This document shows positions 1 through 64,000 of a stretch of 64,000 bases of DNA, one piece after another. The DNA is from Lingula anatina. Lineage: Eukaryota; Animalia; Brachiopoda. The notes beneath the pieces are model-generated. The model was not told where the DNA came from and ran no database searches. It worked only from the letters and a program-made list of their open reading frames with translations. Made by a program: the position numbers and the translations under genes. Within the stretch, counting starts at the first letter, position 1. Each line of letters begins with the position of its first letter. The stretch spans positions 59,994,788 through 60,058,787 of the forward strand of contig CM120640.1 in assembly GCA_051362555.1 (NCBI GenBank). Reading direction: 5' to 3'.

Positions 1-49
1 AAACCTCTCACGAGGCGTTCAAAGTTTTTGATGACATAAGAACCACTTC
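1..49 (-). CDS. TMEM38: TMEM38 alternative exon 4b (truncated by window edge)
   Basis: Acceptor tttttatag (AG 51-50); reads (G)SGSYVIKNFERLVRG, same phase as and homologous to exon 4a. Confidence 0.8.
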
Positions 50-3000
50 CTATAAAAATTATGCACAATTCAAATTGCTGAGCAACTGACTTGTGGTCCT
101 CTTTGATGACGTGTCCTTCCCATTGAAAACTATGAGGAGTAATTTCACTTTTGTTTGTCTCAGTCAGATATGATCTTCCCAGAATTAGAAAATATCTCTT
201 ACTTAATGCATTTTCATCGCAGTAAAATTAACAGAAATTTTGCAACCTCAAACAGTAAAGGTCTACTGAAAATCATTCGCTGTTATGTCATTGTCATTGG
301 GAAAGAGTGCATCACCACAGAGTGCCCAGGAACAGATGGAATCAAGACAAATAAATTTCACATCTTCATTGATTCCATCTTCCTATAATCTTTCAACAAA
401 AGCTTGATCAAAAAGTAATCAATTTAATCAAGTCTTTGTTGTTTTCAATGTGATGAACATAACAAACCTTATGTACTTACAATGTTGGTAATAAAATTTC
501 ATTAACTGTTGGAATCCACACTCCTCGTACCATACGCTCAAAGCTTCTCATAAAAGCAGCACCACCTCCTACAAAATCCAATGTGCTCACAAATCACACA
601 AAACAATGGTGGGAAAGGAAAGTGCAGGGAGAGATGCAGGGTCCACAGTGCAGTCTGCCAAGGACAGTGCAACACTGGGGGGAAGGAAACAGCACAAAAG
701 TGCAGGTAAACAGATAAGAAAACAGAAAAGAAAGAAAAATTCAAACTGCTACTCAACAAAATAACAACATGATAAACATATACAATGGTGACTTAAAAAC
801 AGTATATTGCTCTGATGCAACACTTACTCAGCAAATATGAACATGCAGATGTGTAACAAAATGTCTTTGTAACTTGCTTCCACAATGAAAAATCAGATTA
901 ATTACTCAGCCATTGGAAAAATTATACAAAAAATCTTAAATTATTGTTGATGTGACATCAACTCCCTTTCATACTTTCAATGATTCGTAACAGTTGCAGA
1001 TGTCAAACCACTGCCCAGTTGTAACAACTATTTCATTGCTAACCACTGCCCAGCAGTTGCAGTTATAATAATAAATGCAATGTATAACCATTACTTACTT
1101 GTAACAGCTACCACAATGTTCATCTATTCCCAAGTTGTTACAACTAACAATGTTCAGCAGTAACAATTAACACAACACTTAACTGCTGACCAGCTGTAAC
1201 TACTAACACAATGTATAACCATTGCCTAGTTATAACAACTAGCACAATGTCCAAACATTGCACAGCTGTTACAACTAGCACAATGGTCAACCACTACCCA
1301 GTTTTGACAACTCCAACTGCACCCCCACCTCCAACAATTGACAGCACTTTTGAAGCAAGAAATATAATAGAAACATTTCCATTATGAAGGCCATGACATC
1401 TGACCGACTTCCTAATCATGTGAAAGCTTGTAAGGCTGATTATTTGTTTTCTGTTGCATTTACAAACCTCGTGACACAGCGATTATAATCATTAAAAGGT
1501 AAGCATTTGGATGAAGCTTTGCAGTGATGGCAACTCCGTCATGAACTTGTTTGGCCCTCCGAATTTCAACAGCAAGGAATGCAACTACACGGAGGGGCAA
1601 TAATCTCATAGTTTTGTAGCAGATATCCATAGGTGAGTAGTTGATCAAGTACCTAATAATCACAGGGATAAAGGGAAAAGCAAATTACATCATTGAACAG
1701 ATGTGCAAAGGGTTGGAAGCATTGATGTTTATGAGATATTGCGCCTTTTGGCAATCCTGCAAGATTGAAGGCTGGTCTACAAAAACTAACAGAGTAAATA
1801 GTTTATGTTTTATGTACGATCTGGCAACTGGACCTGCTACAAGCTAGATCAGAATATGAAAATAGATCTGAGAATTTAAAAAGAAAGATTTAATAGTAGA
1901 CTGAATGGTATATTATTAGGGCAGCAATGACAGCAGCAGATCTGAAAAAAATGACGTAGCTATAAGATATAGACTTCTTAATTTTATGCTCTATCTGAGG
2001 ATGAAAAATTCTAAATAAATAATAATTAAAAAATCTGTAGGAAGGTAGTGCTAAAATACAATAATGGTGCTAGTCAAGCAGTCAGTAGCAACTTGGATTG
2101 CACAGCCATTCTAGCACACTGCAAGAACACACCAATACATAATGTTACCTCTAAACAAACAGATCATAGGCAAAAAATACAGGGTGGTCCAAAAAGATGT
2201 ATCCATTTTATTATCCCTATCATTTCAAAGAAAATTTACCCTGTTTCCATGTAAGATATGGCTTTTACGACCAACGCAAATAATGCTGAAAGCTGTGCCT
2301 TCGGAAAAACCATCAGTCAGCCAATCAAAGACCATCTTGATTTCTTGGGCATCATTTTTTTCTGTGACGAGGCAAATGTCCAACTTATTGGTCACGTAAA
2401 CAAAAAATATATGCCCTTTTGGGCTCAGGCTCAGCTGTCACCCACTTCATTAGAAATTGTGTCTGTTTCATGCAGGTTGGGTCATTATGGCATTATCAAG
2501 TAGTCACAGTGAATCAGCACTAAGGAGCTTGGATTGAGCTGATTATAAACTATTGAGCTGTGCTTGCAAAATGGAGGTATGCCAGTAAAAATTATACCAC
2601 AAAAAACTTACATGTCTGTAGGACAGGTGAATGAAAAAAATTGTTTTTTTACTTTCAATAGAAAATGCTACTTCATCAAAAATGGACACATCTTTTTGGA
2701 CCACCCAGTACATAAACATCAACTGAAAAATAATTAACAAAAAATGAAGAAAACAGCAACCATAATGCAACAGAAGCTATGGTCCAGTTAAGCGTGCTGC
2801 TGTTGCCATGGGGAACAGAACTGACCTTTCACCACCCCAATTATGACCATCAGCAAATAGGCATCAGGATAGAGCTGAGCAGTGACCACCACCCCCTGGT
2901 GGACTTTCTTTGCACGCAGAACTTCTTTAAGGACACTAATAACCACCCTGACAGGGAGGAACTTGGCAGCTCTGTACAGTATATCAAAAGGCGAGTAGTT

Positions 3001-6000
3001 AATTATGTACCTGGAATAAAACAGGCACCTGTTGTATTCTGTGCAAGGTTTAACATTTTCATTCTACATGCTGGTGAGCTGCCCTTTCAGTACAAGTGCC
3101 GTAAACACACACATAGTACTCAGGAAAACAGAACATGTTTATGACCTGAAGATGAATCCAGAAAACATTTCTAAGAAAATGAATAACGGCTCCCACTGGG
3201 AGCAAAATTTCAATGTGATTGAGGCATTCATAATATTCATACTGATATAAATATGTAGCAACTGACATAAATATAGTGGAAATAAAGACATAAGTTCACA
3301 TTTTTTTAAACAAACTGACTTCAACATATCACTGACAATTTAATAATAAAGCCTTAAACAAATGTGAAAAACCTCAACACATAAGTGGAATGGATAGCCA
3401 TTTACTATGTTATCACTGAAAAAGCAAAGTTGCAAATCTATGCTATGAAAGTTGTTAAGGAACTGATTTCAAGCTTTTTTTAATAATTAAAATGAAAATT
3501 TCAACCGTGAAAACTTCAGTGACATAAGTAAATAACAATCAGTTTTATCACTTTGTGTAAATGTGTCATGATGAAGACTCATCAGTCTCACTGTCCCACT
3601 TATGGCTAAAATCAAATAACAAATATTTTTCACTTGATTTAGGAAAAATTGCTATAAAATGACCAAAATTAAGGTTTGCCCAATAAAGAGACTAGGGTCT
3701 TCTGTGTGTTAATATGTGGTACAGTGATCATTATAGTGTAAGTTAAGAAGTTTACCTGTAGACAGGAGGGCACACTCCTATAGAATAAGTCACAAGCAAT
3801 TATTGGTAACATTTATATATCAAACTGCTGAGTGACTTAAACCTTTATATCTCTTTTTCAAAAAAAAAAAAAAAACAGCTGGAATACGTAACATCATTCA
3901 GTCAATGGTTATTCTGCATACTGTATTTTACTCACTATTCAATGCTGAAAAATCTACTCAAGTTCTACATCCTTAAAGGAACAATTTGCAAGACTGGCAT
4001 GGATTCATATTTCCCTTTTTTAGGACACATACTGGTGCCACTAATAGTTTGGATCACAATAGGCTGAATGTTGAGAAGTTTTATGAAATTCTTTAAGACC
4101 CTTCCCTAAAAAAAAAGATTATAATAATAATTGTGCATTGAAAATTTTCAAGCAGCATACATTCTTTTTAAGACATGTTTGTAGAAGACTGGGGGGAGAT
4201 GTAGACCATAAACTCACCACACTACTGTTGCTGTTAAGACCATATCGTGTCTCTTGAATGCTACAATACAGGGCTCTCCCAACATCAGGTTGGCAAGGAT
4301 GCTGCCTCCAAAGCACATCAACATGGTCGACACCCAGCATGATAAGGGATGTTTCCGCGAAAAAGCTTGAGATCCTACAAAGTAAAAAATAAATCATTTA
4401 TGGAGTCTATGTGCATTGGTATAATAATATTATATTTGAAATCATACAGCAGGAACAGTAGTAATATTGTTAAATGCATGTCATGTTTGTTACATTGTTG
4501 AGATTATGGTAATAATAATGTTACATTATTGTACAGTTTATATTTCATATCTCACAGAAAACTGTACAGGGATTTATATGGATTTGTAGATCTGATTTCC
4601 ATTTCTGGCAGTAACAGGTACCTACAAAATGGCTTAATTTCTAGAGCCCGTTACTGAGAATCAAGATTACTGGTATATCAAACAACAATGACATTTAAAA
4701 TTGTGAAAACAACCAAGTCCAATTAATATCTCTTCACTATGAGGTTTACCTAAACACAGGCAGGGCACCTTTAATTAATCCCTGTTTCTGTTTCAAATGC
4801 CAATGACCAAGCAAAGTGAGATAGGCTGCTGTAAATCATGTTGCTGAAGTTTCAAAGCATACCTGACATAATAATATATATGCTGTCTACATTTTCAATT
4901 AAGAATCCACAGCATGTGCTCAAGGGGAGGGGGGTTGAGGGGTGAAAATGAACTGCCCTTTTGGGTGGAGATAAGGTCACTTTTGAATAAAAAAATTATC
5001 TAGTTTTATGTACATGCATACATTTTATTGTGAAAAGGCCCACTTATCAAAAAAATGTTTATGTTTATTTTTATTATATATATATATATATATTTTTTTT
5101 TTTTTTGACTGATGAACCTAACACAGACATAACTCTGATTAACATGTCATGGTGTGCCACTATAACTCACTTCAGATTGAAATCAGTAAGACAATAACCT
5201 TTGAGATGCCCCCTCCATATGGTAACAGGGCAACATCTCTCCAAGCACACATCTACCTGTGCATACCTGACATGCAGGCACCTCAGAATTTCAGCTAGTC
5301 CCACTCTATATCCCAACTAGCAACAAGTGACCAATAAAATATATTCAAAGAAACTTGAAAGACTGAATTCCAAAGTCATATCTATTTTATTTGAGGGGAT
5401 TGCACAAGATATGGGAATATTGTTTTTTAATAAAAGATAAAAGATGAACATGTCATGATTTATAAAATAACTCAAATGCTTACCAAAACATAAATATGGT
5501 ATTTCTATACACATAGAGGATGTGTATAACCACATTATCTTATTTTACTTTCAAAAGAGAACAATATACTTTTAAACCATATTTTAACATAATTTTACAT
5601 TATATGTAAACAAAGTTATTTTATACCATTAAAACATCATACTGGATAATAGTTGGTATAGCACTGTTGCACTTGGATATGTTACTTTCATGTTAGTATT
5701 ATACTTAATATTGAGGTGTACAGTACATATTCCTTTTACCTGCCTCACTCTGTGCAGGTCCCAGACCTGCCTACATTGGGCTCTATTATTGTAGAGTTCA
5801 CAGCTGTGTGGATCTTACTGTGCTACCTATATTTACATTTCCTAAAATATCTCACCCTTCCAATATCAGGTTACGTTTCTGCTAGTATGAGGAGTTGCTC
5901 CACCTCTGGCAGCCATTACTAGATCAAGTATTTGATCAGGTAGATATGCATGGATCAATCTAAAAGCATCTTATCCAAAAATTATACCATTTGAAAGGAA

Positions 6001-7771
6001 TTCTGAAAAAAATATATGGATCAACTGCTTTGCCCTAGTCCAGTCCACTTCAAATCTAAACCCTTCCAAAATTATTCTTTTTCAAGAGAAATTGTTTTTT
6101 TTTACAAGATATTATCAATGCACAAGTATATCTAAAGGGGATATTCATCTCTGTCAACGCAGGTGTACGGTTTGTTATTCACACACACACACACACATAC
6201 ATGTATACATGCACCACTGCAGACTGATGTCCTGAATGGTCCAACAGATCATTTTAAATCCACAAACCTATACAGAACCACAGAGATCAGTGGGACATTA
6301 ATTACTGGACATTTCCTCTTAAAATGTTGATGTGAAGACATCCTAATAACCAAATTAAATCTTACTTGAAAGAAATTGAGGAAAAGGTCAACAAGACCAA
6401 GGATAAGTAATTTGATGGTTCAGTACCTGAAACATTTTCCTTGCTTCAGCAGCCAGCCATGTACCCCTCAAACAATACCAACTCGTTCTTGCATAATACT
6501 ACAGTTGTGTATGAATGACCACTGGATAGCCCCAAGTGGACACTGATATATGAGACTATTCAAAACTCTCTGGTTAAATGGGATTGATGAGGTGTGAGAC
6601 ATTTCATACAACAATGATCGTAAAAATTGCCTACTGTGTGCTATACATGTATTTACTTCTTGTAACATTACATGACATGTAGTACAGTTTACAGATCCTA
6701 GCTCTGCCTGTCACGAAAAGAAAAAAATTGCACACACTAATACAAAATATGTTACGTATATTTTGTAATCGAACTTTCCTTGACAAGTCGTAAACTAAAG
6801 TGTTGCTTTTTCATTTCTTAACTTAACATGTAAATATGGGCCAAGTGAACATCTTTTAAACAGATACAGTAGTCAATAACCGTCAGAGAATGAAAGACCT
6901 GCAGAAGCCCTGTGTAAAAACAACATTCCATTGTAATAACTTACAATTTTACTGCAGCCATTATCAAACCAGTGATAAATAAAAACATGTGTGATACTGT
7001 TAACATTTACAAAATTATTTCTGGCATTTTAAATATGCAGTGAATGACTGTATTCTTAATATTGGTGGGGGCTTGAAATCCTATTTTACCATTCATTAAC
7101 GCCTGGAACTAGCATCAGGTAGTTTCTGGCCTCTACCAAACATTTGAAACAATTCAGATATAATTTCATCTGTTTAACTTTACTGCAATTTTATGAAAAT
7201 GTGTAATTCTATTGTGGAACATTAATAACAAGTTGCAGTGTTCCCCATAATCTGACCCAGAACAAAATTAGCAAAAAGGGCAAAAATACTCATATAATAA
7301 AAATATTTCAAAATTGTTCAATTTTAAAAGAAAATATTCCATTTAGCTAGTTAAATCACGAACTCAATTGCTCTTAAAGGTTAATTTGTAATAAAGATAA
7401 CAATATCAGTATATTAATGGAGTAATGATTAATAGTCTTTGTTTACAAACTGCTTAAGTGACATGGCAAAGACAGATCTTTGCAAAATACACAGATAAGG
7501 ATATGGTACATAGGTATAGCATAAACCAAACTGCATAATAACGCGTATGCAATATGTACTTTAAGATCTTCCACTAAGTAATCGCACTTTAGCACACGTA
7601 ATACTACGGGTAGGCGCAGAGATTCCACTGCCAGAGCGCCGACTTACCGGTCTGTGGCGAGTCTTCACGGACCGCTAGTGCCATCAAAATATAGTGACAA
7701 ACGTCAAAGTACGGCCACATTTTTAGTTTAGAGACCGTCGTCGCTATATTCATGAAGGTTTGTGGATCCAT
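1..7771 (-). CDS. TMEM38: Trimeric intracellular cation channel (TRIC/TMEM38), 5' part, with duplicated exons 3 and 4
   Basis: ATG 7771. E1 7771-7648 (MDPQTFMNIATTVSKLKMWPYFDVCHYILMALAVRED), E2 4374-4218 (SRKHPLSCWVSTMLMCFGGSILANLMLGEP), E3a 3010-2826 or E3b 1652-1468, E4a 568-481 or E4b 49-<1. All GT-AG with matching phases; TRIC motifs SRKHP, FGG, GEP, KEVxRxxK, ERxxRGxW. Runs off the left edge. Confidence 0.93.
481..568 (-). CDS. TMEM38: TMEM38 alternative exon 4a (88 nt)
   Basis: ttttgtag acceptor, gtaagt donor; reads (G)GGAAFMRSFERMVRGVWIPTVNEILLPT. Confidence 0.88.
1003..1312. repeat. Degenerate ~36-bp minisatellite
   Basis: About 8 diverged units resembling AACCA(C/T)TGCCCAGTTGTAACAACTAGCACAATG. 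Confidence 0.6.
1468..1652 (-). CDS. TMEM38: TMEM38 alternative exon 3b (185 nt)
   Basis: attattag acceptor, gtttgt donor; YLINYSPMDICYKTMRLLPLRVVAFLAVEIRRAKQVHDGVAITAKLHPNAYLLMIIIAVSR, no stops or indels. Confidence 0.88.
2180..2708 (+). mobile_element. Internally deleted Tc1/mariner-superfamily transposon
   Basis: TA TSD (2178-2179, 2709-2710); ~30-bp TIR CAGGGTGGTCCAAAAAGATGTxTCCATTTT; transposase remnant IIFFCDEANVQLIGHVNK, resembling the first catalytic Asp motif (FSDEA..L.G.VNK). Confidence 0.8.
2826..3010 (-). CDS. TMEM38: TMEM38 alternative exon 3a (185 nt)
   Basis: tttattccag acceptor, gtcagt donor; YIINYSPFDILYRAAKFLPVRVVISVLKEVLRAKKVHQGVVVTAQLYPDAYLLMVIIGVVK. Not represented in the ORF track. 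Confidence 0.9.
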
Positions 7772-8441
7772 TTTGAAATTGTGTGGGAACACTCCACAAA
7801 AGGAGACGGCGAAAATCCTGCACCTCGACCGGAAATATCGAAAGAAAGAGAGCGCACGCGCGAGGGATTTCCCCAAAGTGAAAGGTCTTTGAGAAACAAT
7901 GATAAATATGTAGACTAGCTGTATGTGCACTGCCTCTTACACGCATGTTTTCTTTCTCGTTGTGCAAGTTTTAAACCAAACAAAAAGTAACAAAAAAAAA
8001 AAAAAAAACTATAAAACTAAAATGTCATTACTAAATTTGCATTAACTTAGTAAGACAAACAATTAAAATTGAGTCTGCTGAGCTTGCTGAGACAGATCGG
8101 TTTACACTGTTGTGTAGCCGACAGGTGCAAAATGTGAGTGTCTTTACGTTAGGATTTTTCCTCATTCACTGATATAATTGACGTAAGATAAAGATTAGGC
8201 ATACCATGTTATTAAATAAAGCTGTTGTAACAAATATGCATCAGAGGGGAGGGGCTAAAGCGCCGCTTTAGAGGTGAAATCTGTAATATCGCTTTTAAAC
8301 AGATATCCCTCACCTGAATTTAGCTACATGTACAGGAATGTACCAAGTAAAATGTTTCGCCTCAGTTTTCGTCAAAGGACACAGTTTTGTACAAAAATCA
8401 GCATAGGCAACCACGTGCTTTTGAAATGACTTGTATTGAAC

Positions 8442-8470
8442 TAAGGAGTTTCAACTGTTGAAACTCCTTG
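8442..8470. mobile_element. 29-bp palindrome with 7-bp TSD (probable transposon footprint)
   Basis: attgaac|TAAGGAGTTTCAAC-T-GTTGAAACTCCTTG|attgaac. Confidence 0.55.
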
Positions 8471-10007
8471 ATTGAACTAGAATCACATAACAAAATATTA
8501 TAGTAGAAAAGAAGAAAAAAATTGCACCGAGAACCAAAATTAATCTGCATTTATCTGTATATTGATAGTATTTTTTTATAAAAGGTGACGTTGATTTTAG
8601 ACAGGATACCTAAAACGCGATCATCATGGAGTAGCCTACATGTATTTCAATCCAACAACCTTTATCTTAAATATACATTATTCACCGCCTTTATCTTATA
8701 GGCATAGAGGTACGGTGAATTATCGGGGATAAATATTTTTCTAAATGTGTTTGATGTGCGTTTTCATTGAGCGTTTCACTCCATAAATTGCCATTTTTAC
8801 ATCTAAATTATTTTGGAGAAACATTTTACATCCGTTTTTATGGAGCATTTTTAATCAATAAATTGAATCCATTCTCAAAGCGTAAGGAGTGAATCATTAA
8901 AGAGAAATTAAATTTATTTAATAAAAAAGTTCCATGAAATATTTGAAACCCATAGGCCGACATTTTTTATATTTAAATGCATAGAGGTTTAATATTGACT
9001 CAAAATACTCCATTTCAAAATGGAATTTAAATCCGTTTTTGATATCATTCCATTCATACTTATATCAGCTTCACTCAAGACAATGTAGGTCTGTATACAT
9101 GAGTTTCTAGATTCTTTCATAAAATTCGTTTGGGCCAAATGATCTGTGTACGTTTACACTATGAGCCATTTCATGTGATCTTGATTTATTAATCAGCTAC
9201 TTTCGTTAATTTCCATTTTTTAAAAAATATTTTAACGAATAAGTAATATGATGGATAAAAAGGCTAGCCCTATCCGACAGGACAGTAGAATTGTGGTCTT
9301 GTGAAAAGTGTTTTTCATTAAAGAATTTTTATTTGACCTCAAATTCCGTTGTTTTATTTCAAAGCTGGTGCAAGATTAAAGTGTGTACCCAATATGCAGA
9401 GTTAACTTATTAAAGATTCTCTCTGGCATTTCTCACCTGAAATCTTCATCGATGATTGTTTTGTGCAAATCAAACTGATCCTACATTGTATTTGATATTC
9501 ACTTTGCAAATGTTAATTAGATAATACGACTTTGTCATTCAAGCAGTGGTACAAGATTTCTAGGCAGAGGATAGTGGCCGACGTGAAGAAGAGGATATCG
9601 AACGACGCCATGCAGTGACATACATATTAGAATGTGATATCTAAGCCAAATGACACACCGATTTAATTTCAACGAAAAATGGTCATTTTCAACTTCTTAA
9701 TGTATAATCAGCCAAAGTACCGGACAAAAGAATCCACAAGATGAGAATAGTAATATAGCACCAACTATATAGTGCTCTTACCTTCTTTTGACACATTAAA
9801 TTCATCTGTGTTTACTAAAAGGCACGTTCTTAATGAACAAATTCCACACTTATATAATGCGCCAGTAAGTCGTTAGATAAATGCATTAGAACATCTTATA
9901 CTATATCTCTACGTTGTAACACTAGATGGTGTTTAACAATCAGGCTCTAATTGTGACGATGAGACCACAGTTTGACGGGTTCCTTGGGAGACGGGTGCGC
10001 TAGAGAG

Positions 10008-11548
10008 ATGGACACGATTCCAAAGCGCTACTGTCTGCTTTATCAAGTCACTTTAGTATTGTTTGTCCTTGAGGTAGGAATCAGAATTAACGAGTAGATA
10101 TAAATATGAAATAAGTTTGAAATTACATAAAATGTATTATTATTTACTTAGAAACACTCGCCACAAGATATGGTAATATGCTGAATATAATGGTATTGGC
10201 GTTGTTGTATTCAGATGATAGTTCCTGCCCGATGCTGGCATAACTTAGACAATGGTGAGTTCCATTGCTGGCCGGAACACGCAAGCGATGACAGACCAGA
10301 AACATATAACGAGTGTCCAGGTAGGGAAATTGAACGATGATGGCAGACCCAAAACGTCTTTTTCATTTTCTCCTCTTTTGTCTCACGACCATGTCAGAGA
10401 CTATTTACATAACGTTTGACTCCAATTGACTCTTTTTTTACGTTTTTCTCAGATGTATAGACGTCAATTTGTTGAAAAACATCAATTATACGTATCCATT
10501 TGTATAGTCATTTATATCAACAATATGATAATCTATATTTATTTATCTATTTATTTGTCTGTGCTATGTTATAGTTACTAGTATTGTTATTGATTGTACC
10601 TTGTATATGAAGGTGTTTGTCAATAAAGAATCTGAATCTATAGCGGGGCAATGCAATTGATCTTGAATTCACTCTTAAAAGAGCTCCCTCTGAGCGTTCA
10701 TGATTTCCAAACTTACACAATTTATCTCTACATCAGGGATAACTTTACGCTGGATAGATCCCCCTCCTGACAGCGTACGGGCTCAGAAACACTTCAACGT
10801 CACTTACGAGCTGTTAGTGGATACAATCTTCTATGAATGGGCAGAGGATAGGCAAATATTCGATGCGATTACGAATGGCACAAAGGATAAAAGGTGAGAA
10901 AAGCTTGAGGGATTTTGACAATTTTGGGTACAATTTAAGTCAAACCACTAAGTAGTTAACGTACTCCCATCGAAAATACTTGAATTGTGATATTTCAAAA
11001 TGTTTTTTTAAACATACACCTCTTTCTCACATTTTTCCACAGGAAAGGTCAGACAGCAAAGCAATGGTGCGTTCACACGAAGTGTCCAAGTCCCAGTCAG
11101 GCTTCCAAAGAAAACTGTTGTGTTAATCACGTGAATGTCCATTCATGTCCCTTACACCGGACTCCTAGGATTTGCGGTCCCTGGGTGTCCCCCAATGGAA
11201 CTATCTTTACCCACTCTGAGGTCATGGTCGGAAATGTAACTCAGGGGAACTGGACCAGTTTGATCAGGGGCCTATTTGAGGTTGGCCAGACCGAGTTACT
11301 GGCTCACTTTAAGCTGGGGAATATGCACATAGCTCTTCATAAGTCTGTCAAAGTGTTACCATCGACAGGTAATCGACCAAGGGCGCCTTAACATTTTCTC
11401 ATTTTGAGTATTCAACTACGTTAGAAAAGATTTTTCATATTGTCATATTGAATGTACACAAAATACACAGGGAAAATTGCGCTCGCACATTTTTAGCATT
11501 AGAGGTTCATGAAAAGAAATTCTTGAGTCGACTTACATATAGCATCGA

Positions 11549-11582
<34 letters not shown>

Positions 11583-14507
11583 TGAGCGTGTTTGAAAAAT
11601 GTCTCTTAGTTGTCATAACGTTTCAGTGTGCGGTGATGAAGTCTGTGAAGCAGGTGAGGAAAATTGCCAGGTGTGTCCACATGACTGCGGGCCGTGTCCG
11701 CTCCCCAGGTGGCAGATTGGTCTGATGGTAACTGCTGGGGTGGTGGTGCTCATCACCGTAGCCACCATATTTGGAGTACGTTGTTTTTATTATATCGCAT
11801 CGTCAGTTTAAACTATATCGACATAAAGAACCCTTTTTTAATTTGTCAAGATGAGACAAATATTGTAATTGATCTGCATAATGGCATTAACGTAACTGTT
11901 CACACAATTTTTTAACTATTTAGACACCTAACCACAAAACGTCTTTTCTTTTCAGTACTTTCATTGGAAGCAACAGAAGTTGCTATGGGATGAAAGTTGG
12001 ATAATTTCCTACGGCGATGTGTTAGCAGGTAAAAACGATCTCAGTATAGATGTGATTTTTTTTTCAAAATTATTGATCAATGCAGGTGTAGATGTTTATG
12101 TTCTTGAGTACAGATCTGCGTAAAAGGATCGAGTCCTCAAACGCATAGTGAGAACTCACTGGTGAGAACTCTGTATACTGCTCACGTGAATGCATTAGAT
12201 ACGTCCACCAGTCACATCTACCACAATTCACGCCACTCTGAATGACACCTAACACCAAGCTGTACGCGGCCTCTTTCAGATACTACATACAATGGTTTGT
12301 TGGGCAGTGAATGGAGCCTTGCTGCCAGCTCAGCCAGCTCTGTCAGCCAATTTAATGCTGATGTGGGAGAAAAGAACAATTTTGCAGCAACAGCCAGGGT
12401 GAAGCAAATATTCACGCAAACTGGGATTTTGTAAGTACACTTGCCTCAGTCAGTTTTCAGCCATGCATGCTACGCAGGTACCGGAATATAGGAGTTGCTA
12501 TTAGTTTGTATTCGTTGTCCATTTTTGGATGATAAAACGCTTTTTATCACAAAGTTTATCTGACCAAACATCTCTTTTTCAAAATGGAAAATGAAGTACT
12601 TTTCCCCTCTTATTTTCATAGCAAGAACAGATTGGTTTCCATAAAAAGAATAGAGAAGAGGTATTTCAGCTTAACCAAAATTATCAGGTTGGAAGTCTCA
12701 CAAGTCAGGTATGTGGCATATGTATATATCTAGTATAAATCAGTTATCTAGGAATGCTGCAATCATTTTTTCTATGAACAGTTTTTGTAGTTAACATTTA
12801 TTTTGAGGTTTACATTGTTTGAGATGCAAAATGATGAAACTATATATATGAATTTCCAAGATTAAACTGAGGCAATACATATGAGCTGAATAATTATTGT
12901 TTTTTTTTTTAATTCTACCAGACAGCTGGATCATGTTAACCTGGTAAAATTTATTGGAGGTTGTGTTGAGATCCCTACTGTGGCCATTATCACAGAGTAC
13001 TGCCCTAAAGGAGGCCTTAATGATGTGCTGCAAAATGATGAGATCCCTCTCACCTGGGCCTTCAGGTAATATTCTGAACTGCCTATAGAATATGTATGGA
13101 TAAACCAAGCTTAAATATATCATTATCTTATTAGATTTATGAAAAAAGAAATCACAGATTTGTTATATTCAAGATTTTAAAAAAATCAAGTTATTAATGC
13201 TTTACAGAGTCTGCAGTGCCTGCATATAAATGTCACATAACATTATCTGTAGATTTTTGTTTGTCTTTTCAGATTTTCTTTTATACATGACATAGCTCGT
13301 GGTTTGCATTTTCTCCACTATAATAAAATAACCCATGGGCGTCTCAAGTCTCCAAACTGTGTGATAGATGACAGATGGACTGTAAAAATATCTGGTATGC
13401 CACACTTCATTAACAGCTTATCTGCACTGGCCAGAATATTTAAATGGTTATGTAATAGAGATTACGGTATAACCTCAGCAGATCTTCTAATTTTAATTAT
13501 TAAAATAATACTCAGAATTGCAATATCATCATTGTACAATTGGATGCAAGTTTAATTCCTTTTTTTTAACAGTCAATATAAATATTCATGCTATGTTTTA
13601 CTTCTAAACAATATCTAGGCACCATTGCTTAATTCTTTGTCAGACTTTGGACTTGCTACATATCGTGAAGATGTGGAAGAAGACAAGTACAGGAGTAAGG
13701 CCTGCAGAGTGTATAGAGCCCCAGAGCTGACACACCTTCCTGCTGCTCAACCAACACCAGAGGCAGATGTTTATGCATTTGCCATCATTCTAGTAGAAAT
13801 TGCCACAAGGAATGGACCATATGGGGTAAATAATTTTTGTTTCTGTAAAAGTCCTTGCTGTAATCTAAGATCTAATATACCGTTTATTAGATCTTAGCTG
13901 TAATATACCGTTTTTAAGAGAATGCTCCATGGCATATTTGAGCAACAAAAAGTCCTGTTAAAGTAGAAATTAAACAATTATTGGTCTTGGCTGAGGTCAG
14001 TTTGTTGTTTTGCAGATCTCAGATAAGTGATTTTTATAAGATAGCACACTGTCACTTGAGTGATATTGGCAGAACACCTCAAGCATCAGCTCTTCATTTG
14101 CTTATTAAACAGTGTAAAGCTAGACCTGTCCTTATGTGGCACAGATTCCTTAAAGGTTGCTGCACCAAAGGAATGTAATTTGCTTTCACTTTTATTACAC
14201 AGGATAGTCTCTCCAAATTTTTTTATAGAAACTCAAAACATATCTTTAAAAAATTGACTAGAATTTTTAATGGCTTTTTTCAAAGACTTGGTAAAGTAGC
14301 ACTTTTAACTCTACATTATTTAAAATAATTTGTTTAAAAAATATTTTGCCTTTTTTCACTAGACTTTTATATACTGTATTCATATTGTATTGTAAAGCCT
14401 ACAGAGTGTAAAGAGTCCCAGAACTGACACACTGCTGCTCCGCCAACACCAGAGGCGACGTTCTGGTAGAAATTGCCACAAGAAACATAATTGAATTTGA
14501 CTCCTTC

Positions 14508-14546
<39 letters not shown>

Positions 14547-16103
14547 TATTATTATTATTATTATTATTATTATCGATGCTGAATAAATTACAGTTTAATT
14601 TGTTCCCTTGCAATTATCCTGTTCCAGGAGGAAGATATTGATGACCTACCTGACCACTGGAAGCCCAGCCTACCAGATTTACAAAGTTCTGGTAAAACAA
14701 GTAAAGAATACTCTTGTCCTTGTGGTGACCAGTACATTCAGGTAACAAAGTTAAAGAAATACTGCAGTGATGGTGCTGATTAAAACAAAATTCAAAACTA
14801 AAATTAAAACTGTGCAAGTGCAAGATAAGTACAAACATGTTGTAATTTGAATGGATGCAGGTTGTGAAATTAGCATATGACTTAGAGGGAAATATACAAA
14901 AAGACTTGAATGTTTGTTATAATGGGGTTTTTCCCATTTAAAAACAGTTTTAATACTTAAACAGAAAAGCTTTGTTTTCAGTTAATAAAGCGCTGCTGGA
15001 GTGACAATCCATTTGACAGACCAAACTTTGAACAAATTAAGCGACAAATCCACAAGATCAACCCCAATAAACAGAGCCCAGTGGATATGATGATGACCAT
15101 GGTAAGCTGCTCTCACTTTTTTTTTTTTTTTTTTTTTTTTGTAAGTAGGAAAAATACTGTGCTTTATAAACTTTGCTTATCATTCATTTAAATCATTTCA
15201 TTATTAAATTTATTTTGCCTGGTAGTTGAAAAACAAAACTCAATGTACACTTTGTTTCTAGATGGAGAAATATTCAAAGCATCTGGAAGTGATGGTTGCA
15301 GAGAGAACTCAGGATCTGATGGCAGAGAAGCAGAAAACAGACAGACTATTATACAGTATGTTGTTAGATGTATAACATATAACTACATGTACCAGACACA
15401 TAATTACATGTATATGGCATGTCTTTCATGTCATTCAGTTAACAAATGAGATATAATTTGGCAGAGAAGACTAGTAATTCTTATACTCAGTTATGGTAGT
15501 ATACATATACTGGGGTATCTATGTATCAGCTGTTTTTCCAAAAGAATGATTCAATGGAACACAATGAAGGACTTTGATTGAAATTGTATCTCTGTGGAGA
15601 TGAAATCAGTAGGCAGATCTATTAAGTTGAAATATATTTCCAGGCATGTTACCTAAAAGTGTAGCAGATGCCCTGCGTCTTGGAAAACCAGTTCAAGCAG
15701 AGTCCTTTGAGTCCTGCACCATTTTCTTTAGTGACATTGTGGGTTTCACTGAGCTGGCAGGACACAGCACACCTCTGGAGGTGGTCACACTGCTCAATAA
15801 ACTGTACACATGCTTTGATGAAATCATTGACAGATACAGTGTATATAAAGTGGAAACAATAGGGGATGCATGTAAGTACGGTTGGTGTATGGTGGATTTT
15901 GTTGCAAAGTGTACTAGTATGTGAATTGTTGTAACACAACTTTTCTTTGATGGTCAAATGACCATGACTCCTATTTTGGTACAAAATGTTATTAATCAGA
16001 TTAAACATAACAGGTTCATAAACAACATCACCAAATGTCATATGTTAGTATATAATCAGGTTATTACAACTTATACAAGTACATTGGTGATTATACAATG
16101 GAA

Positions 16104-16153
<50 letters not shown>

Positions 16154-17839
16154 TTGTATCATGCATACAAAATTAATGCATTTATGAATTCATTGGATGT
16201 TGCAGATATGGTTGTATCAGGAGTTCCAATAAGAAATGCAAACCACCACTGTAAAGAAATAGCTAATCTGGCTATTGACTTGGTAAAGGAAAGTGAAATG
16301 TATGTTATACCTCACAAACCTTATGAGTCACTCAGGATAAGAGTGGGACTGCACTCGGGTATGTTAGATGTAGGATCTTTCAAACACAGCGCCATCTTGG
16401 ATCAAAAAATAATAAAAATGTGCCATTTGAATTTTACAGATGACCAAATTGATCTTCAATGTGGAATTTATTCATATAAATGTTTTAAACCCCAGTACAA
16501 TAGGCCATGTAAGTACACTGCCCTGTGCTACAATTTATATTGAGGTGGCTAACCCATCTTTGATTAAATATTTGCTATTGTTGTTTAGGTCCAGTGTGTG
16601 CAGGAGTAGTTGGTTTGAAGATGCCCAGGTACTGTCTGTTTGGTGATACTGTGAACACTGCCTCCAGGATGGAGTCTACAGGGGAAGGTAAGTATAGTCA
16701 GCATGGTGGTCTTAGAACGCATTCAGAACAGCTGACTTACATATCTGTGGATTAAATATGGCTGACCCACTTGAATGCTTGTTGCATAATCCCCGTGGCG
16801 AATCTATTTAGTGTCTAATCGGAAATTAAGCGGCAATCTTTTTAGTGGGTCACCATATTTGATCTGCAGATCTGTTAGTCTGCTGTTCTGAATGTGCTCT
16901 TAGTGAGTATTACTGTACATAATTCTCATGACATGTCTATCATTCTTCAGGGAGCGTAGGGTCATCTTGTCTCTGCATTTTTTAAAAAAAATTTTAAAAT
17001 TTTAAAATTATTTTGTAAAAAAGCAATTAACACACAAAATGTGTCCTATTTAAAGATATACTGTACAAGATTTTGGTGCAAGGATTTTTCTTTATGGCAT
17101 AAGCCTTGCGATTAGTTGCAAGCATTCCTTGATTTTTCACTTCATGTAAAATTTTATTTTTGAGAAGGGAACAGAAATTCAGTTACTTAAATATGATGAT
17201 AAATGTACTCGTTTAAAGATATTAGTGCAGGTCATCATCATTTAACAAAGAATATGGAAAGATTTAAGATGTTGGACATTCCATATGATATTCCTTTCAA
17301 AGGGCAATGATGCATAACAGTTACCATTCCTTATAACAACAAGCCACCAGAAACGGTTAATAAACAAATCAAATAAATAGAAAAGTGACTGGCTCAATCG
17401 GATAGTGCTAGTTAACACACTGTTCATGTGAGCAGTGTGCAAATTTCAGACACTAAAAGATATGAATTATGATTTGAAGGTGAAGTGTTGTATGATACAT
17501 TCCAGCTGGGAAAATCCACATAAGTGATACCACATACCAGCTGCTACAGGAATATCAGGGGTTCTGCTGTCAATCCAGGGGGACCATCCCTATCAAGGTA
17601 GGTGACATTTAATTTGTATTCAAAATTATTGCTAACATACAAAAAATTGACTGACTTCGTGGTGATTGATTCCCTAGCTCAGAGTGAACAAATAACAAGA
17701 TTTCCTCATTATGTGACATTTCTAGGGAAAAGGGGACATGAAAACCTGGTGGTTAGCAACATTCCCAGCAAACAGACTAGAAGAAGTGAAAGCTAACATT
17801 CTTAGAAATGACAGCATCAATGAAATACTAGGTATGTAA
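10008..17839 (+). CDS. Single-pass receptor guanylyl cyclase (~858 aa) with short Cys-rich ectodomain
   Basis: 19 exons: 10008-10073, 10215-10320, 10737-10893, 11043-11368, 11627-11775, 11956-12028, 12280-12430, 12622-12708, 12922-13065, 13273-13394, 13644-13825, 14628-14741, 14982-15101, 15262-15355, 15644-15871, 16206-16358, 16589-16687, 17506-17597, 17726-17839 (2577 nt, in frame). Signal peptide, TM ([22 protein letters not shown]), kinase-homology domain (EYCPKG, HGRLKS, DFG), coiled coil ([16 protein letters not shown]), cyclase motifs [42 protein letters not shown] with the GTP-specifying E and C. Confidence 0.92.
11551..11580. repeat. (TG)n microsatellite
   Basis: Perfect dinucleotide run. 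Confidence 0.95.
14392..14484 (+). pseudogene. Decayed partial copy of guanylyl cyclase exon 11 inside intron 11
   Basis: gtaaagcctacagagtgtaaagagtcccagaactgacacac...ccaacaccagaggc...tctggtagaaattgccacaag aligns to ~13695-13810 with substitutions and deletions; no splice sites. Confidence 0.8.
14508..14573. repeat. (AAT)n joined to (ATT)n, a self-complementary microsatellite
   Basis: Read directly. Confidence 0.9.
16107..16150. repeat. (AT)n microsatellite
   Basis: Read directly; similar runs near 5076-5092 and 18339-18371. Confidence 0.95.
16715..16899. mobile_element. PIF/Harbinger-like MITE
   Basis: TTA TSD; TIR GAACGCATTCAGAACAG...CTGTTCTGAATGTGCTC; related copy at 40827-41092. Confidence 0.7.
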
Positions 17840-18004
17840 TGTGTGGACAGGAGCATAGGCCCATACATATGGAAATTTGTATGTTTCAGACACTTGTTTT
17901 AATGCTGTTAACCAGTTCTACTCTCTTGCACATAAATTAGAAAAATATAAGCTGAAAAATTTCATAAACAATCCATTAAGTGTATAAAAACATCTTTTTA
18001 TTAG

Positions 18005-18147
18005 GCTGCAAAAGAAAGAAAAAGAAGAAAATGAAAAGAAGTAGAAATATGTACTCCAACTGTCCAGATTTGAGAAATACAGCTGACAGTGCATTAGGAC
18101 AAAAGCCCACTCAAGACCACTGCCAGATGGACTTCACAATCTGCTGA
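18005..18147 (+). CDS. Possible alternative terminal exon of the guanylyl cyclase
   Basis: Donor G|GTATGT after 17831 and acceptor tttttattag at 18004 give in-frame GCKRKKKKMKRSRNMYSNCPD...CQMDFTIC*. Confidence 0.4.
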
Positions 18148-18336
18148 CCAAGTCAATAAAGACAGTGTATATTTGTGTATATTGGGTCAAAAATATGACA
18201 GGAAGTAACATGCAACTTTCAGTATGGTTTTTAACTTTCAACATGCGTCATTATAGAAGATCCTTACTGAAATGGATTTGTCAGCATTTTTTAAAATGTA
18301 TTCACAGAACATTCAAGACAAAAATCAATTATGGTT

Positions 18337-18375
<39 letters not shown>

Positions 18376-19182
18376 ATTACCTTACCCAAGCTAACATTAT
18401 TGCCTGTGTGTTTATACCCAGATGCTAAACACATCTAAGGAAAACATAAAAGTCGGTACCTGTAAAATGAGTTACATGCATTTTAAAATTATGCCTTATT
18501 CCTTTCAGTGTCAGGGGAGTAAAACGGAGGTAGAAAAGTTTGTAATATGGGAGCCATATACATGTATGAAACCACAATCGGGTATATATGCATAGAAAAG
18601 CAGTAAGAAAAGTTTTTTTAATCATAAAACACCTTCTGCCAAAAATTAATAACATTGAAAGCACTTTCATTGTACTGATAAATCAAAACAGGAAATGGGT
18701 GAAAAAGTGAAAGACACTGAATGAAATCAACAATCAAATTTCACTATTATTACAAAAGTTGGAAACAACTGTTCAAGTGAAAACAAGGCTGTGCAAGTCT
18801 TAAGTCTTCCTTGTTTAAGTCACAATTACTTGATAAAATGAGAGTCATTGTACTCTAATGAATATGCACTGCAATATTTACCTTTTTGAAACACTTTGTT
18901 TATAATTTTGACACATTGTGAACTGTTATCCTATAAACCCTTTGAAAGTAAACTTGGAACTAAAGTCCCATGCAAAATTGTTGCTGATTTGACCATATCA
19001 AGAGCAAGTTTGGCACCTCGGCATCAAAATCATGTCTATAGATGTGTTGAGTCCACAGATCTTTATTCATTGCACTAATCTGTGTAAAAAATTGTCTTTC
19101 AAATATTTGAAAACATACAATTAATGTTTCTAAAAAGGTCAAATTTTGTATGACCGTTGTCATGTGCCAATTCATAAAATAA

Positions 19183-19699
19183 GTCTTCGTTCACATGGAA
19201 AGTCTATTTTCTAAAAATCTATTTTCTATTCGCGGTATCTTATGATCACGGTCTGTGCCCTGAATATCCCGCGCATATACTGGCAGCGCGAGCCAGTTAC
19301 TTATACAAAGCTGTAATTAATTCTCGGCTCTGCTCGCATTCTATAAAATCTCATCCTCCGTTGCCGCATCGCTTGCCATTGGATCATGACGGTTGCACTC
19401 GTATCTGTCGTGTTTATAGCTTCTTCATCTTCTTCGTTTTGTTGTTGCACAAAATCGACAAACACATTTTTCAAAGCAACCGCGACCACCATTGACTTTC
19501 TAACTTCCTACTGTGCATGCGTCAAGGTTTCAGAATCTCCTCCGAGCACAGCCGAGAATTAATTACAGCTTTGGAAGTAACTGACTCGCGCTGCCAGTAA
19601 TTACGCTGCGGGATATTCAGGGCACAGACCGTGATCACAAGATATATCGCGAATAGAAAATAGATTTTTAGAAAATAGACTTTCCATGTGAACGAAGCC
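19183..19699. mobile_element. PIF/Harbinger-like MITE with long (~150 bp) TIRs
   Basis: TAA TSD (19180-19182, 19700-19702); TIR CTTCGTTCACATGGAAAGTCTATTTTCTAAAAATCTATTTTCTATTCGCG...; second copy at 24016-24445. Confidence 0.85.
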
Positions 19700-20234
19700 T
19701 AAGATATTGCAAATCTGAAATGTTTATGCTGAGAACAGGTCTCTTAACACATGCTTTCATACATGTATAATTCATGGTCATTCAAGTGAACCATGTGACA
19801 GCTCAACCAAATGCTGACTTAATATCACAGCTACAACTTTCACGTATATTGTTCAAGTGTCACTTTCTATATTTTACATCTATAACAAAATCCAATGCCT
19901 CCAATCAATTACCACTATGACTGAAACAAATGCAAGAAAGCTAAATCATGCATTTTTGTAAATGTATCAGCTTTAGTATTTCACATATATAACAAAATTC
20001 AACCCCTCCAATTATGCAGTAAATCTGTACAGAAAAACATTTTGTACAAATAAAATATCTTTATAAAATCAAACTGCATTTAAACAATAGTTGACAAGCC
20101 CATCCTTCAGATGGATTAGTCTACTAGTATCTGGATTTAATTGGCAGAAAATCACTACCAACTAAGCAGTGAGGTATTATGATATGTTATCTCTCTAGCT
20201 TTGCTAATTGTCATCTACATCACATAAAGCATTA

Positions 20235-20448
20235 GACAGCATTCCCATAGATTTAGATCAATCCATCTAGATCGACCTAACTCCCTGGGGTTCACGCTAA
20301 ATCGATGTCAGCCGAGCGCGCACGGTAGTTAATTACCCCCTTACAGCTTTTAGTAGGCGGGACAGATGCTTAAGCCAGCTAAGCTGACAGTAATCTAGTG
20401 AGACTCCCCTCAGGGATAGATCAATCTAAAACCTGTGGGAATGGGGTC
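20235..20448. mobile_element. PIF/Harbinger-like MITE abutting the RCHY1 stop codon
   Basis: TTA TSD (20232-20234, 20449-20451); imperfect TIR GACAGCATTCCCATAGATTTAGATC / GACCCCATTCCCACAGGTTTTAGATTG. Confidence 0.65.
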
Positions 20449-23400
20449 TTAGTGTTTATTACTCCTATGGTCAGCTACATCTAGCTCACTATGATCAGCT
20501 GTATGTTGTTCCCTAGGGTCCAGTGTGTCTACATTTTCACTCTGTCCATTGGATTCCTGGGTTGCTGCTGCAGCTTGGGATCCTTCTGCCAAAATAGAAG
20601 GAAAAGACAACTGTCATTTGTCACAAAGATTTGCATTTATTATAAAATTCAGGTCCTCTTACACTGTAGGGTCACTCCTATATTCCATCCATTAGAGGAT
20701 CTGAAAATGGCACCATTTCACTTCTCATTTGGACGAACATACCCCGGTATATGGCTGCCACATTATGTATGCTGACTTAAAAATATTACCTAAGGTTGTA
20801 ACATTCATTCAAAACTGCAACATAAATACCTTTAAATCATTTTACACCCCAATATTCCAGTCTACCTGGTAAACTTATGTGCAGAGATATTTTAAGATGT
20901 TGCCTCCCTATCTAATTACCTTTTAAGAGCGGGTTAAATTGTGAAAATTGTCATTTCTTTTAGTTTTATTGCATTTAATATTTGGATTTAATTGACAAGA
21001 ATTACCTTCTACGTTTGCTCCTTGCTCAGGTTCCTGAGTTCTACAGGTATTATATGAGCCACAAGCTGCACACTTCAATCCAAGCACATGGAACAATACT
21101 CGACTCTCCTGATTGGAAAAAAAAAATCACATTTACCCCATTGCAGATGCAATCTCAGTCGTAAATATTGTCACATGAATTTTAAAACTGTTTTTTCTGA
21201 AAACGTTTGTCCTTAAAATACTGTATGATCAATGTCTTAGGAAAGCTCTACCACTCAACCATATAATTTCACTACAAGGGACTTTGCTTCCTTTTACAAG
21301 TTCAGTTTGTTTCCGGTTTTTAAGTGGAAGTAAATAAATGACCATGTTGAGTGTTTAGGCTCCGTTTTGGTGATTCTCTTATGTAATGGTCAGGCCATTA
21401 AGTTGTCAGTTTCTCCAAACGCACTGGTACAGCCATTTTGCCATGAAATACCTCTCAATGTGAAAAGGTCTTCAATTTTTTGCTAAATGTATGCCAAGAC
21501 ATTAACTAATTACACAAGTTAATCTCATTTCCCATATCAAGGTACCAGAAAAAATCCACTACAGATATCACTACATACCTCATGACAGTCCCTGCACAGA
21601 ATCTGTACATTGTAGTCTTTGTATTCATCTGGCATAGGAGTCGCGGCTATCTCCTCATCCAGGTGCTCCCACACACCCTTCATGTCCACCAAACACTGGG
21701 CACATGTAGGGCAGGCATAGTTTCTAAGTAAGTACACAGTGTGCATAGAATTAGTCTTACAACATTAAAACTCCACCTAAATCTTTATATCGTTGGTGTC
21801 AAAATATATCAAGCTTATAGATTATGTCAATATGTCAAGTTATAGGTTAACTTGTTGTAGGACTTGCATAAGTCATGTCAAAAACCAATTTACAACAGTT
21901 TTGGTGAATCTATAAAATTAGTAGGACATGCACTAAATCTCTTCAATGGCAAGAAATAACAAAAATGTAGATCAAGTCCATCTGTATTAAGTCTTTTTTT
22001 ATCAGAAAATGTGTTTAGCATTAGCTTTGGAAACGCAATAAAAAAGCTTCAGTTCTGGGTAGGTGCTGCAGCACAAAATATGTCGATTGCTCAACAGTTG
22101 GTAAATGTGCCAGTCCAATCTTAGTTTTGAGGAAATAAGAACTTTTTAAATAGAAGAAAATGCATTGGGTATGTGTTTTGTAATAAAATCTTTAAAGTTA
22201 TAAATGAAAAATTGCTGTTTCAGTAAAATTTGTCCTGCTTCTTCTACTGTTGTAAGCATAATAATGCTAACTCTGCTGTCTGGCTACTAAAGTGACCACT
22301 AGTGGCTTACCCTGTTTTCAGCATGCCATTCATACAGGTCCTGGAAAATAAGGTGATATTTCAGTCTGGACCAATTAAGTATTTGTCTTCATATCAGTGC
22401 AAATCTTTAATATCTCTTTAATTTGATGTTGTGTACCCTACACTTCCAAAGATGACCTCTTGTGAGTGGGCTTCAAAATGACCACCAAATTCAAAATCTG
22501 GTAACGTCACCAAGGCAATTTAGAATTACATACATTCATTCAACTAAAGAAAATTCCTTTAAAGTTACATATCAAGTCAAATCTTTACCACTTAACCTGA
22601 CCAAATACTTGGTTTCAAATAACTAAATAGCTACATAACTAAAAGATATCAAATAACTTAACTAAAAGATATAACAAAGGTTATCATCTCAAACTTCCCA
22701 AAAATTGATACCAGTAACCTGAACAGAAGTTTTCTGCTTTCTTTCTGTGATATGGTCATTTTTACCCCTTTTCATTTAAATATTGCTATTGTACGTTCGA
22801 CAGTAATGCATAATACATTACTATGTCATCTGTCAGACTTTTACAAACTGGAGGGACAGATAAATAGGTCCAGTTTACAAGAAATTTGAACAAGGTCCAA
22901 TTTTAAAGCTATTTTTTGGCTGACAGAGTGATTAATTTGGTTTATTCTTTGGCATGTCTAATTTATTTCAGTCGTTTAAGAAACTAGTCGAATTTTTTTT
23001 TTTTTTTTTTTTGCATAACAGGGAATCTACCCTCAGTTCATATGCACTTTTAAATAACAATGTTTGGACTGCAAAATCTAACATTTTGCTAAAAAATATT
23101 TTTCTCTTTCTTACTCATGTATAGGATGTCCACATGGTGGCATACACACACTTTCCCTAGATGTATGAAGAAGTTCTAAGCAAACAGGACAGTTAGACTT
23201 GGAAGCATTCTCAACACACTGAAAAAGAAATAGGCTCCACTATGTTAATTAGATTTTCGACTGAGGAAATATATTAGGAGAACAATGTTAGTTATTCACT
23301 AAAGGATTCCAGTTTAACTTGACCATTTATGACCACTTATATAAAAGTTATACATCAGATTGAATAAAATTCCCATTACCTTGTGGCTTTCCCTCAGGCC

Positions 23401-26400
23401 AACATGGAGGCACATATCACACTTTAAACAATGAAAGAAATTGTCTCTACCACCAACTCTGAAATCACAAATATAAGAACTTTGGAGAGGTAACAACTCT
23501 TTTATCCCTTGTATCTCATGTATTATTTATGACGAGCATGTACATCATACCAGATATTGATGGTAAATAAAATCAGTATGCAAATGCCCAAAAACATATA
23601 ACAATATTTTTTTATGAAAAGGCAATTAAAGAATAATATGACAGATGAGTAACTTAAGACATTTAAGTCTACAGAGATATTAAACATACATATTTAGATA
23701 AAAACATCTCAACCTTAATTTTTGCCAAAGTACCTGCATATTCCACAGGCATCACAATGAAACTGCTTCTTATCCTGGTCATCAAACAAATTGCACACTT
23801 GACAGAAATACTTTCCAAACTGGACCATGCACTGTCTGCAATTACTGGCCACCTATATGTGGACATTTCTTTTAAAAATCAAAGTAATCCTATTTTATAG
23901 TTTCACAGAAAAAAGGTTACTAGTAATTAGTTTCTGTCTATACTTCAGGTTTTTAAAAAAACAAATTTAATTCCATAACATATTTATCCAATTAAAACTT
24001 CACAATGCACATTAAGGCTTCGTTCACATGCAATGTCTATTTTCTAAATTCTATTTTCTATTTTCGGTATGTCTTATGATCACGGTCTGTGCACTGAATA
24101 TCCCGTGGCGTAATTACTGGCAGCGCGAGCCAGTTACTATAAGTTACTATAAGTAACTGGCTCGCGCTGCCAGTAATTACGCCGCGGGATATTCAGTGCA
24201 CAGACCAGGCCCGTAGCCAGGGGGGGGTCGGGGGGTTCGAAAGAACCGCCCCTTTTGCTGGGAAAAGGTCCACTCTGGGTAAAATTTTATCTAGGTACAT
24301 GAACATTTTATGGGAAAAGGTCCACTTTTTCAGTAAAAGAACCCCCCTTTTGAAATTGCTGGCTACGGGCAAGCAGACCGTGGTCATAAGATAGCGCGAA
24401 TAGAAAATAGAATTTAGAAAATAGACATTGCATGTGAACGAAGCCTAAGTGTTCCTTATATCAAAATTAAATAAATGTAGACAGAAACAAACAAACAAAT
24501 AAACTAGAGGATCAGAGAGGCGATACCGCCTCCAGATATTGTACCACCAGCTGGAGTAAGCGCATTCGTATGGACCCCCCCCCCTCCTAAAAGGGACACC
24601 ATCACCAGTCTGGTGTTTGACAAGCTCTATAAGATGCAATCAACAAGAGTTCTCAAAATATGCAAAAAATATAACTAAAAATGATACAATCAAGCAGATT
24701 TTCAAATTGACTTGCATTTTCCTACCCTTGCTCACTACTGTATTCTCTAGACAAAAGGCCTATTGGTTTTCCTTGAAATGTGTTGTCAATGGTGCATATA
24801 TGCTGACAAAAGAGAAAACCTAGGGGAAACAATGGGCACATCTCTGCTAGATTTCAAGATATGAGAGGCAAGAAAATATGCAAAGCTCAGTTCATGGTGA
24901 AAAAGTAGGTCAAAGGTCAATTTCAATATCATAGTATATGAATTTCTATTCAAGTTCAATAGCAACCATGGACATTTCTTTGCCAATTTTGCAGATTTAA
25001 AGGCCAGAAAACATGCAAAAAGCAGTTCATCATAAAAAGTAGGTCAAAGGTCAATTTCAAGGTCACAGATTGCTAGTGTATTACTTCCTATTCAAGTTCA
25101 ATAGTAACTATGGACCTATCTGTCAGTTTTGAAGATAAAGGTGAACGAAAATTTGCTAAGTTCAGTTCATAGTAAAAGGAAGGTCAAAGGTCAATTTAAA
25201 GGTCACAGTAAATTGCCAGTTCATGACTTCCTATTTAAGTTCAATAGTAACTATGGACCTATCTCTGCCAGTTTTGGAGATTAAAGGGAACAAAAATTGG
25301 CAAAGTTCAATTCATGGTGAAAAGTAGGCCAAAGGTCAATTTTAAGGTCACTGATTAATTGCCAGTATGTGACTTCCTATTCAAGTTTAATAGTGACTAT
25401 GGACCTATTATGGGCGGCGGTTTATACAAAAATGCAAAACACGATTAGTCGTCATCGTTATCAGATCAGTCGAAATGAAAACACGATTAGTCGTCGTCGT
25501 TATCAGATCAGAAGGCAAAATACGACTAGTAGTCGTCAAAACGCAACTAGTCATCAAAACGCAACTTGTCATCATCAAAACGCAACTAGTCATCATCAAA
25601 ACGCAACTTGTCATCAAAACGCGATTTGACGCCAGATGGCGCCCATTGTACGAAAATCTAGGCCAAGTCACATGATCCACAGTGATCAAAATGGCGGACG
25701 TTATTGAAGCAGCATTATCATATTCCTCGCTCGAACTCGAGAATTATCTCGAGTTCGAGATATTATTATATATATAATATCATTATTAGATTGTACGCGT
25801 AGAGATAATTCTCGAAATAATAAATAATTAGATAATTTATTAAATAATTTGGACATGTTATAAATTTAAAAAAAAACAAAAACACACACTTGTGAAGCAC
25901 TGCTTTATTGTTGTACTCATTTCACAAGTTCCAGATATTATTATATATATAATATCATTATTAGATTGTACGCGTAGAGATAATTCTCGAGGTCGAGCGA
26001 GGAATATGATAATACTGCTTCAATAACGTCCGCCATTTTGATCACTGTGGATCATGTGACTTGGCCTAGATTTTCGTACAATGGGCGCCATCTGGCGTCA
26101 AATCGCGTTTTGATGACAAGTTGCGTTTTGATGATGACTAGTTGCGTTTTGATGATGACAAGTTGCGTTTTGATGATGACTAGTTGCGTTTTGATGACTA
26201 GTTGCGTTTTGACGACTACTAGTCGTATTTTGCCTTCTGATCTGATAACGACGACGACTAATCGTGTTTTCATTTCGACTGATCTGATAACGATGACGAC
26301 TAATCGTGTTTTGCATTTTTGTATAAACCGCCACCCATAACCTATCTCTGCCAGTTTTGGATATTAAAGGGAACAAAAATTGGCAAAGTTCAATTCATGG

Positions 26401-29201
26401 TGAAAAGTAGGTCAAAGGTCAATTTTAAGGTCACTGTTAAATTGCCAGTATGTGACTTCCTATTCAAGTTTAATAGTGACTATGGACCTATCTCTGCCAG
26501 TTTTGGAGATTAAAGGGAACAAAAATTGGCAAAGTTCAATTCATGGTGAAAAGTAGGTCAAAGGTCAATTTTAAGGTCACTGTTAAATTGCCAGTATGTG
26601 ACTTCCTATTCAAGTTCAATAGTAACTATTGACCTATCTCTGCCAGTTTTGGAGATAAAAGGGAACAAAAATTTGCAAAGTTCAGTTCATGGTGAAAAGT
26701 AGGTCAAAGGTCAATTTCAAGCTCACATCTAGATTGCAAGTAAATGACTTCCTATTCAACTTAAATAATAACTATTGACCTATCTCTGCCAGTTTTGGAG
26801 ATATAAGGGACTAAATGTTACAATTCTGAGTTACAAAAATGTGCCACCACAAAGTACTTTTTAATACAGCATAACACGAAAACCGTATGAAATACAAAAA
26901 AACGGAGACCACTCTCAGTGTTGGGCTTTACATGCTCTACAAAATGCAAAAAAGAACGGGTCGCTAGCATTAACGGTTCCCGAATTAGAGACAGTTTTCA
27001 TTTTCGGTATTTTATGGCCGCTACTCCTGTGAAAATGCACCGATTGACCCCAAATTCACAGAGATGAAAGATGACCCAAAGGGTAACACTTTCCAATATA
27101 ATTATTGGTTAAGTCTGTGTAGTGTCTGAATAACAGTGCAAATAATATTTTTTTTCGTAAAAAATTTCATTTTTTTGAAAATTTTGGCCCGTTTGACCTT
27201 GAAATAAAGGTCAAAGGTCAAATCCAAGGGCATATTTGAAATCTACACATATGACTTTTGGAAAGCCGTCTGTAGAAAATTTTCCCATAATTCCTTCCGT
27301 AGGGTAGATAATTGGCATTGAATTTTCAAAAATTTTGACAAGGGTGCATTTCAAGGAGCGTCACGCCCAGGTCAATGTACCGACTGAGACAAAAAAACCT
27401 GGGGGTTCAAGTTGAGGTTATATGTGACCTAAATCCAAGAGATGGGGACAGGGGTCCTTGCGGTCTAGGAGGAGAAGCGGTAACGGTGACTTGTATCCGG
27501 CGCCAGTACGCGGAGCCGGCGGAGCTTACGGAGCCGGCGGAGCCAACGGAGCCGGACGAGACGGGTCGGGACTAAAACCATGAGTACCGCCAGCGTACAC
27601 GCTGGTGGTACTAATAAAATCTTGTGTTATTCTTTTTTGCTTCAACCTACTGGTTGCTGTTCTGCACACTTGAGACATTTCACCTTCCTCACATCTTTGC
27701 GTTGTATTTGGTGTTGTTCAGCTTCATCATGGCACACACGACATGTGTAGATCTTGTTGCAACATGGTGTCTACATGATTGAAAAAAAAAGCAAGAATAT
27801 TCTTTAAGTTCACTTATATTTACAATTAAAAATACTTTTCATTTCATAAAAAAATTAATAGCAAATCTCAAATGGTCTTCCAAGTAGTGACAATGAAGCA
27901 GGGCCGTGGACAGTCATTTTGAAGGGGAGATTCTATTCCTGAAAAAGTGGACCTTTTACCATGAAACTTTTGATTAAATTTTACCAAGCACGGTGTCACG
28001 TGAAGAAACTGTCGTCGTGAATAAACCGTTCTGGCGGATTATTCACGCGGGGGTAGCAGTCTGTTGACTTACAGTATGTAGCTGCACATGCATTTCCATC
28101 ATTTCCCCGTAGAGAAAGTTGTAGTATTATCAAACACACAATTTATTTTTAATGAAAATGACTGAACTCTGAATTGAAAGAACATTGTAGAGTGAAAAGA
28201 TTTATACTACGAGTCTTAGATCTGCCACGTTTTTTACACAGAGCAAAACAGTTCAGTCACGATCAAAAGCTCACTTCCAACATTCCCCCGTATACTGTAT
28301 TAATAAGATTATCAAATACATACTCTCTCATGACGAAAACCACAAAATTATGAATTGGAAAATCATAGTTCAGTGCAACCATAGCGCCTACTTAGGACGA
28401 CATCATCATACCGGAAGTAACTTCTTTCAATCTACCCTCAATGCGCATGTGCAGAACGGTTTCGTCACGGCACGGGTCTATCACGCCACACCGACCATTT
28501 ATTGGCAAAAGGGGGTCGTTTAACCCCTTCTCCTCATCTTGGGGGGGGGGGGCAGAGCTGACATATTAAAGAAGTAATACTCTTTCTTCTTTACGTGATA
28601 CCATGCAATGCCTCTTATTTAAACCTACTAGTATGTAAATGAAGACAAGATGTTCTGGCATTCTGATTAATTTTATATATTTCCCTGGTGTACCCAGTGG
28701 CGGAGTTAGAGGGAGGGGATGGTCAGGGGAATCCTGCCCCCCCTCCCCCCCCCCCCCCCTTCGGTTTCTGGTCCCCTCTTGAAATAAGAATTTTGACTAC
28801 AGTAGCTGAATCAAAGTTTTAAACCGTCAAAAAAGTTCGGGGCCCATGATACATGACACATGATAGTGAGGTGCAGCGGTCCCCTCCCCCACGTTTACAG
28901 CACAGTTAAGTACTGAGTATAAGTGCACAGATTTACATTATTATTTGATACTTGGACCTAAATAGATTGATACTATGCCAGTAATTTACAACTCCCAAGA
29001 ATCAAAGATTTAATATGGCACTCAGTAAAATTCATTCAATCTTTCATAGCTAGACAAGCTTCAATAATTATATGGAATAGCTGATCTTACAATAAATGCA
29101 CATTTACGCCTGTAGTGTTCACATCCCAAGTTTTTTTCATCAGAATCGGTAGATTTTTCGTTGACATCACTACTGCCATCTGCACTATCCGTGTCCGCCA
29201 T
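20449..29201 (-). CDS. RCHY1: RING finger and CHY zinc finger protein 1 (Pirh2) E3 ligase, ~315 aa
   Basis: 9 exons: 29201-29091, 27770-27651, 23852-23734, 23458-23380, 23218-23115, 22340-22311, 21723-21579, 21108-21006, 20585-20449. Motifs [75 protein letters not shown]. The last exon is the least certain. Confidence 0.95.
24016..24445. mobile_element. Second copy of the long-TIR Harbinger-like MITE, centre deleted, with a nested insertion
   Basis: TAA TSD; GGCTTCGTTCACATG...CATGTGAACGAAGCC. Confidence 0.85.
24206..24373. mobile_element. GC-rich MITE with 5-bp TSD nested in the Harbinger-like MITE
   Basis: cagac|CAGGCCCGTAGCCAG...CTGGCTACGGGCAAG|cagac; removing it restores the host TIR sequence. 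Confidence 0.8.
24503..27612 (-). mobile_element. Helentron-associated (HINE-like) element with central 146-bp tandem repeats, in RCHY1 intron 2
   Basis: One end ACTAGAGGATCAGAGAGGCGATACCGCC, other end hairpin GTACCGCCAGCG-TACA-CGCTGGTGGTAC; no TSD, A-rich flanks; homologous copy at 36611-38362. Confidence 0.8.
25409..26339. mobile_element. Foldback element with ~350-bp TIRs and 6-bp TSD, inserted in a HINE repeat unit
   Basis: acctat|TATGGGCGGCGGTTTATAC...GTATAAACCGCCACCCATA|acctat; the host unit reads tatgg-acctat-ctctgcc. Arms carry 18-21-bp repeats (TCATCAAAACGCAACTAG). Confidence 0.85.
27994..28490. mobile_element. Degenerate TGT...ACA MITE (Ginger-like)
   Basis: Imperfect TIR TGTCACGTGAAG...AAACCGTTCTG vs TGTGGCGTGATAG...AAACCGTTCTG; flanks acgg/ccga. 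Confidence 0.45.
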
Positions 29202-29798
29202 TGGAACGGTTAAAAACCATCGGTAGAGGGTGCTGCAAAATGCGAAAGGTGAGCAGACGTGTACAAGACAGCTTCGCGCATTTGGAGCCCAGTAAATGCC
29301 CAGAAAATGTCCAGAAAATATATCCAATGAGAAACAGTCTGAAGGTGTAGAGACTTCCGCGTATTTTGTGAACCAACCATTGCAAAAAAAGACAACACGT
29401 TAACAAAATAAATAAATGATAAATAAAAAAATAAAACAAACCCTGGAAATTCTAACACTTCCCAGTAACCACTACTGTACATTACAACCGTTTAACATTT
29501 AATTTTTAAAACCAATTTAAATATATATGAAGAGTCTCGTTTTATTTAACAGTTATCAGAAATACACGTATAACAAATTTCTGCGGCGCGACAATTTCGG
29601 CAAGGGACTGAAACATTCCGGCATTCCGGACACTCAGAAGTAAGAGGGCGCTACTGTAAAGTTGACCCATTTTCCTGTATTTTAATGACCCTCTATAACT
29701 ATAGACGGATGACCAGAGCCTACTTAGTTGACTCGTATCGAAGAATAGGGCCTACTCCGACTTCGGATACTTGATTTCATTTGCCCGATTTGCCCTGA
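29202..29798. promoter_or_regulatory. Probable bidirectional promoter between RCHY1 and ACCS-like A
   Basis: Divergent ATGs with 597 bp between them; CpG-containing patches; tandem CATTCCGG motifs near 29613-29630. Confidence 0.45.
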
Positions 29799-30196
29799 AT
29801 GGAGTCTACTGCTGAACTGTCTCAGTTTGCCAGTGGTGTGCAAAAGTATCCCAATTTTCTAAGAAGCTATGGAGACCAAGTCACCCGGAATCCGTATGAC
29901 GAAGTCAACAACCCCCAGGTCAGTGTCAGGTAACATTTCAGATATTTCTTGGGAGTTAATATTATACCTATCCAGTATATTGGACAAGGAGACGGAACTC
30001 ACCTCTCTAGACATAATTTAAGCAAGGGAGGAATGCACTGGTAGTAGAGGGTTGAGTCTCCACTGAGTTTTCATTTTACAACCGGACAATGGACAAGTTA
30101 TCGTACCAGCAGGATCGATCTTCCTCTGCGGGGATTCTAGCTAAAGTGTAGTCATTGTAATCACCTTAATTGTCTGGCACGCCCCCTCGAAAAGCT

Positions 30197-30234
<38 letters not shown>

Positions 30235-33200
30235 TAAGGGGGGGGAGAGGTTAATTGTCGCCGTTTCCGCTGCACGAATATGTTAGTGGCCTAATTGCGA
30301 GATTCTCGAGGGGGCGTGTCCGAGGGTCACTCAAAACACAATATAAAAAATATGATATCCAACACCTGAATGCTCTATAAAGATTTAAAAAAGAGTGTTT
30401 TATTTTTCAGGGCATACTGAAGTTGGGGATTGCTGAGAACAAGCTGACGGAAGAAATCATTATCAAACGGGTGTGAGAAACAACACATGACTGTTGAAGT
30501 CTTTGGAGTCCATTATCTTTCAACATAAAATTCAAATTTTCTAGTATCTGTAAAAGGATAGAACGTATTGCAGTTTTAAGCCAAATGTTTTACAAGGGTG
30601 CAACGTGCTGCAGTTTTTAGCGCCAGTCAAACAATTTGATCTTATACATATATTTACAACGATCAAAATAAACTTGATGTGTAAATTTGGCACAAATATC
30701 AATTTTTTATTATTCTTACATTGTTATGTAACATTTACAATTGCAGCTCTCTGCCCCCGACATGCATGTAGTCACCCCTGATATGCTGTATTATTTTAAC
30801 TACATTGGCGAGAAGAGGTAGACCTACAACGAGGGGAAAAAAACGGGAAATCAATTACACTAGTGCTACTCTTTAAACTTGTAAAACAATAAAATGTATT
30901 TTTGGGCTTAGTTAAAATTAAAGCGCAATTCAGAGGAGTATCATGTAGGAATAGATGCCAAAATGTAATATGATATGTTTAATATTCCTCTCTTGTGTTT
31001 TAGCTTCAGGAACGCTATTGCCGAATTTATCACAGAAAGATTCCACACACGTAAGCCTGTTGACCCAGACGATGTAAGTGGTAGGTCTATCTGGTTCGAA
31101 GTTAAGTGATATGATTAGATGCGATAATTAACTCGGCTACTAAAATGCTACACCAGTGTTTGTCTGCGTGCTGCGTTGCTCTGTGTGAATTGATGTCATT
31201 GTTTTATGAGTCACCGATTAAGGTGTTTTCATTTATTTTATTTGACCATTTTTATGTTTAAGGTGTTGGTCATCAATGGGTGTGGTACTGCCCTGGAACA
31301 ACTCCCTGCTGCTGTAGCTGACCCCGGGGGTGAGTGGAGCACTTACGTGCCTTTTGTATTTGTAATGGACTAAATTTAATGGTGTAGGTATATCGTAATA
31401 TCAGTTTTTGACTATGTCATTTCTCAGATTATTTTCTTTTTACAGACTTCTTCCTGTGCCCATCGCCCGTCTACAGTTCTGTCCACGCGAACGCAGAACT
31501 GAGGATGAAAGTCAAGTGTTTCGATGTGCCATTGAAAAGCAAGGTTGTCTGTTTGTTGATGTTTGTCTTGTTAATTTTATGGATGAACAAATAAGTTCGG
31601 CTCTGCTGAGTTTTGCATTTAACTTTATTGCAGAAAAGTTAATTAGTCAAGGTAATGAAGGTGGTTTGTTTGTTGAATTTGCTTCTTACCAAAGGCTAGG
31701 TATGTGGTGACGGCATTTCTAATCAACAATTCGCTCACAATACAGAAATGAGCACAGAATTATTTTTAGTCAGAGAAATATAAATATCTAATGAAGAATC
31801 TCTCTGCGGCCCTTGTAGAAGGTAGCTGAGGTCTGCGTTTTCTTTTGATTGGATGCATAAAACACGCTTAATCGACTAGATGCTGATAAATAGGGGAGCT
31901 TCTATCTCTGAGCTCCAAAGAACTGACGATGACTCTATTTACCAACAATATGTTCTCCGTCATTGTTTTAGTATCTCGGGTAAAATTAGCTTACGCTATT
32001 TAGGAACCAGCAAACTAATATTGGGTCCTAGATTATATAGAGGAGTTTTAGAAAAATTATGAAAAGCAAACTGAAGAGATATTAATGAACTTTAATGTGA
32101 TGTTATCGTGTTTGATCTTGTTTTCAACCCATCGCAAAATATAAGTATGCTCTCAATTACAGGCAAGTGATGCTGCAATAAGGCCATTCCAGCTTACGTT
32201 GGCTCAGATAGAAGGTTCATATAACGAGGCAATAAAACTGGTGCGTGCATAGTCATTGGGATAAAACTACAGAAAACGTGTGATCTCAATAAGCATTCTC
32301 TACATATTGATATATCATTGTGATAAACGTATTTTAGAAGAAAGCAACACGATACACGTTTGCAATATTACATCACCATGTCACTTGTGCAGTGCTAATC
32401 GGTCTCTTCAGGGATTGAAAGTAAAAGGCATATTCCTCATAAACCCCTGCAACCCAACTGGAGAAATCTGTTCTCGTGACCTGCTGACAGAAATATTAAA
32501 CTTCGCAAAAAGGTATGATTCACCTTTTTTTGACCATATGAATTCCTATTATACGTATATTTCAAATGTCCCCTGTGCCCTTTTCTGTTTTAGTTTTAGG
32601 CCCAAATATTTCAGCGAGGTATATGGTCCAGGGTTTAATATCTGTTTTCATAATATTCTTTGTTCTTTCAATAGTCGATGTCTTCATGTAATAGTTGACG
32701 AGATCTACGCCTTGTCCGTGTTTGATTCAGAGGCCAGGTTCCACAGCGTTCTCTCACTTCCAGATCTCCCAGACCCTCAACGCACGCACGTTCTATGGGG
32801 ATTTAGTAAAGTAGGTAACTCCCATGCCAATAAATTATTTTCCACTTTTGCGTATTATTTTCTTTCGACGAAAAACTATTCAAAACACCTATTAAAGACG
32901 TTAAACGGTGGCGCTGAATCTAGTGTTTTTAAACCAAACAGGCGATAACAAACTTATTTCGTGCACATTTAATGTTAGTTATTGACAACCACGAGTGAAT
33001 AAGGAGCGGGGCAGTGTTTTGTAGAGTAACTGAGTTGCTTGGCATGTCCTCATAATACTTTAGCAGAGGAATGCAATGTAAACGGAGAAGGCCGCTTGAA
33101 AAATGAAAAGAAGGCGGCTTGAGAACCAACTGGAAATAAAATGACATGAAAAAATATAACGCTGTTGTATTTACTACCTCATGTACATGTAACAACAGAA

Positions 33201-35422
33201 AGTAAAGTCACACACTCACACAAGATTTCTTGAATTAGTTCCGTGTGTTTTATCAAATACTGACTTGTTCTGAGAGTTTATGCTCTGACACATACAGTAG
33301 GTTGATATCACACAAGAGAAAATAAATAATGGTTGGTTCGTATCGCAACGTCGGATCGTTGCATTATGACTTTCTAAGACCAGCCCTAGATTTATATTAC
33401 TTCTTTGAACAAGCTTGTCACCTCATTGAGATATTATAGATGCTTTCTTTCTCTCTAGGATTTTTCGCTGTCGGGATTTCGCTGTGGCGTGGTAGTCACG
33501 CAAAATGTCCACATCAAGGCCCATCTGAATAACGTGGCTTACTACCAATGCACTCCGCCGATACTACAGAACATGCTCAGGATTATGTTATCAGACAAAG
33601 GTGTGAGAGGATTTTATACGTGCTTTCTCAGATATTTTGCAACGGCTATTTTGAATGAAATGTCTGAATAATGACTTTCTTGTCACCGCTACAATGCCTT
33701 TTTTAGTTTTGATGAACGTTTTAGAAAGAAATTAAGAAAATAGTTACCTTTAATCGTTGCGTATTGATACCGAAGAAATCCACCGATAGATAAACGTGAA
33801 AGAAGGCGGTTATTTAGATGAAATCTTGCGTTTAGTGAATGTGTTAAGTGCGCTTGTGTATTCTTCACTTTGCGACCTTTTAAGTATGATTATTTTTCTG
33901 TAATTTTCAGAGTGGTTAGACCGAACTTATTTTCCGACAAAACTAAAACTGACGAGAGAAGGGTTTGCGTCTGCTGTAAAAGAGCTTAGTGATGTTGGCG
34001 TTAAATGTCATCCTAGTCAAGCTGCTTTCTTTTTATGGGCCGATTTTAGTGCGGTGAGAATTTTGTTTTTCAGTTAAGTGCAGTGTGTGTTTGTGTGTGT
34101 GAAATTGAGCGTTGCAATACAAAATCATTCACTATACATAGGAGCAGCAAAAACTGAACCAAATGTATCCAACCAAAGTTTTAAATATTTTTTTCTGTCA
34201 TTCAGTTTTTGTCCAGTAGTGACCGAGATGGAGAGATGGAATTGTTTCAGCGTTTCCTGTCAGCTGGAGTGTATGTGGTTCCTGGAACAAGTATGTTTTG
34301 TACGGAACCGGGCTGGTTCAGAATAACATTCACTTTGCCAAAACCGTACTTTCAGGAAGGCAAGTTGCAACATTTATCACTTCAACAAACAATTATGTGG
34401 GTCTTCTGTTGAGTGCTTTGATATTAAGATCTGATTTGGTATTTGGTTGACACCTTGATTTCAAGTAACAAAACAAAACAAAAAAAAAAAAAAAAAAAAT
34501 GCCATTTTCGTTTCAAAGACTGAAACCTTAGTTCAAAGTAAATATAACGTGGAAGGCACTAACCCAATGCCAGTCCCAACCCCATAACTGCGTAGCATCA
34601 TCCGCACAATAGTTTATTGTATTTGATTTAAAAAGTCACTTATTCCTCAAATTTGGTTTCCGCCATCTTTCAACTTCCGGTGGACTTCTTTTAAATTTTT
34701 CATTATTTATTCATTTGAGATAAATGCATTACATGCAAAAACGGATTCGTTTGGTCTGTTAAATGTTTTCCGGTAAGTAGGCCCTACAAATAACGATGGA
34801 ACTTACCATTTCGATGGTTCCGAACTCTAATTTTGTTATGAAGGAGTACAATGTGGTTGAGTGCAGCTCAGATCTCAAACTAAATGGAATGTCAGTACCA
34901 AACCGATTGGTCCGATTTTCTACAGCAATGAGGAATGCTTTTAATCTCAAGAACCCTAAGCCATGTTTTTGTTCATTGATCATAAATTTCTTTTGGTGAT
35001 TATTGCATCAGGTGACATAAAAACCGTGTACAGTGGTGTAGGTGGGTCTTAGTCTGGAGTGTCTGCTAATAGATTCCTCGATCTCCTTATGAACTTGCTT
35101 TAAATGCTTTAACTCAGTAAGTCTCCGCAGAAGAGTTCTTATCGGTTCTTATGGACCTCCAATCACGGGCCCCAAATTACCACCTATATTTGTATCTATG
35201 TTTACTACCTAAAGGATAAGGGCTTTCTTGGCACCAGGCCCTGAAAGGATTAAAAGCTCAATAGAAAAAATGTTTTCTTTTATCCAAATATTTAAAACAA
35301 ATTTAGATTAAAAAAAGTACTCATATGGCATCATTATATTTTTTACTGTTTCAGGATTAAGAAGAATTAAGACCACCCTAAACGAAAGCCGGCAACATAG
35401 GCCTAAGCCTCCAAACATCTGA
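29799..35422 (+). CDS. ACCS: ACC synthase-like PLP-dependent enzyme, paralog A (~435 aa)
   Basis: 13 exons: 29799-29918, 30411-30470, 30747-30817, 31004-31073, 31263-31329, 31446-31543, 32163-32240, 32412-32512, 32675-32810, 33459-33600, 33911-34053, 34206-34359, 35355-35422. Motifs NPYDEVNNPQGILKLGIAENKL, NPCNPTG, DEIYALS, WGFSKDFSLSGFRCG (PLP lysine), EPGWFR. The last intron is GC-AG. Confidence 0.92.
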
Positions 35423-35985
35423 AGACTATTCTGTATGATTTATTCATTCATTGAAGATATATCCTATAAAACATGTTAAATTAGTACTATTCTATAAAAC
35501 ATTAATGTTCATTTGTTATATCATTAGTAAACATTATTATATGATATCTGGGAATACGAGGTCTGATGAAACTCAACAATGACGGACGACATCGTTGTCT
35601 ATTTTTTTTACCAGTCAGAGAAAAACAAACAAAAGATAGCCACTGTGTTGGATGCCAGAAATGTTGCAAATTTTGATGTTATCTTGGACAACAGTGACAT
35701 TCAGATATTTCATAATGTAATAAAACTATAATGTGATTTGCTCTAAGTTAATATGTTATGTTCAAGATCTCAGCCAAAGTCAATAATTATATAAAAACAT
35801 ATAATCAAAGAAGACGAGTTGTTTACTTGAATTACATAAAAAATTACCTTTCAAAATGTGAACAAATGCTTATTTTAATTTTTACTTTCGCTGTTCATCC
35901 TAACGGTTCTTTTGCGCCAGTTCAAATAAATGCTTGTTTGGTAACAGTGTCTACAAAAAGGTAAATAAAGGTTTTGCTCTGGATT

Positions 35986-36139
35986 TTAAATACCACGGAC
36001 GAGGACGCTACGGAGTCTTTTTAGACCTGAAATTGGAAGAAGTCAAAACTAAAGCAGTCGTGGTTATGTTATAAAATCTTTCTTAATTCATAATGATGAT
36101 TTGGATATGACCCCCCCCCCCCAAAAAAAAAAAAATAAA

Positions 36140-36171
<32 letters not shown>

Positions 36172-39100
36172 ATTAATTAAATACATAAATAATAATAATT
36201 ATATTATTTTGATTTTTACACAAAACAATCCTGCTTACCCTCTTGCAAATAGGGCTTTGGGAGTGAAAAAAGGACCCTGAACCAACCAGGCTCTACGCAG
36301 AATAGTTCGGTCCCAGGTATAATATACACTCCAGCAGCAAACAACTTTTGGAATAGTTGCATTTCTTCCTCTCTGGTCTTTTCAGACATGAACTGTAGCG
36401 AAAACAAAAACGGTTTCTATACAGCTGGTAGATTCTGAAGCTAAGAAATAGACAATTGTTTACAACAAGAAAGTAAACTATGCACTGGTCGGAGCAGAAC
36501 TAGAAGTTTGTGAAGCGAAACGAGACAAATGCAATGTATACAGGGCCGTAGCCTCTGGGGGGCAGCTGCCCCCCCTGGGATTTGAGGTGCAAAAAAAAAA
36601 AAAAAAAATAACTAGAGGATCAGAGAGGCGATACCGCCTCCGAATATTGTTCCACCAGCTGGAGCAAGCGCATTCGTATAGACCCCCACATACACAAAGT
36701 AAGGGACACAGCCACCAGTCTTGTGCTTGACAAGCTGTAATAATGCAATCAACAAGAATTTTCAAAATATGCAAAAATATGTATAACTTAAAATGGTACA
36801 ATCAAAGTTAATTCATCGTAAGGTAGGTCAAAGGTCAATTTCAAGGTCACATTTAGATTGCCAGTATATGACTTCCTATTCAAGTTCTATAGTAATTATG
36901 GACCTATCTCAGCCAGTTTTGGAGAAAAAAGGGAAGCAAAATTTGAAAAGTTCAGTTCATGGTGAAAAGTAGGTCAAAGATCAATTTCAAGGTCACAGTA
37001 AGATTGCCAGTATATGACTTCTTATTCAACTTCAATGGTAACTATCATCATATCTCTGCCAGTTTTGGAGATAAAAGGGAAGCAAAATTTGCAAAGTTCA
37101 GTTCATGGTGAAAAGTAGGTCAAAGATCAATTTCAAGGTCACAGTAAGATTGCCAGTATATGACTTCCTATTCAAGTTCAATAGTAACTATGGACCTTTC
37201 TCTGCCAGTTTTGGAGATAAAAGGGAAGCAAAATTTGCAAAGTTCAGTTCATGGTGAAAAGTAGGTCAAAGGTCAATTTCAAGGTCACAGTAAGATTGCC
37301 AGTATATGACTTTCTATTCAACTTCAATAGTAACTATGGACCTATCTCTGCCAGTTTTGGAGATATAAGGGACTAAATGTTATAATTTTGAAGTTACCAT
37401 AATGTTCCATAAATTTCCTACAGGAAAAAATTAATTAAAATAAAGAAAAGGTCATTTTGGTCAAAATTCTTGCAATGGGAGGTGCTCTGAAGTTCCAGAA
37501 GTTCAAATTTGATGAAATAATGTCATTTTTGACCACAAGTTGTCTGCTTTGCCAAGCCTTATATATTTTTTTTTCTGGAGTTCAAAATTTATTATCCATT
37601 ACCGTACTGCACATTTTGCTTTCACCACCAATATGTACTTTTTGATACAGCGTAACTCGAAAACCGTAAGGAAATACAAAAAAACGGAGACCACCTCCAG
37701 TGTTGGGCTTTACATGCTCTACAAAATGAAAAAAAGAATGGGTCTCTAGCGTTAACGGTTCCCGAATTAGAGACAGTTTTCAGTTTCGGTATCTTATGGC
37801 CGCTACTCCTGTGAAAATGCACCGATTGACCCCAAATTCACGGAGATGAAAGATGACCTGAAGGGTAACAACTTCCAATAATATTATTGGTTAAGTCTGT
37901 GTGGTGTCTGAATAACAGGGCAAATAATTTTTTTTCGTAAAAAAATTCATTTTTTTGAAAATTTTGGCCCGTTTGACCTTGAAATAAAGGTCAAAGGTCA
38001 AATCCAAGGGCATATTTGAAATCTACACATATGACTTTTGGAAAGCCGTCTGTAGAAATTTTTCCCATAATTCATTCCGTAGGGTAGATAATTAGCATTT
38101 AATTTTGCCATTTTTGGACAAGGGTGCATTGCAATGAATGCCACACCTAGACCCCAATACCGACAAAGCCCAAATTTTACGTGGAACGAGTTGAGATAAT
38201 AGGTGACCTAAATCCAAGAAATGGGTACAGGGGCCCTTACCGTCTAGGAGGAGAAGCGGTAACGGTAGCCGTCCGGCGGAGCCGCAGGAGCCGCAGGAGC
38301 CGGCGGAACGATCCGGACGGGACTAAAACCATGTGTACCGCCAGCGCTAACGCTGGTGGTACAATAATCGCAAAGGTAAAAAAAAATAATTGCAAAGTTG
38401 GTATCAATTCTGTGAGAAAATGCACTCATGGGCACTAGACAATCATTCAACAATCTGTTTACAAAGGTGTCTGTTTTTAGCCAACTCAGTTCATGCCAAA
38501 AAGCTCACCCTCCCTTAGGGAGCTCTCCTGATCCTATTCCTAATCCTGAGACAATCTACGAAATGAAGTCCAACTGGCGTGTTGTGCTGAAAAAATGACT
38601 GTACTTATGGCAAAATGAACCCACAATTCCTGACTTCTGATTGAGCAATAAATAAGTTAAAATGCACCAGAATGCAGTATTATACATACAGTTTTAAAAA
38701 TTTTCCACACCATGGGAGGGGGACACCCCCTCCCACACCCTCCCCCTCTCGGGGCCTTTGCCTCTCGTGTCCGCTTACTGCCCCCCCCCCCCCCCCCCCC
38801 TGGCATTTTGCTCAGGCTACGGCCCTGGTATACAACAATAGCATAGGACAATTTACTACGGGAAAAATTTAGGCCTACAGAGTCATGAGATATTTGTTTG
38901 AATGTTCGGCCCAAGAATAAAAAATCAATTGGGAGTAATTACGATCTAATCAAGTTTTGATTCTTAGGATCAGTTACAAGTTATCTGGAGGAAGGCCTAT
39001 CTATTAATCATACGAAACCATAGACGCACACAACTAAACACGAAAACACACACACACACACACACACACATATCGCAAATAGCCGTTCAAAGGGAAGCAC

Positions 39101-42100
39101 TATGGTTTCAATCAGGATTGCTATAGGGAAGGCTCTTTTAAACTATGCACGACGACGTAAAATTTAAAAATTGACACAAATCTTTTTTGAGTTCTGACGA
39201 TTTTTTTTTCAAAGTAAAAAAATCACGTTGGCGGAAAATCGAGGTAAACGGAGTTTCCAAGTATTTAGGATACAGGGATGGGAATTTGCCTAGTTTTGTC
39301 TGGTTTCGCTCACTGTTTCTTTAGTAGGGAGGAGAAGGGTTGCCTCAAAAGAAAAGGAAGGGTCCCCTGTGCCCACATTCCTGGGATCTATGACCCACCA
39401 AACAACTTTTCTCCGACCAGAGGTCGCGCTAGCAGTCTGTTACAAAATTATTGTATCTATACTTTCATTTTGTATGCTATTTTAGAGGCCCCTGATATCA
39501 GACGGTAAGTGTACCAAACAACTAGCTTGGATCCACTACTGGGGGGTAAACTGTTTAGGCAAGTCGATCATAATCTGTTAAAGTGAGCATGTATTACTGT
39601 TTGGATGCGTGTGTCTAAAGTGGTCTGAACGGCAAAAACCTTCGCGATAATGTTATATTAGAGACAAGCATACCGGTGAAAAATTTGCCCATACAAAAAA
39701 GGCGGCTTTGCTTGGGTGGCATTTGATCCCGAGATCTTCTAATTCATTCGTAACAAAAGCAAACATTTCTCTCATCCTGTGGCGGTTCATAGGAAAATAC
39801 GTGGAATCAAGCCATTCTGAAAGGAGAAACGGGAATATCCACATAAAATGCTATATACTAACTATATGTACAGGCTTTAACATTTTCCGATGTTCATTGC
39901 AAAAGCACGAACGTCACTTGCCAGTTTTAAATCTTACTTAAAGTCTAAACATTAACAAATGACTTGTAAAACAAAGTCATTAGCTGCTTTGGTACCGTGA
40001 CGAAACAGTACCAGACTGGTAATTTGTTCTATTGCGTCTTATAATATATGATTTACGTTTTAAAGAACGTCTCCCCAAGTTTAACCCGACCCTGACTATG
40101 CTGAGGTAAATAAAGTGCCTTTTTTTGCGCTAATGTTACAATGAATGGTCATTCAGTATGCTCCGATAAATATCAGATCCAACATGTTGGAGCCTAGGAA
40201 ATTGTATTAACATTATGACTTAAATTTTATTTCTATTAAAAAAACATCTGCCTACTTTTGTCAGAAATCATTATCCTCATCATATTCTGGAGCAGTACCG
40301 GTGTGCACTGGTAGTAAGCTATATTGTCAATGAAAGTTTTCAGCTTCTTATTACTGCTAATTATTGTACCACACCTGAAACCTGAGAGAGCGAAGTCCTG
40401 AAAAATTTGATATTTCCATATTAGAAGTATATTGGATTGAGGTAAATGAATGCAGAAATAGTTTCATCGGCAATAGATAATTTGAATAGAATTATTCAGT
40501 ATGTAATCATCCCACAGCTCTATTGTAGTAATCTTCCATTTCTATATCTGTTAGTTCCTTACCTTACTAAATCCCCACAGAACATGTGTTTTGTCAGGGT
40601 CTGGGAGGTTGGGTAACGCAAGGACACTGCAAAACTGGGTTTCTGAGTCAAACACCGACAAGGCGTAAATCTCATCCGCTATGACGTGTAATTGGTGCCT
40701 AGAAATATGATTGACTCATTTTTTCATATTGTTAAATATTGTTTTAATCTTTTTCTTGGGGTCTTTTTTGTTGCACCTATAGCACACACATGTATACAAA
40801 TATTTAAATAGCCTGACAGAGTCTAAGAACCCATTCAGAACAGGTGATCAAATATGGCGGACCCTATATGAAAGCAAGACCGCTTAATCCACGATGGTCT
40901 TATCGCCTCCACACGCTCCATTAAACGGATTAAATCTCGGTTTCCAGATTTAATTGCTAGGCCCCTGCAGGGACGGCGCGTGTGGAGGCGGAGAGACCAT
41001 TAAAGGATTAAGCGGTCTTCCTTTTATGTAGGATCCGCCACATTTGATCCGCGGATCAGTAGACCCCAGTATCGTCTGTTCTGAATGGGTTTTAAGAGAA
41101 AAGAAAAAGTCCCCCATCTTCGCGTACCTTTTTGCGAAAAGCAAGATATCCATCAGCAATTCTGGCGAGTAAACGTCTCCTGTTGGGTTGGAGGGATTCA
41201 ATAAGAAAATGCCCTTCACCACCAAACCCTATAGAGAAAAAAATAAAATTTGGAATTAAACAAAACAGCAAACATTGCTGAATTTCGAACATTGATTTCA
41301 GGCATATTTCTTTTTACCAAAATCGCATGGCAATACTTGTTTTTCTCTCAGTATTCTTAGTTACATGTTAGTTTCCGTGTTAGCTATTAGGCCTACAGAA
41401 AATTACGGTGTCAGTCACTTTGTCTCTAAATGACCAGGCGACGCTCTGACCTGTCCGGTGGCGTCTTGGTACGCTTTCTCCACGTCTTCCAATGTCAACT
41501 GGAAGGGTCGGACTTTGCCATTCTCTTGCTAGGAAAAACGTAGATAATCACAGATGACCACCTGCACAATGTACCATCATAACATAGATTGCGAATGAGT
41601 TAGTAAACATAAGAGACGAAAGTTAAGCAAACCAACATATTATTTATCCTCATTTGCGTATTTGAGCTCTTGTATCTCAAAACTACCAGGTGGAAGCTCG
41701 CTATAAACGATATCACACAATCAACTTTATTAAATTAATATGTATGAATACGTACATATCATAAAGAAACTGAGAAAAATAGTTTTGGTGTTAAAATCAA
41801 AAGTTACGAATTCTATGTAAATGGGATATTTTTGTGTTAAAAGAAAAATTAATATAAACTTTTGATTTCTAACCTGGCTTGTCAGTGGAATATCGAAACA
41901 ATCCACTTGGCCCCTGATATTGCAATCAAACTTCACCATGCTGTAATACGGACTTGGACACAGTAGGTATTCTGAAAATTATCACGTTAATAAAATACGG
42001 TAAAATATGAAAAAAACGGTTTACTTTATAAAAAGTGTATGTGATATACTAATATTTTTATATGCAACACTATAAAAAGGAAAATTTAGAACTGAGATTA

Positions 42101-43807
42101 AACGGAAGACAAAAAAACATACATTTGCCTTAAAAGACGGAAAGAGATTTTGTTTCACATCGTCATTAAAAAATGTGTCAGGGTGGTTCCCTCCCCTTAC
42201 CCCCGGGGTCTGCTACTGCTGAGGCCACCTGCTCCAGAGCTGAACCGCAACCATTAACAACCATTACCTGAAATGTAACATGGAGTTCATGGCACGTACT
42301 CTCTTTGCAATGTACATGTACACAACACGCATGCATATTTAAATGCATATCTTATATATTAAAATAATCTTGGATCCGTTATATACATAATGAGTCCAAG
42401 GTTACATTTAATATCTTTAGATATATATTTACTATGGACAGGATAGTATTCACTATTTTTAAAGACTACAAATAAAACATCAATCTAAGAAAACAAAAAA
42501 AAAAAGTAAATAGAATATAACATGTATTTTTACATAATAAGGATGTATAACACGATTTGCTGGTTTATGTGCCTGTATGTCATGAGGATTGACATAATAT
42601 TAATATTTGTGCGCTTACATTATCAGGCTCGACACTCCGAGTTGTCCCAAATCTCTCTGTGATGAAATTGGCCAAGGACACCCTGAAACTATTATTGGTT
42701 AAATGCATTTTGAGAAATTATTACACGGCTTGTAACACCAATGTATAGATGATGGAGAAATAAATGCCCCATTGGTTGTGCGGTGTTTTAACAGTCGAAA
42801 AGACTTTGCTTCAAAACGACAATCGCATATTTCCATTTTGCATTCACATCTCCTAAATACGTGTACATATATATCAATGATGAGTATTAGGTTCCAGAAT
42901 ACTGCTCACTGTATCAGACTTTAGAACACTTTCAACATGAAATTTCAAATTGGTCTTGTATTTTAATTGTTACAAGCATTGTTAAACCAAGGTTGTTTTC
43001 ATCATCATGAAATCTGGAAGAAAAGTTCCCGAAAAGTCAACATTTTTATTCTGACTCCCCCCCCTCCCCCCCCCCCCCCCCAAGAAAAAATGTTACACTC
43101 CAGGCTACGTAAAATAATAAAATACATACTCTCGTGTCCCTGAAAACTTGAAGTAGTACAACATGTCTCTGCTCATTCCATGCATATCTGGCTGTGAGAG
43201 CTGAAATAGAAATATTGATTTTTAAGTCATCTTTTCAATCTTTTTCAACCATCTTCTCATAAATAAAGCGAATGTGACAATTTTAAATTACTTTCAGACA
43301 CAGAACGCTTCACATGATGCTTGGCCTAATATTGTTGACCGAAATTGCAGTAGTTTTGCTGCCTTACCCTCTCAAAAAGAATGTCCTCCATTAACTTATT
43401 TTCAGCCATCCCCATGCTTACTATGCCCTGTTGATAAATAAACCTATCGGGTATCATGTTTGTAGACAAGACAAAATATAGTAAAAGGATTAAAATAAAT
43501 TCAGTACGGATACATGTAGCTTCCCGTCAAACGAACACATCTTTACATTTGAAATGTAATGGAATCCGTGCTATAACAAAATCTAATAGGTTACTAGTAG
43601 CCTTTGAGGATTAGCAATGCCATTTGGAGTGTAGGCCTATTTGAACATTGGCTCAAACAAGGAATAGCTCAGCATGTATGTAATTTGTGTTACCTTGGGA
43701 TTGTTTTTCTCGTCGTAGGGATTGTGTATCGCTTGGGCGCCATACTTCATTAGAAAACTATGTGAGTCCGCTATAAATGTCCCTCTCTTCGATAAGTCTG
43801 AGGCCAT
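35986..43807 (-). CDS. ACCS: ACC synthase-like PLP-dependent enzyme, paralog B (~424 aa)
   Basis: 13 exons: 43807-43694, 43427-43368, 43200-43130, 42688-42619, 42267-42201, 41971-41874, 41528-41451, 41228-41128, 40698-40563, 40397-40256, 39816-39674, 36392-36239, 36026-35986. All 11 internal exons match paralog A in length. Motifs GMAENKL, NPSNPTG, DEIYALS, WGFSKDFALSGFRCG, EPGWFR. Confidence 0.92.
36541..38827. mobile_element. GC-rich TIR element with 5-bp TSD hosting a HINE insertion
   Basis: gtata|CAGGGCCGTAGCCT...AGGCTACGGCCCTG|gtata. Confidence 0.85.
36611..38362 (-). mobile_element. Second HINE-like copy with 146-bp tandem repeats
   Basis: Same termini as 24503-27612; repeat anchors at 36825, 36971, 37117, 37263. 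Confidence 0.82.
40827..41092. mobile_element. PIF/Harbinger-like MITE (same family as 16715-16899)
   Basis: TAA TSD; GAACCCATTCAGAACAG...CTGTTCTGAATGGGTTT with extended internal inverted repeats. Confidence 0.75.
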
Positions 43808-44672
43808 GTCGCCAGTCCTCGATAAAAGAAGAACAAAAGTATATAATACTTTATGTTTTGCTGTGTGCTAATCACACGGTTTGCTTAAAGGTATCCCGGA
43901 ATTATCCAGCCAAATCGAATTTTCCTCGAAAATTAAGCAATTTCTCCCACTCACGAATCATTGCTCGACCCGTTCCTGAATTTCGATTCGATGTTTTATA
44001 CCATTTCAAATTAAATAAATAGTTCTAAATGACTGACCAGTCATTTAGACCACCATGTCCTCCATTCCGTTTTCTTTGCGGGGTTTAATCGTTTTTAATA
44101 CCATAATTGGGAAAAGTAAATGGCTTTGCAGGATATGCTTTATTCATTGTAACGTATGCATCTACATGGATAGATGAAAATGTACAAAAGAATGCAAATA
44201 TATATAAATATGAATTATGATCAATAGTGATATTGTATGACTCCTTGTATGAAAAAAAAAAATACAAAACATATTTAGCGGAGCCCAAATAGCTCTACCT
44301 ACTCAACTGGTTATGGGTGCAGCACAGTCCCTTTTTTGGAAGGCTAACCATAAATACTTGGCAAGAGCAATAATAAGGATATGTAAACATGGAAAATGTG
44401 ACTTTGGCACGTTTTCAAACGCGGATGGTATACTACATTTAAGGCTTTTGCCTTAATTCATCTTTTTTAAACATTAGGGCACACCCACGCGTACAGTATG
44501 TGAAAGTTAATTAAGCACAAACTACGTGGATGACAACGGGTAGCCTGCTCCTTGGCCTTATGCTGGATGCTGTAATACTTAAGTCTCGGGTCCACTAAGG
44601 GTCAGAAGTTTATGTAAATCTTGGAAAAATAAAACGTTTTATTGGTCCCAGTGTAAACAGAGTCCTTTGTAA

Positions 44673-44891
44673 AACCCCCTTTACACTGGAAAGCATCCTT
44701 TCTGCGTCCTTTTGTGCGACCATGTAACTGGCATCGCTGTGGTCGCAGAAAGGAGGCACAAACATCGCTTTGATTGCAGAATGAATGCTCGATGATCGGC
44801 CAACTGTTGGCAAGTAAAGTATTATTATTTTTTCTCTCAAAAGGGGCCCTGCTTCGGAACGCAGAAAGGACGCCGTCCAGTGTAAAGGGGC
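44673..44891. mobile_element. Harbinger-like MITE
   Basis: Inverted repeat CCCCTTTACACTGGA...CCTTTCTGCGT / ACGCAGAAAGG...TCCAGTGTAAAGGGG with TAA flanks. Confidence 0.6.
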
Positions 44892-46513
44892 TTAAACTGT
44901 CAAAAGAATTACATATGTGGTTAAGACTAGCGAATAGAATTCCCCTCCGTTTCGGTTGACTGCAACCAGCTTCTCGCATATTGGTAACGTTCTTATTCAT
45001 ACACGATGGATGTTAAGTTCTCGGAAAATGCAAAAATTATGTTGGAGAATACTTGAATTTTTAGCATATGTGTGCTGAAACTAAAACGGGGTGTAAAAAA
45101 AGGATAGTTATCACGTTACTGACCAAAAAACAATGAAGACTTTTGGCAATGGGAAGTTTCGAGACATCAATAACACCATGGGCCGTTCCCCGAATAGTTT
45201 AGACTTTTTTTGCCGTGGATCGATTGATCGAAGATTTAATTAAACGTAACATAAAAACCATAAGGGCTTTTCATAAACTAGAACCAAACCCTGTTTACCT
45301 TACCTGCAAGTCGAGTTCTTCCTGGCTGTTCCACGAGCAGAGCCTCTACGGTCCACGTCTTCAATGCAATGGTGGGTCCAGGGGGGGGCACTTATATTCT
45401 GATACATACCTTCTCTTTCTCTTTCTCTCTCTCTCTCTCTTTCTCCACCCCTCCCCCTCCCCCGCAAAACAGTATAATGAACAAAACAAGAAAGAACAAA
45501 TTAATTTTCCATAGCTGCTTTATATTTTATAGTAAAATTTTCCTAATCCACAATTTTATACTTTATTTGCGTCGTTCGGGAATTTTATTCCCCCCCCCCC
45601 CCCCCTCCCCAGCACATTCTGGATCCACCACTGTAATGGGCGTAGGTATTTTAGCATCGATTATTAGTGGTGTCACAGGATTGTAACGGGTGTTTTCATT
45701 AGGGGTGGGGTTGGTGGAGACGGGGGGGGTTTACTTTTACCCTTGAGCCTAAGTGTGTTCATCTAATCTATAACAAAATTTGAATAAGAATGGACGTTTG
45801 CCAGGACCAATGGGACCAATGGAAGATTCGAGACATCAATAATTTGTGTTGGACCCCCCCCCTCCCCCAAACCTTCCTCTGCCTATTGTGTTGTTCTTTT
45901 GATAAGCTGAAACTCGAATATTTTAAAAATGGAACGATGGATTTTCACTGCGCCTTGCAAACACAACCGTAACCAAATAGAAAGATTAATTCCCATTAGC
46001 AAGTTGAAGCTTTATCGCCAGCCCGTCAGAATGGCCTGAACGGAAAACATGCCCAACTAACGATATCTTTATTAAAGTACACAAATTTGGAGGTAATTTT
46101 GTGAATTTTGAGCTTCAAAACACCTCTCTTTTAGCTAGGTTTGGGAGTTAATGAGCTACGTGATAACGTGGTCCGTTGACGAGAGCCAGTTCAGTAAGCT
46201 GTCAAACTGAGCTACCATTATCTACCTTTAAAATGACTTTTCAAACTACTGATAACAATTCATACCCATTCACCTATCTCTACGGAGGGGTTTATATCCA
46301 TACGAAGCCAGGTGCCTGACTATTCAATGATTTGACTTGCATTTAATTACGGTTATCCCAAGTAGTGTAAAATACTGCATTCGAATGACTTTCATTCAGT
46401 ATGAGGTCCATGTTATTTGTGAAATTCAATTCACTTCAATTTATAAAACCCTTGAGCCCTACAGCTCATCAGAATGAAATGCAGTAAAAATATAAAGTCA
46501 TAACAACAACAAC

Positions 46514-46868
46514 GAGAACGCAGACCTCCGCCAAGTCTCCAGCCAATGCCGTTTCACCCCCTAAATTTCCATTGATTATTGATTGATTATTGATTGATTA
46601 TTGATCCGGATCACCACCAAAATGTAAGTAATGTTATGTTTTCACCCCTGTTTGTTTGTTTGTTTGTTTGTTCGTCTGTCTGTCATCAACATAACTCAAA
46701 AAGTTATGGACCGATTTTGATGAAATTTTCAGGAACTGTCAGAAGTGGGCCAAGGAACAGATGATTAGTTTTTGGTAGTGATCTGGATCAATAATCAATC
46801 AATAATCAATAATAATAAAAAGTCGCTGACTTGGCGGAGGTCTGCGCTCTCGGAGTGCTTTTCTAGTT
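46514..46868. mobile_element. Two partial small Helentron-type MITE copies in opposite orientation
   Basis: 46514-46625 and 46633-46868 both match 54871-55120 (GCAGACCTCCGCCAAG, ATTGATT repeats, GGATCAC(C/T)ACCAAAA). Confidence 0.75.
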
Positions 46869-47049
46869 ATGTATGTTATTGTAGTCAGAGAATATAATTT
46901 ATGTAAAAGGTTACATGTGAATATGTATATATTTAAGTGATACACATGATAACATATAAAAGCTGGACTACCAGAAAAGCAGATTAATTCAATAAAAGGT
47001 CATACCGAGGAGATCTCTTGTTGTTCTTGTTTGTGACAGTAATAATAAA

Positions 47050-47541
47050 AACTCATCAGACTGACGTTCATCTTAACTCCGATGCACATTTTAAAGAACT
47101 TACCTAAGTTGTTTAATTGTGATACATTGTTAAGTGAAAACAATTTAATAAGCTTGAAAACACTTTTCTTTGTATAATAAAATTTCTGATGTATTTCTGC
47201 CCAATCGTTCTCTAATTTCTCTAAATTCATCCTCGATGTCATTTAAAATACAGTTTACAGGTTCTTAATTTTTATTTGTGTCTGTTTACCTTCCAGTTTC
47301 TACAGCTAGATTGTGTGATGAAAGGTCTAAATTTGGCAATTAATTCCTTATAATTATGTGAAATTGGCTTAATAAAATAAAATTGCACTGTAAAATTATC
47401 AACAAGATGTTGATACAATAGCCCTCTACTCCTTTTGGATATTTCCCCGGTCAATGTTTGTCTAAAGTTATCTTTCACTCTTTGCTTTTTCAAAGACAGT
47501 ATAAAATTGTCTGATATATTTTCGTGAAAAATAAATGACAC
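47050..47541 (-). mobile_element. Decayed non-LTR retrotransposon 3' fragment (RTEX-like)
   Basis: Frameshifted remnants KQRVKDNF..LLYQHL..KFR/SHNLAVETGR..RTCKL/NDIEDEF, then KFYYTKKSVFKLIKLFS..NNLGKF, typical of a LINE ORF2 C-terminus. Confidence 0.6.
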
Positions 47542-48365
47542 GCCAATTGTCTCCAGTCCATTCTGTACTTACATTACCCGATCGAAATTTTTGTTAAGCA
47601 GATCTGTATAGCACGGTGTTATGTAATACAATTTTTCGAGGAGCGGATTTTCCACGGAAGTCTTGCCTGGGCATAGGCATGCTTCAAGATACCCTAGAGC
47701 GATCACTTTCATGAATGTTCGCGACCGTGTTTGAATTCATTTGTTTAAATATCGATAATAAACGTCATTTTGAAATACCAATAACATTACCCCATGAGAT
47801 ATATTGAAAAAAATATTAAAGCCCACCAAGAATCTGAGTTACTTGTTGTTACCTGGCTTGGGTAGTGCGGCGGTGCGTAATTAACAAGTAATATTGTTAA
47901 AGAGGTCTTGGTTAACTACCATGCATTTAAAATACATCACCTATTTTCTTTAAATCTCTCCGTTTACATTATATAACTTTACAATGTTTAACACCAAATT
48001 TCAATGGACTTCTGTAAGCAATACCCACTACCATCGGTTTAAAAGATGTTATCAAAAATTAATGGCACCGGGTATGTTCTTCATAATAACTACATCAATC
48101 TTGATTTTAACTGCAGCGGCCATGGAGTTATCCCCCGAACCGATAGCTATCTACGTGTACGCCCGACTAAGATTACACGCTTCCGGGCACTTCAACGGCT
48201 AAATAACACATGGTGACAGCGCCAGCCCTACCTCTTATCTTGGATTCCGTGTAGGAAAGAAAAAAAAACATATATTTCAGGGTATTAATATATACGCCCA
48301 AGTAACCATGTGTGTCAAAACGTGTTATACCTATACATCTGATATAAGAAAACTCCAATTTATAA

Positions 48366-48616
48366 CAGTGGTGGATTTAGGGTGTCAGGAGGGTCCTGCC
48401 CACCCCCCTTCGATTTCTGAAAAAAAATCACACCAATGGTCCCCTCTTGAAACTAGAATTTTGACCAGCTGAACCATAGTTCTAAACCGTACCAAATGGC
48501 AACGTTCTCCCTCTAAAATACCAAAATTTTTCGGGGCCCTTCAGTGTCCCCCGAACCCCAATCCAAGGGTATCCGCGGACCCCATATATAATCAAATAAT
48601 CCTGGATTCGCCCCTG
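48366..48616. mobile_element. GC-rich CAG...CTG MITE
   Basis: CAGTGGTGGATTTAGG...CCTGGATTCGCCCCTG; internal TGGTCCCCTCTTGAAA..AGAATTTTGAC shared with a fragment at ~28696-28846; similar termini at ~45366-45633. Confidence 0.6.
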
Positions 48617-49181
48617 TATGTCGATAATCTTACTGGTCGCGAGCTGTGTCTTGTATAGACTTTTCCTGGGGTGAAAATTTAATACTACCCTCTTAACTGG
48701 TTTACCCATGCTTAGGATTGGATAAGAAGAAGTCAAATATATGATAATTATTTACTTTTTTCACCTTCTGGTTAATACCCTTATTCCACACCGACTACAA
48801 ATTCCACGAACCGCCACGAATTGATAAATCCCAGGGTTCTTACCTTAATTGTGATAAATTCTTTAAGCTCTGAACTGATTCTTGTTTACTCTTAGTCAGT
48901 TCTTGCAATTCTTGAGAGATCGTGAAATCGGGACAAACGTTTTGAGCTCCCGAATGCAAAAAAGTCCTTGGTATATTCTTATCGTATCTGATTCCTAGTA
49001 CATTTTTGCCAGTCTTACCTATTCTTATCTTAAACTGGGAATCGTGAAGCATCCGTCTGACCACGATTTGACTACTATTCTGTAAAACAAGGTGTAAAAT
49101 ACCACAAAATAATATTCAGAGATAACTTGGAAGAGGGCAGTCATTAGATCATTCAGGATAAAGCAGAGAGATCATGACCGG

Positions 49182-49550
49182 TGTAACATGAAAATCTGAC
49201 TCCCATGAAAATCTGACTCCCCCAGTCAGAATTTCATAATGAAAATCTGACTCCCCCAGTCAGAATTTCATAATGAAAATCTGACTCCCCCCATGAAACT
49301 TTGACTCCCCCTCCACAAAACTTCATACATCTTATTTTATTTTGAGTATATGACTGTGATCTTGTAGTGTAGTATGTAAAATGGAGGATACATAGGCCCT
49401 TTTTTGTAGTTTGCAGGTGATAATTTTCATGAAAAAATAAGAAAATTAAAAGTGTGCACATAATCAAAATTTCATAGGGGGAGTCACATTTTCATAATGA
49501 AAATCTGACTGGGGAGTCACATTTTAGGGGAGTCAGATTTTCATGGTACA
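49182..49550. mobile_element. Ginger-like MITE with CCGG TSD
   Basis: ccgg|TGTAACATGAAAATCTGACTCCC...GGGAGTCAGATTTTCATGGTACA|ccgg; subterminal repeats ATGAAAATCTGACTCCCC. Confidence 0.75.
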
Positions 49551-49607
49551 CCGGGTCACCTCACACGACTTCACTTAGGAGGAAGATTCGCCTTTGAAGT
49601 CTTGGGG

Positions 49608-49627
49608 CAAGAAGTTATAACTTCTTG
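49608..49627. mobile_element. 20-bp perfect palindrome with 7-bp TSD (probable transposon footprint)
   Basis: cttgggg|CAAGAAGTTATAACTTCTTG|cttgggg. Confidence 0.6.
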
Positions 49628-50957
49628 CTTGGGGGGAGATTCACCCCAGAAGGAATTATATCCGTATCGGTGCCGGGGAAGACAACGAAGGCATTTCTTT
49701 TAATTAAATGTTTAAAATTCCTGAACGATCTATAAAGGCTGCCCAGTTTCAAGTGAATTTCATATCGTGTTTTGGGTCTCTGCGATATCAGACAAAATTT
49801 TCTCTCTACAGGAAGGAGAGGGTTTTGCTTTAGTAAATTTCCGGAACTCTGTATGACAAAGTAACATTAAAGTTTTTATCTGCGTGCCTTTCAAACTGTA
49901 CTGTTCACTGAATAGAACTCGCCTGACGAACACCATCGAAGCCAAGAACCTACGCATTATGATAGATGCCATAAAAACAAGTTTTTATGTCTGTCTTGAG
50001 GAACATTTTCGAAATTTCAAGAATAGCCAAGATAACATTTATAATGGTGCCAGAATCGTGGTGCATTCGGCAGATACTTAGCTTTCTCTTTAACTGAATC
50101 CTATACTAGTCGTGAAGTATTCGTCAGTCATTCTTGCAAATCGTAACTGTTTCTTGACCACATTCGTACTGTTCAAGCAGAATCCTACAGGGTCAAGATC
50201 TCTACCAGAGATGTACAAAATTCCACGATCCCTCACGATTTCTAAAATTATCAATTCTTGGCGGTTCGTATAATTCGTAGTAGGTGTGGAATAGGGGCAT
50301 AAAGGAAAAGTTAGAGAAAACTACTTCTTAGACCTAGGGAAAAATACCGTTTATAGAAACCTTGCCTTTACGTTACTATATTTACTCATTCATTTATCTA
50401 TTCATTAATCTATTTGACGTTTGACCAATTCTATATCAATTCAACAGTATAAAAATACTTAATTTACATTAACCAAACTGAACTTAATTCCACTTCTTTT
50501 AATGCATATATGTATATAAATATTAATAACACTGAAGTAAATAAATGGTACTTGGAGATTATTATTTAATCACAAGATGAAACGATTCGACATTGATATG
50601 AAAAAATGATGATGGAATTTTAGTCAGTCATATACCAACAAGGTACTTGATAATTTTTTACATGTCAATACAGCATAAAAATAGCATTATTGAAATGACA
50701 TCAAAATGACATCCAAATGACATAATTTGACTGCCTGGTAAATGGTCTGGTGGATAATTTAAACTGACAGAAGTAAACAAGTACACAATGAAGTTCTAAT
50801 AAAGCTCTAACAAATATATTGGGTATTGAAATAGTTTAGTAATATGAAGGGTATAGTAGCAAGTTACTATCCACTTAGCATTATGATAAAAACATTTGTC
50901 ACCAAAGTTTTGGATCGAGAAACTAAATTATAATATGAAAGTGCAGTTGTAAAAAAA

Positions 50958-52290
50958 TCATTCAAGCCTTTCTGGAATAGTATTTGTAGGTTGAAAAACA
51001 GTCCTTTTTGCTACAGTGTTAGAGTAAACTCCACTTTCATCTGCCCATGTGTTCCAGCCAACTCTTCTATAGTCGGTGGTATCTGTGAACTGTGAGTGCA
51101 TTTTTCTGTATGACCAGGAATTGTCAGGGAAATCTGGTGGCCGCTCCTGAAAATACAGGAAATCTGTTGTTAATATACATTCTTGTATGATGCTTAAGTT
51201 TATAATATCATAAAACAAAATAAAATCACAAGAGAGAGAAAGGTTAGTATACTTACTGGTGCAGGTGTGTATGTGTAGGGTGGGAAGTAATCTGCCCCAT
51301 AAGTTGTTTCTAAGTGATGCTTATTGTATTCAGGATGGTGCCTTGGCAACACAGATCCAAATCCTCTCTGAGGGTGACCAGTATCTCTAAAAATATCACA
51401 ACAATAAATCAAGATCAACCAAACACTAGTCACTAACACTTCTACTTTAAAAATATCCCATCATATCATATCATATCACATCATATCATATCATATATTT
51501 CAAACTCCAGAGTTTCCAGCCATCACGGTTACAGTCTCCAGTTGAATAACTCATTATTTACCTGTCAAGATTAGTATGTGCAAAAGTTTCCAGGTTGACC
51601 ATTGGTTTACTTGTGGCTTGTTCTTGGAAATCTTTTTTCAGGGAAACTTGTGCTGCATGGTCTTGGTACGTGGTATTTGGCAATGACTAAAATTAATAAA
51701 AGTGAACAATGAATGATTTACATTAAACTTCAATTAGGCAATAGTACTGCATTATATTTCTTTGTGTAAAAAGAATGAAACAGGCTCTAAATTAAGTGAA
51801 TACTTATATGCTGTCTCTTTCACATTTCCCGGATATCAAAAGGGGCACATATTAATTAATACTAAAAAAGATTAAGAAAAAAGGAGAAAGGAATCCTACC
51901 CCATCTGTAACATTGCCAATCCTTTTGTAGGTTGCCTTGCTTAGATCTCTCCTTTCTGTCTTGCTTATATCAAAATCTTTTGGTTCTGCTTCCCTTGCTT
52001 GATGCCTTAAATCAAGATATGTAAAATAAATAAATAAATGCAGCATCTACACAAGAAACAATAATTTACACACAAATAAATATCAAAGTAGAAAGATGCA
52101 AAATACTGAACACAACCATGCTCGGGTGTCACCTTGATACTGAATCTAAAAAACATGAAACTACTTCCGAATACCATGCTTACCAGTTCGAATTGAGTGT
52201 CGCCCTAGCATAGTTCATGTGATTTGATCGCAGGAAAAGAGATCCTTTCCTCTCAATGTAATCTGGCAGGCCTGTGATTCCGGTAGCCAT
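50958..52290 (-). CDS. CFAP95: Cilia- and flagella-associated protein 95 (C9orf135), ~218 aa
   Basis: 5 exons: 52290-52184, 52005-51900, 51686-51562, 51386-51257, 51146-50958. Motifs PDYIERKGSLFLRS, WHQAREAEPK, GFGSVLPRH, TTYGADYFPPY, SQFTD, NTWADESGVYSN. Confidence 0.9.
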
Positions 52291-52587
52291 AATTATATAG
52301 GCATGTACATAAAATCCGTCTTGTAAATGTTATGCGCTCTGCCGAGCTCCACGGCGAGTTTCCTATAAAACGTGATTGAGACCGAAGAACTCAGTTGACA
52401 ATAACAACAAGCTTCCATCAAGTAAAATAATCCGCACACGTTATACAACTATTCTTCATATCGTTTTGACTAAATAATAGATAAACAAATTTTAATGGTC
52501 TAAACTTCAAATTTATCTACAAAACTGCTGTTTAATGAAACATATATCTTGTTTAATCTATAGCGGATTAATAATTCTACATTCTAC

Positions 52588-52601
52588 GTGTCTATAGTAA
52601 C
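52588..52601. promoter_or_regulatory. RFX X-box-like motif upstream of CFAP95
   Basis: GTGTCTATAGTAAC (reverse GTTACTATAGACAC); second GTTAGCATGGAGAC at 53000-53013; forkhead-like TAAACAAA at 52482. Confidence 0.5.
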
Positions 52602-53033
52602 GTAAGATGAAAAGGGGGAAAAATTGCATCTGCCATGCTACAATCCAAAATACGCTCTGCAACTGCATGCATTTTATAGCTTATACTGGGTATTAACTAG
52701 TAGTCTATAGTAGGCTTATGACATTTGACGCTTTGAAAGATTTTTTTCTTGTGTAAGTCTAATAATTATAAATTAATGAAATAAAGTACCGGTAAATGTT
52801 AAGCATGTATTCACTCGATAAACACGTACTCACTCTCAGTTTATAGGGGAAACTAGGTCCATTTGAAGAAAACATAAAAGTGAAAAATGAAGTTTAAGAT
52901 ATAATTGCGAATTCTACCCTTTCTAAATCTCTGATGACAGAAAGTGATTAATCTATGATTTTTTTTATAAATCATTGAAAAATTTTAAATTCTTGCTTTG
53001 TTAGCATGGAGACGAAATAACGAAGGTTTAGCC

Positions 53034-53171
53034 TACCCTCTACCAGGGCGACAGATTGATTTTCCACAGATATTCACAGATATGTCTCTAGATAAATAGA
53101 CAGTCATTTTGGTCTGATGTCGCTCCAGCCAAAAATGTCCACAACAATAACTGCGGCCCTGGTAGAGGGTA
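53034..53171. mobile_element. Small MITE with odd-length TSD (9 bp as parsed)
   Basis: ggtttagcc|TACCCTCTACCAGGGC...GCCCTGGTAGAGGGTA|ggtttagcc; 7, 9 or 11 bp parses all fit. Confidence 0.7.
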
Positions 53172-54599
53172 GGTTTAGCCTATTTTGGTAACGAAAGTTT
53201 TAAAAATAATCCCTTTTGGATAATATTCGCACGTTAGTAGGCCTAATACTAACAAAAATTATACCGCATTATTGGGGTATTACGAGATGCACATTTATTT
53301 TACTGACACATTTTGTCCTCAACCTCAAGTATATATTTTTTACAATGCCTGGTAACGAAGGTGTTGCAAATTACTTTTTATGAGAATGCAGTTTTGCCGT
53401 GTTTTGTCTAAAATATTTGACTGTGTCCTGTCACCATACATAAGGATGAACATTTTATTAATGACCTAAATATTACAAAAAAAAAAAAAAAAAAAAAAAA
53501 AAAGTTGCAGATTTCCTTCTTAAATAAAAATGCACTAGATCAATAGGAAAATGTGCGATGGTTCTGCAAGAGACAGTAACGAAAGTTTCAAATTTAGTCC
53601 GTTTAAATGATTTTTGTGAACAGATATACATGTAGATAAAGCTAATAATAATTATTTTATTTTGTAAGTTGCTAGACTCTTGTTTGTTAAGTTCCACTTG
53701 GAGAAACAATTATTCCGCTTGCTTACTTTTAATAATTTTTTAAAATGTTAAATGGACCTATATATTGAGAATGAGTGTAAAACAATCAAGTTGAGGTTCA
53801 GTTTGAAGCCTGGTCGATTATCTTGGAGGATCAGACAGAGGGGCAAATTAGACAACATGGGTGGTTGCATACGCCTATATAGCCCTATATAAAAGGGAAT
53901 TAAGTTCTTAATGAAAGTACTAGTGTTAGGCAACACGGGCATGCAAAATGCCTCTAATAACAATCAGCAATGCATGCTATTTAAAATTATTGATATTTCC
54001 AGGAATATCCAATTATTATTTTTTTCTTTTGCTATATTATAGTCTAACTCCTTATAGGCCTATAGAGGTTCTGCGCTGCACTCGATCCCTACGTATATGC
54101 TCGTTTTCGAACGTAATATACGCAAACGTAGCCTGTGCAGTGCGGTGTTTTATCGATAATTAAATTAGGGGACATCCCCTCTCTCTCTCTTTCAGAAATG
54201 TGTTATATAAAATGTTTTCAAATATGCTTTATTGGCCCTATCATTTTCTATTAACATTATGAATGCAATGGTGAAATACTCAGAATACCGGTACATACTT
54301 AAAAAGGGTGTACATGTACATACAGTACAGGGCAATCGATTTTATTTTTGTGGAAGTATTAATTTTTTCAAGTTTTAGTCTGCATATTTTGTTATCATGC
54401 TCAACGCACACGTTGTAGCTAATTAATCTATAATCTAATTAAATTAATTAAATATCAATTAACTGTTAAAGGGATAGTACCTGTTCGTTTTTATGGTAAA
54501 AAATGGATTTTCCTGGGGTAAACGACGATTTTCTTATACATACATGCACCAGTGGTAAATAAATCTATTTCGACATTCAAAGTAAGTCCATTCATGTCA

Positions 54600-55345
54600 G
54601 CAAGGGCTAGCCTGGACATCCATCGACAAGCTATAAAAGATCTGGAAATTTGATCTATCTCGACAACATAAAATCAATATATTCCAAACATTGGTCGAGC
54701 CAGTAGGCCTACTTCTTTACGGTTGTGAAACATGGAGCTTAACAAAATAACTTGAAAGACGTATTGGTGGATGCTTCACCAGATAACTTAGAGCTGCACT
54801 TAATATCAGTGGGATAGACAAGGTGCCAAACTTGGAGCTCTATGGCGAAATACCGAAAGTCACCTCTAAAACTAGAAAAGCACTCCGAGAGCGCAGACCT
54901 CCGCCAAGGCAGCGATTTCTTATTATTATTGATTATTGATTGATTATTGATTGATTATTGATTCGGATCACCACCAAAAACTAATCACTTCTAAGTTAAC
55001 CCATTTCCGACCTACCTTGATAATTTCATCAAAATCGGTCCATAACTTTCTGAGTTATGTTGATGACAAACAGACAGAAAGACAGACAGGGTTGAAAACA
55101 TAACCTCCTTGGCGGAGGTAATAAGAGACCACAGATTGAAGGCTGTCGACCATTTTTTTATCGTCACACAGAAGAAGCAGCAAATAGATTTCTGCTCTGG
55201 GTACTCACACATGGCTCATTGGGCACACGAAACAAAACTTCAGGTTCTCCTTGATGACACTGGCTTGGAACACATAAATGAGCTTGGCAGAATGAAGGCC
55301 CGTAGGATTTGGAAGTCTATATATGCTGTCGCCTAATTAATGATG
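54600..55345 (+). mobile_element. Decayed RTE-clade LINE 3' fragment
   Basis: Pseudo-translation LAWTSIDKL*KIWK..LLYGCETWSLTK*LERRIGGCFTR*LRAALNIS..NLELYGEIPKVTSK|IRDHRLK, continuous across the Helentron-type insertion. Confidence 0.75.
54871..55120 (-). mobile_element. Complete small Helentron-type MITE
   Basis: ACTAGAAAAGCACTCCGAGAGCGCAGACCTCCGCCAAG...ACATAACCTCCTTGGCGGAGGTA; GACA microsatellite, subterminal inverted repeats, no TSD. Confidence 0.8.
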
Positions 55346-57103
55346 TTGACAGTCGACTGCAGTCGATAAGTCCATGTTTTTTTCTAAAGTGTTTGGTTTC
55401 CCGTGCTAATCTCTTAAGAGATTATTACAGAGTTATAGCCATCTATGAAGGTCCATGTGGTCTGATGGCAAATACAGATTTCAGAATAACTGCGATTACC
55501 GCTGTATTGGTGGTAAAATGAAATTTATTATATTTTTATGAGTTGTTTACACTCTATTTATTGTGAAATATGAATTTCATATGAACAGTTGCTATCCCCT
55601 TAATATAATTGCTTAGAAAGTAACCAAATATAAAAAGCAACAGCTAGATCCATTAAAAAAATGAAGGAACATGTATTTCCCCATCTAATGATCACTTGTC
55701 TTTTTGCCAGCTAATTCAGATTACTTATTGTTAAGTACCGGTAAAATTGTTGATTCATTAATTTTTACTTACGGGCGGCTTAGCGAAAGTGTTTATTTTT
55801 TTTTGCACCTTTCGTCGGATAAACATAAATAAACACCCACACCCTATATAGAGGCGCGTTTCACATGCTGAAGTATCAAAAAAGAAAATTGAATGAATTT
55901 AAAGTTGTATTCAACTTTATAAAACATGTGTACAGAAATAAATCCACGGCTGTCTCAATTTTTACATCTACATTTAATTTTTAGAAAAGTCTATTATGTA
56001 AGGAGCCTAAATAGTAACGTACGTTCCGGTAACGTACTGTATGTTCCGGGTCATATAATTTCGATATATTTTGTAGTGATTCAGTCATGGCAAATTATAT
56101 ATGACGTAGATCTAAGGATGTTTTAAAAAATATTTTTACTGTAACTCAAGGGGCTTTGTGTCATGGCTAATACACGCATGTTCCCCAGAAAAATTGTCAA
56201 AAAGTTTCATCTTGCCCAAGTACTTGGTGTAATAGGAAACATGGGTTTTTGTTGCTGACTGACAAATATATTGTGATTCCATGATAGTTTGACATTTCTG
56301 ATATACAGTAGGCTACAGCGTAATATTTGGACCACGCATGGAAAATGGTTTGTCAATACTTATTCTGTGATAGTGATAAGCAAACTAAAGTCGCTCAATA
56401 AATAAATAAATAAATAAAATAATAATAATCAATAATAATAATAATAATTAACTGCTCTGTACAGAAGATTATCATAATTTTTACAAAGTTCTATATTATA
56501 GGAGATATATTAAAAAACAAAACTAGCAATTATTGAATTTTCAAAGTGAGTAAAACGTCCCCACGTTTTGCGTTTGTGACAGTAATTAACGTTTGTCTTA
56601 TTTTTAATTATTCATGTTTCCAGGAGAATGACACTTTTATACAAACTTCTTCATGTAAATAAATGCACTACATATTTTAAGAGCATGCCCGTGATTTGCA
56701 CCTCAATATTGGGTTTGGGTGAAAGCGCCCTCGATCTACCGGTATTTTTAACAAGGTAGAGCCAATAATGAACTCAATTAAATTGCTGTCCAGTCCAATA
56801 CCCAACCAAATATTACTTAAGTTACAGAAGAAATTAGAAACAGTGTGCTGTCTACGTATAGCCTAATAAATTGCATTGTTAGTTACCACCCCGACCTACG
56901 AGTAGGTACATGCACATGTAGGCCTACCAACCTACCGGTATTACGCGTACTACTTTCAGCCTACTTTCCCCTCCCACTATACTTCCTTGAGGTAACTCAC
57001 CCAAACAGACGAAGACCTGAAAAGTAGGTCAAAGCACCGGCAGTTAGTGAATATACCCTTTCAACGTAGAGCATTGTATAAATAGCCGTTTTATCTTCTA
57101 AGA

Positions 57104-58858
57104 ATGCCACGAACAAGAAGAAGACGTGCTGTGCCAAACGCCGATGACGGCCCTCCAGCAACCAGAAGCAGAATGACTGTCGGAGACTCAGGGTATGGCA
57201 ACTTTTGGTCTTAATGTTTAAATTTAAGTAAGGCACTATTAGTAAGAACTGGTGAACGGGGACTTAAAAAAGCAACTCGCCCAGTGAATACTCAGTAACC
57301 CATAACAAAAAGATCTTAAAATTTACTCCACTTGAAGCTAAAAATGTTGAGAATCCAAGTTATATGTTGCTTCTATTACTCGGTTATTTAGTGCAGCTAC
57401 TAGTGTTACACAATAAGGTAATTTACGCACCAGTAGTTTTGAGCGCGAAATTTTTTGCACAGTATTTGTATGTTTTTTGTGTAAACAACAAGGCTGGAGT
57501 GATTGGGCAAAATGGAAAAATACAAATAATTATGTTCTTATTGGAATAAAGTTTTGATTCTATTTTAGTGTTAGTCTGTCAGAAGGCAGACACAAATTAG
57601 TTACAGATGAAAAGTTTATGGAAATGAACAAAGTGTTGAACAACATTGACGAGGAAAATGGTAAATATCTGTAGATAAACTGATAAAAACATCAAAATAA
57701 GGGATATATGTAATAAAATTTATGGCAAGATTTAAAATATTGAATCTTCATATAATAATGCCAATGAAAATAAACAAACCTGAACAGGGAATCTTATCAT
57801 CTGGTTTAAAATACTTGCTTTTAACTTGCAGGTTTGAAATTTATTGAAGCAGATTTTCACATTGAAGACAACCGGAAGGACCACCATACTCTTGAATATG
57901 AACATAAAGATCTGATTGTTCGTAGAGGGCAGCCTTTTACTCTCATGTTGAAGTTTGATCAGCATGTCTATACCAGTGACCTAATAACACTACAATTTTG
58001 TATAGGTAATAGACTATACTATTGTGAAAGACATTATTTTCTCTTTGTAAATGTTGAGAATTTGATATTTCAGAAATTGCTGTGAAATTGAAATATAACA
58101 TACATTGATGGTTATAGCTTTGTACTTATATGTTGTAATTTTGCTAATTGTGCATGTTTTTTAAAATGTTAAATTTTGCTAGAATCATTACTAGATTCAT
58201 TCTAGCATGGCAAATTATTGCCAAATATGAAAGATAATTAGATTGTATTTACTCTAAGTATTGTAATATATAAAATAAAAATTAACTATTTTTTAGAATT
58301 AATACAACTTGTCTTTGATTAAATATACATTTAATACAAAAATTATGTATTACTGACCCTTTATTCATCAAAAATTACATTGTTTACAGGTTACAAATAA
58401 ATTAATTAAATTCAAATTAGTTTTGTTTTAAGAATTAGTTTTCAGTAAGTGTTTTTCATCATGTCTTTGGGAACAGAATGAATTGAGAATGCATTGATTT
58501 CTAGGTGACCGTCCTCTGCAGAGTAAGCGAACAGTGGTTCGTGTGCCAGTGTTGTTTCACTCATCAGAAACTCTCTCCACAGCTGAGAATTGGAGTGCAG
58601 TGATTAACGAGCGGTCAGGGCAATCTGTCTCAGTGACTGTGACCCCTTCAGCAGAAGCAATGGTGGGAAAATACCAGCTGTTTGTGGAAACCAAGAGAAA
58701 CGACAAAGAGAATCGTCAGCAAGCAAAATCCCCTATCTATGTCCTTTTCAATGCTTGGTGTAAAGGTAGAATATGTGAAGGAGTTTGGTACAACACATAA
58801 AAAATGAAATGTCAATTTTCTGAAGAAGAGGTACATTTGTATATGATGGTGTTGAATC

Positions 58859-58890
<32 letters not shown>

Positions 58891-58893
58891 TTG

Positions 58894-58937
<44 letters not shown>

Positions 58938-61900
58938 TTTCATATAGATGATACCATCTTCTCCAGCATGTGTTATTTGTTTAGGAGTCTACTTTAAAAT
59001 TCAATATAATTTCAAATACTCATTTAATCATAGTACAGCACATTACTAGAATCTGTACATGTGGTCAGTGTGCACATTACTTCTGATATAGATGATGCTG
59101 TTTACATGGCCGATGATGACTTAAAAGAGGAATATGTGTTGAATGAGAAAGGAAGACTTTGGAGGGGAACTGTCAACAACTTTGGAGGTTCACCTTGGAA
59201 TTTTGGACAGGTTTGTTACTTTGAATGTTAACAACAAATTTTAAACTTATGTCCCTGCGCCTAAAGCTTGTTGCATACTTGTAACATGAATTATAGTGAT
59301 GAAGTATTTATTTTCATTCAAGAAGTATTTGTTTACTTTAATGCACCTATAAAGTAAATTAGACAGCTACAATGATACTTATTGACTAAAAACCCCAGAT
59401 GTATGTTTGTGTTTATTTCTGTTTTTATGTAGAACTGTTTATTTTAGTTTGAAGATGTAAGTTTGGATGCAGCCCTGTATGTGCTTCAGAAGGCCAAGAT
59501 TACAGGACCTGCTTTAGGCAACCCAGTCATTGTCACCAGGACTTTCACTGCCCAGGTGAGTATATAGACATTTTAGCACAGGGCGTATTGTTTTTGGAAA
59601 GAACAAATGCATACTTACACAGATATTAAATGATGCCTTAGATCAATTTTAAATTTATTTAAGGAGCTTATTTATGTAATTTCATCCAAATCAATTCCAA
59701 ATTCTCAACATGAACATGATGTTGATAATGTTTTAATAAACTTTTAATGCAATGGTTTATGTTTCATTAATTAGACCAACAGCATGGATGACAGAGGAAT
59801 ACTTGAGGGTCGTTGGGCGCAAGACTTCCCCCAGCCATCTACCAAACCTTGGATTTGGACAGGCAGTGCAGACATTTTGGAGCAGTTTATGGAAAAGAAG
59901 AAAACTGTCAAATATGGACAGTGCTGGGTGTTTTCTGGTGTTTTGTGTACCTGTAAGTCTACTGATTCTTTACTAACTGTGGGTGTTGGATAAGTATTTG
60001 CATATAGAATCAGTGGGATATGTATGATTGCTGAAACATTTAGTGACTAGAATAATGAAGAATAGTTTGCTTCGAGATATCTGTAAACAGGTTGGTATTA
60101 CTGGTGATGCAATACAGTATAATACATAGTGGGCTTAGTAATTATTTTCCTGCTGCAAGGCATAGTGAATAACCACTTGACATGTCAAGAATATTATTTT
60201 CATAAAGGTTATAAAAATAAGTATGCTATTTTTACCTGCTTCTTGAGTGATTCACACTTTATGTGGTGAAATTTAGTATGTTTGATAGTAATTTTATAAA
60301 GACATGTAGATCATGGCAGAATCAGTTGTATATACCCGCACCTTTTGTAGCTTTACCAAAATCTGCTATCCCAGCTGGTTTTAGTGTTGCAAGTCAGTCA
60401 TATGGATGCTTCTGCTAGCAACCTTGCGCTAATGTTGCTGGAGTGTTACTGTAGCAGTGCTAGGATGTTCTGCTTTCAGTGTGTCGTGCTGTCGGTATCC
60501 CATGTAGAAGTGTCACTAATTTTGAATCTGCCCATGATTCTGATGGCAGTGTGACCATCGATGTGCATTGGAATGAGGCTGGGGAGCCTGTGGAAGAGTT
60601 AAATGATTCCATTTGGTAAGAAATGTCAAATAATGGAGCTGACATTGGGATAAGGATACATTGTATTTCATAAAGAATACAATAAAGTAACTTAACTAGC
60701 TCCTAAATCAGTTAAACTTCTGGCTATACTGCCCACAATAATGCTTCAGTTATGCATTAAAATTTTTAATATACATACCTTAAACCTTTTAACATGGATT
60801 CAGATTCAACTAAAGAAGCCTTAGGATTAAAAAATCTGGAATGCTGCTTGACATCCCTTCCTGATGAGAATAAACAGGATCATGTACTTACAGTTATGCT
60901 TCAATAACTTTCCTGCAGTGCCAACAATGAACACATACTGAATTTATTCATGCACCTCTACTGTCCACTTGGTAGAACTGTATTTATATATTTATGGTAT
61001 TTGAAGTGTATTGTAATGATAGAGTTTATTTAGCATTATGTTATGCTTACAGTTTTTATTTATGTTATCAGGAACTTTCATGTGTGGAATGAGGCTTGGT
61101 TCAAACGTACAGACCTTCCATCAGGAAATGATGGTTGGCAGGTCATAGATGCCACACCACAGGAGTCCAGTGGAGGTATGTGCAGTTTTAAGCCATCAAT
61201 GCTGATATGTAAACAGTGACAGAATATGTAAAAGCTGTACACATACACCATCAGCATTTTTTCATTGAACATTCTGTATTTAATTTGATGATCAGGCTAG
61301 CCATCAGAGACTGAAAAGTAATGAGGGGCCATTAGGCACACTCTCATGGAGCCTTATCACTTACACAAATCTAGGTAATTTTCATAAAGGCAAATATACA
61401 TCAACTGTCTTAACTTTGCTTGGACCTTGTTGTTGAAGGTGCACTAATTTTCTTTTCTAGCTCTCACCATTAAAAAAAGCATGATTATTCTTTCAGGTTT
61501 AATGCAATGTGGCCCTGCTCCTCTGAGTGCTATTAAGGCTGGCAATGTGTATTACAACTATGATACACCATTTGTGTTTGCAGAAGTCAATGGGGACCGT
61601 ATTCACTGGGAGGTAGGTTAAAATTATTATCATGCCTAACTTGCCAGGATTTTATATATGAAGTACTGGTCCAGTCAGGTGTACTTTGTGTTAAGACAAA
61701 AACAGACTGATAACATTTGTAATGCTGGAATGTTTTATGAAGCAAATGAAGTTTTATGCTGTTAATTTTGGGTCAGGAAAATTTTGAATTTAAGGTATTA
61801 TTTTCATTAATTGTGTTAAAAAAAGGATTTGTTATACTTTAGGTGAAAAAAGATGGAAGCATGGAGTGCATTTACATAGAGAAGTATAAGGTTGGGCGGT

Positions 61901-63734
61901 TCATTAGCACCAAGGCAGTAGGTAGCAATGAGCGAGAAGATCTTACGAGTGCTTACAAGTTTAAGGAAGGTAGGTAATGCAATTATAGGACTGAAACTTG
62001 AGAAATATCATAATTAACCTATCTCATTAAGAGGCTAGGGATTTCTTAAGTGGACATAGAGTGAGGTATTAATTTAATTCATTCATGTAAAATTTACCAT
62101 TAGTTACAACTTTTTAATCTTTGTTCATGTATAGTAATTATAACTGTACAGTAATAGGGTCACATTCTGACTTTCAGGTTCAGATGCAGAACGAGCTGCT
62201 GTACGCCATGCATTCAAGTTTGGCAGCCGCAGGGAGCAGAAAGTTTATAAACCTGAGGCAGAAGATGTTTCCTTCAAGATCACCATCCCACCTGTGGTAG
62301 CCACAGGGAAGGACTTTAATGTCCAGCTAGACTTGAAGAATAATGGTAACAGCATTAGGGATGTCAAGGCCACCTTGACTGCCCTCACTAGCTTCTACAC
62401 TGGTGTGCCCTCAGATCGCATCAAATGTCAGACATTTGAAATAACTTTGGATCCAGATCAAGGTCAGAGTTTTTCACCTTTTTTCAGATGTGATTTTTTC
62501 TTCTTCTTCTCTGTCTCTCTCTTTGCATTTTGAATTTTTAAGACTGGATTAAGCAACTAACAAAGAGCTACACTGTTACCTTCTTGCCCATTTTCTGTAC
62601 ATATTCATATGGCAGTTTAAATTCACAGGAAATTTGCTAAAATATTCTTTCACTAAAGCAAGTAGATGATAATGTTGTAACAAGGGTATTGCAACTGTTG
62701 TAGAAAAGAGCATTGACATTGATGTGCTAGCAGACGACTACATGGAACTGCTGAAACCTGATGCACTGATCCAGGTGTATGCCAAGGCCAGGGTGAAGCA
62801 GACAGGACAGGCATTTGTTAGAGAGGACACCGTGGATCTGTCACCTAGCATGGAGGTTGACGTGTTGAAGGTAGGTGCACTCATCATACTATATCACTTG
62901 CTTGTTAGCAAAGGTTACACTTGAATATTTTATTGCAATTGTATTTGTGATGAAACTATTTGAAACTTGTCACTTGAATGACGGAGTTGTAGAGATAAAA
63001 TATACCAGCGTCTACCAATAATTGTGTTTCATATTTACAGCTACAAGCTCCAGAAAGAGTGAATAGATCTGAGCCATTTGAATTGCGTATGAAGTTCACT
63101 AACCCTCTGAAGATCCCCATCACTAAAGGGATGTTTCGCATTGAAGCTGCTCACATCGTACGCAGCAAGGTCATTCCTATAAAGTGAGTGGAGAGTTCAA
63201 TTCTAACTGAATGATTATTAATGACTTTTAGATTTGTTTGATATCTGATGCCTGTAGTGTGGACATAGGTTTAGATTTCCTGTGAAATTGTAACAGATAA
63301 TGAAAGATTGTATTTAGATACACAGTTTATGTTTGCTGCCTTTGTTAAATGCTTTTCACTGTTTTCAACTGTTAAAAAATTCCATTATATACACCAACAA
63401 AGCTCATTATTAATACTATCTCAATCAGCACTATTAACCCAAGTTGGAGTTCTAAGCTTTTGACCACCTATTTCACTTTCAACAGTCAACCCATTCAAAT
63501 GTAACAGCATGCAGTTTGTTAACTTTAGATAACTCGGAGTGCGTAATCCTTTATTTGAGTTTATTAGGACTGACATATGTTCTCTTCAGACAAACCATCG
63601 CTCCAGGTGCGGAAGTGGTGGAGACTTGTGTGTTGACAGCAAAGCTGCTAGGCCAGACAGAAATTCTGGTCAATTTTTCTTCAGATCAGATGGTTGGAAT
63701 TTATGCCTCAACCAATTTATATGTCCACATTTGA
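57104..63734 (+). CDS. TGM: Protein-glutamine gamma-glutamyltransferase (transglutaminase), ~747 aa
   Basis: 15 exons: 57104-57192, 57569-57660, 57832-58005, 58505-58765, 59092-59210, 59448-59555, 59775-59952, 60480-60615, 61072-61175, 61497-61612, 61843-61969, 62178-62462, 62704-62870, 63041-63183, 63590-63734 (2244 nt, in frame). [23 protein letters not shown]; catalytic triad [22 protein letters not shown]. Confidence 0.95.
58859..58932. repeat. (TGA)n plus (TG)n compound microsatellite
   Basis: Read directly. Confidence 0.95.
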
Positions 63735-64000
63735 TGATGTAAGATAGTCTATGGATTAGATAGAATTTTTCTTTTTCAATTTACAAGACAAAAATGTGTA
63801 TAGATATAAAAATGTCTTCTTCACAGGGAAAAACTACTAGAGGCATTCCAGTCCAGCTTAAGCTGATTTTGCACTTATCTACTTTTTTAATCTTTCACAA
63901 TATTTTTATCTGCATTGCGTATAACCCTTTTCACTTTCTTTGAGGCAGTTTATTTCTAGTGTTTTTAAGTATTGCATTGTTATGGTGGGGGTGAAAAAGT

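Follow-up and report, generated by a model that had tools for sequence, protein, structure and literature searches.

Crosswise-linked mutually exclusive exon pairs in a brachiopod TRIC gene and a splice isoform without two conserved lysines

A single TMEM38/TRIC gene of the brachiopod Lingula anatina contains two consecutive pairs of alternative exons, and junction reads establish exclusivity within the pairs, crosswise linkage between them and near-complete switching among samples. The outer pair (3a+4b) would yield a channel in which the conserved motif is complete, and the inner pair (3b+4a) a subunit lacking two conserved lysines. We think it reasonably probable that this is a regulated splice switch whose alternative products are a canonical channel and a lysine-less subunit, the latter with gating predicted to be altered and likely mostly closed.

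Locus and exon architecture

The gene lies on the minus strand of the window (the whole 64-kb stretch of DNA analysed). An earlier note, made from sequence alone, had proposed duplication of exons 3 and 4, and on rechecking every one of its exon coordinates holds. The features are as follows.

Coding exon 1 (E1), 7771-7648, minus strand: 124 nt coding, ATG at 7771; E1-E2 junction in 8/8 RNA runs.
Exon 2 (E2), 4374-4218, minus strand: 157 nt, constitutive, residues 42-94, with RNA junctions.
Exon 3a, 3010-2826, minus strand: 185 nt, canonical copy, motif KEVLRAKK; spliced only to 4b in the reads seen.
K122 codon of exon 3a, 2928-2926, minus strand: within KEVLRAKK.
K129 codon of exon 3a, 2907-2905, minus strand: within KEVLRAKK.
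Exon 3b, 1652-1468, minus strand: 185 nt, derived copy, motif VEIRRAKQ; to 4a in 155 reads, to 4b in 29.
V122 codon of exon 3b, 1568..1570, minus strand: lipid-binding lysine replaced (K130 in C. elegans TRIC-B2).
Q129 codon of exon 3b, 1547..1549, minus strand: pore-gating lysine replaced (K129 as numbered in vertebrate TRIC-A; C. elegans K136/137).
Candidate regulatory element, 601..740, minus strand: pyrimidine-rich, containing CTGCA[C/T] repeats and preceding the 4a acceptor, which is weak.
Exon 4a, 568-481, minus strand: 88 nt, begins within the helix-5 glycine kink; seen after 3b only.
Exon 4b, 49-1, running past the window edge, minus strand: first 49 of an expected 88 nt; follows 3a and, in study P3, also 3b.

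The 5' ends of RNA reads near exon 1 cluster at about 7818-7823. Every acceptor is AG, and the five donors within the window are without exception GT; the 4b donor falls outside it, where the sequence of 4b is known from RefSeq proteins only, its full length being inferred from these. Both 3a/3b and 4a/4b are homologous, equal in length and phase, and equipped with their own splice sites. The exon 3 copies are identical at 34/61 amino acids and 109/185 nucleotides, and identity at the three codon positions (35, 48 and 24 of 61) is the pattern of a reading frame kept. Each copy scores above the Pfam TRIC cut-off of 25.9 bits (3a, 75.7; 3b, 57.1), as do the combinations against PF05197 (3a4b, 259.9; 3b4a, 230.6; gathering score, 25.9). 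A tblastn search revealed no additional exon copies within the window. Inclusion of both exon 3 copies or neither had been expected to shift the frame, and the joins of these kinds that were tested do so; 3a+4a+4b and 3b+4a+4b alone among tested joins show a single stop before the window end. Such both-or-neither products would be removed by nonsense-mediated decay.

The alternatives are already annotated: RefSeq isoforms X1-X4 of Lingula anatina (XP_013398594-7) comprise the identical four exons in four combinations, although as automatic models they carry no comment on linkage or residues. The earlier note was not aware of a description of this arrangement for TMEM38, and we found no paper on it.

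Exon choice in RNA

We examined junction reads in eight of nine available raw-read runs from coded samples (X1-X5 and X7-X9), reading 6-30% of each run and treating a junction with fewer than three reads per run as unlisted. Transcripts in all eight runs carried one exon 3 plus one exon 4, and every copy was spliced, including both copies of exon 4, which supports the proposal of a single gene with two mutually exclusive pairs and sample-specific use. Junctions E2-3a, E2-3b, 3a-4b, 3b-4a and 3b-4b were all read, while 3a-3b, 4a-4b and E2-4 were listed in none of the eight runs at the three-read threshold. Exon 4a splices past 4b to the next exon beyond the window (loose read ends at 481). The reads carry the 3b residue changes, with no read variant listed at the V122 codon.

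Summed over the eight runs, the junctions between the pairs gave 184 reads for 3a-4b, 155 for 3b-4a and 29 for 3b-4b. Three of the four subunits once envisaged were thus observed, but 3a-4a, which RefSeq models as isoform X3, was listed in 0/8 runs (threshold, three reads per run). Under independence, 17.8 3a-4a reads were expected in runs X4 and X5 (Fisher P = 5e-27, or 3e-23 when two hidden reads per run are allowed) and 7.9 in X7-X9 (P = 1e-5; worst case, 0.019).

Usage differed strongly among studies, with E2-3a/E2-3b reads of 0/160 in P1, 280/20 in P2 and 33/39 in P3. Isoform 3b-4a was the sole isoform seen in runs X1-X3, 3a reached 93% in two runs and 3b-4b was seen in P3 only. E1-E2 junction counts were 59-107 in 3b-only runs and 154-179 in 3a runs. 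Tissue, stage and genotype are confounded in these comparisons because the samples are coded.

The linkage could be explained by a shared cell-type splicing factor that likely activates 3b before 4a, the latter needing a higher dose; such a factor would produce 3a4b, 3b4b and 3b4a but no 3a4a. This model is borrowed from a published membrane-transport gene in which one factor acts on two exclusive, tissue-specific exon clusters; in Lingula, by comparison, the clusters are adjacent and the main choice is between outer and inner pair. No cis mechanism emerged from the intron comparisons. A search for competing RNA pairing between introns, of the docking-site and selector type (four intron pairs; shuffles scoring no worse than the real sequence, 20, 19, 1 and 7 of 40), gave no signal for looping out 3b+4a (4/12 by a crude score, 19/40 with real energies). 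Pairing around 3a beat 12/12 shuffles by the crude score and was lost with real energies (20/40), and pairing around 4a, with 1/40 shuffles as good, is not convincing among four tests. Genomic contigs L025 and L029, which each hold two tandem 88-nt exon-4 copies with AG/GT sites, have no intronic blocks in common away from exon edges, and their comparison with the window introns gave a single weak match (E = 0.14). TGCATG occurs at 2474 and 847. With regard to exclusivity through U2/U12 incompatibility or steric closeness, the donors GTGAGT, GTCAGT, GTTTGT and GTAAGT are unlike the U12 donor. In the introns of 1173 and 431 nt, AGs occur no more than 92 and 28 nt from the acceptors, which would argue against distant branch points.

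Loss of two lysines in exon 3b

The TRIC motif KEVxRxxK (PMC9899828; PMC5143425) is present in 3a (KEVLRAKK) and absent from 3b (VEIRRAKQ), through K122V and K129Q. Among close homologues K122 occurs in 117/118 and K129 in 118/118, with V and Q found at these positions in none; among divergent representatives K122 occurs in 85/106 and K129 in 80/106. In C. elegans, K130 and R134 are PIP2-binding residues, and the middle of the pore is lined by K136/137 (PMC5401562). If mutants in other species are a guide, lipid head groups would bind more weakly without K122, and a pore with Q129 would tend to be closed, so that in cells using 3b the counter-ion flux accompanying calcium release may be smaller or under different regulation. 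A close parallel is the engineered TRIC-A mutant K129Q (PDB 6iz1; work of Wang et al. 2019, cited here from a review, PMC7940156): chain 6iz1 has Q at the K129 alignment column, like 3b, and wild-type 6iyu has K. In contrast to this mutant, 3b is natural and splice-controlled, and adds K122V and 25 more differences from 3a.

The swapped region begins where helix 3 ends and reaches the loop that precedes helix 6, close to the M4-M6 span first estimated. A structure model of 3b+4a, which leans on a 55-row family alignment, has the TRIC fold (pLDDT, 81.8; best PDB match 5egi, E = 8.5e-17), and all 11 PDB matches at E <= 0.001 are TRIC structures. The helix-5 kink matters for TRIC (PMC5143425), and its glycines G156 and G158 are kept in 4a and 4b alike; position 160 is A or Y in the exon 4 copies versus G in 87/118. 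In family match and fold Lingula thus resembles other eukaryotic TRICs (PF05197; C. elegans TRIC-B1/B2, 5egi/5eik; vertebrate TRIC-A, 6iyu, and TRIC-B, 6iz3), from which it differs in having two exclusive exon pairs spanning helices 4-5. Since 3b isoforms lack the motif, they are TRICs by descent and fold but non-canonical channels by motif. Both exon 3 copies rank PDB chains in the order C. elegans, TRIC-B, TRIC-A. The idea that splicing here does what vertebrates do with separate TRIC-A and TRIC-B genes fails at the key residues, as the vertebrate chains of both types keep KEVxRxxK while 3b lacks both lysines; this, the common ranking and the sister relationship of 3a and 3b among invertebrate sequences do not fit one A-like plus one B-like isoform.

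The switch might be real and the 3b subunit nevertheless fully conducting, having lost only voltage or lipid regulation, or even being more open. We rate this as rather unlikely, though it has substance: the 27 residue differences between 3a and 3b include changes that may compensate, E123 and R126 are retained and an arginine is gained at 125, both lysines are absent in 14/106 divergent relatives, and, if the 3b channel is shut, a tissue that has no other form, as 3b-4a in X1-X3 would imply, needs explaining. Prokaryotic TRICs conduct without the motif (PMC5401562; PMC5143425). The review cited above gives K129A as constantly open but K129Q as mostly closed (PMC7940156); the substitution in 3b is Q, and the lipid-site lysine is lost too.

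Origin of the pairs and significance

In a tree without vertebrate rows, 3a and 3b are sisters (98/79) with end branches of 0.19 and 0.52, and 3b is more distant than 3a from homologues in 117/118 comparisons. Among the 15 and 31 candidates searched, a 3b-like exon was found in Lingula only, which weakly suggests that other lineages lack the exon-3 pair. The exon-4 pair is more widespread: isoform pairs differing in exon 4 only, with other compared regions 100% identical, occur in the nemerteans Tubulanus and Lineus and the annelid Owenia, and the pair is absent in the mollusc records examined. Two-class scoring assigns 4a and 4b of Lingula alike to the 'Y' side (margins, 17.5 and 26.6, respectively) and so does not pair them off with the annelid and nemertean copies. 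None of six AU tests rejected separate exon-4 duplications (P = 0.16-0.46), the 28 columns giving them little power. In annelids, nemerteans and brachiopods the exon-4 pair is probably ancient, and the exon-3 pair would have arisen later, in the Lingula line, with 3b then diverging faster.

This divergence raises the possibility, which we regard as improbable, that 3b is under relaxed constraint and slowly decaying, its use switching the channel off where TRIC matters little, with no new function. Beyond its distance from homologues and apparent restriction to Lingula, two of its three P3 variants change residues (3a has two variants, both silent), but these two (A121V and L114V) are conservative. 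Length, frame and splice sites have been kept despite near-saturated silent divergence (3a versus 3b: pN, 0.31; pS, 0.72), as in old, constrained copies, and E1-E2 counts are of the same order in 3b-only and 3a runs. Moreover, an annelid-like paralogue without either lysine, present at 17/70 loci holding exon 3, has lost them independently and is under purifying selection (pN, 0.064; pS, 0.50).

Genotype or cryptic species, rather than regulation, is a very improbable source of the sample differences and the missing 3a-4a. Reads from P3, the only study with 3b-4b, do depart from the window sequence at some dozen positions, with 565, 602 and 620 near the 4a acceptor among them, yet P1 and P2 are both near the window sequence (~93-96% of aligned reads at 99%+ identity) and show opposite isoforms, and P2 and P3 runs contain both forms. 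An assembly artefact fusing two haplotypes or paralogues, which the earlier note had named as a refutation, can be dismissed because raw reads show a single E2 spliced to either exon 3 copy, and 3b to either exon 4 copy, exactly where predicted; with 59% identity, the copies are also too distant for alleles.

Under the favoured reading of a regulated switch, the natural isoforms of one gene differ in their lipid-site and gate residues, one of them corresponds to an engineered mutant, and the switch from one to another involves whole samples. Comparing the three isoforms side by side would directly test the gating model, the adjacent outer-pair/inner-pair linkage offers a compact system for linked exon choice, and the exon-4 pair might serve as a rare genomic marker, since a brachiopod, nemerteans and annelids have it and the examined mollusc records do not. 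Very little is known about what TRIC does in invertebrates (PMC5477506), and its essential counter-current role in calcium release has been challenged, according to a review (PMC7940156). It is possible, though we advance it tentatively, that animals repeatedly make non-conducting lysine-less TRICs, through linked splicing in Lingula and through duplicated genes in annelid-like lineages. If the lysine-less TRIC is non-conducting, the only TRIC in some Lingula cell types would be a closed protein that serves calcium-release channels as a structural or regulatory partner, and this would be a natural test of whether TRIC must conduct at all.

Exon choice in TMEM38/TRIC transcripts

The TMEM38/TRIC gene carries two copies of exon 3 and two of exon 4, all on the minus strand at the positions that the earlier note had read from the sequence, with exons of other genes nearby:

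7771-7648, minus strand, TMEM38/TRIC exon 1 (E1)
4374-4218, minus strand, TMEM38/TRIC exon 2 (E2)
3010-2826, minus strand, TMEM38/TRIC exon 3a
1652-1468, minus strand, TMEM38/TRIC exon 3b
568-481, minus strand, TMEM38/TRIC exon 4a
49 to beyond the window edge, minus strand, TMEM38/TRIC exon 4b
16091-16540, plus strand, adenylate/guanylate cyclase domain exon of a neighbouring gene
32265-32945, plus strand, class I/II aminotransferase exon of a neighbouring gene
62171-62530, plus strand, transglutaminase C-terminal domain exon of a neighbouring gene

A repeat-containing segment at about 25400-26340 is present twice in opposite orientation; the two ORF translations, at +25984 and -25743, are almost the same. 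At window position 7781, in the 5' untranslated region, nearly all reads of all eight RNA runs have T instead of G on the plus strand; either the assembly is wrong at this base or the reference carries a private allele.

The duplication of exon 3 was confirmed: both copies are 185 nt long with equal phase and AG/GT ends, exceed the Pfam TRIC cut-off and are identical at 34 of 61 residues (35, 48 and 24 of 61 at the three codon positions, the third being lowest). The frame shift expected from including both copies or neither was seen in the tested both-copy and no-exon-3 joins. The 3b peptide is a 100% match to a Lingula anatina RefSeq protein, and RefSeq isoforms cover all four combinations (isoform X1, 3a4b; X2, 3b4b; X3, 3a4a; X4, 3b4a); both exon pairs are therefore already machine-annotated.

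Splice junctions were counted in eight of nine available raw-read runs, which come from three studies (P1, runs X1-X3; P2, X4-X5; P3, X7-X9), with 6-30% of each run read.

Junction reads per run (listed from 3 reads with 2 starts; 0, below threshold)
Junction: X1, X2, X3; X4, X5; X7, X8, X9
E1-E2: 107, 59, 67; 154, 179; 46, 24, 29
E2-3a: 0, 0, 0; 138, 142; 8, 14, 11
E2-3b: 67, 49, 44; 12, 8; 17, 11, 11
3a-4b: 0, 0, 0; 87, 74; 9, 5, 9
3b-4a: 33, 47, 28; 12, 8; 9, 12, 6
3b-4b: 0, 0, 0; 0, 0; 11, 9, 9

At this threshold (3 reads, 2 starts), no 3a-3b, 4a-4b, E2-4 or 3a-4a joint was listed in the eight runs, and the absence of the first three bears out the proposal that the exons are mutually exclusive. 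Among the up to four isoforms proposed, 3a4b, 3b4a and 3b4b are present in RNA, leaving the 3a-4a combination unlisted in all eight runs. After 4a, reads run on into sequence matching the constitutive exon that follows in the RefSeq protein, and not into 4b (loose ends at 481, 8/8 runs). Independent choice would predict 17.8 3a-4a reads in X4 and X5 (p = 5e-27) and 7.9 in X7-X9 (p = 1e-5), with none listed in either; granting two hidden reads per run gives 3e-23 and 0.019, for reads that are not fully independent molecules. The exons are exclusive within each pair, and the choices of the two pairs are linked, a junction table that a mixture of cell types can produce just as linkage within cells can. 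P1 and P2 show opposite isoforms though both closely match the window, and the P3 genotype is more distant from it; samples are identified by codes, the isoform switch being a difference between coded samples that tissue, stage or treatment may drive.

Consequences for the channel protein

In a structure model of 3b4a, exon 3 comprises the end of a helix (84-99), a long helix (112-140) and a third (145-156), which would be membrane helices 3, 4 and 5, while exon 4 starts at the break preceding helix 158-169. The TRIC motif reads KEVLRAKK in 3a and VEIRRAKQ in 3b. The 118 close homologues compared (P0004-P0121) include many near-duplicates; the lipid-site lysine K122 occurs in 117 of them and the pore-gating lysine K129 in 118, and none has V at 122 or Q at 129. 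Exon 3b also departs at G152 (117/118) and K155 (116/118). Codons 122 and 129 had no listed read variant in any of the eight RNA runs.

Passages of PMC9899828 give KEVXRXXK as the lipid-binding consensus and K129 as the gating residue, placing the motif in TM4, and part of PMC5143425 places it between TM5 and TM6. In C. elegans, PIP2 is bound by K130/R134 and the central site enclosed by K136/137, according to a section of PMC5401562; K129A is described as constantly open and K129Q as mostly closed in a passage of a review (PMC7940156). PDB chain 6iz1 has Q at the alignment column of K129. Exon 4 begins inside the glycine kink; in yeast, most of the activity was gone when this kink carried a triple alanine mutation (excerpt of PMC5143425). 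We predict, with somewhat more confidence than doubt, that 3b isoforms would be mostly closed or strongly altered in gating. Of 150 divergent representatives, 106 span the region; 80 of these have K129, 85 have K122 and 14 have neither, which cautions against over-reading the lysine loss.

At window position 565, codon 157 of 4a is changed from Gly to Val in 9/9 covering reads of X8 and X9; the codon belongs to the kink of helix 5, and the site lies 4 nt from the acceptor.

History of the exon pairs and related genes

Exons 3a and 3b are sisters in the tree (98/79; end branches 0.19 and 0.52), with 117 of 118 homologues closer to 3a. Silent divergence between them is almost saturated (pS 0.72, pN 0.31), so the pair is old, with the 3b reading frame preserved. 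A 3b-like exon was sought outside Lingula and not found among few candidates.

The exon 4 pair is more widespread. Isoform pairs from Tubulanus, Lineus and Owenia differ only in exon 4, with identities of 14/28, 9/27 and 11/28 there and 100% wherever else they were compared. Among at least 74 genomic TRIC loci in the matches listed, L025 and L029 have one exon 3 followed by two tandem 88-nt copies of exon 4 that are bounded by AG/GT; both are constrained (pN 0.08 and 0.11 versus pS 0.67 and 0.24). The tyrosine-rich copy of annelids and nemerteans forms one group (92/95) and takes the second position in each of the two loci; Lingula 4b, likewise second, leans toward this class more than 4a. Since 4a and 4b lack supported placement in the tree and AU tests rejected no separate exon 4 duplications, a single origin is likely, not proven. 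The mollusc-like contig L031 has one exon 4 only, between exons 3 and 5, and no exon 4 isoform pair was found in six mollusc clusters examined. At L031 2107-2142, 12 codons of the exon 3 start are repeated between exons 4 and 5, ending in a stop (a fragment or a misassembly). In Tubulanus TRIC (P0006/P0039, P0024/P0123), the first coding exon likewise comes in two alternative, homologous versions (22/37 identical), in addition to the exon 4 pair.

An annelid-like paralogue with motif DQxHxxHH, found at 17 or more of at least 70 loci with exon 3 (L058-L074), has lost all three basic motif residues, forms a separate clade (100/100) and is under purifying selection (pN 0.064, pS 0.50). The assemblies that contain it also carry a canonical paralogue (L050 and L060, for instance), and this loss is independent of that in Lingula 3b. 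The canonical sister gene (L036-L057) retains one tyrosine-rich exon 4. Further divergent TRICs (P0202, P0186, P0197, P0160, P0149 and P0227) have eroded motifs, VELFRTQQ in P0202 having V and Q as in 3b; several of their exon 4 sequences resemble the annelid non-tyrosine copy, both observations being confounded by general divergence. Intronless TRIC reading frames on long metagenome contigs (L011 10001-10876, L012 1030-1905) are 49% identical to the query with the motif intact.

Proposed mechanism and meaning

The splicing account is very probably correct; exclusivity, linkage, switching and residue changes were demonstrated. Frameshifted products would be removed by decay, a common situation for mutually exclusive clusters: in 60% of the human ones, length is not a multiple of three (in part of PMC5740500). 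RNA looping-out of the inner pair (3b and 4a) received no support from pairing analyses. In the simplest model, one cell-type factor would promote 3b and, at higher dose, 4a too, yielding the three forms seen; this would resemble unc-32, where one factor governs both exon sets (passage in PMC3585155). Alleles close to the 4a acceptor may instead explain the 3b-4b form of P3. Candidate regulatory elements are:

2474, TGCATG
847, TGCATG
740-601, pyrimidine stretch

The 3a-3b intron also holds a non-coding element (2178-2710) that has TA at each end and resembles a Tc1/mariner-type MITE; its terminal inverted repeats are 32 nt long and 94% complementary, and no further copy was found within the window. 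The 3b-4a intron contains a degenerate tandem repeat (1000-1316; unit about 36 nt, eight copies of a 31-nt core).

A literature search at the level of titles and abstracts, with few subscription papers, found no paper on mutually exclusive, duplicated or invertebrate splicing of TMEM38/TRIC, nor one on an adjacent outer/inner exon pair, and a look-up by sequence gave no hit; genome-wide exon tables in supplements could list the gene. Exclusive exons in an ion channel are a known kind, but the Lingula TRIC switch differs, and is notable, in removing the family's gate and lipid lysines.

Follow-up and report, generated by a model that had tools for sequence, protein, structure and literature searches.

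Alternative M4 exons with and without the conserved lysines in the TRIC gene of Lingula anatina

In animal TRIC channels, which are intracellular potassium channels, a conserved lysine of the M4 helix has been described as both gate and voltage sensor, and the counter-ion role of these channels is itself disputed (PMC7940156, PMC11381013). The TRIC gene of the brachiopod Lingula anatina carries two versions of the exon encoding this helix, and the second version, exon 3b, has neither of the two conserved M4 lysines. This raises the question of whether exon 3b is a real and regulated part of the gene, and what kind of channel it would form. No description of the Lingula exon switch or of natural lysine-free TRICs was found among titles and the openings of abstracts, most subscription journals lying outside that search.

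Exon layout and the residues replaced in exon 3b

The window, which is the whole stretch of 64,000 nt that was analyzed (contig CM120640.1, positions 59,994,788 to 60,058,787), contains the TRIC/TMEM38 gene with exon 3b on its minus strand. The one protein matched in a search with this exon was named Lingula anatina TRIC 1B.1 isoform X2, and the Lingula isoforms X1-X4 are already present in RefSeq as automatic models. The exon map was built by tblastn of the proteins P0001-P0003 onto the window combined with RNA splice joints. Coding exon 1 (7648..7771; residues 1-41) encodes helix M1 with H26 and was also delimited by the joint 4373/7647 and by read ends; the transcript start is likely near 7818-7823, where many RNA reads end. 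The constitutive coding exon 2 (4218..4374; residues 42-94) encodes M2-M3. Two tandem exon pairs follow, exon 3 for helix M4 and exon 4 for the kinked helix M5. Exon 3a (2826..3010) encodes the canonical M4 with K122, R126, and K129, and exon 3b (1468..1652) encodes the variant M4 with V122, R125, R126, Q129, and R155. Exon 4a (481..568; residues 156-185, including the glycine kink of M5) is the main partner of 3b, and the mutually exclusive exon 4b, of which the window holds the beginning (1..49) and which continues past its edge, is the partner of 3a. The TRIC pore is reported to be built from TM1, 2, 4, and 5 (PMC5143425), and exons 3 and 4 together provide the C-terminal half of its lining. 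A second Lingula TRIC gene was not found among the best 120 of 440 protein matches.

Several other features were observed in the window. The intron between 3a and 3b contains an element of about 530 bp (2178-2710) with 32-nt terminal inverted repeats (94%) flanked by TA, which we take to be a likely MITE of the Tc1/mariner type; loose-ended reads at this element suggest further genomic copies. The intron between 3b and 4a carries a degenerate tandem repeat with a 36-nt unit (1000-1316). Outside the TRIC gene, Pfam matches marked exons of a receptor-type guanylyl cyclase with kinase-like and cyclase domains (13253-16543, plus strand), of a transglutaminase (58498-63734, plus strand), and of CFAP95 (50958-51320, minus strand). 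Two aminotransferase class I/II exons that resemble each other and probably belong to tandem paralogs lie on the plus strand at 32265-32948 (Pfam) and at about 40950-41228 (frame list only). Arrays of a 145-146-nt repeat occupy 24872-26810 and 36823-37372, and the region 25321-26394, between two such arrays, resembles an inverted duplication.

The peptides of both exons were as given in the preliminary description. Exon 3a reads ...SVLKEVLRAKKVHQG...VVKG (3010-2826, minus strand), and exon 3b reads ...FLAVEIRRAKQVHDG...VSRG (1652-1468, minus strand). In full-length numbering, both M4 lysines are replaced in 3b, K122 by valine (AAA>GTT; codon at 1568..1570) and K129 by glutamine (AAA>CAA; codon at 1547..1549). 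The further changes L125R, which adds an arginine, and K155R (VKG>SRG) are also present, and R126 is retained (codons of R125 and R126 at 1556..1561). Thus, the KEVxRxxK motif, as named in PMC5143425, is intact in 3a and reads VEIRRAKQ in 3b. Both exons are 185 nt long, with an AG acceptor, a GT donor, and identical phase, and they share 58% nucleotide identity. As single exons, they matched the Pfam TRIC family above the cut-off (57.1 bits for 3b and 75.7 bits for 3a), and the complete 3b+4a protein scored 230.6 bits against PF05197 (cut-off 25.9). RNA depth over 3b reached about 80, and the changed codons carried no listed variant; the changes are not due to chance or misreading, because RNA reads cover 3b and show it spliced to exons 2 and 4 at the expected positions.

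The alignment of both exons with all six eukaryotic TRIC sequences of solved structure, among them 5egi, 5eik, 6iyu, and the mutant entries 6iz1 (Q) and 6iz0 (A), contained no gaps. The entries 6iyu, 6iz1, and 6iz0 are assumed here, partly on the basis of PMC11381013 and PMC7202670, to be chicken TRIC-A, and 6iz3 to be frog. The alignment equated Lingula positions 122 and 129 with K129 and K136 of C. elegans TRIC-B1, and R126 with worm R133. V122 therefore stands at a residue reported to bind the PIP2 head group (PMC5401562), and Q129 at worm K136 and chicken TRIC-A K129, the pore-occluding lysine (PMC7940156, PMC7202670). The K129/R133/K136 triad cited in the preliminary description is in worm numbering; the vertebrate gating residue K129 corresponds to the second lysine (worm K136, Lingula Q129) and not to the first. 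The TRIC-A entries share the Lingula numbering, and 6iyu, 6iz1, and 6iz0 differ within the aligned stretch solely at position 129 (K, Q, and A, respectively); by this alignment, exon 3b naturally bears the K129Q change made in the laboratory. The other two substitutions proved less special than had been implied, since worm TRIC-B1 has a lysine at the position of R125, and arginine occurs at the position of K155 in the TRIC-B of 6iz3 and in P0089.

In worm TRIC-B1/B2 (5egi, 5eik), the overall fold (TM 0.90-0.91), about 47% of the residues, the His partner in M1, and R126 are shared with the 3b form; K129 and K136 of KEVxRxxK are V and Q in Lingula, and the worm forms are separate genes, by their PDB names, whereas the Lingula forms are spliced alternatives. 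In the chicken K129Q and K129A proteins, the mutated column is that of Lingula Q129, and the glutamine of 6iz1 is identical; the mutants keep K122 and have Tyr in M1 facing the gating lysine, where Lingula has His, and their change was engineered, whereas that of Lingula is natural and splice-switched. The prokaryotic channels SsTRIC, SaTRIC, and RsTRIC are likewise described as having no such M4 basic residues, and also no PIP2 binding (PMC11059273, PMC5401562). They have Phe at the pore center and a protein plug and share 13-17% identity with the 3b form, which is otherwise a eukaryotic TRIC.

An AlphaFold model of the 3b+4a protein had a pLDDT of 83.6 and a TM score of 0.90 to 5egi, and Foldseek gave TM scores of 0.88-0.92 against eukaryotic TRICs. 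The model predicts that 3b+4a retains the TRIC fold of seven helices, with M2 and M5 kinked at glycines, although it leans toward the canonical fold because canonical homologs made up the underlying alignment. The number of basic residues in M4 is five in both exons, and positions 122, 125, 126, and 129 share one helical face.

Alternative splicing of the tandem exons

Of the nine raw-read RNA runs listed for the same species, eight, coded X1-X8 without tissue or stage labels, were mapped onto positions 1-8200 of the window, with about 6% of X1-X6 and 25% of X7-X8 being read, and splice joints were listed from at least 3 reads; the counts refer to RNA and not to protein. Over all runs, exon 2 was joined to 3a by 304 reads and to 3b by 209. 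The reads joining exon 2 to 3b and 3a, respectively, numbered 67 and 0 in run X1, 50 and 0 in X2, and 44 and 0 in X3, as opposed to 12 and 139 in X4 and 8 and 143 in X5; they numbered 17 and 8 in X7, 11 and 14 in X8, and 0 and 0 in X6, where 75 reads were placed in total. The share of 3b was thus 161/161 in runs X1-X3 versus 20/302 in X4-X5. These results confirmed that 3b is spliced into RNA, and it was the sole exon-3 form seen in X1-X3. In these three runs 3a had zero depth and 4b almost none, a pattern that suggests splicing and not deletion. Exon 3b is therefore spliced and regulated, with a near all-or-none switch between samples. An assembly artefact or a collapsed allele was rejected, as both exons were joined to the same exon 2 within the single runs X4, X5, X7, and X8, and the junction reads also led to the rejection of 3b as an unexpressed relic.

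Neither a joint from 3a to 3b nor a joint skipping both was listed in the eight runs, against 513 exon-2 reads going to one or the other, and the two exons are mutually exclusive, with one copy per transcript. Inclusion of both or neither of the 185-nt exons shifts the reading frame, so that decay of such transcripts could add to the exclusivity. Downstream, 3b was joined to 4a by 151 reads and to 4b by 21 (20 of them from X7 and X8), and 3a was joined to 4b by 178, the joints to 4b being undercounted because the window holds just 49 bases of this exon. The choice of exon 3 is coupled to that of exon 4: most 3b joints led to 4a, and all listed 3a joints led to 4b. The preliminary description did not mention this second, coupled pair. 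The joint from 3a to 4a that belongs to RefSeq isoform X3 (P0122) was not listed in any run. RNA pairing between introns was considered as a cause of the coupling, and shuffle tests did not support it. In a first docking/selector test, the best intron duplexes were matched by 1/25, 0/8, and 1/25 shuffles, and in a fuller test of 6 intron pairs by 39 to 153 of 300 shuffles.

An alternative exon 4 also occurs among the isoforms named for Tubulanus, Lineus, and Owenia, all with one exon 3, indicating that the exon-4 choice is older or recurrent. A second exon 3 was not seen outside Lingula among the aligned TRIC isoforms. The Tubulanus isoforms P0006/P0024 and P0039/P0133 differ in the first exon as well. 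Mutually exclusive tandem exons are known in ion-channel and muscle genes, for example in those of voltage-gated Ca2+ and Na+ channels. The Lingula exons resemble these in being tandem duplicates of equal length and phase that are used one at a time in a sample-dependent manner, but in Lingula it is the gating residue that is lost in the swap, and the choice is linked to that of a further exon pair.

Age of exon 3b and lysine loss in other TRICs

Exons 3a and 3b encode 34/61 identical residues without a stop, with saturated synonymous sites (pS 0.78) and a pN of 0.30, and 3b appears to be an old tandem duplicate of the M4 exon. In simulations of a neutral copy, the frame and 34/61 residues were kept in no more than 2/10,000 cases at 0.5 or more changes per site and in 8/100 cases at 0.3 changes per site. 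This retention speaks for past selection, and not necessarily for present selection. In a tree of 55 rows and 61 columns, 3a and 3b were sisters with weak support (92/0), and the branch of 3b was longer (1.99) than that of 3a (0.72). Against 7/7 outgroups 3b had more derived changes than 3a, with p<0.05 in 2/7. Among strongly conserved columns, 7/21 were changed in 3b, 3/21 in 3a, and 4/86 in the other exons; the excess in 3b was not significant against 3a (p 0.28) and was significant against the other exons (p 0.0009). The pore-lining exons 1, 2, and 4a retained 40/42 such columns. Relative to the reference, reads of X7 and X8 showed A121V, L114V (X7 only), and one silent change in 3b and G157V in 4a (X8); in all, three amino-acid changes and one silent change in 3b+4a stood against none and two silent in 3a, these being small numbers. 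The amino-acid alleles fit relaxed constraint on 3b+4a, and no variant was listed at positions 122, 125, 126, or 129 in the RNA runs. No ortholog of 3b was found among 15 candidates, 55 candidates, and 403 metagenome stretches, which is weak evidence of absence because these searches were word-limited.

The best 120 of 440 matches supplied 119 further proteins for alignment, of which 118 have K122 and all 119 have K129; in close non-Lingula homologs aligned over 230 residues, K122 was present in 134/135 and K129 in 135/135. A divergent set was also assembled from 50%-identity representatives (best 150 of 785 matches), 100 of which covered M4. Of these, 62 had K-R-K, 23 were without K122, 30 without K129, and 16 without both, and 3 had Q129; one of them, P0223, has V-R-Q as in exon 3b. 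These representatives are predicted proteins, some possibly mis-predicted, and the clustering enriches divergent copies. In these alignments, lysine loss is very rare in close homologs but not in divergent ones. In a quick tree of 77 rows (64 representatives aligned over at least 200 residues and 13 references), in which many forks were unresolved, loss of K129 required at least 15 changes, Q129 at least five separate origins, and the state with no basic residue at either 122 or 129 at least 7 changes. Uniqueness of the lysine loss to Lingula 3b was accordingly rejected, as it recurs independently in other TRICs. Full-length divergent TRICs without one or both M4 lysines were P0223, P0306, P0234, P0170, P0204, P0267, and P0291.

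A metagenome scan with the 3b peptide detected two other TRIC genes with K122-R126-Q129, L001 (183-995) and L002 (19-355), both arthropod-like with Gln at the gating lysine; their Q129 is subject to ascertainment bias, because the search pattern contained Q. A third match, L003, was rejected as a relative of 3b, being a chance match. The L001 cluster has 75 members, and Q129 was present in 12/12 of those covering M4 among the 15 listed. L001 was placed among arthropod proteins, and its grouping with Lingula 3b was rejected by the AU test (p 2.6e-6). Two intron positions are common to L002 and the Lingula TRIC gene, and the M4 region of L002 is split by a further intron. The conserved Q129 in these other TRICs argues that glutamine is compatible with some normal function. 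The divergent, uncharacterized eukaryotic TRICs (P0223 with V-R-Q, the L001/P0143 cluster with K-R-Q, P0306, and P0234) resemble the 3b form in having lost K129 or both lysines. They differ throughout the protein and have a separate origin, whereas in Lingula the variation is confined to one exon of an otherwise conventional gene, from which the canonical form is made as well.

Possible channel behavior of the 3b form

The roles reported for the M4 residues bear directly on the behavior of the 3b form. Avian TRIC-A at rest is occluded by the conserved lysine of the voltage-sensing domain (PMC7202670), and a review describes the K129A mutant as constantly open and the K129Q mutant as mostly closed (PMC7940156). 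In worm TRIC-B2, K130 and R134 are reported as ligands of the head group of PIP2, which plugs the gate on the cytoplasmic side; K136/137 lies at the pore center, with His34 and Lys136 enclosing a central site (PMC5401562), and the worm trimer is destabilized without PIP2 (PMC5477506). Voltage dependence has been ascribed to the TM4 Lys/Arg residues missing in prokaryotes (PMC11059273).

The best explanation, to which a probability of roughly 45% is assigned, is that exon 3b, an old tandem M4 exon spliced in place of 3a in a sample-specific manner, may give a voltage-insensitive and mostly closed TRIC. An uncharged residue 129 would uncouple M4 from voltage and from the loss of luminal Ca2+, and the helix would no longer be a voltage-moved gate. 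Gln129 would act as in the chicken K129Q protein, and Val122 would weaken the PIP2 plug. In cells with 3b+4a, the K+ counter-current during ER Ca2+ release would be damped, and cells with 3a+4b would keep the regulated channel. The K129Q phenotype may not transfer to Lingula because the residue facing position 129 differs between the two channels. Moreover, the gate could open once the PIP2 plug is lost, and hence the two lysine losses could act in opposite directions. The unchanged basic count of M4 and the placement of R125 on the same helical face also speak against this explanation, as do the conduction of prokaryotic TRICs lacking such residues, the conserved Q129 of other TRICs, and the amino-acid alleles of X7 and X8.

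It is rather unlikely that 3b+4a instead forms a voltage-independent and largely open K+ leak, ungated by loss of the occluding lysine and of one PIP2 anchor. Such a leak would agree with the open state of K129A, with the plugging of the gate by PIP2 through the counterparts of residues 122 and 126, and with the reported conduction of prokaryotic TRICs without these M4 basic residues (PMC11059273, PMC5477506, PMC5401562). Moreover, with 3b as the sole form seen in X1-X3, those cells may still need a conductance. On the other hand, the natural residue is Gln, whose engineered counterpart is the mostly closed one, and R126 and the new R125 are still there for lipid binding.

An improbable alternative is a non-conducting 3b+4a protein that acts as a scaffold or regulator for partners such as RyR, IP3R, and STIM or that dampens the trimers into which it mixes. 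TRIC-A is reported to interact with STIM1 independently of the store state (PMC7202670), the significance of TRIC voltage dependence has been called unclear (PMC11381013), and both forms co-occur in runs X4, X5, X7, and X8. However, exons 1, 2, and 4a preserve the conserved pore lining, and each TRIC protomer has its own pore (PMC11059273, PMC5401562), so that a mixed trimer need not be damped. The modulatory subunit put forward in the preliminary description, if mixed with 3a channels, is unlikely in runs X1-X3, where 0/161 joint reads led to 3a.

Compensation is quite improbable; here R125 would take over from K122 a helical turn further along M4, the channel would tolerate Q129, and the gating of 3b would be close to that of 3a. 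The equal basic count on a single helical face, the Q129 conserved in the L001 cluster and present in L002, and the lysine of worm TRIC-B1 at position 125 are in its favor, but that lysine coexists with worm K129 and is not known as its replacement, both engineered changes at position 129 strongly altered gating (PMC7940156), and K129 is invariant in the 135 close homologs. Finally, relaxed selection on an exon spliced where TRIC activity hardly matters, with the lysine losses as decay, would account for the long branch, the excess of derived changes, the amino-acid alleles, and the missing ortholog, but it is very unlikely given an intact frame at saturated synonymous sites that a neutral copy would rarely keep, the coupled and near all-or-none splicing, and the recurrence of V-R-Q and Q129 in unrelated TRICs.

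The 3b switch is thus real, expressed, and regulated, and it lies within a known channel family. As a broader but tentative reading, animals may repeatedly build TRICs without the gating lysine, and Lingula may do so through a coupled splice switch of M4 and M5, the entire inner half of the pore, that turns the ER counter-ion channel from a voltage-gated into an ungated one by tissue or stage, providing a natural copy of K129Q in an otherwise identical protein. The finding points to a wider and apparently unstudied group of animal TRICs without the gating lysine. Since one Lingula gene makes lysine-gated and lysine-free forms with the same flanking exons and switches cleanly from sample to sample, it offers a direct natural test of the role ascribed to this residue.
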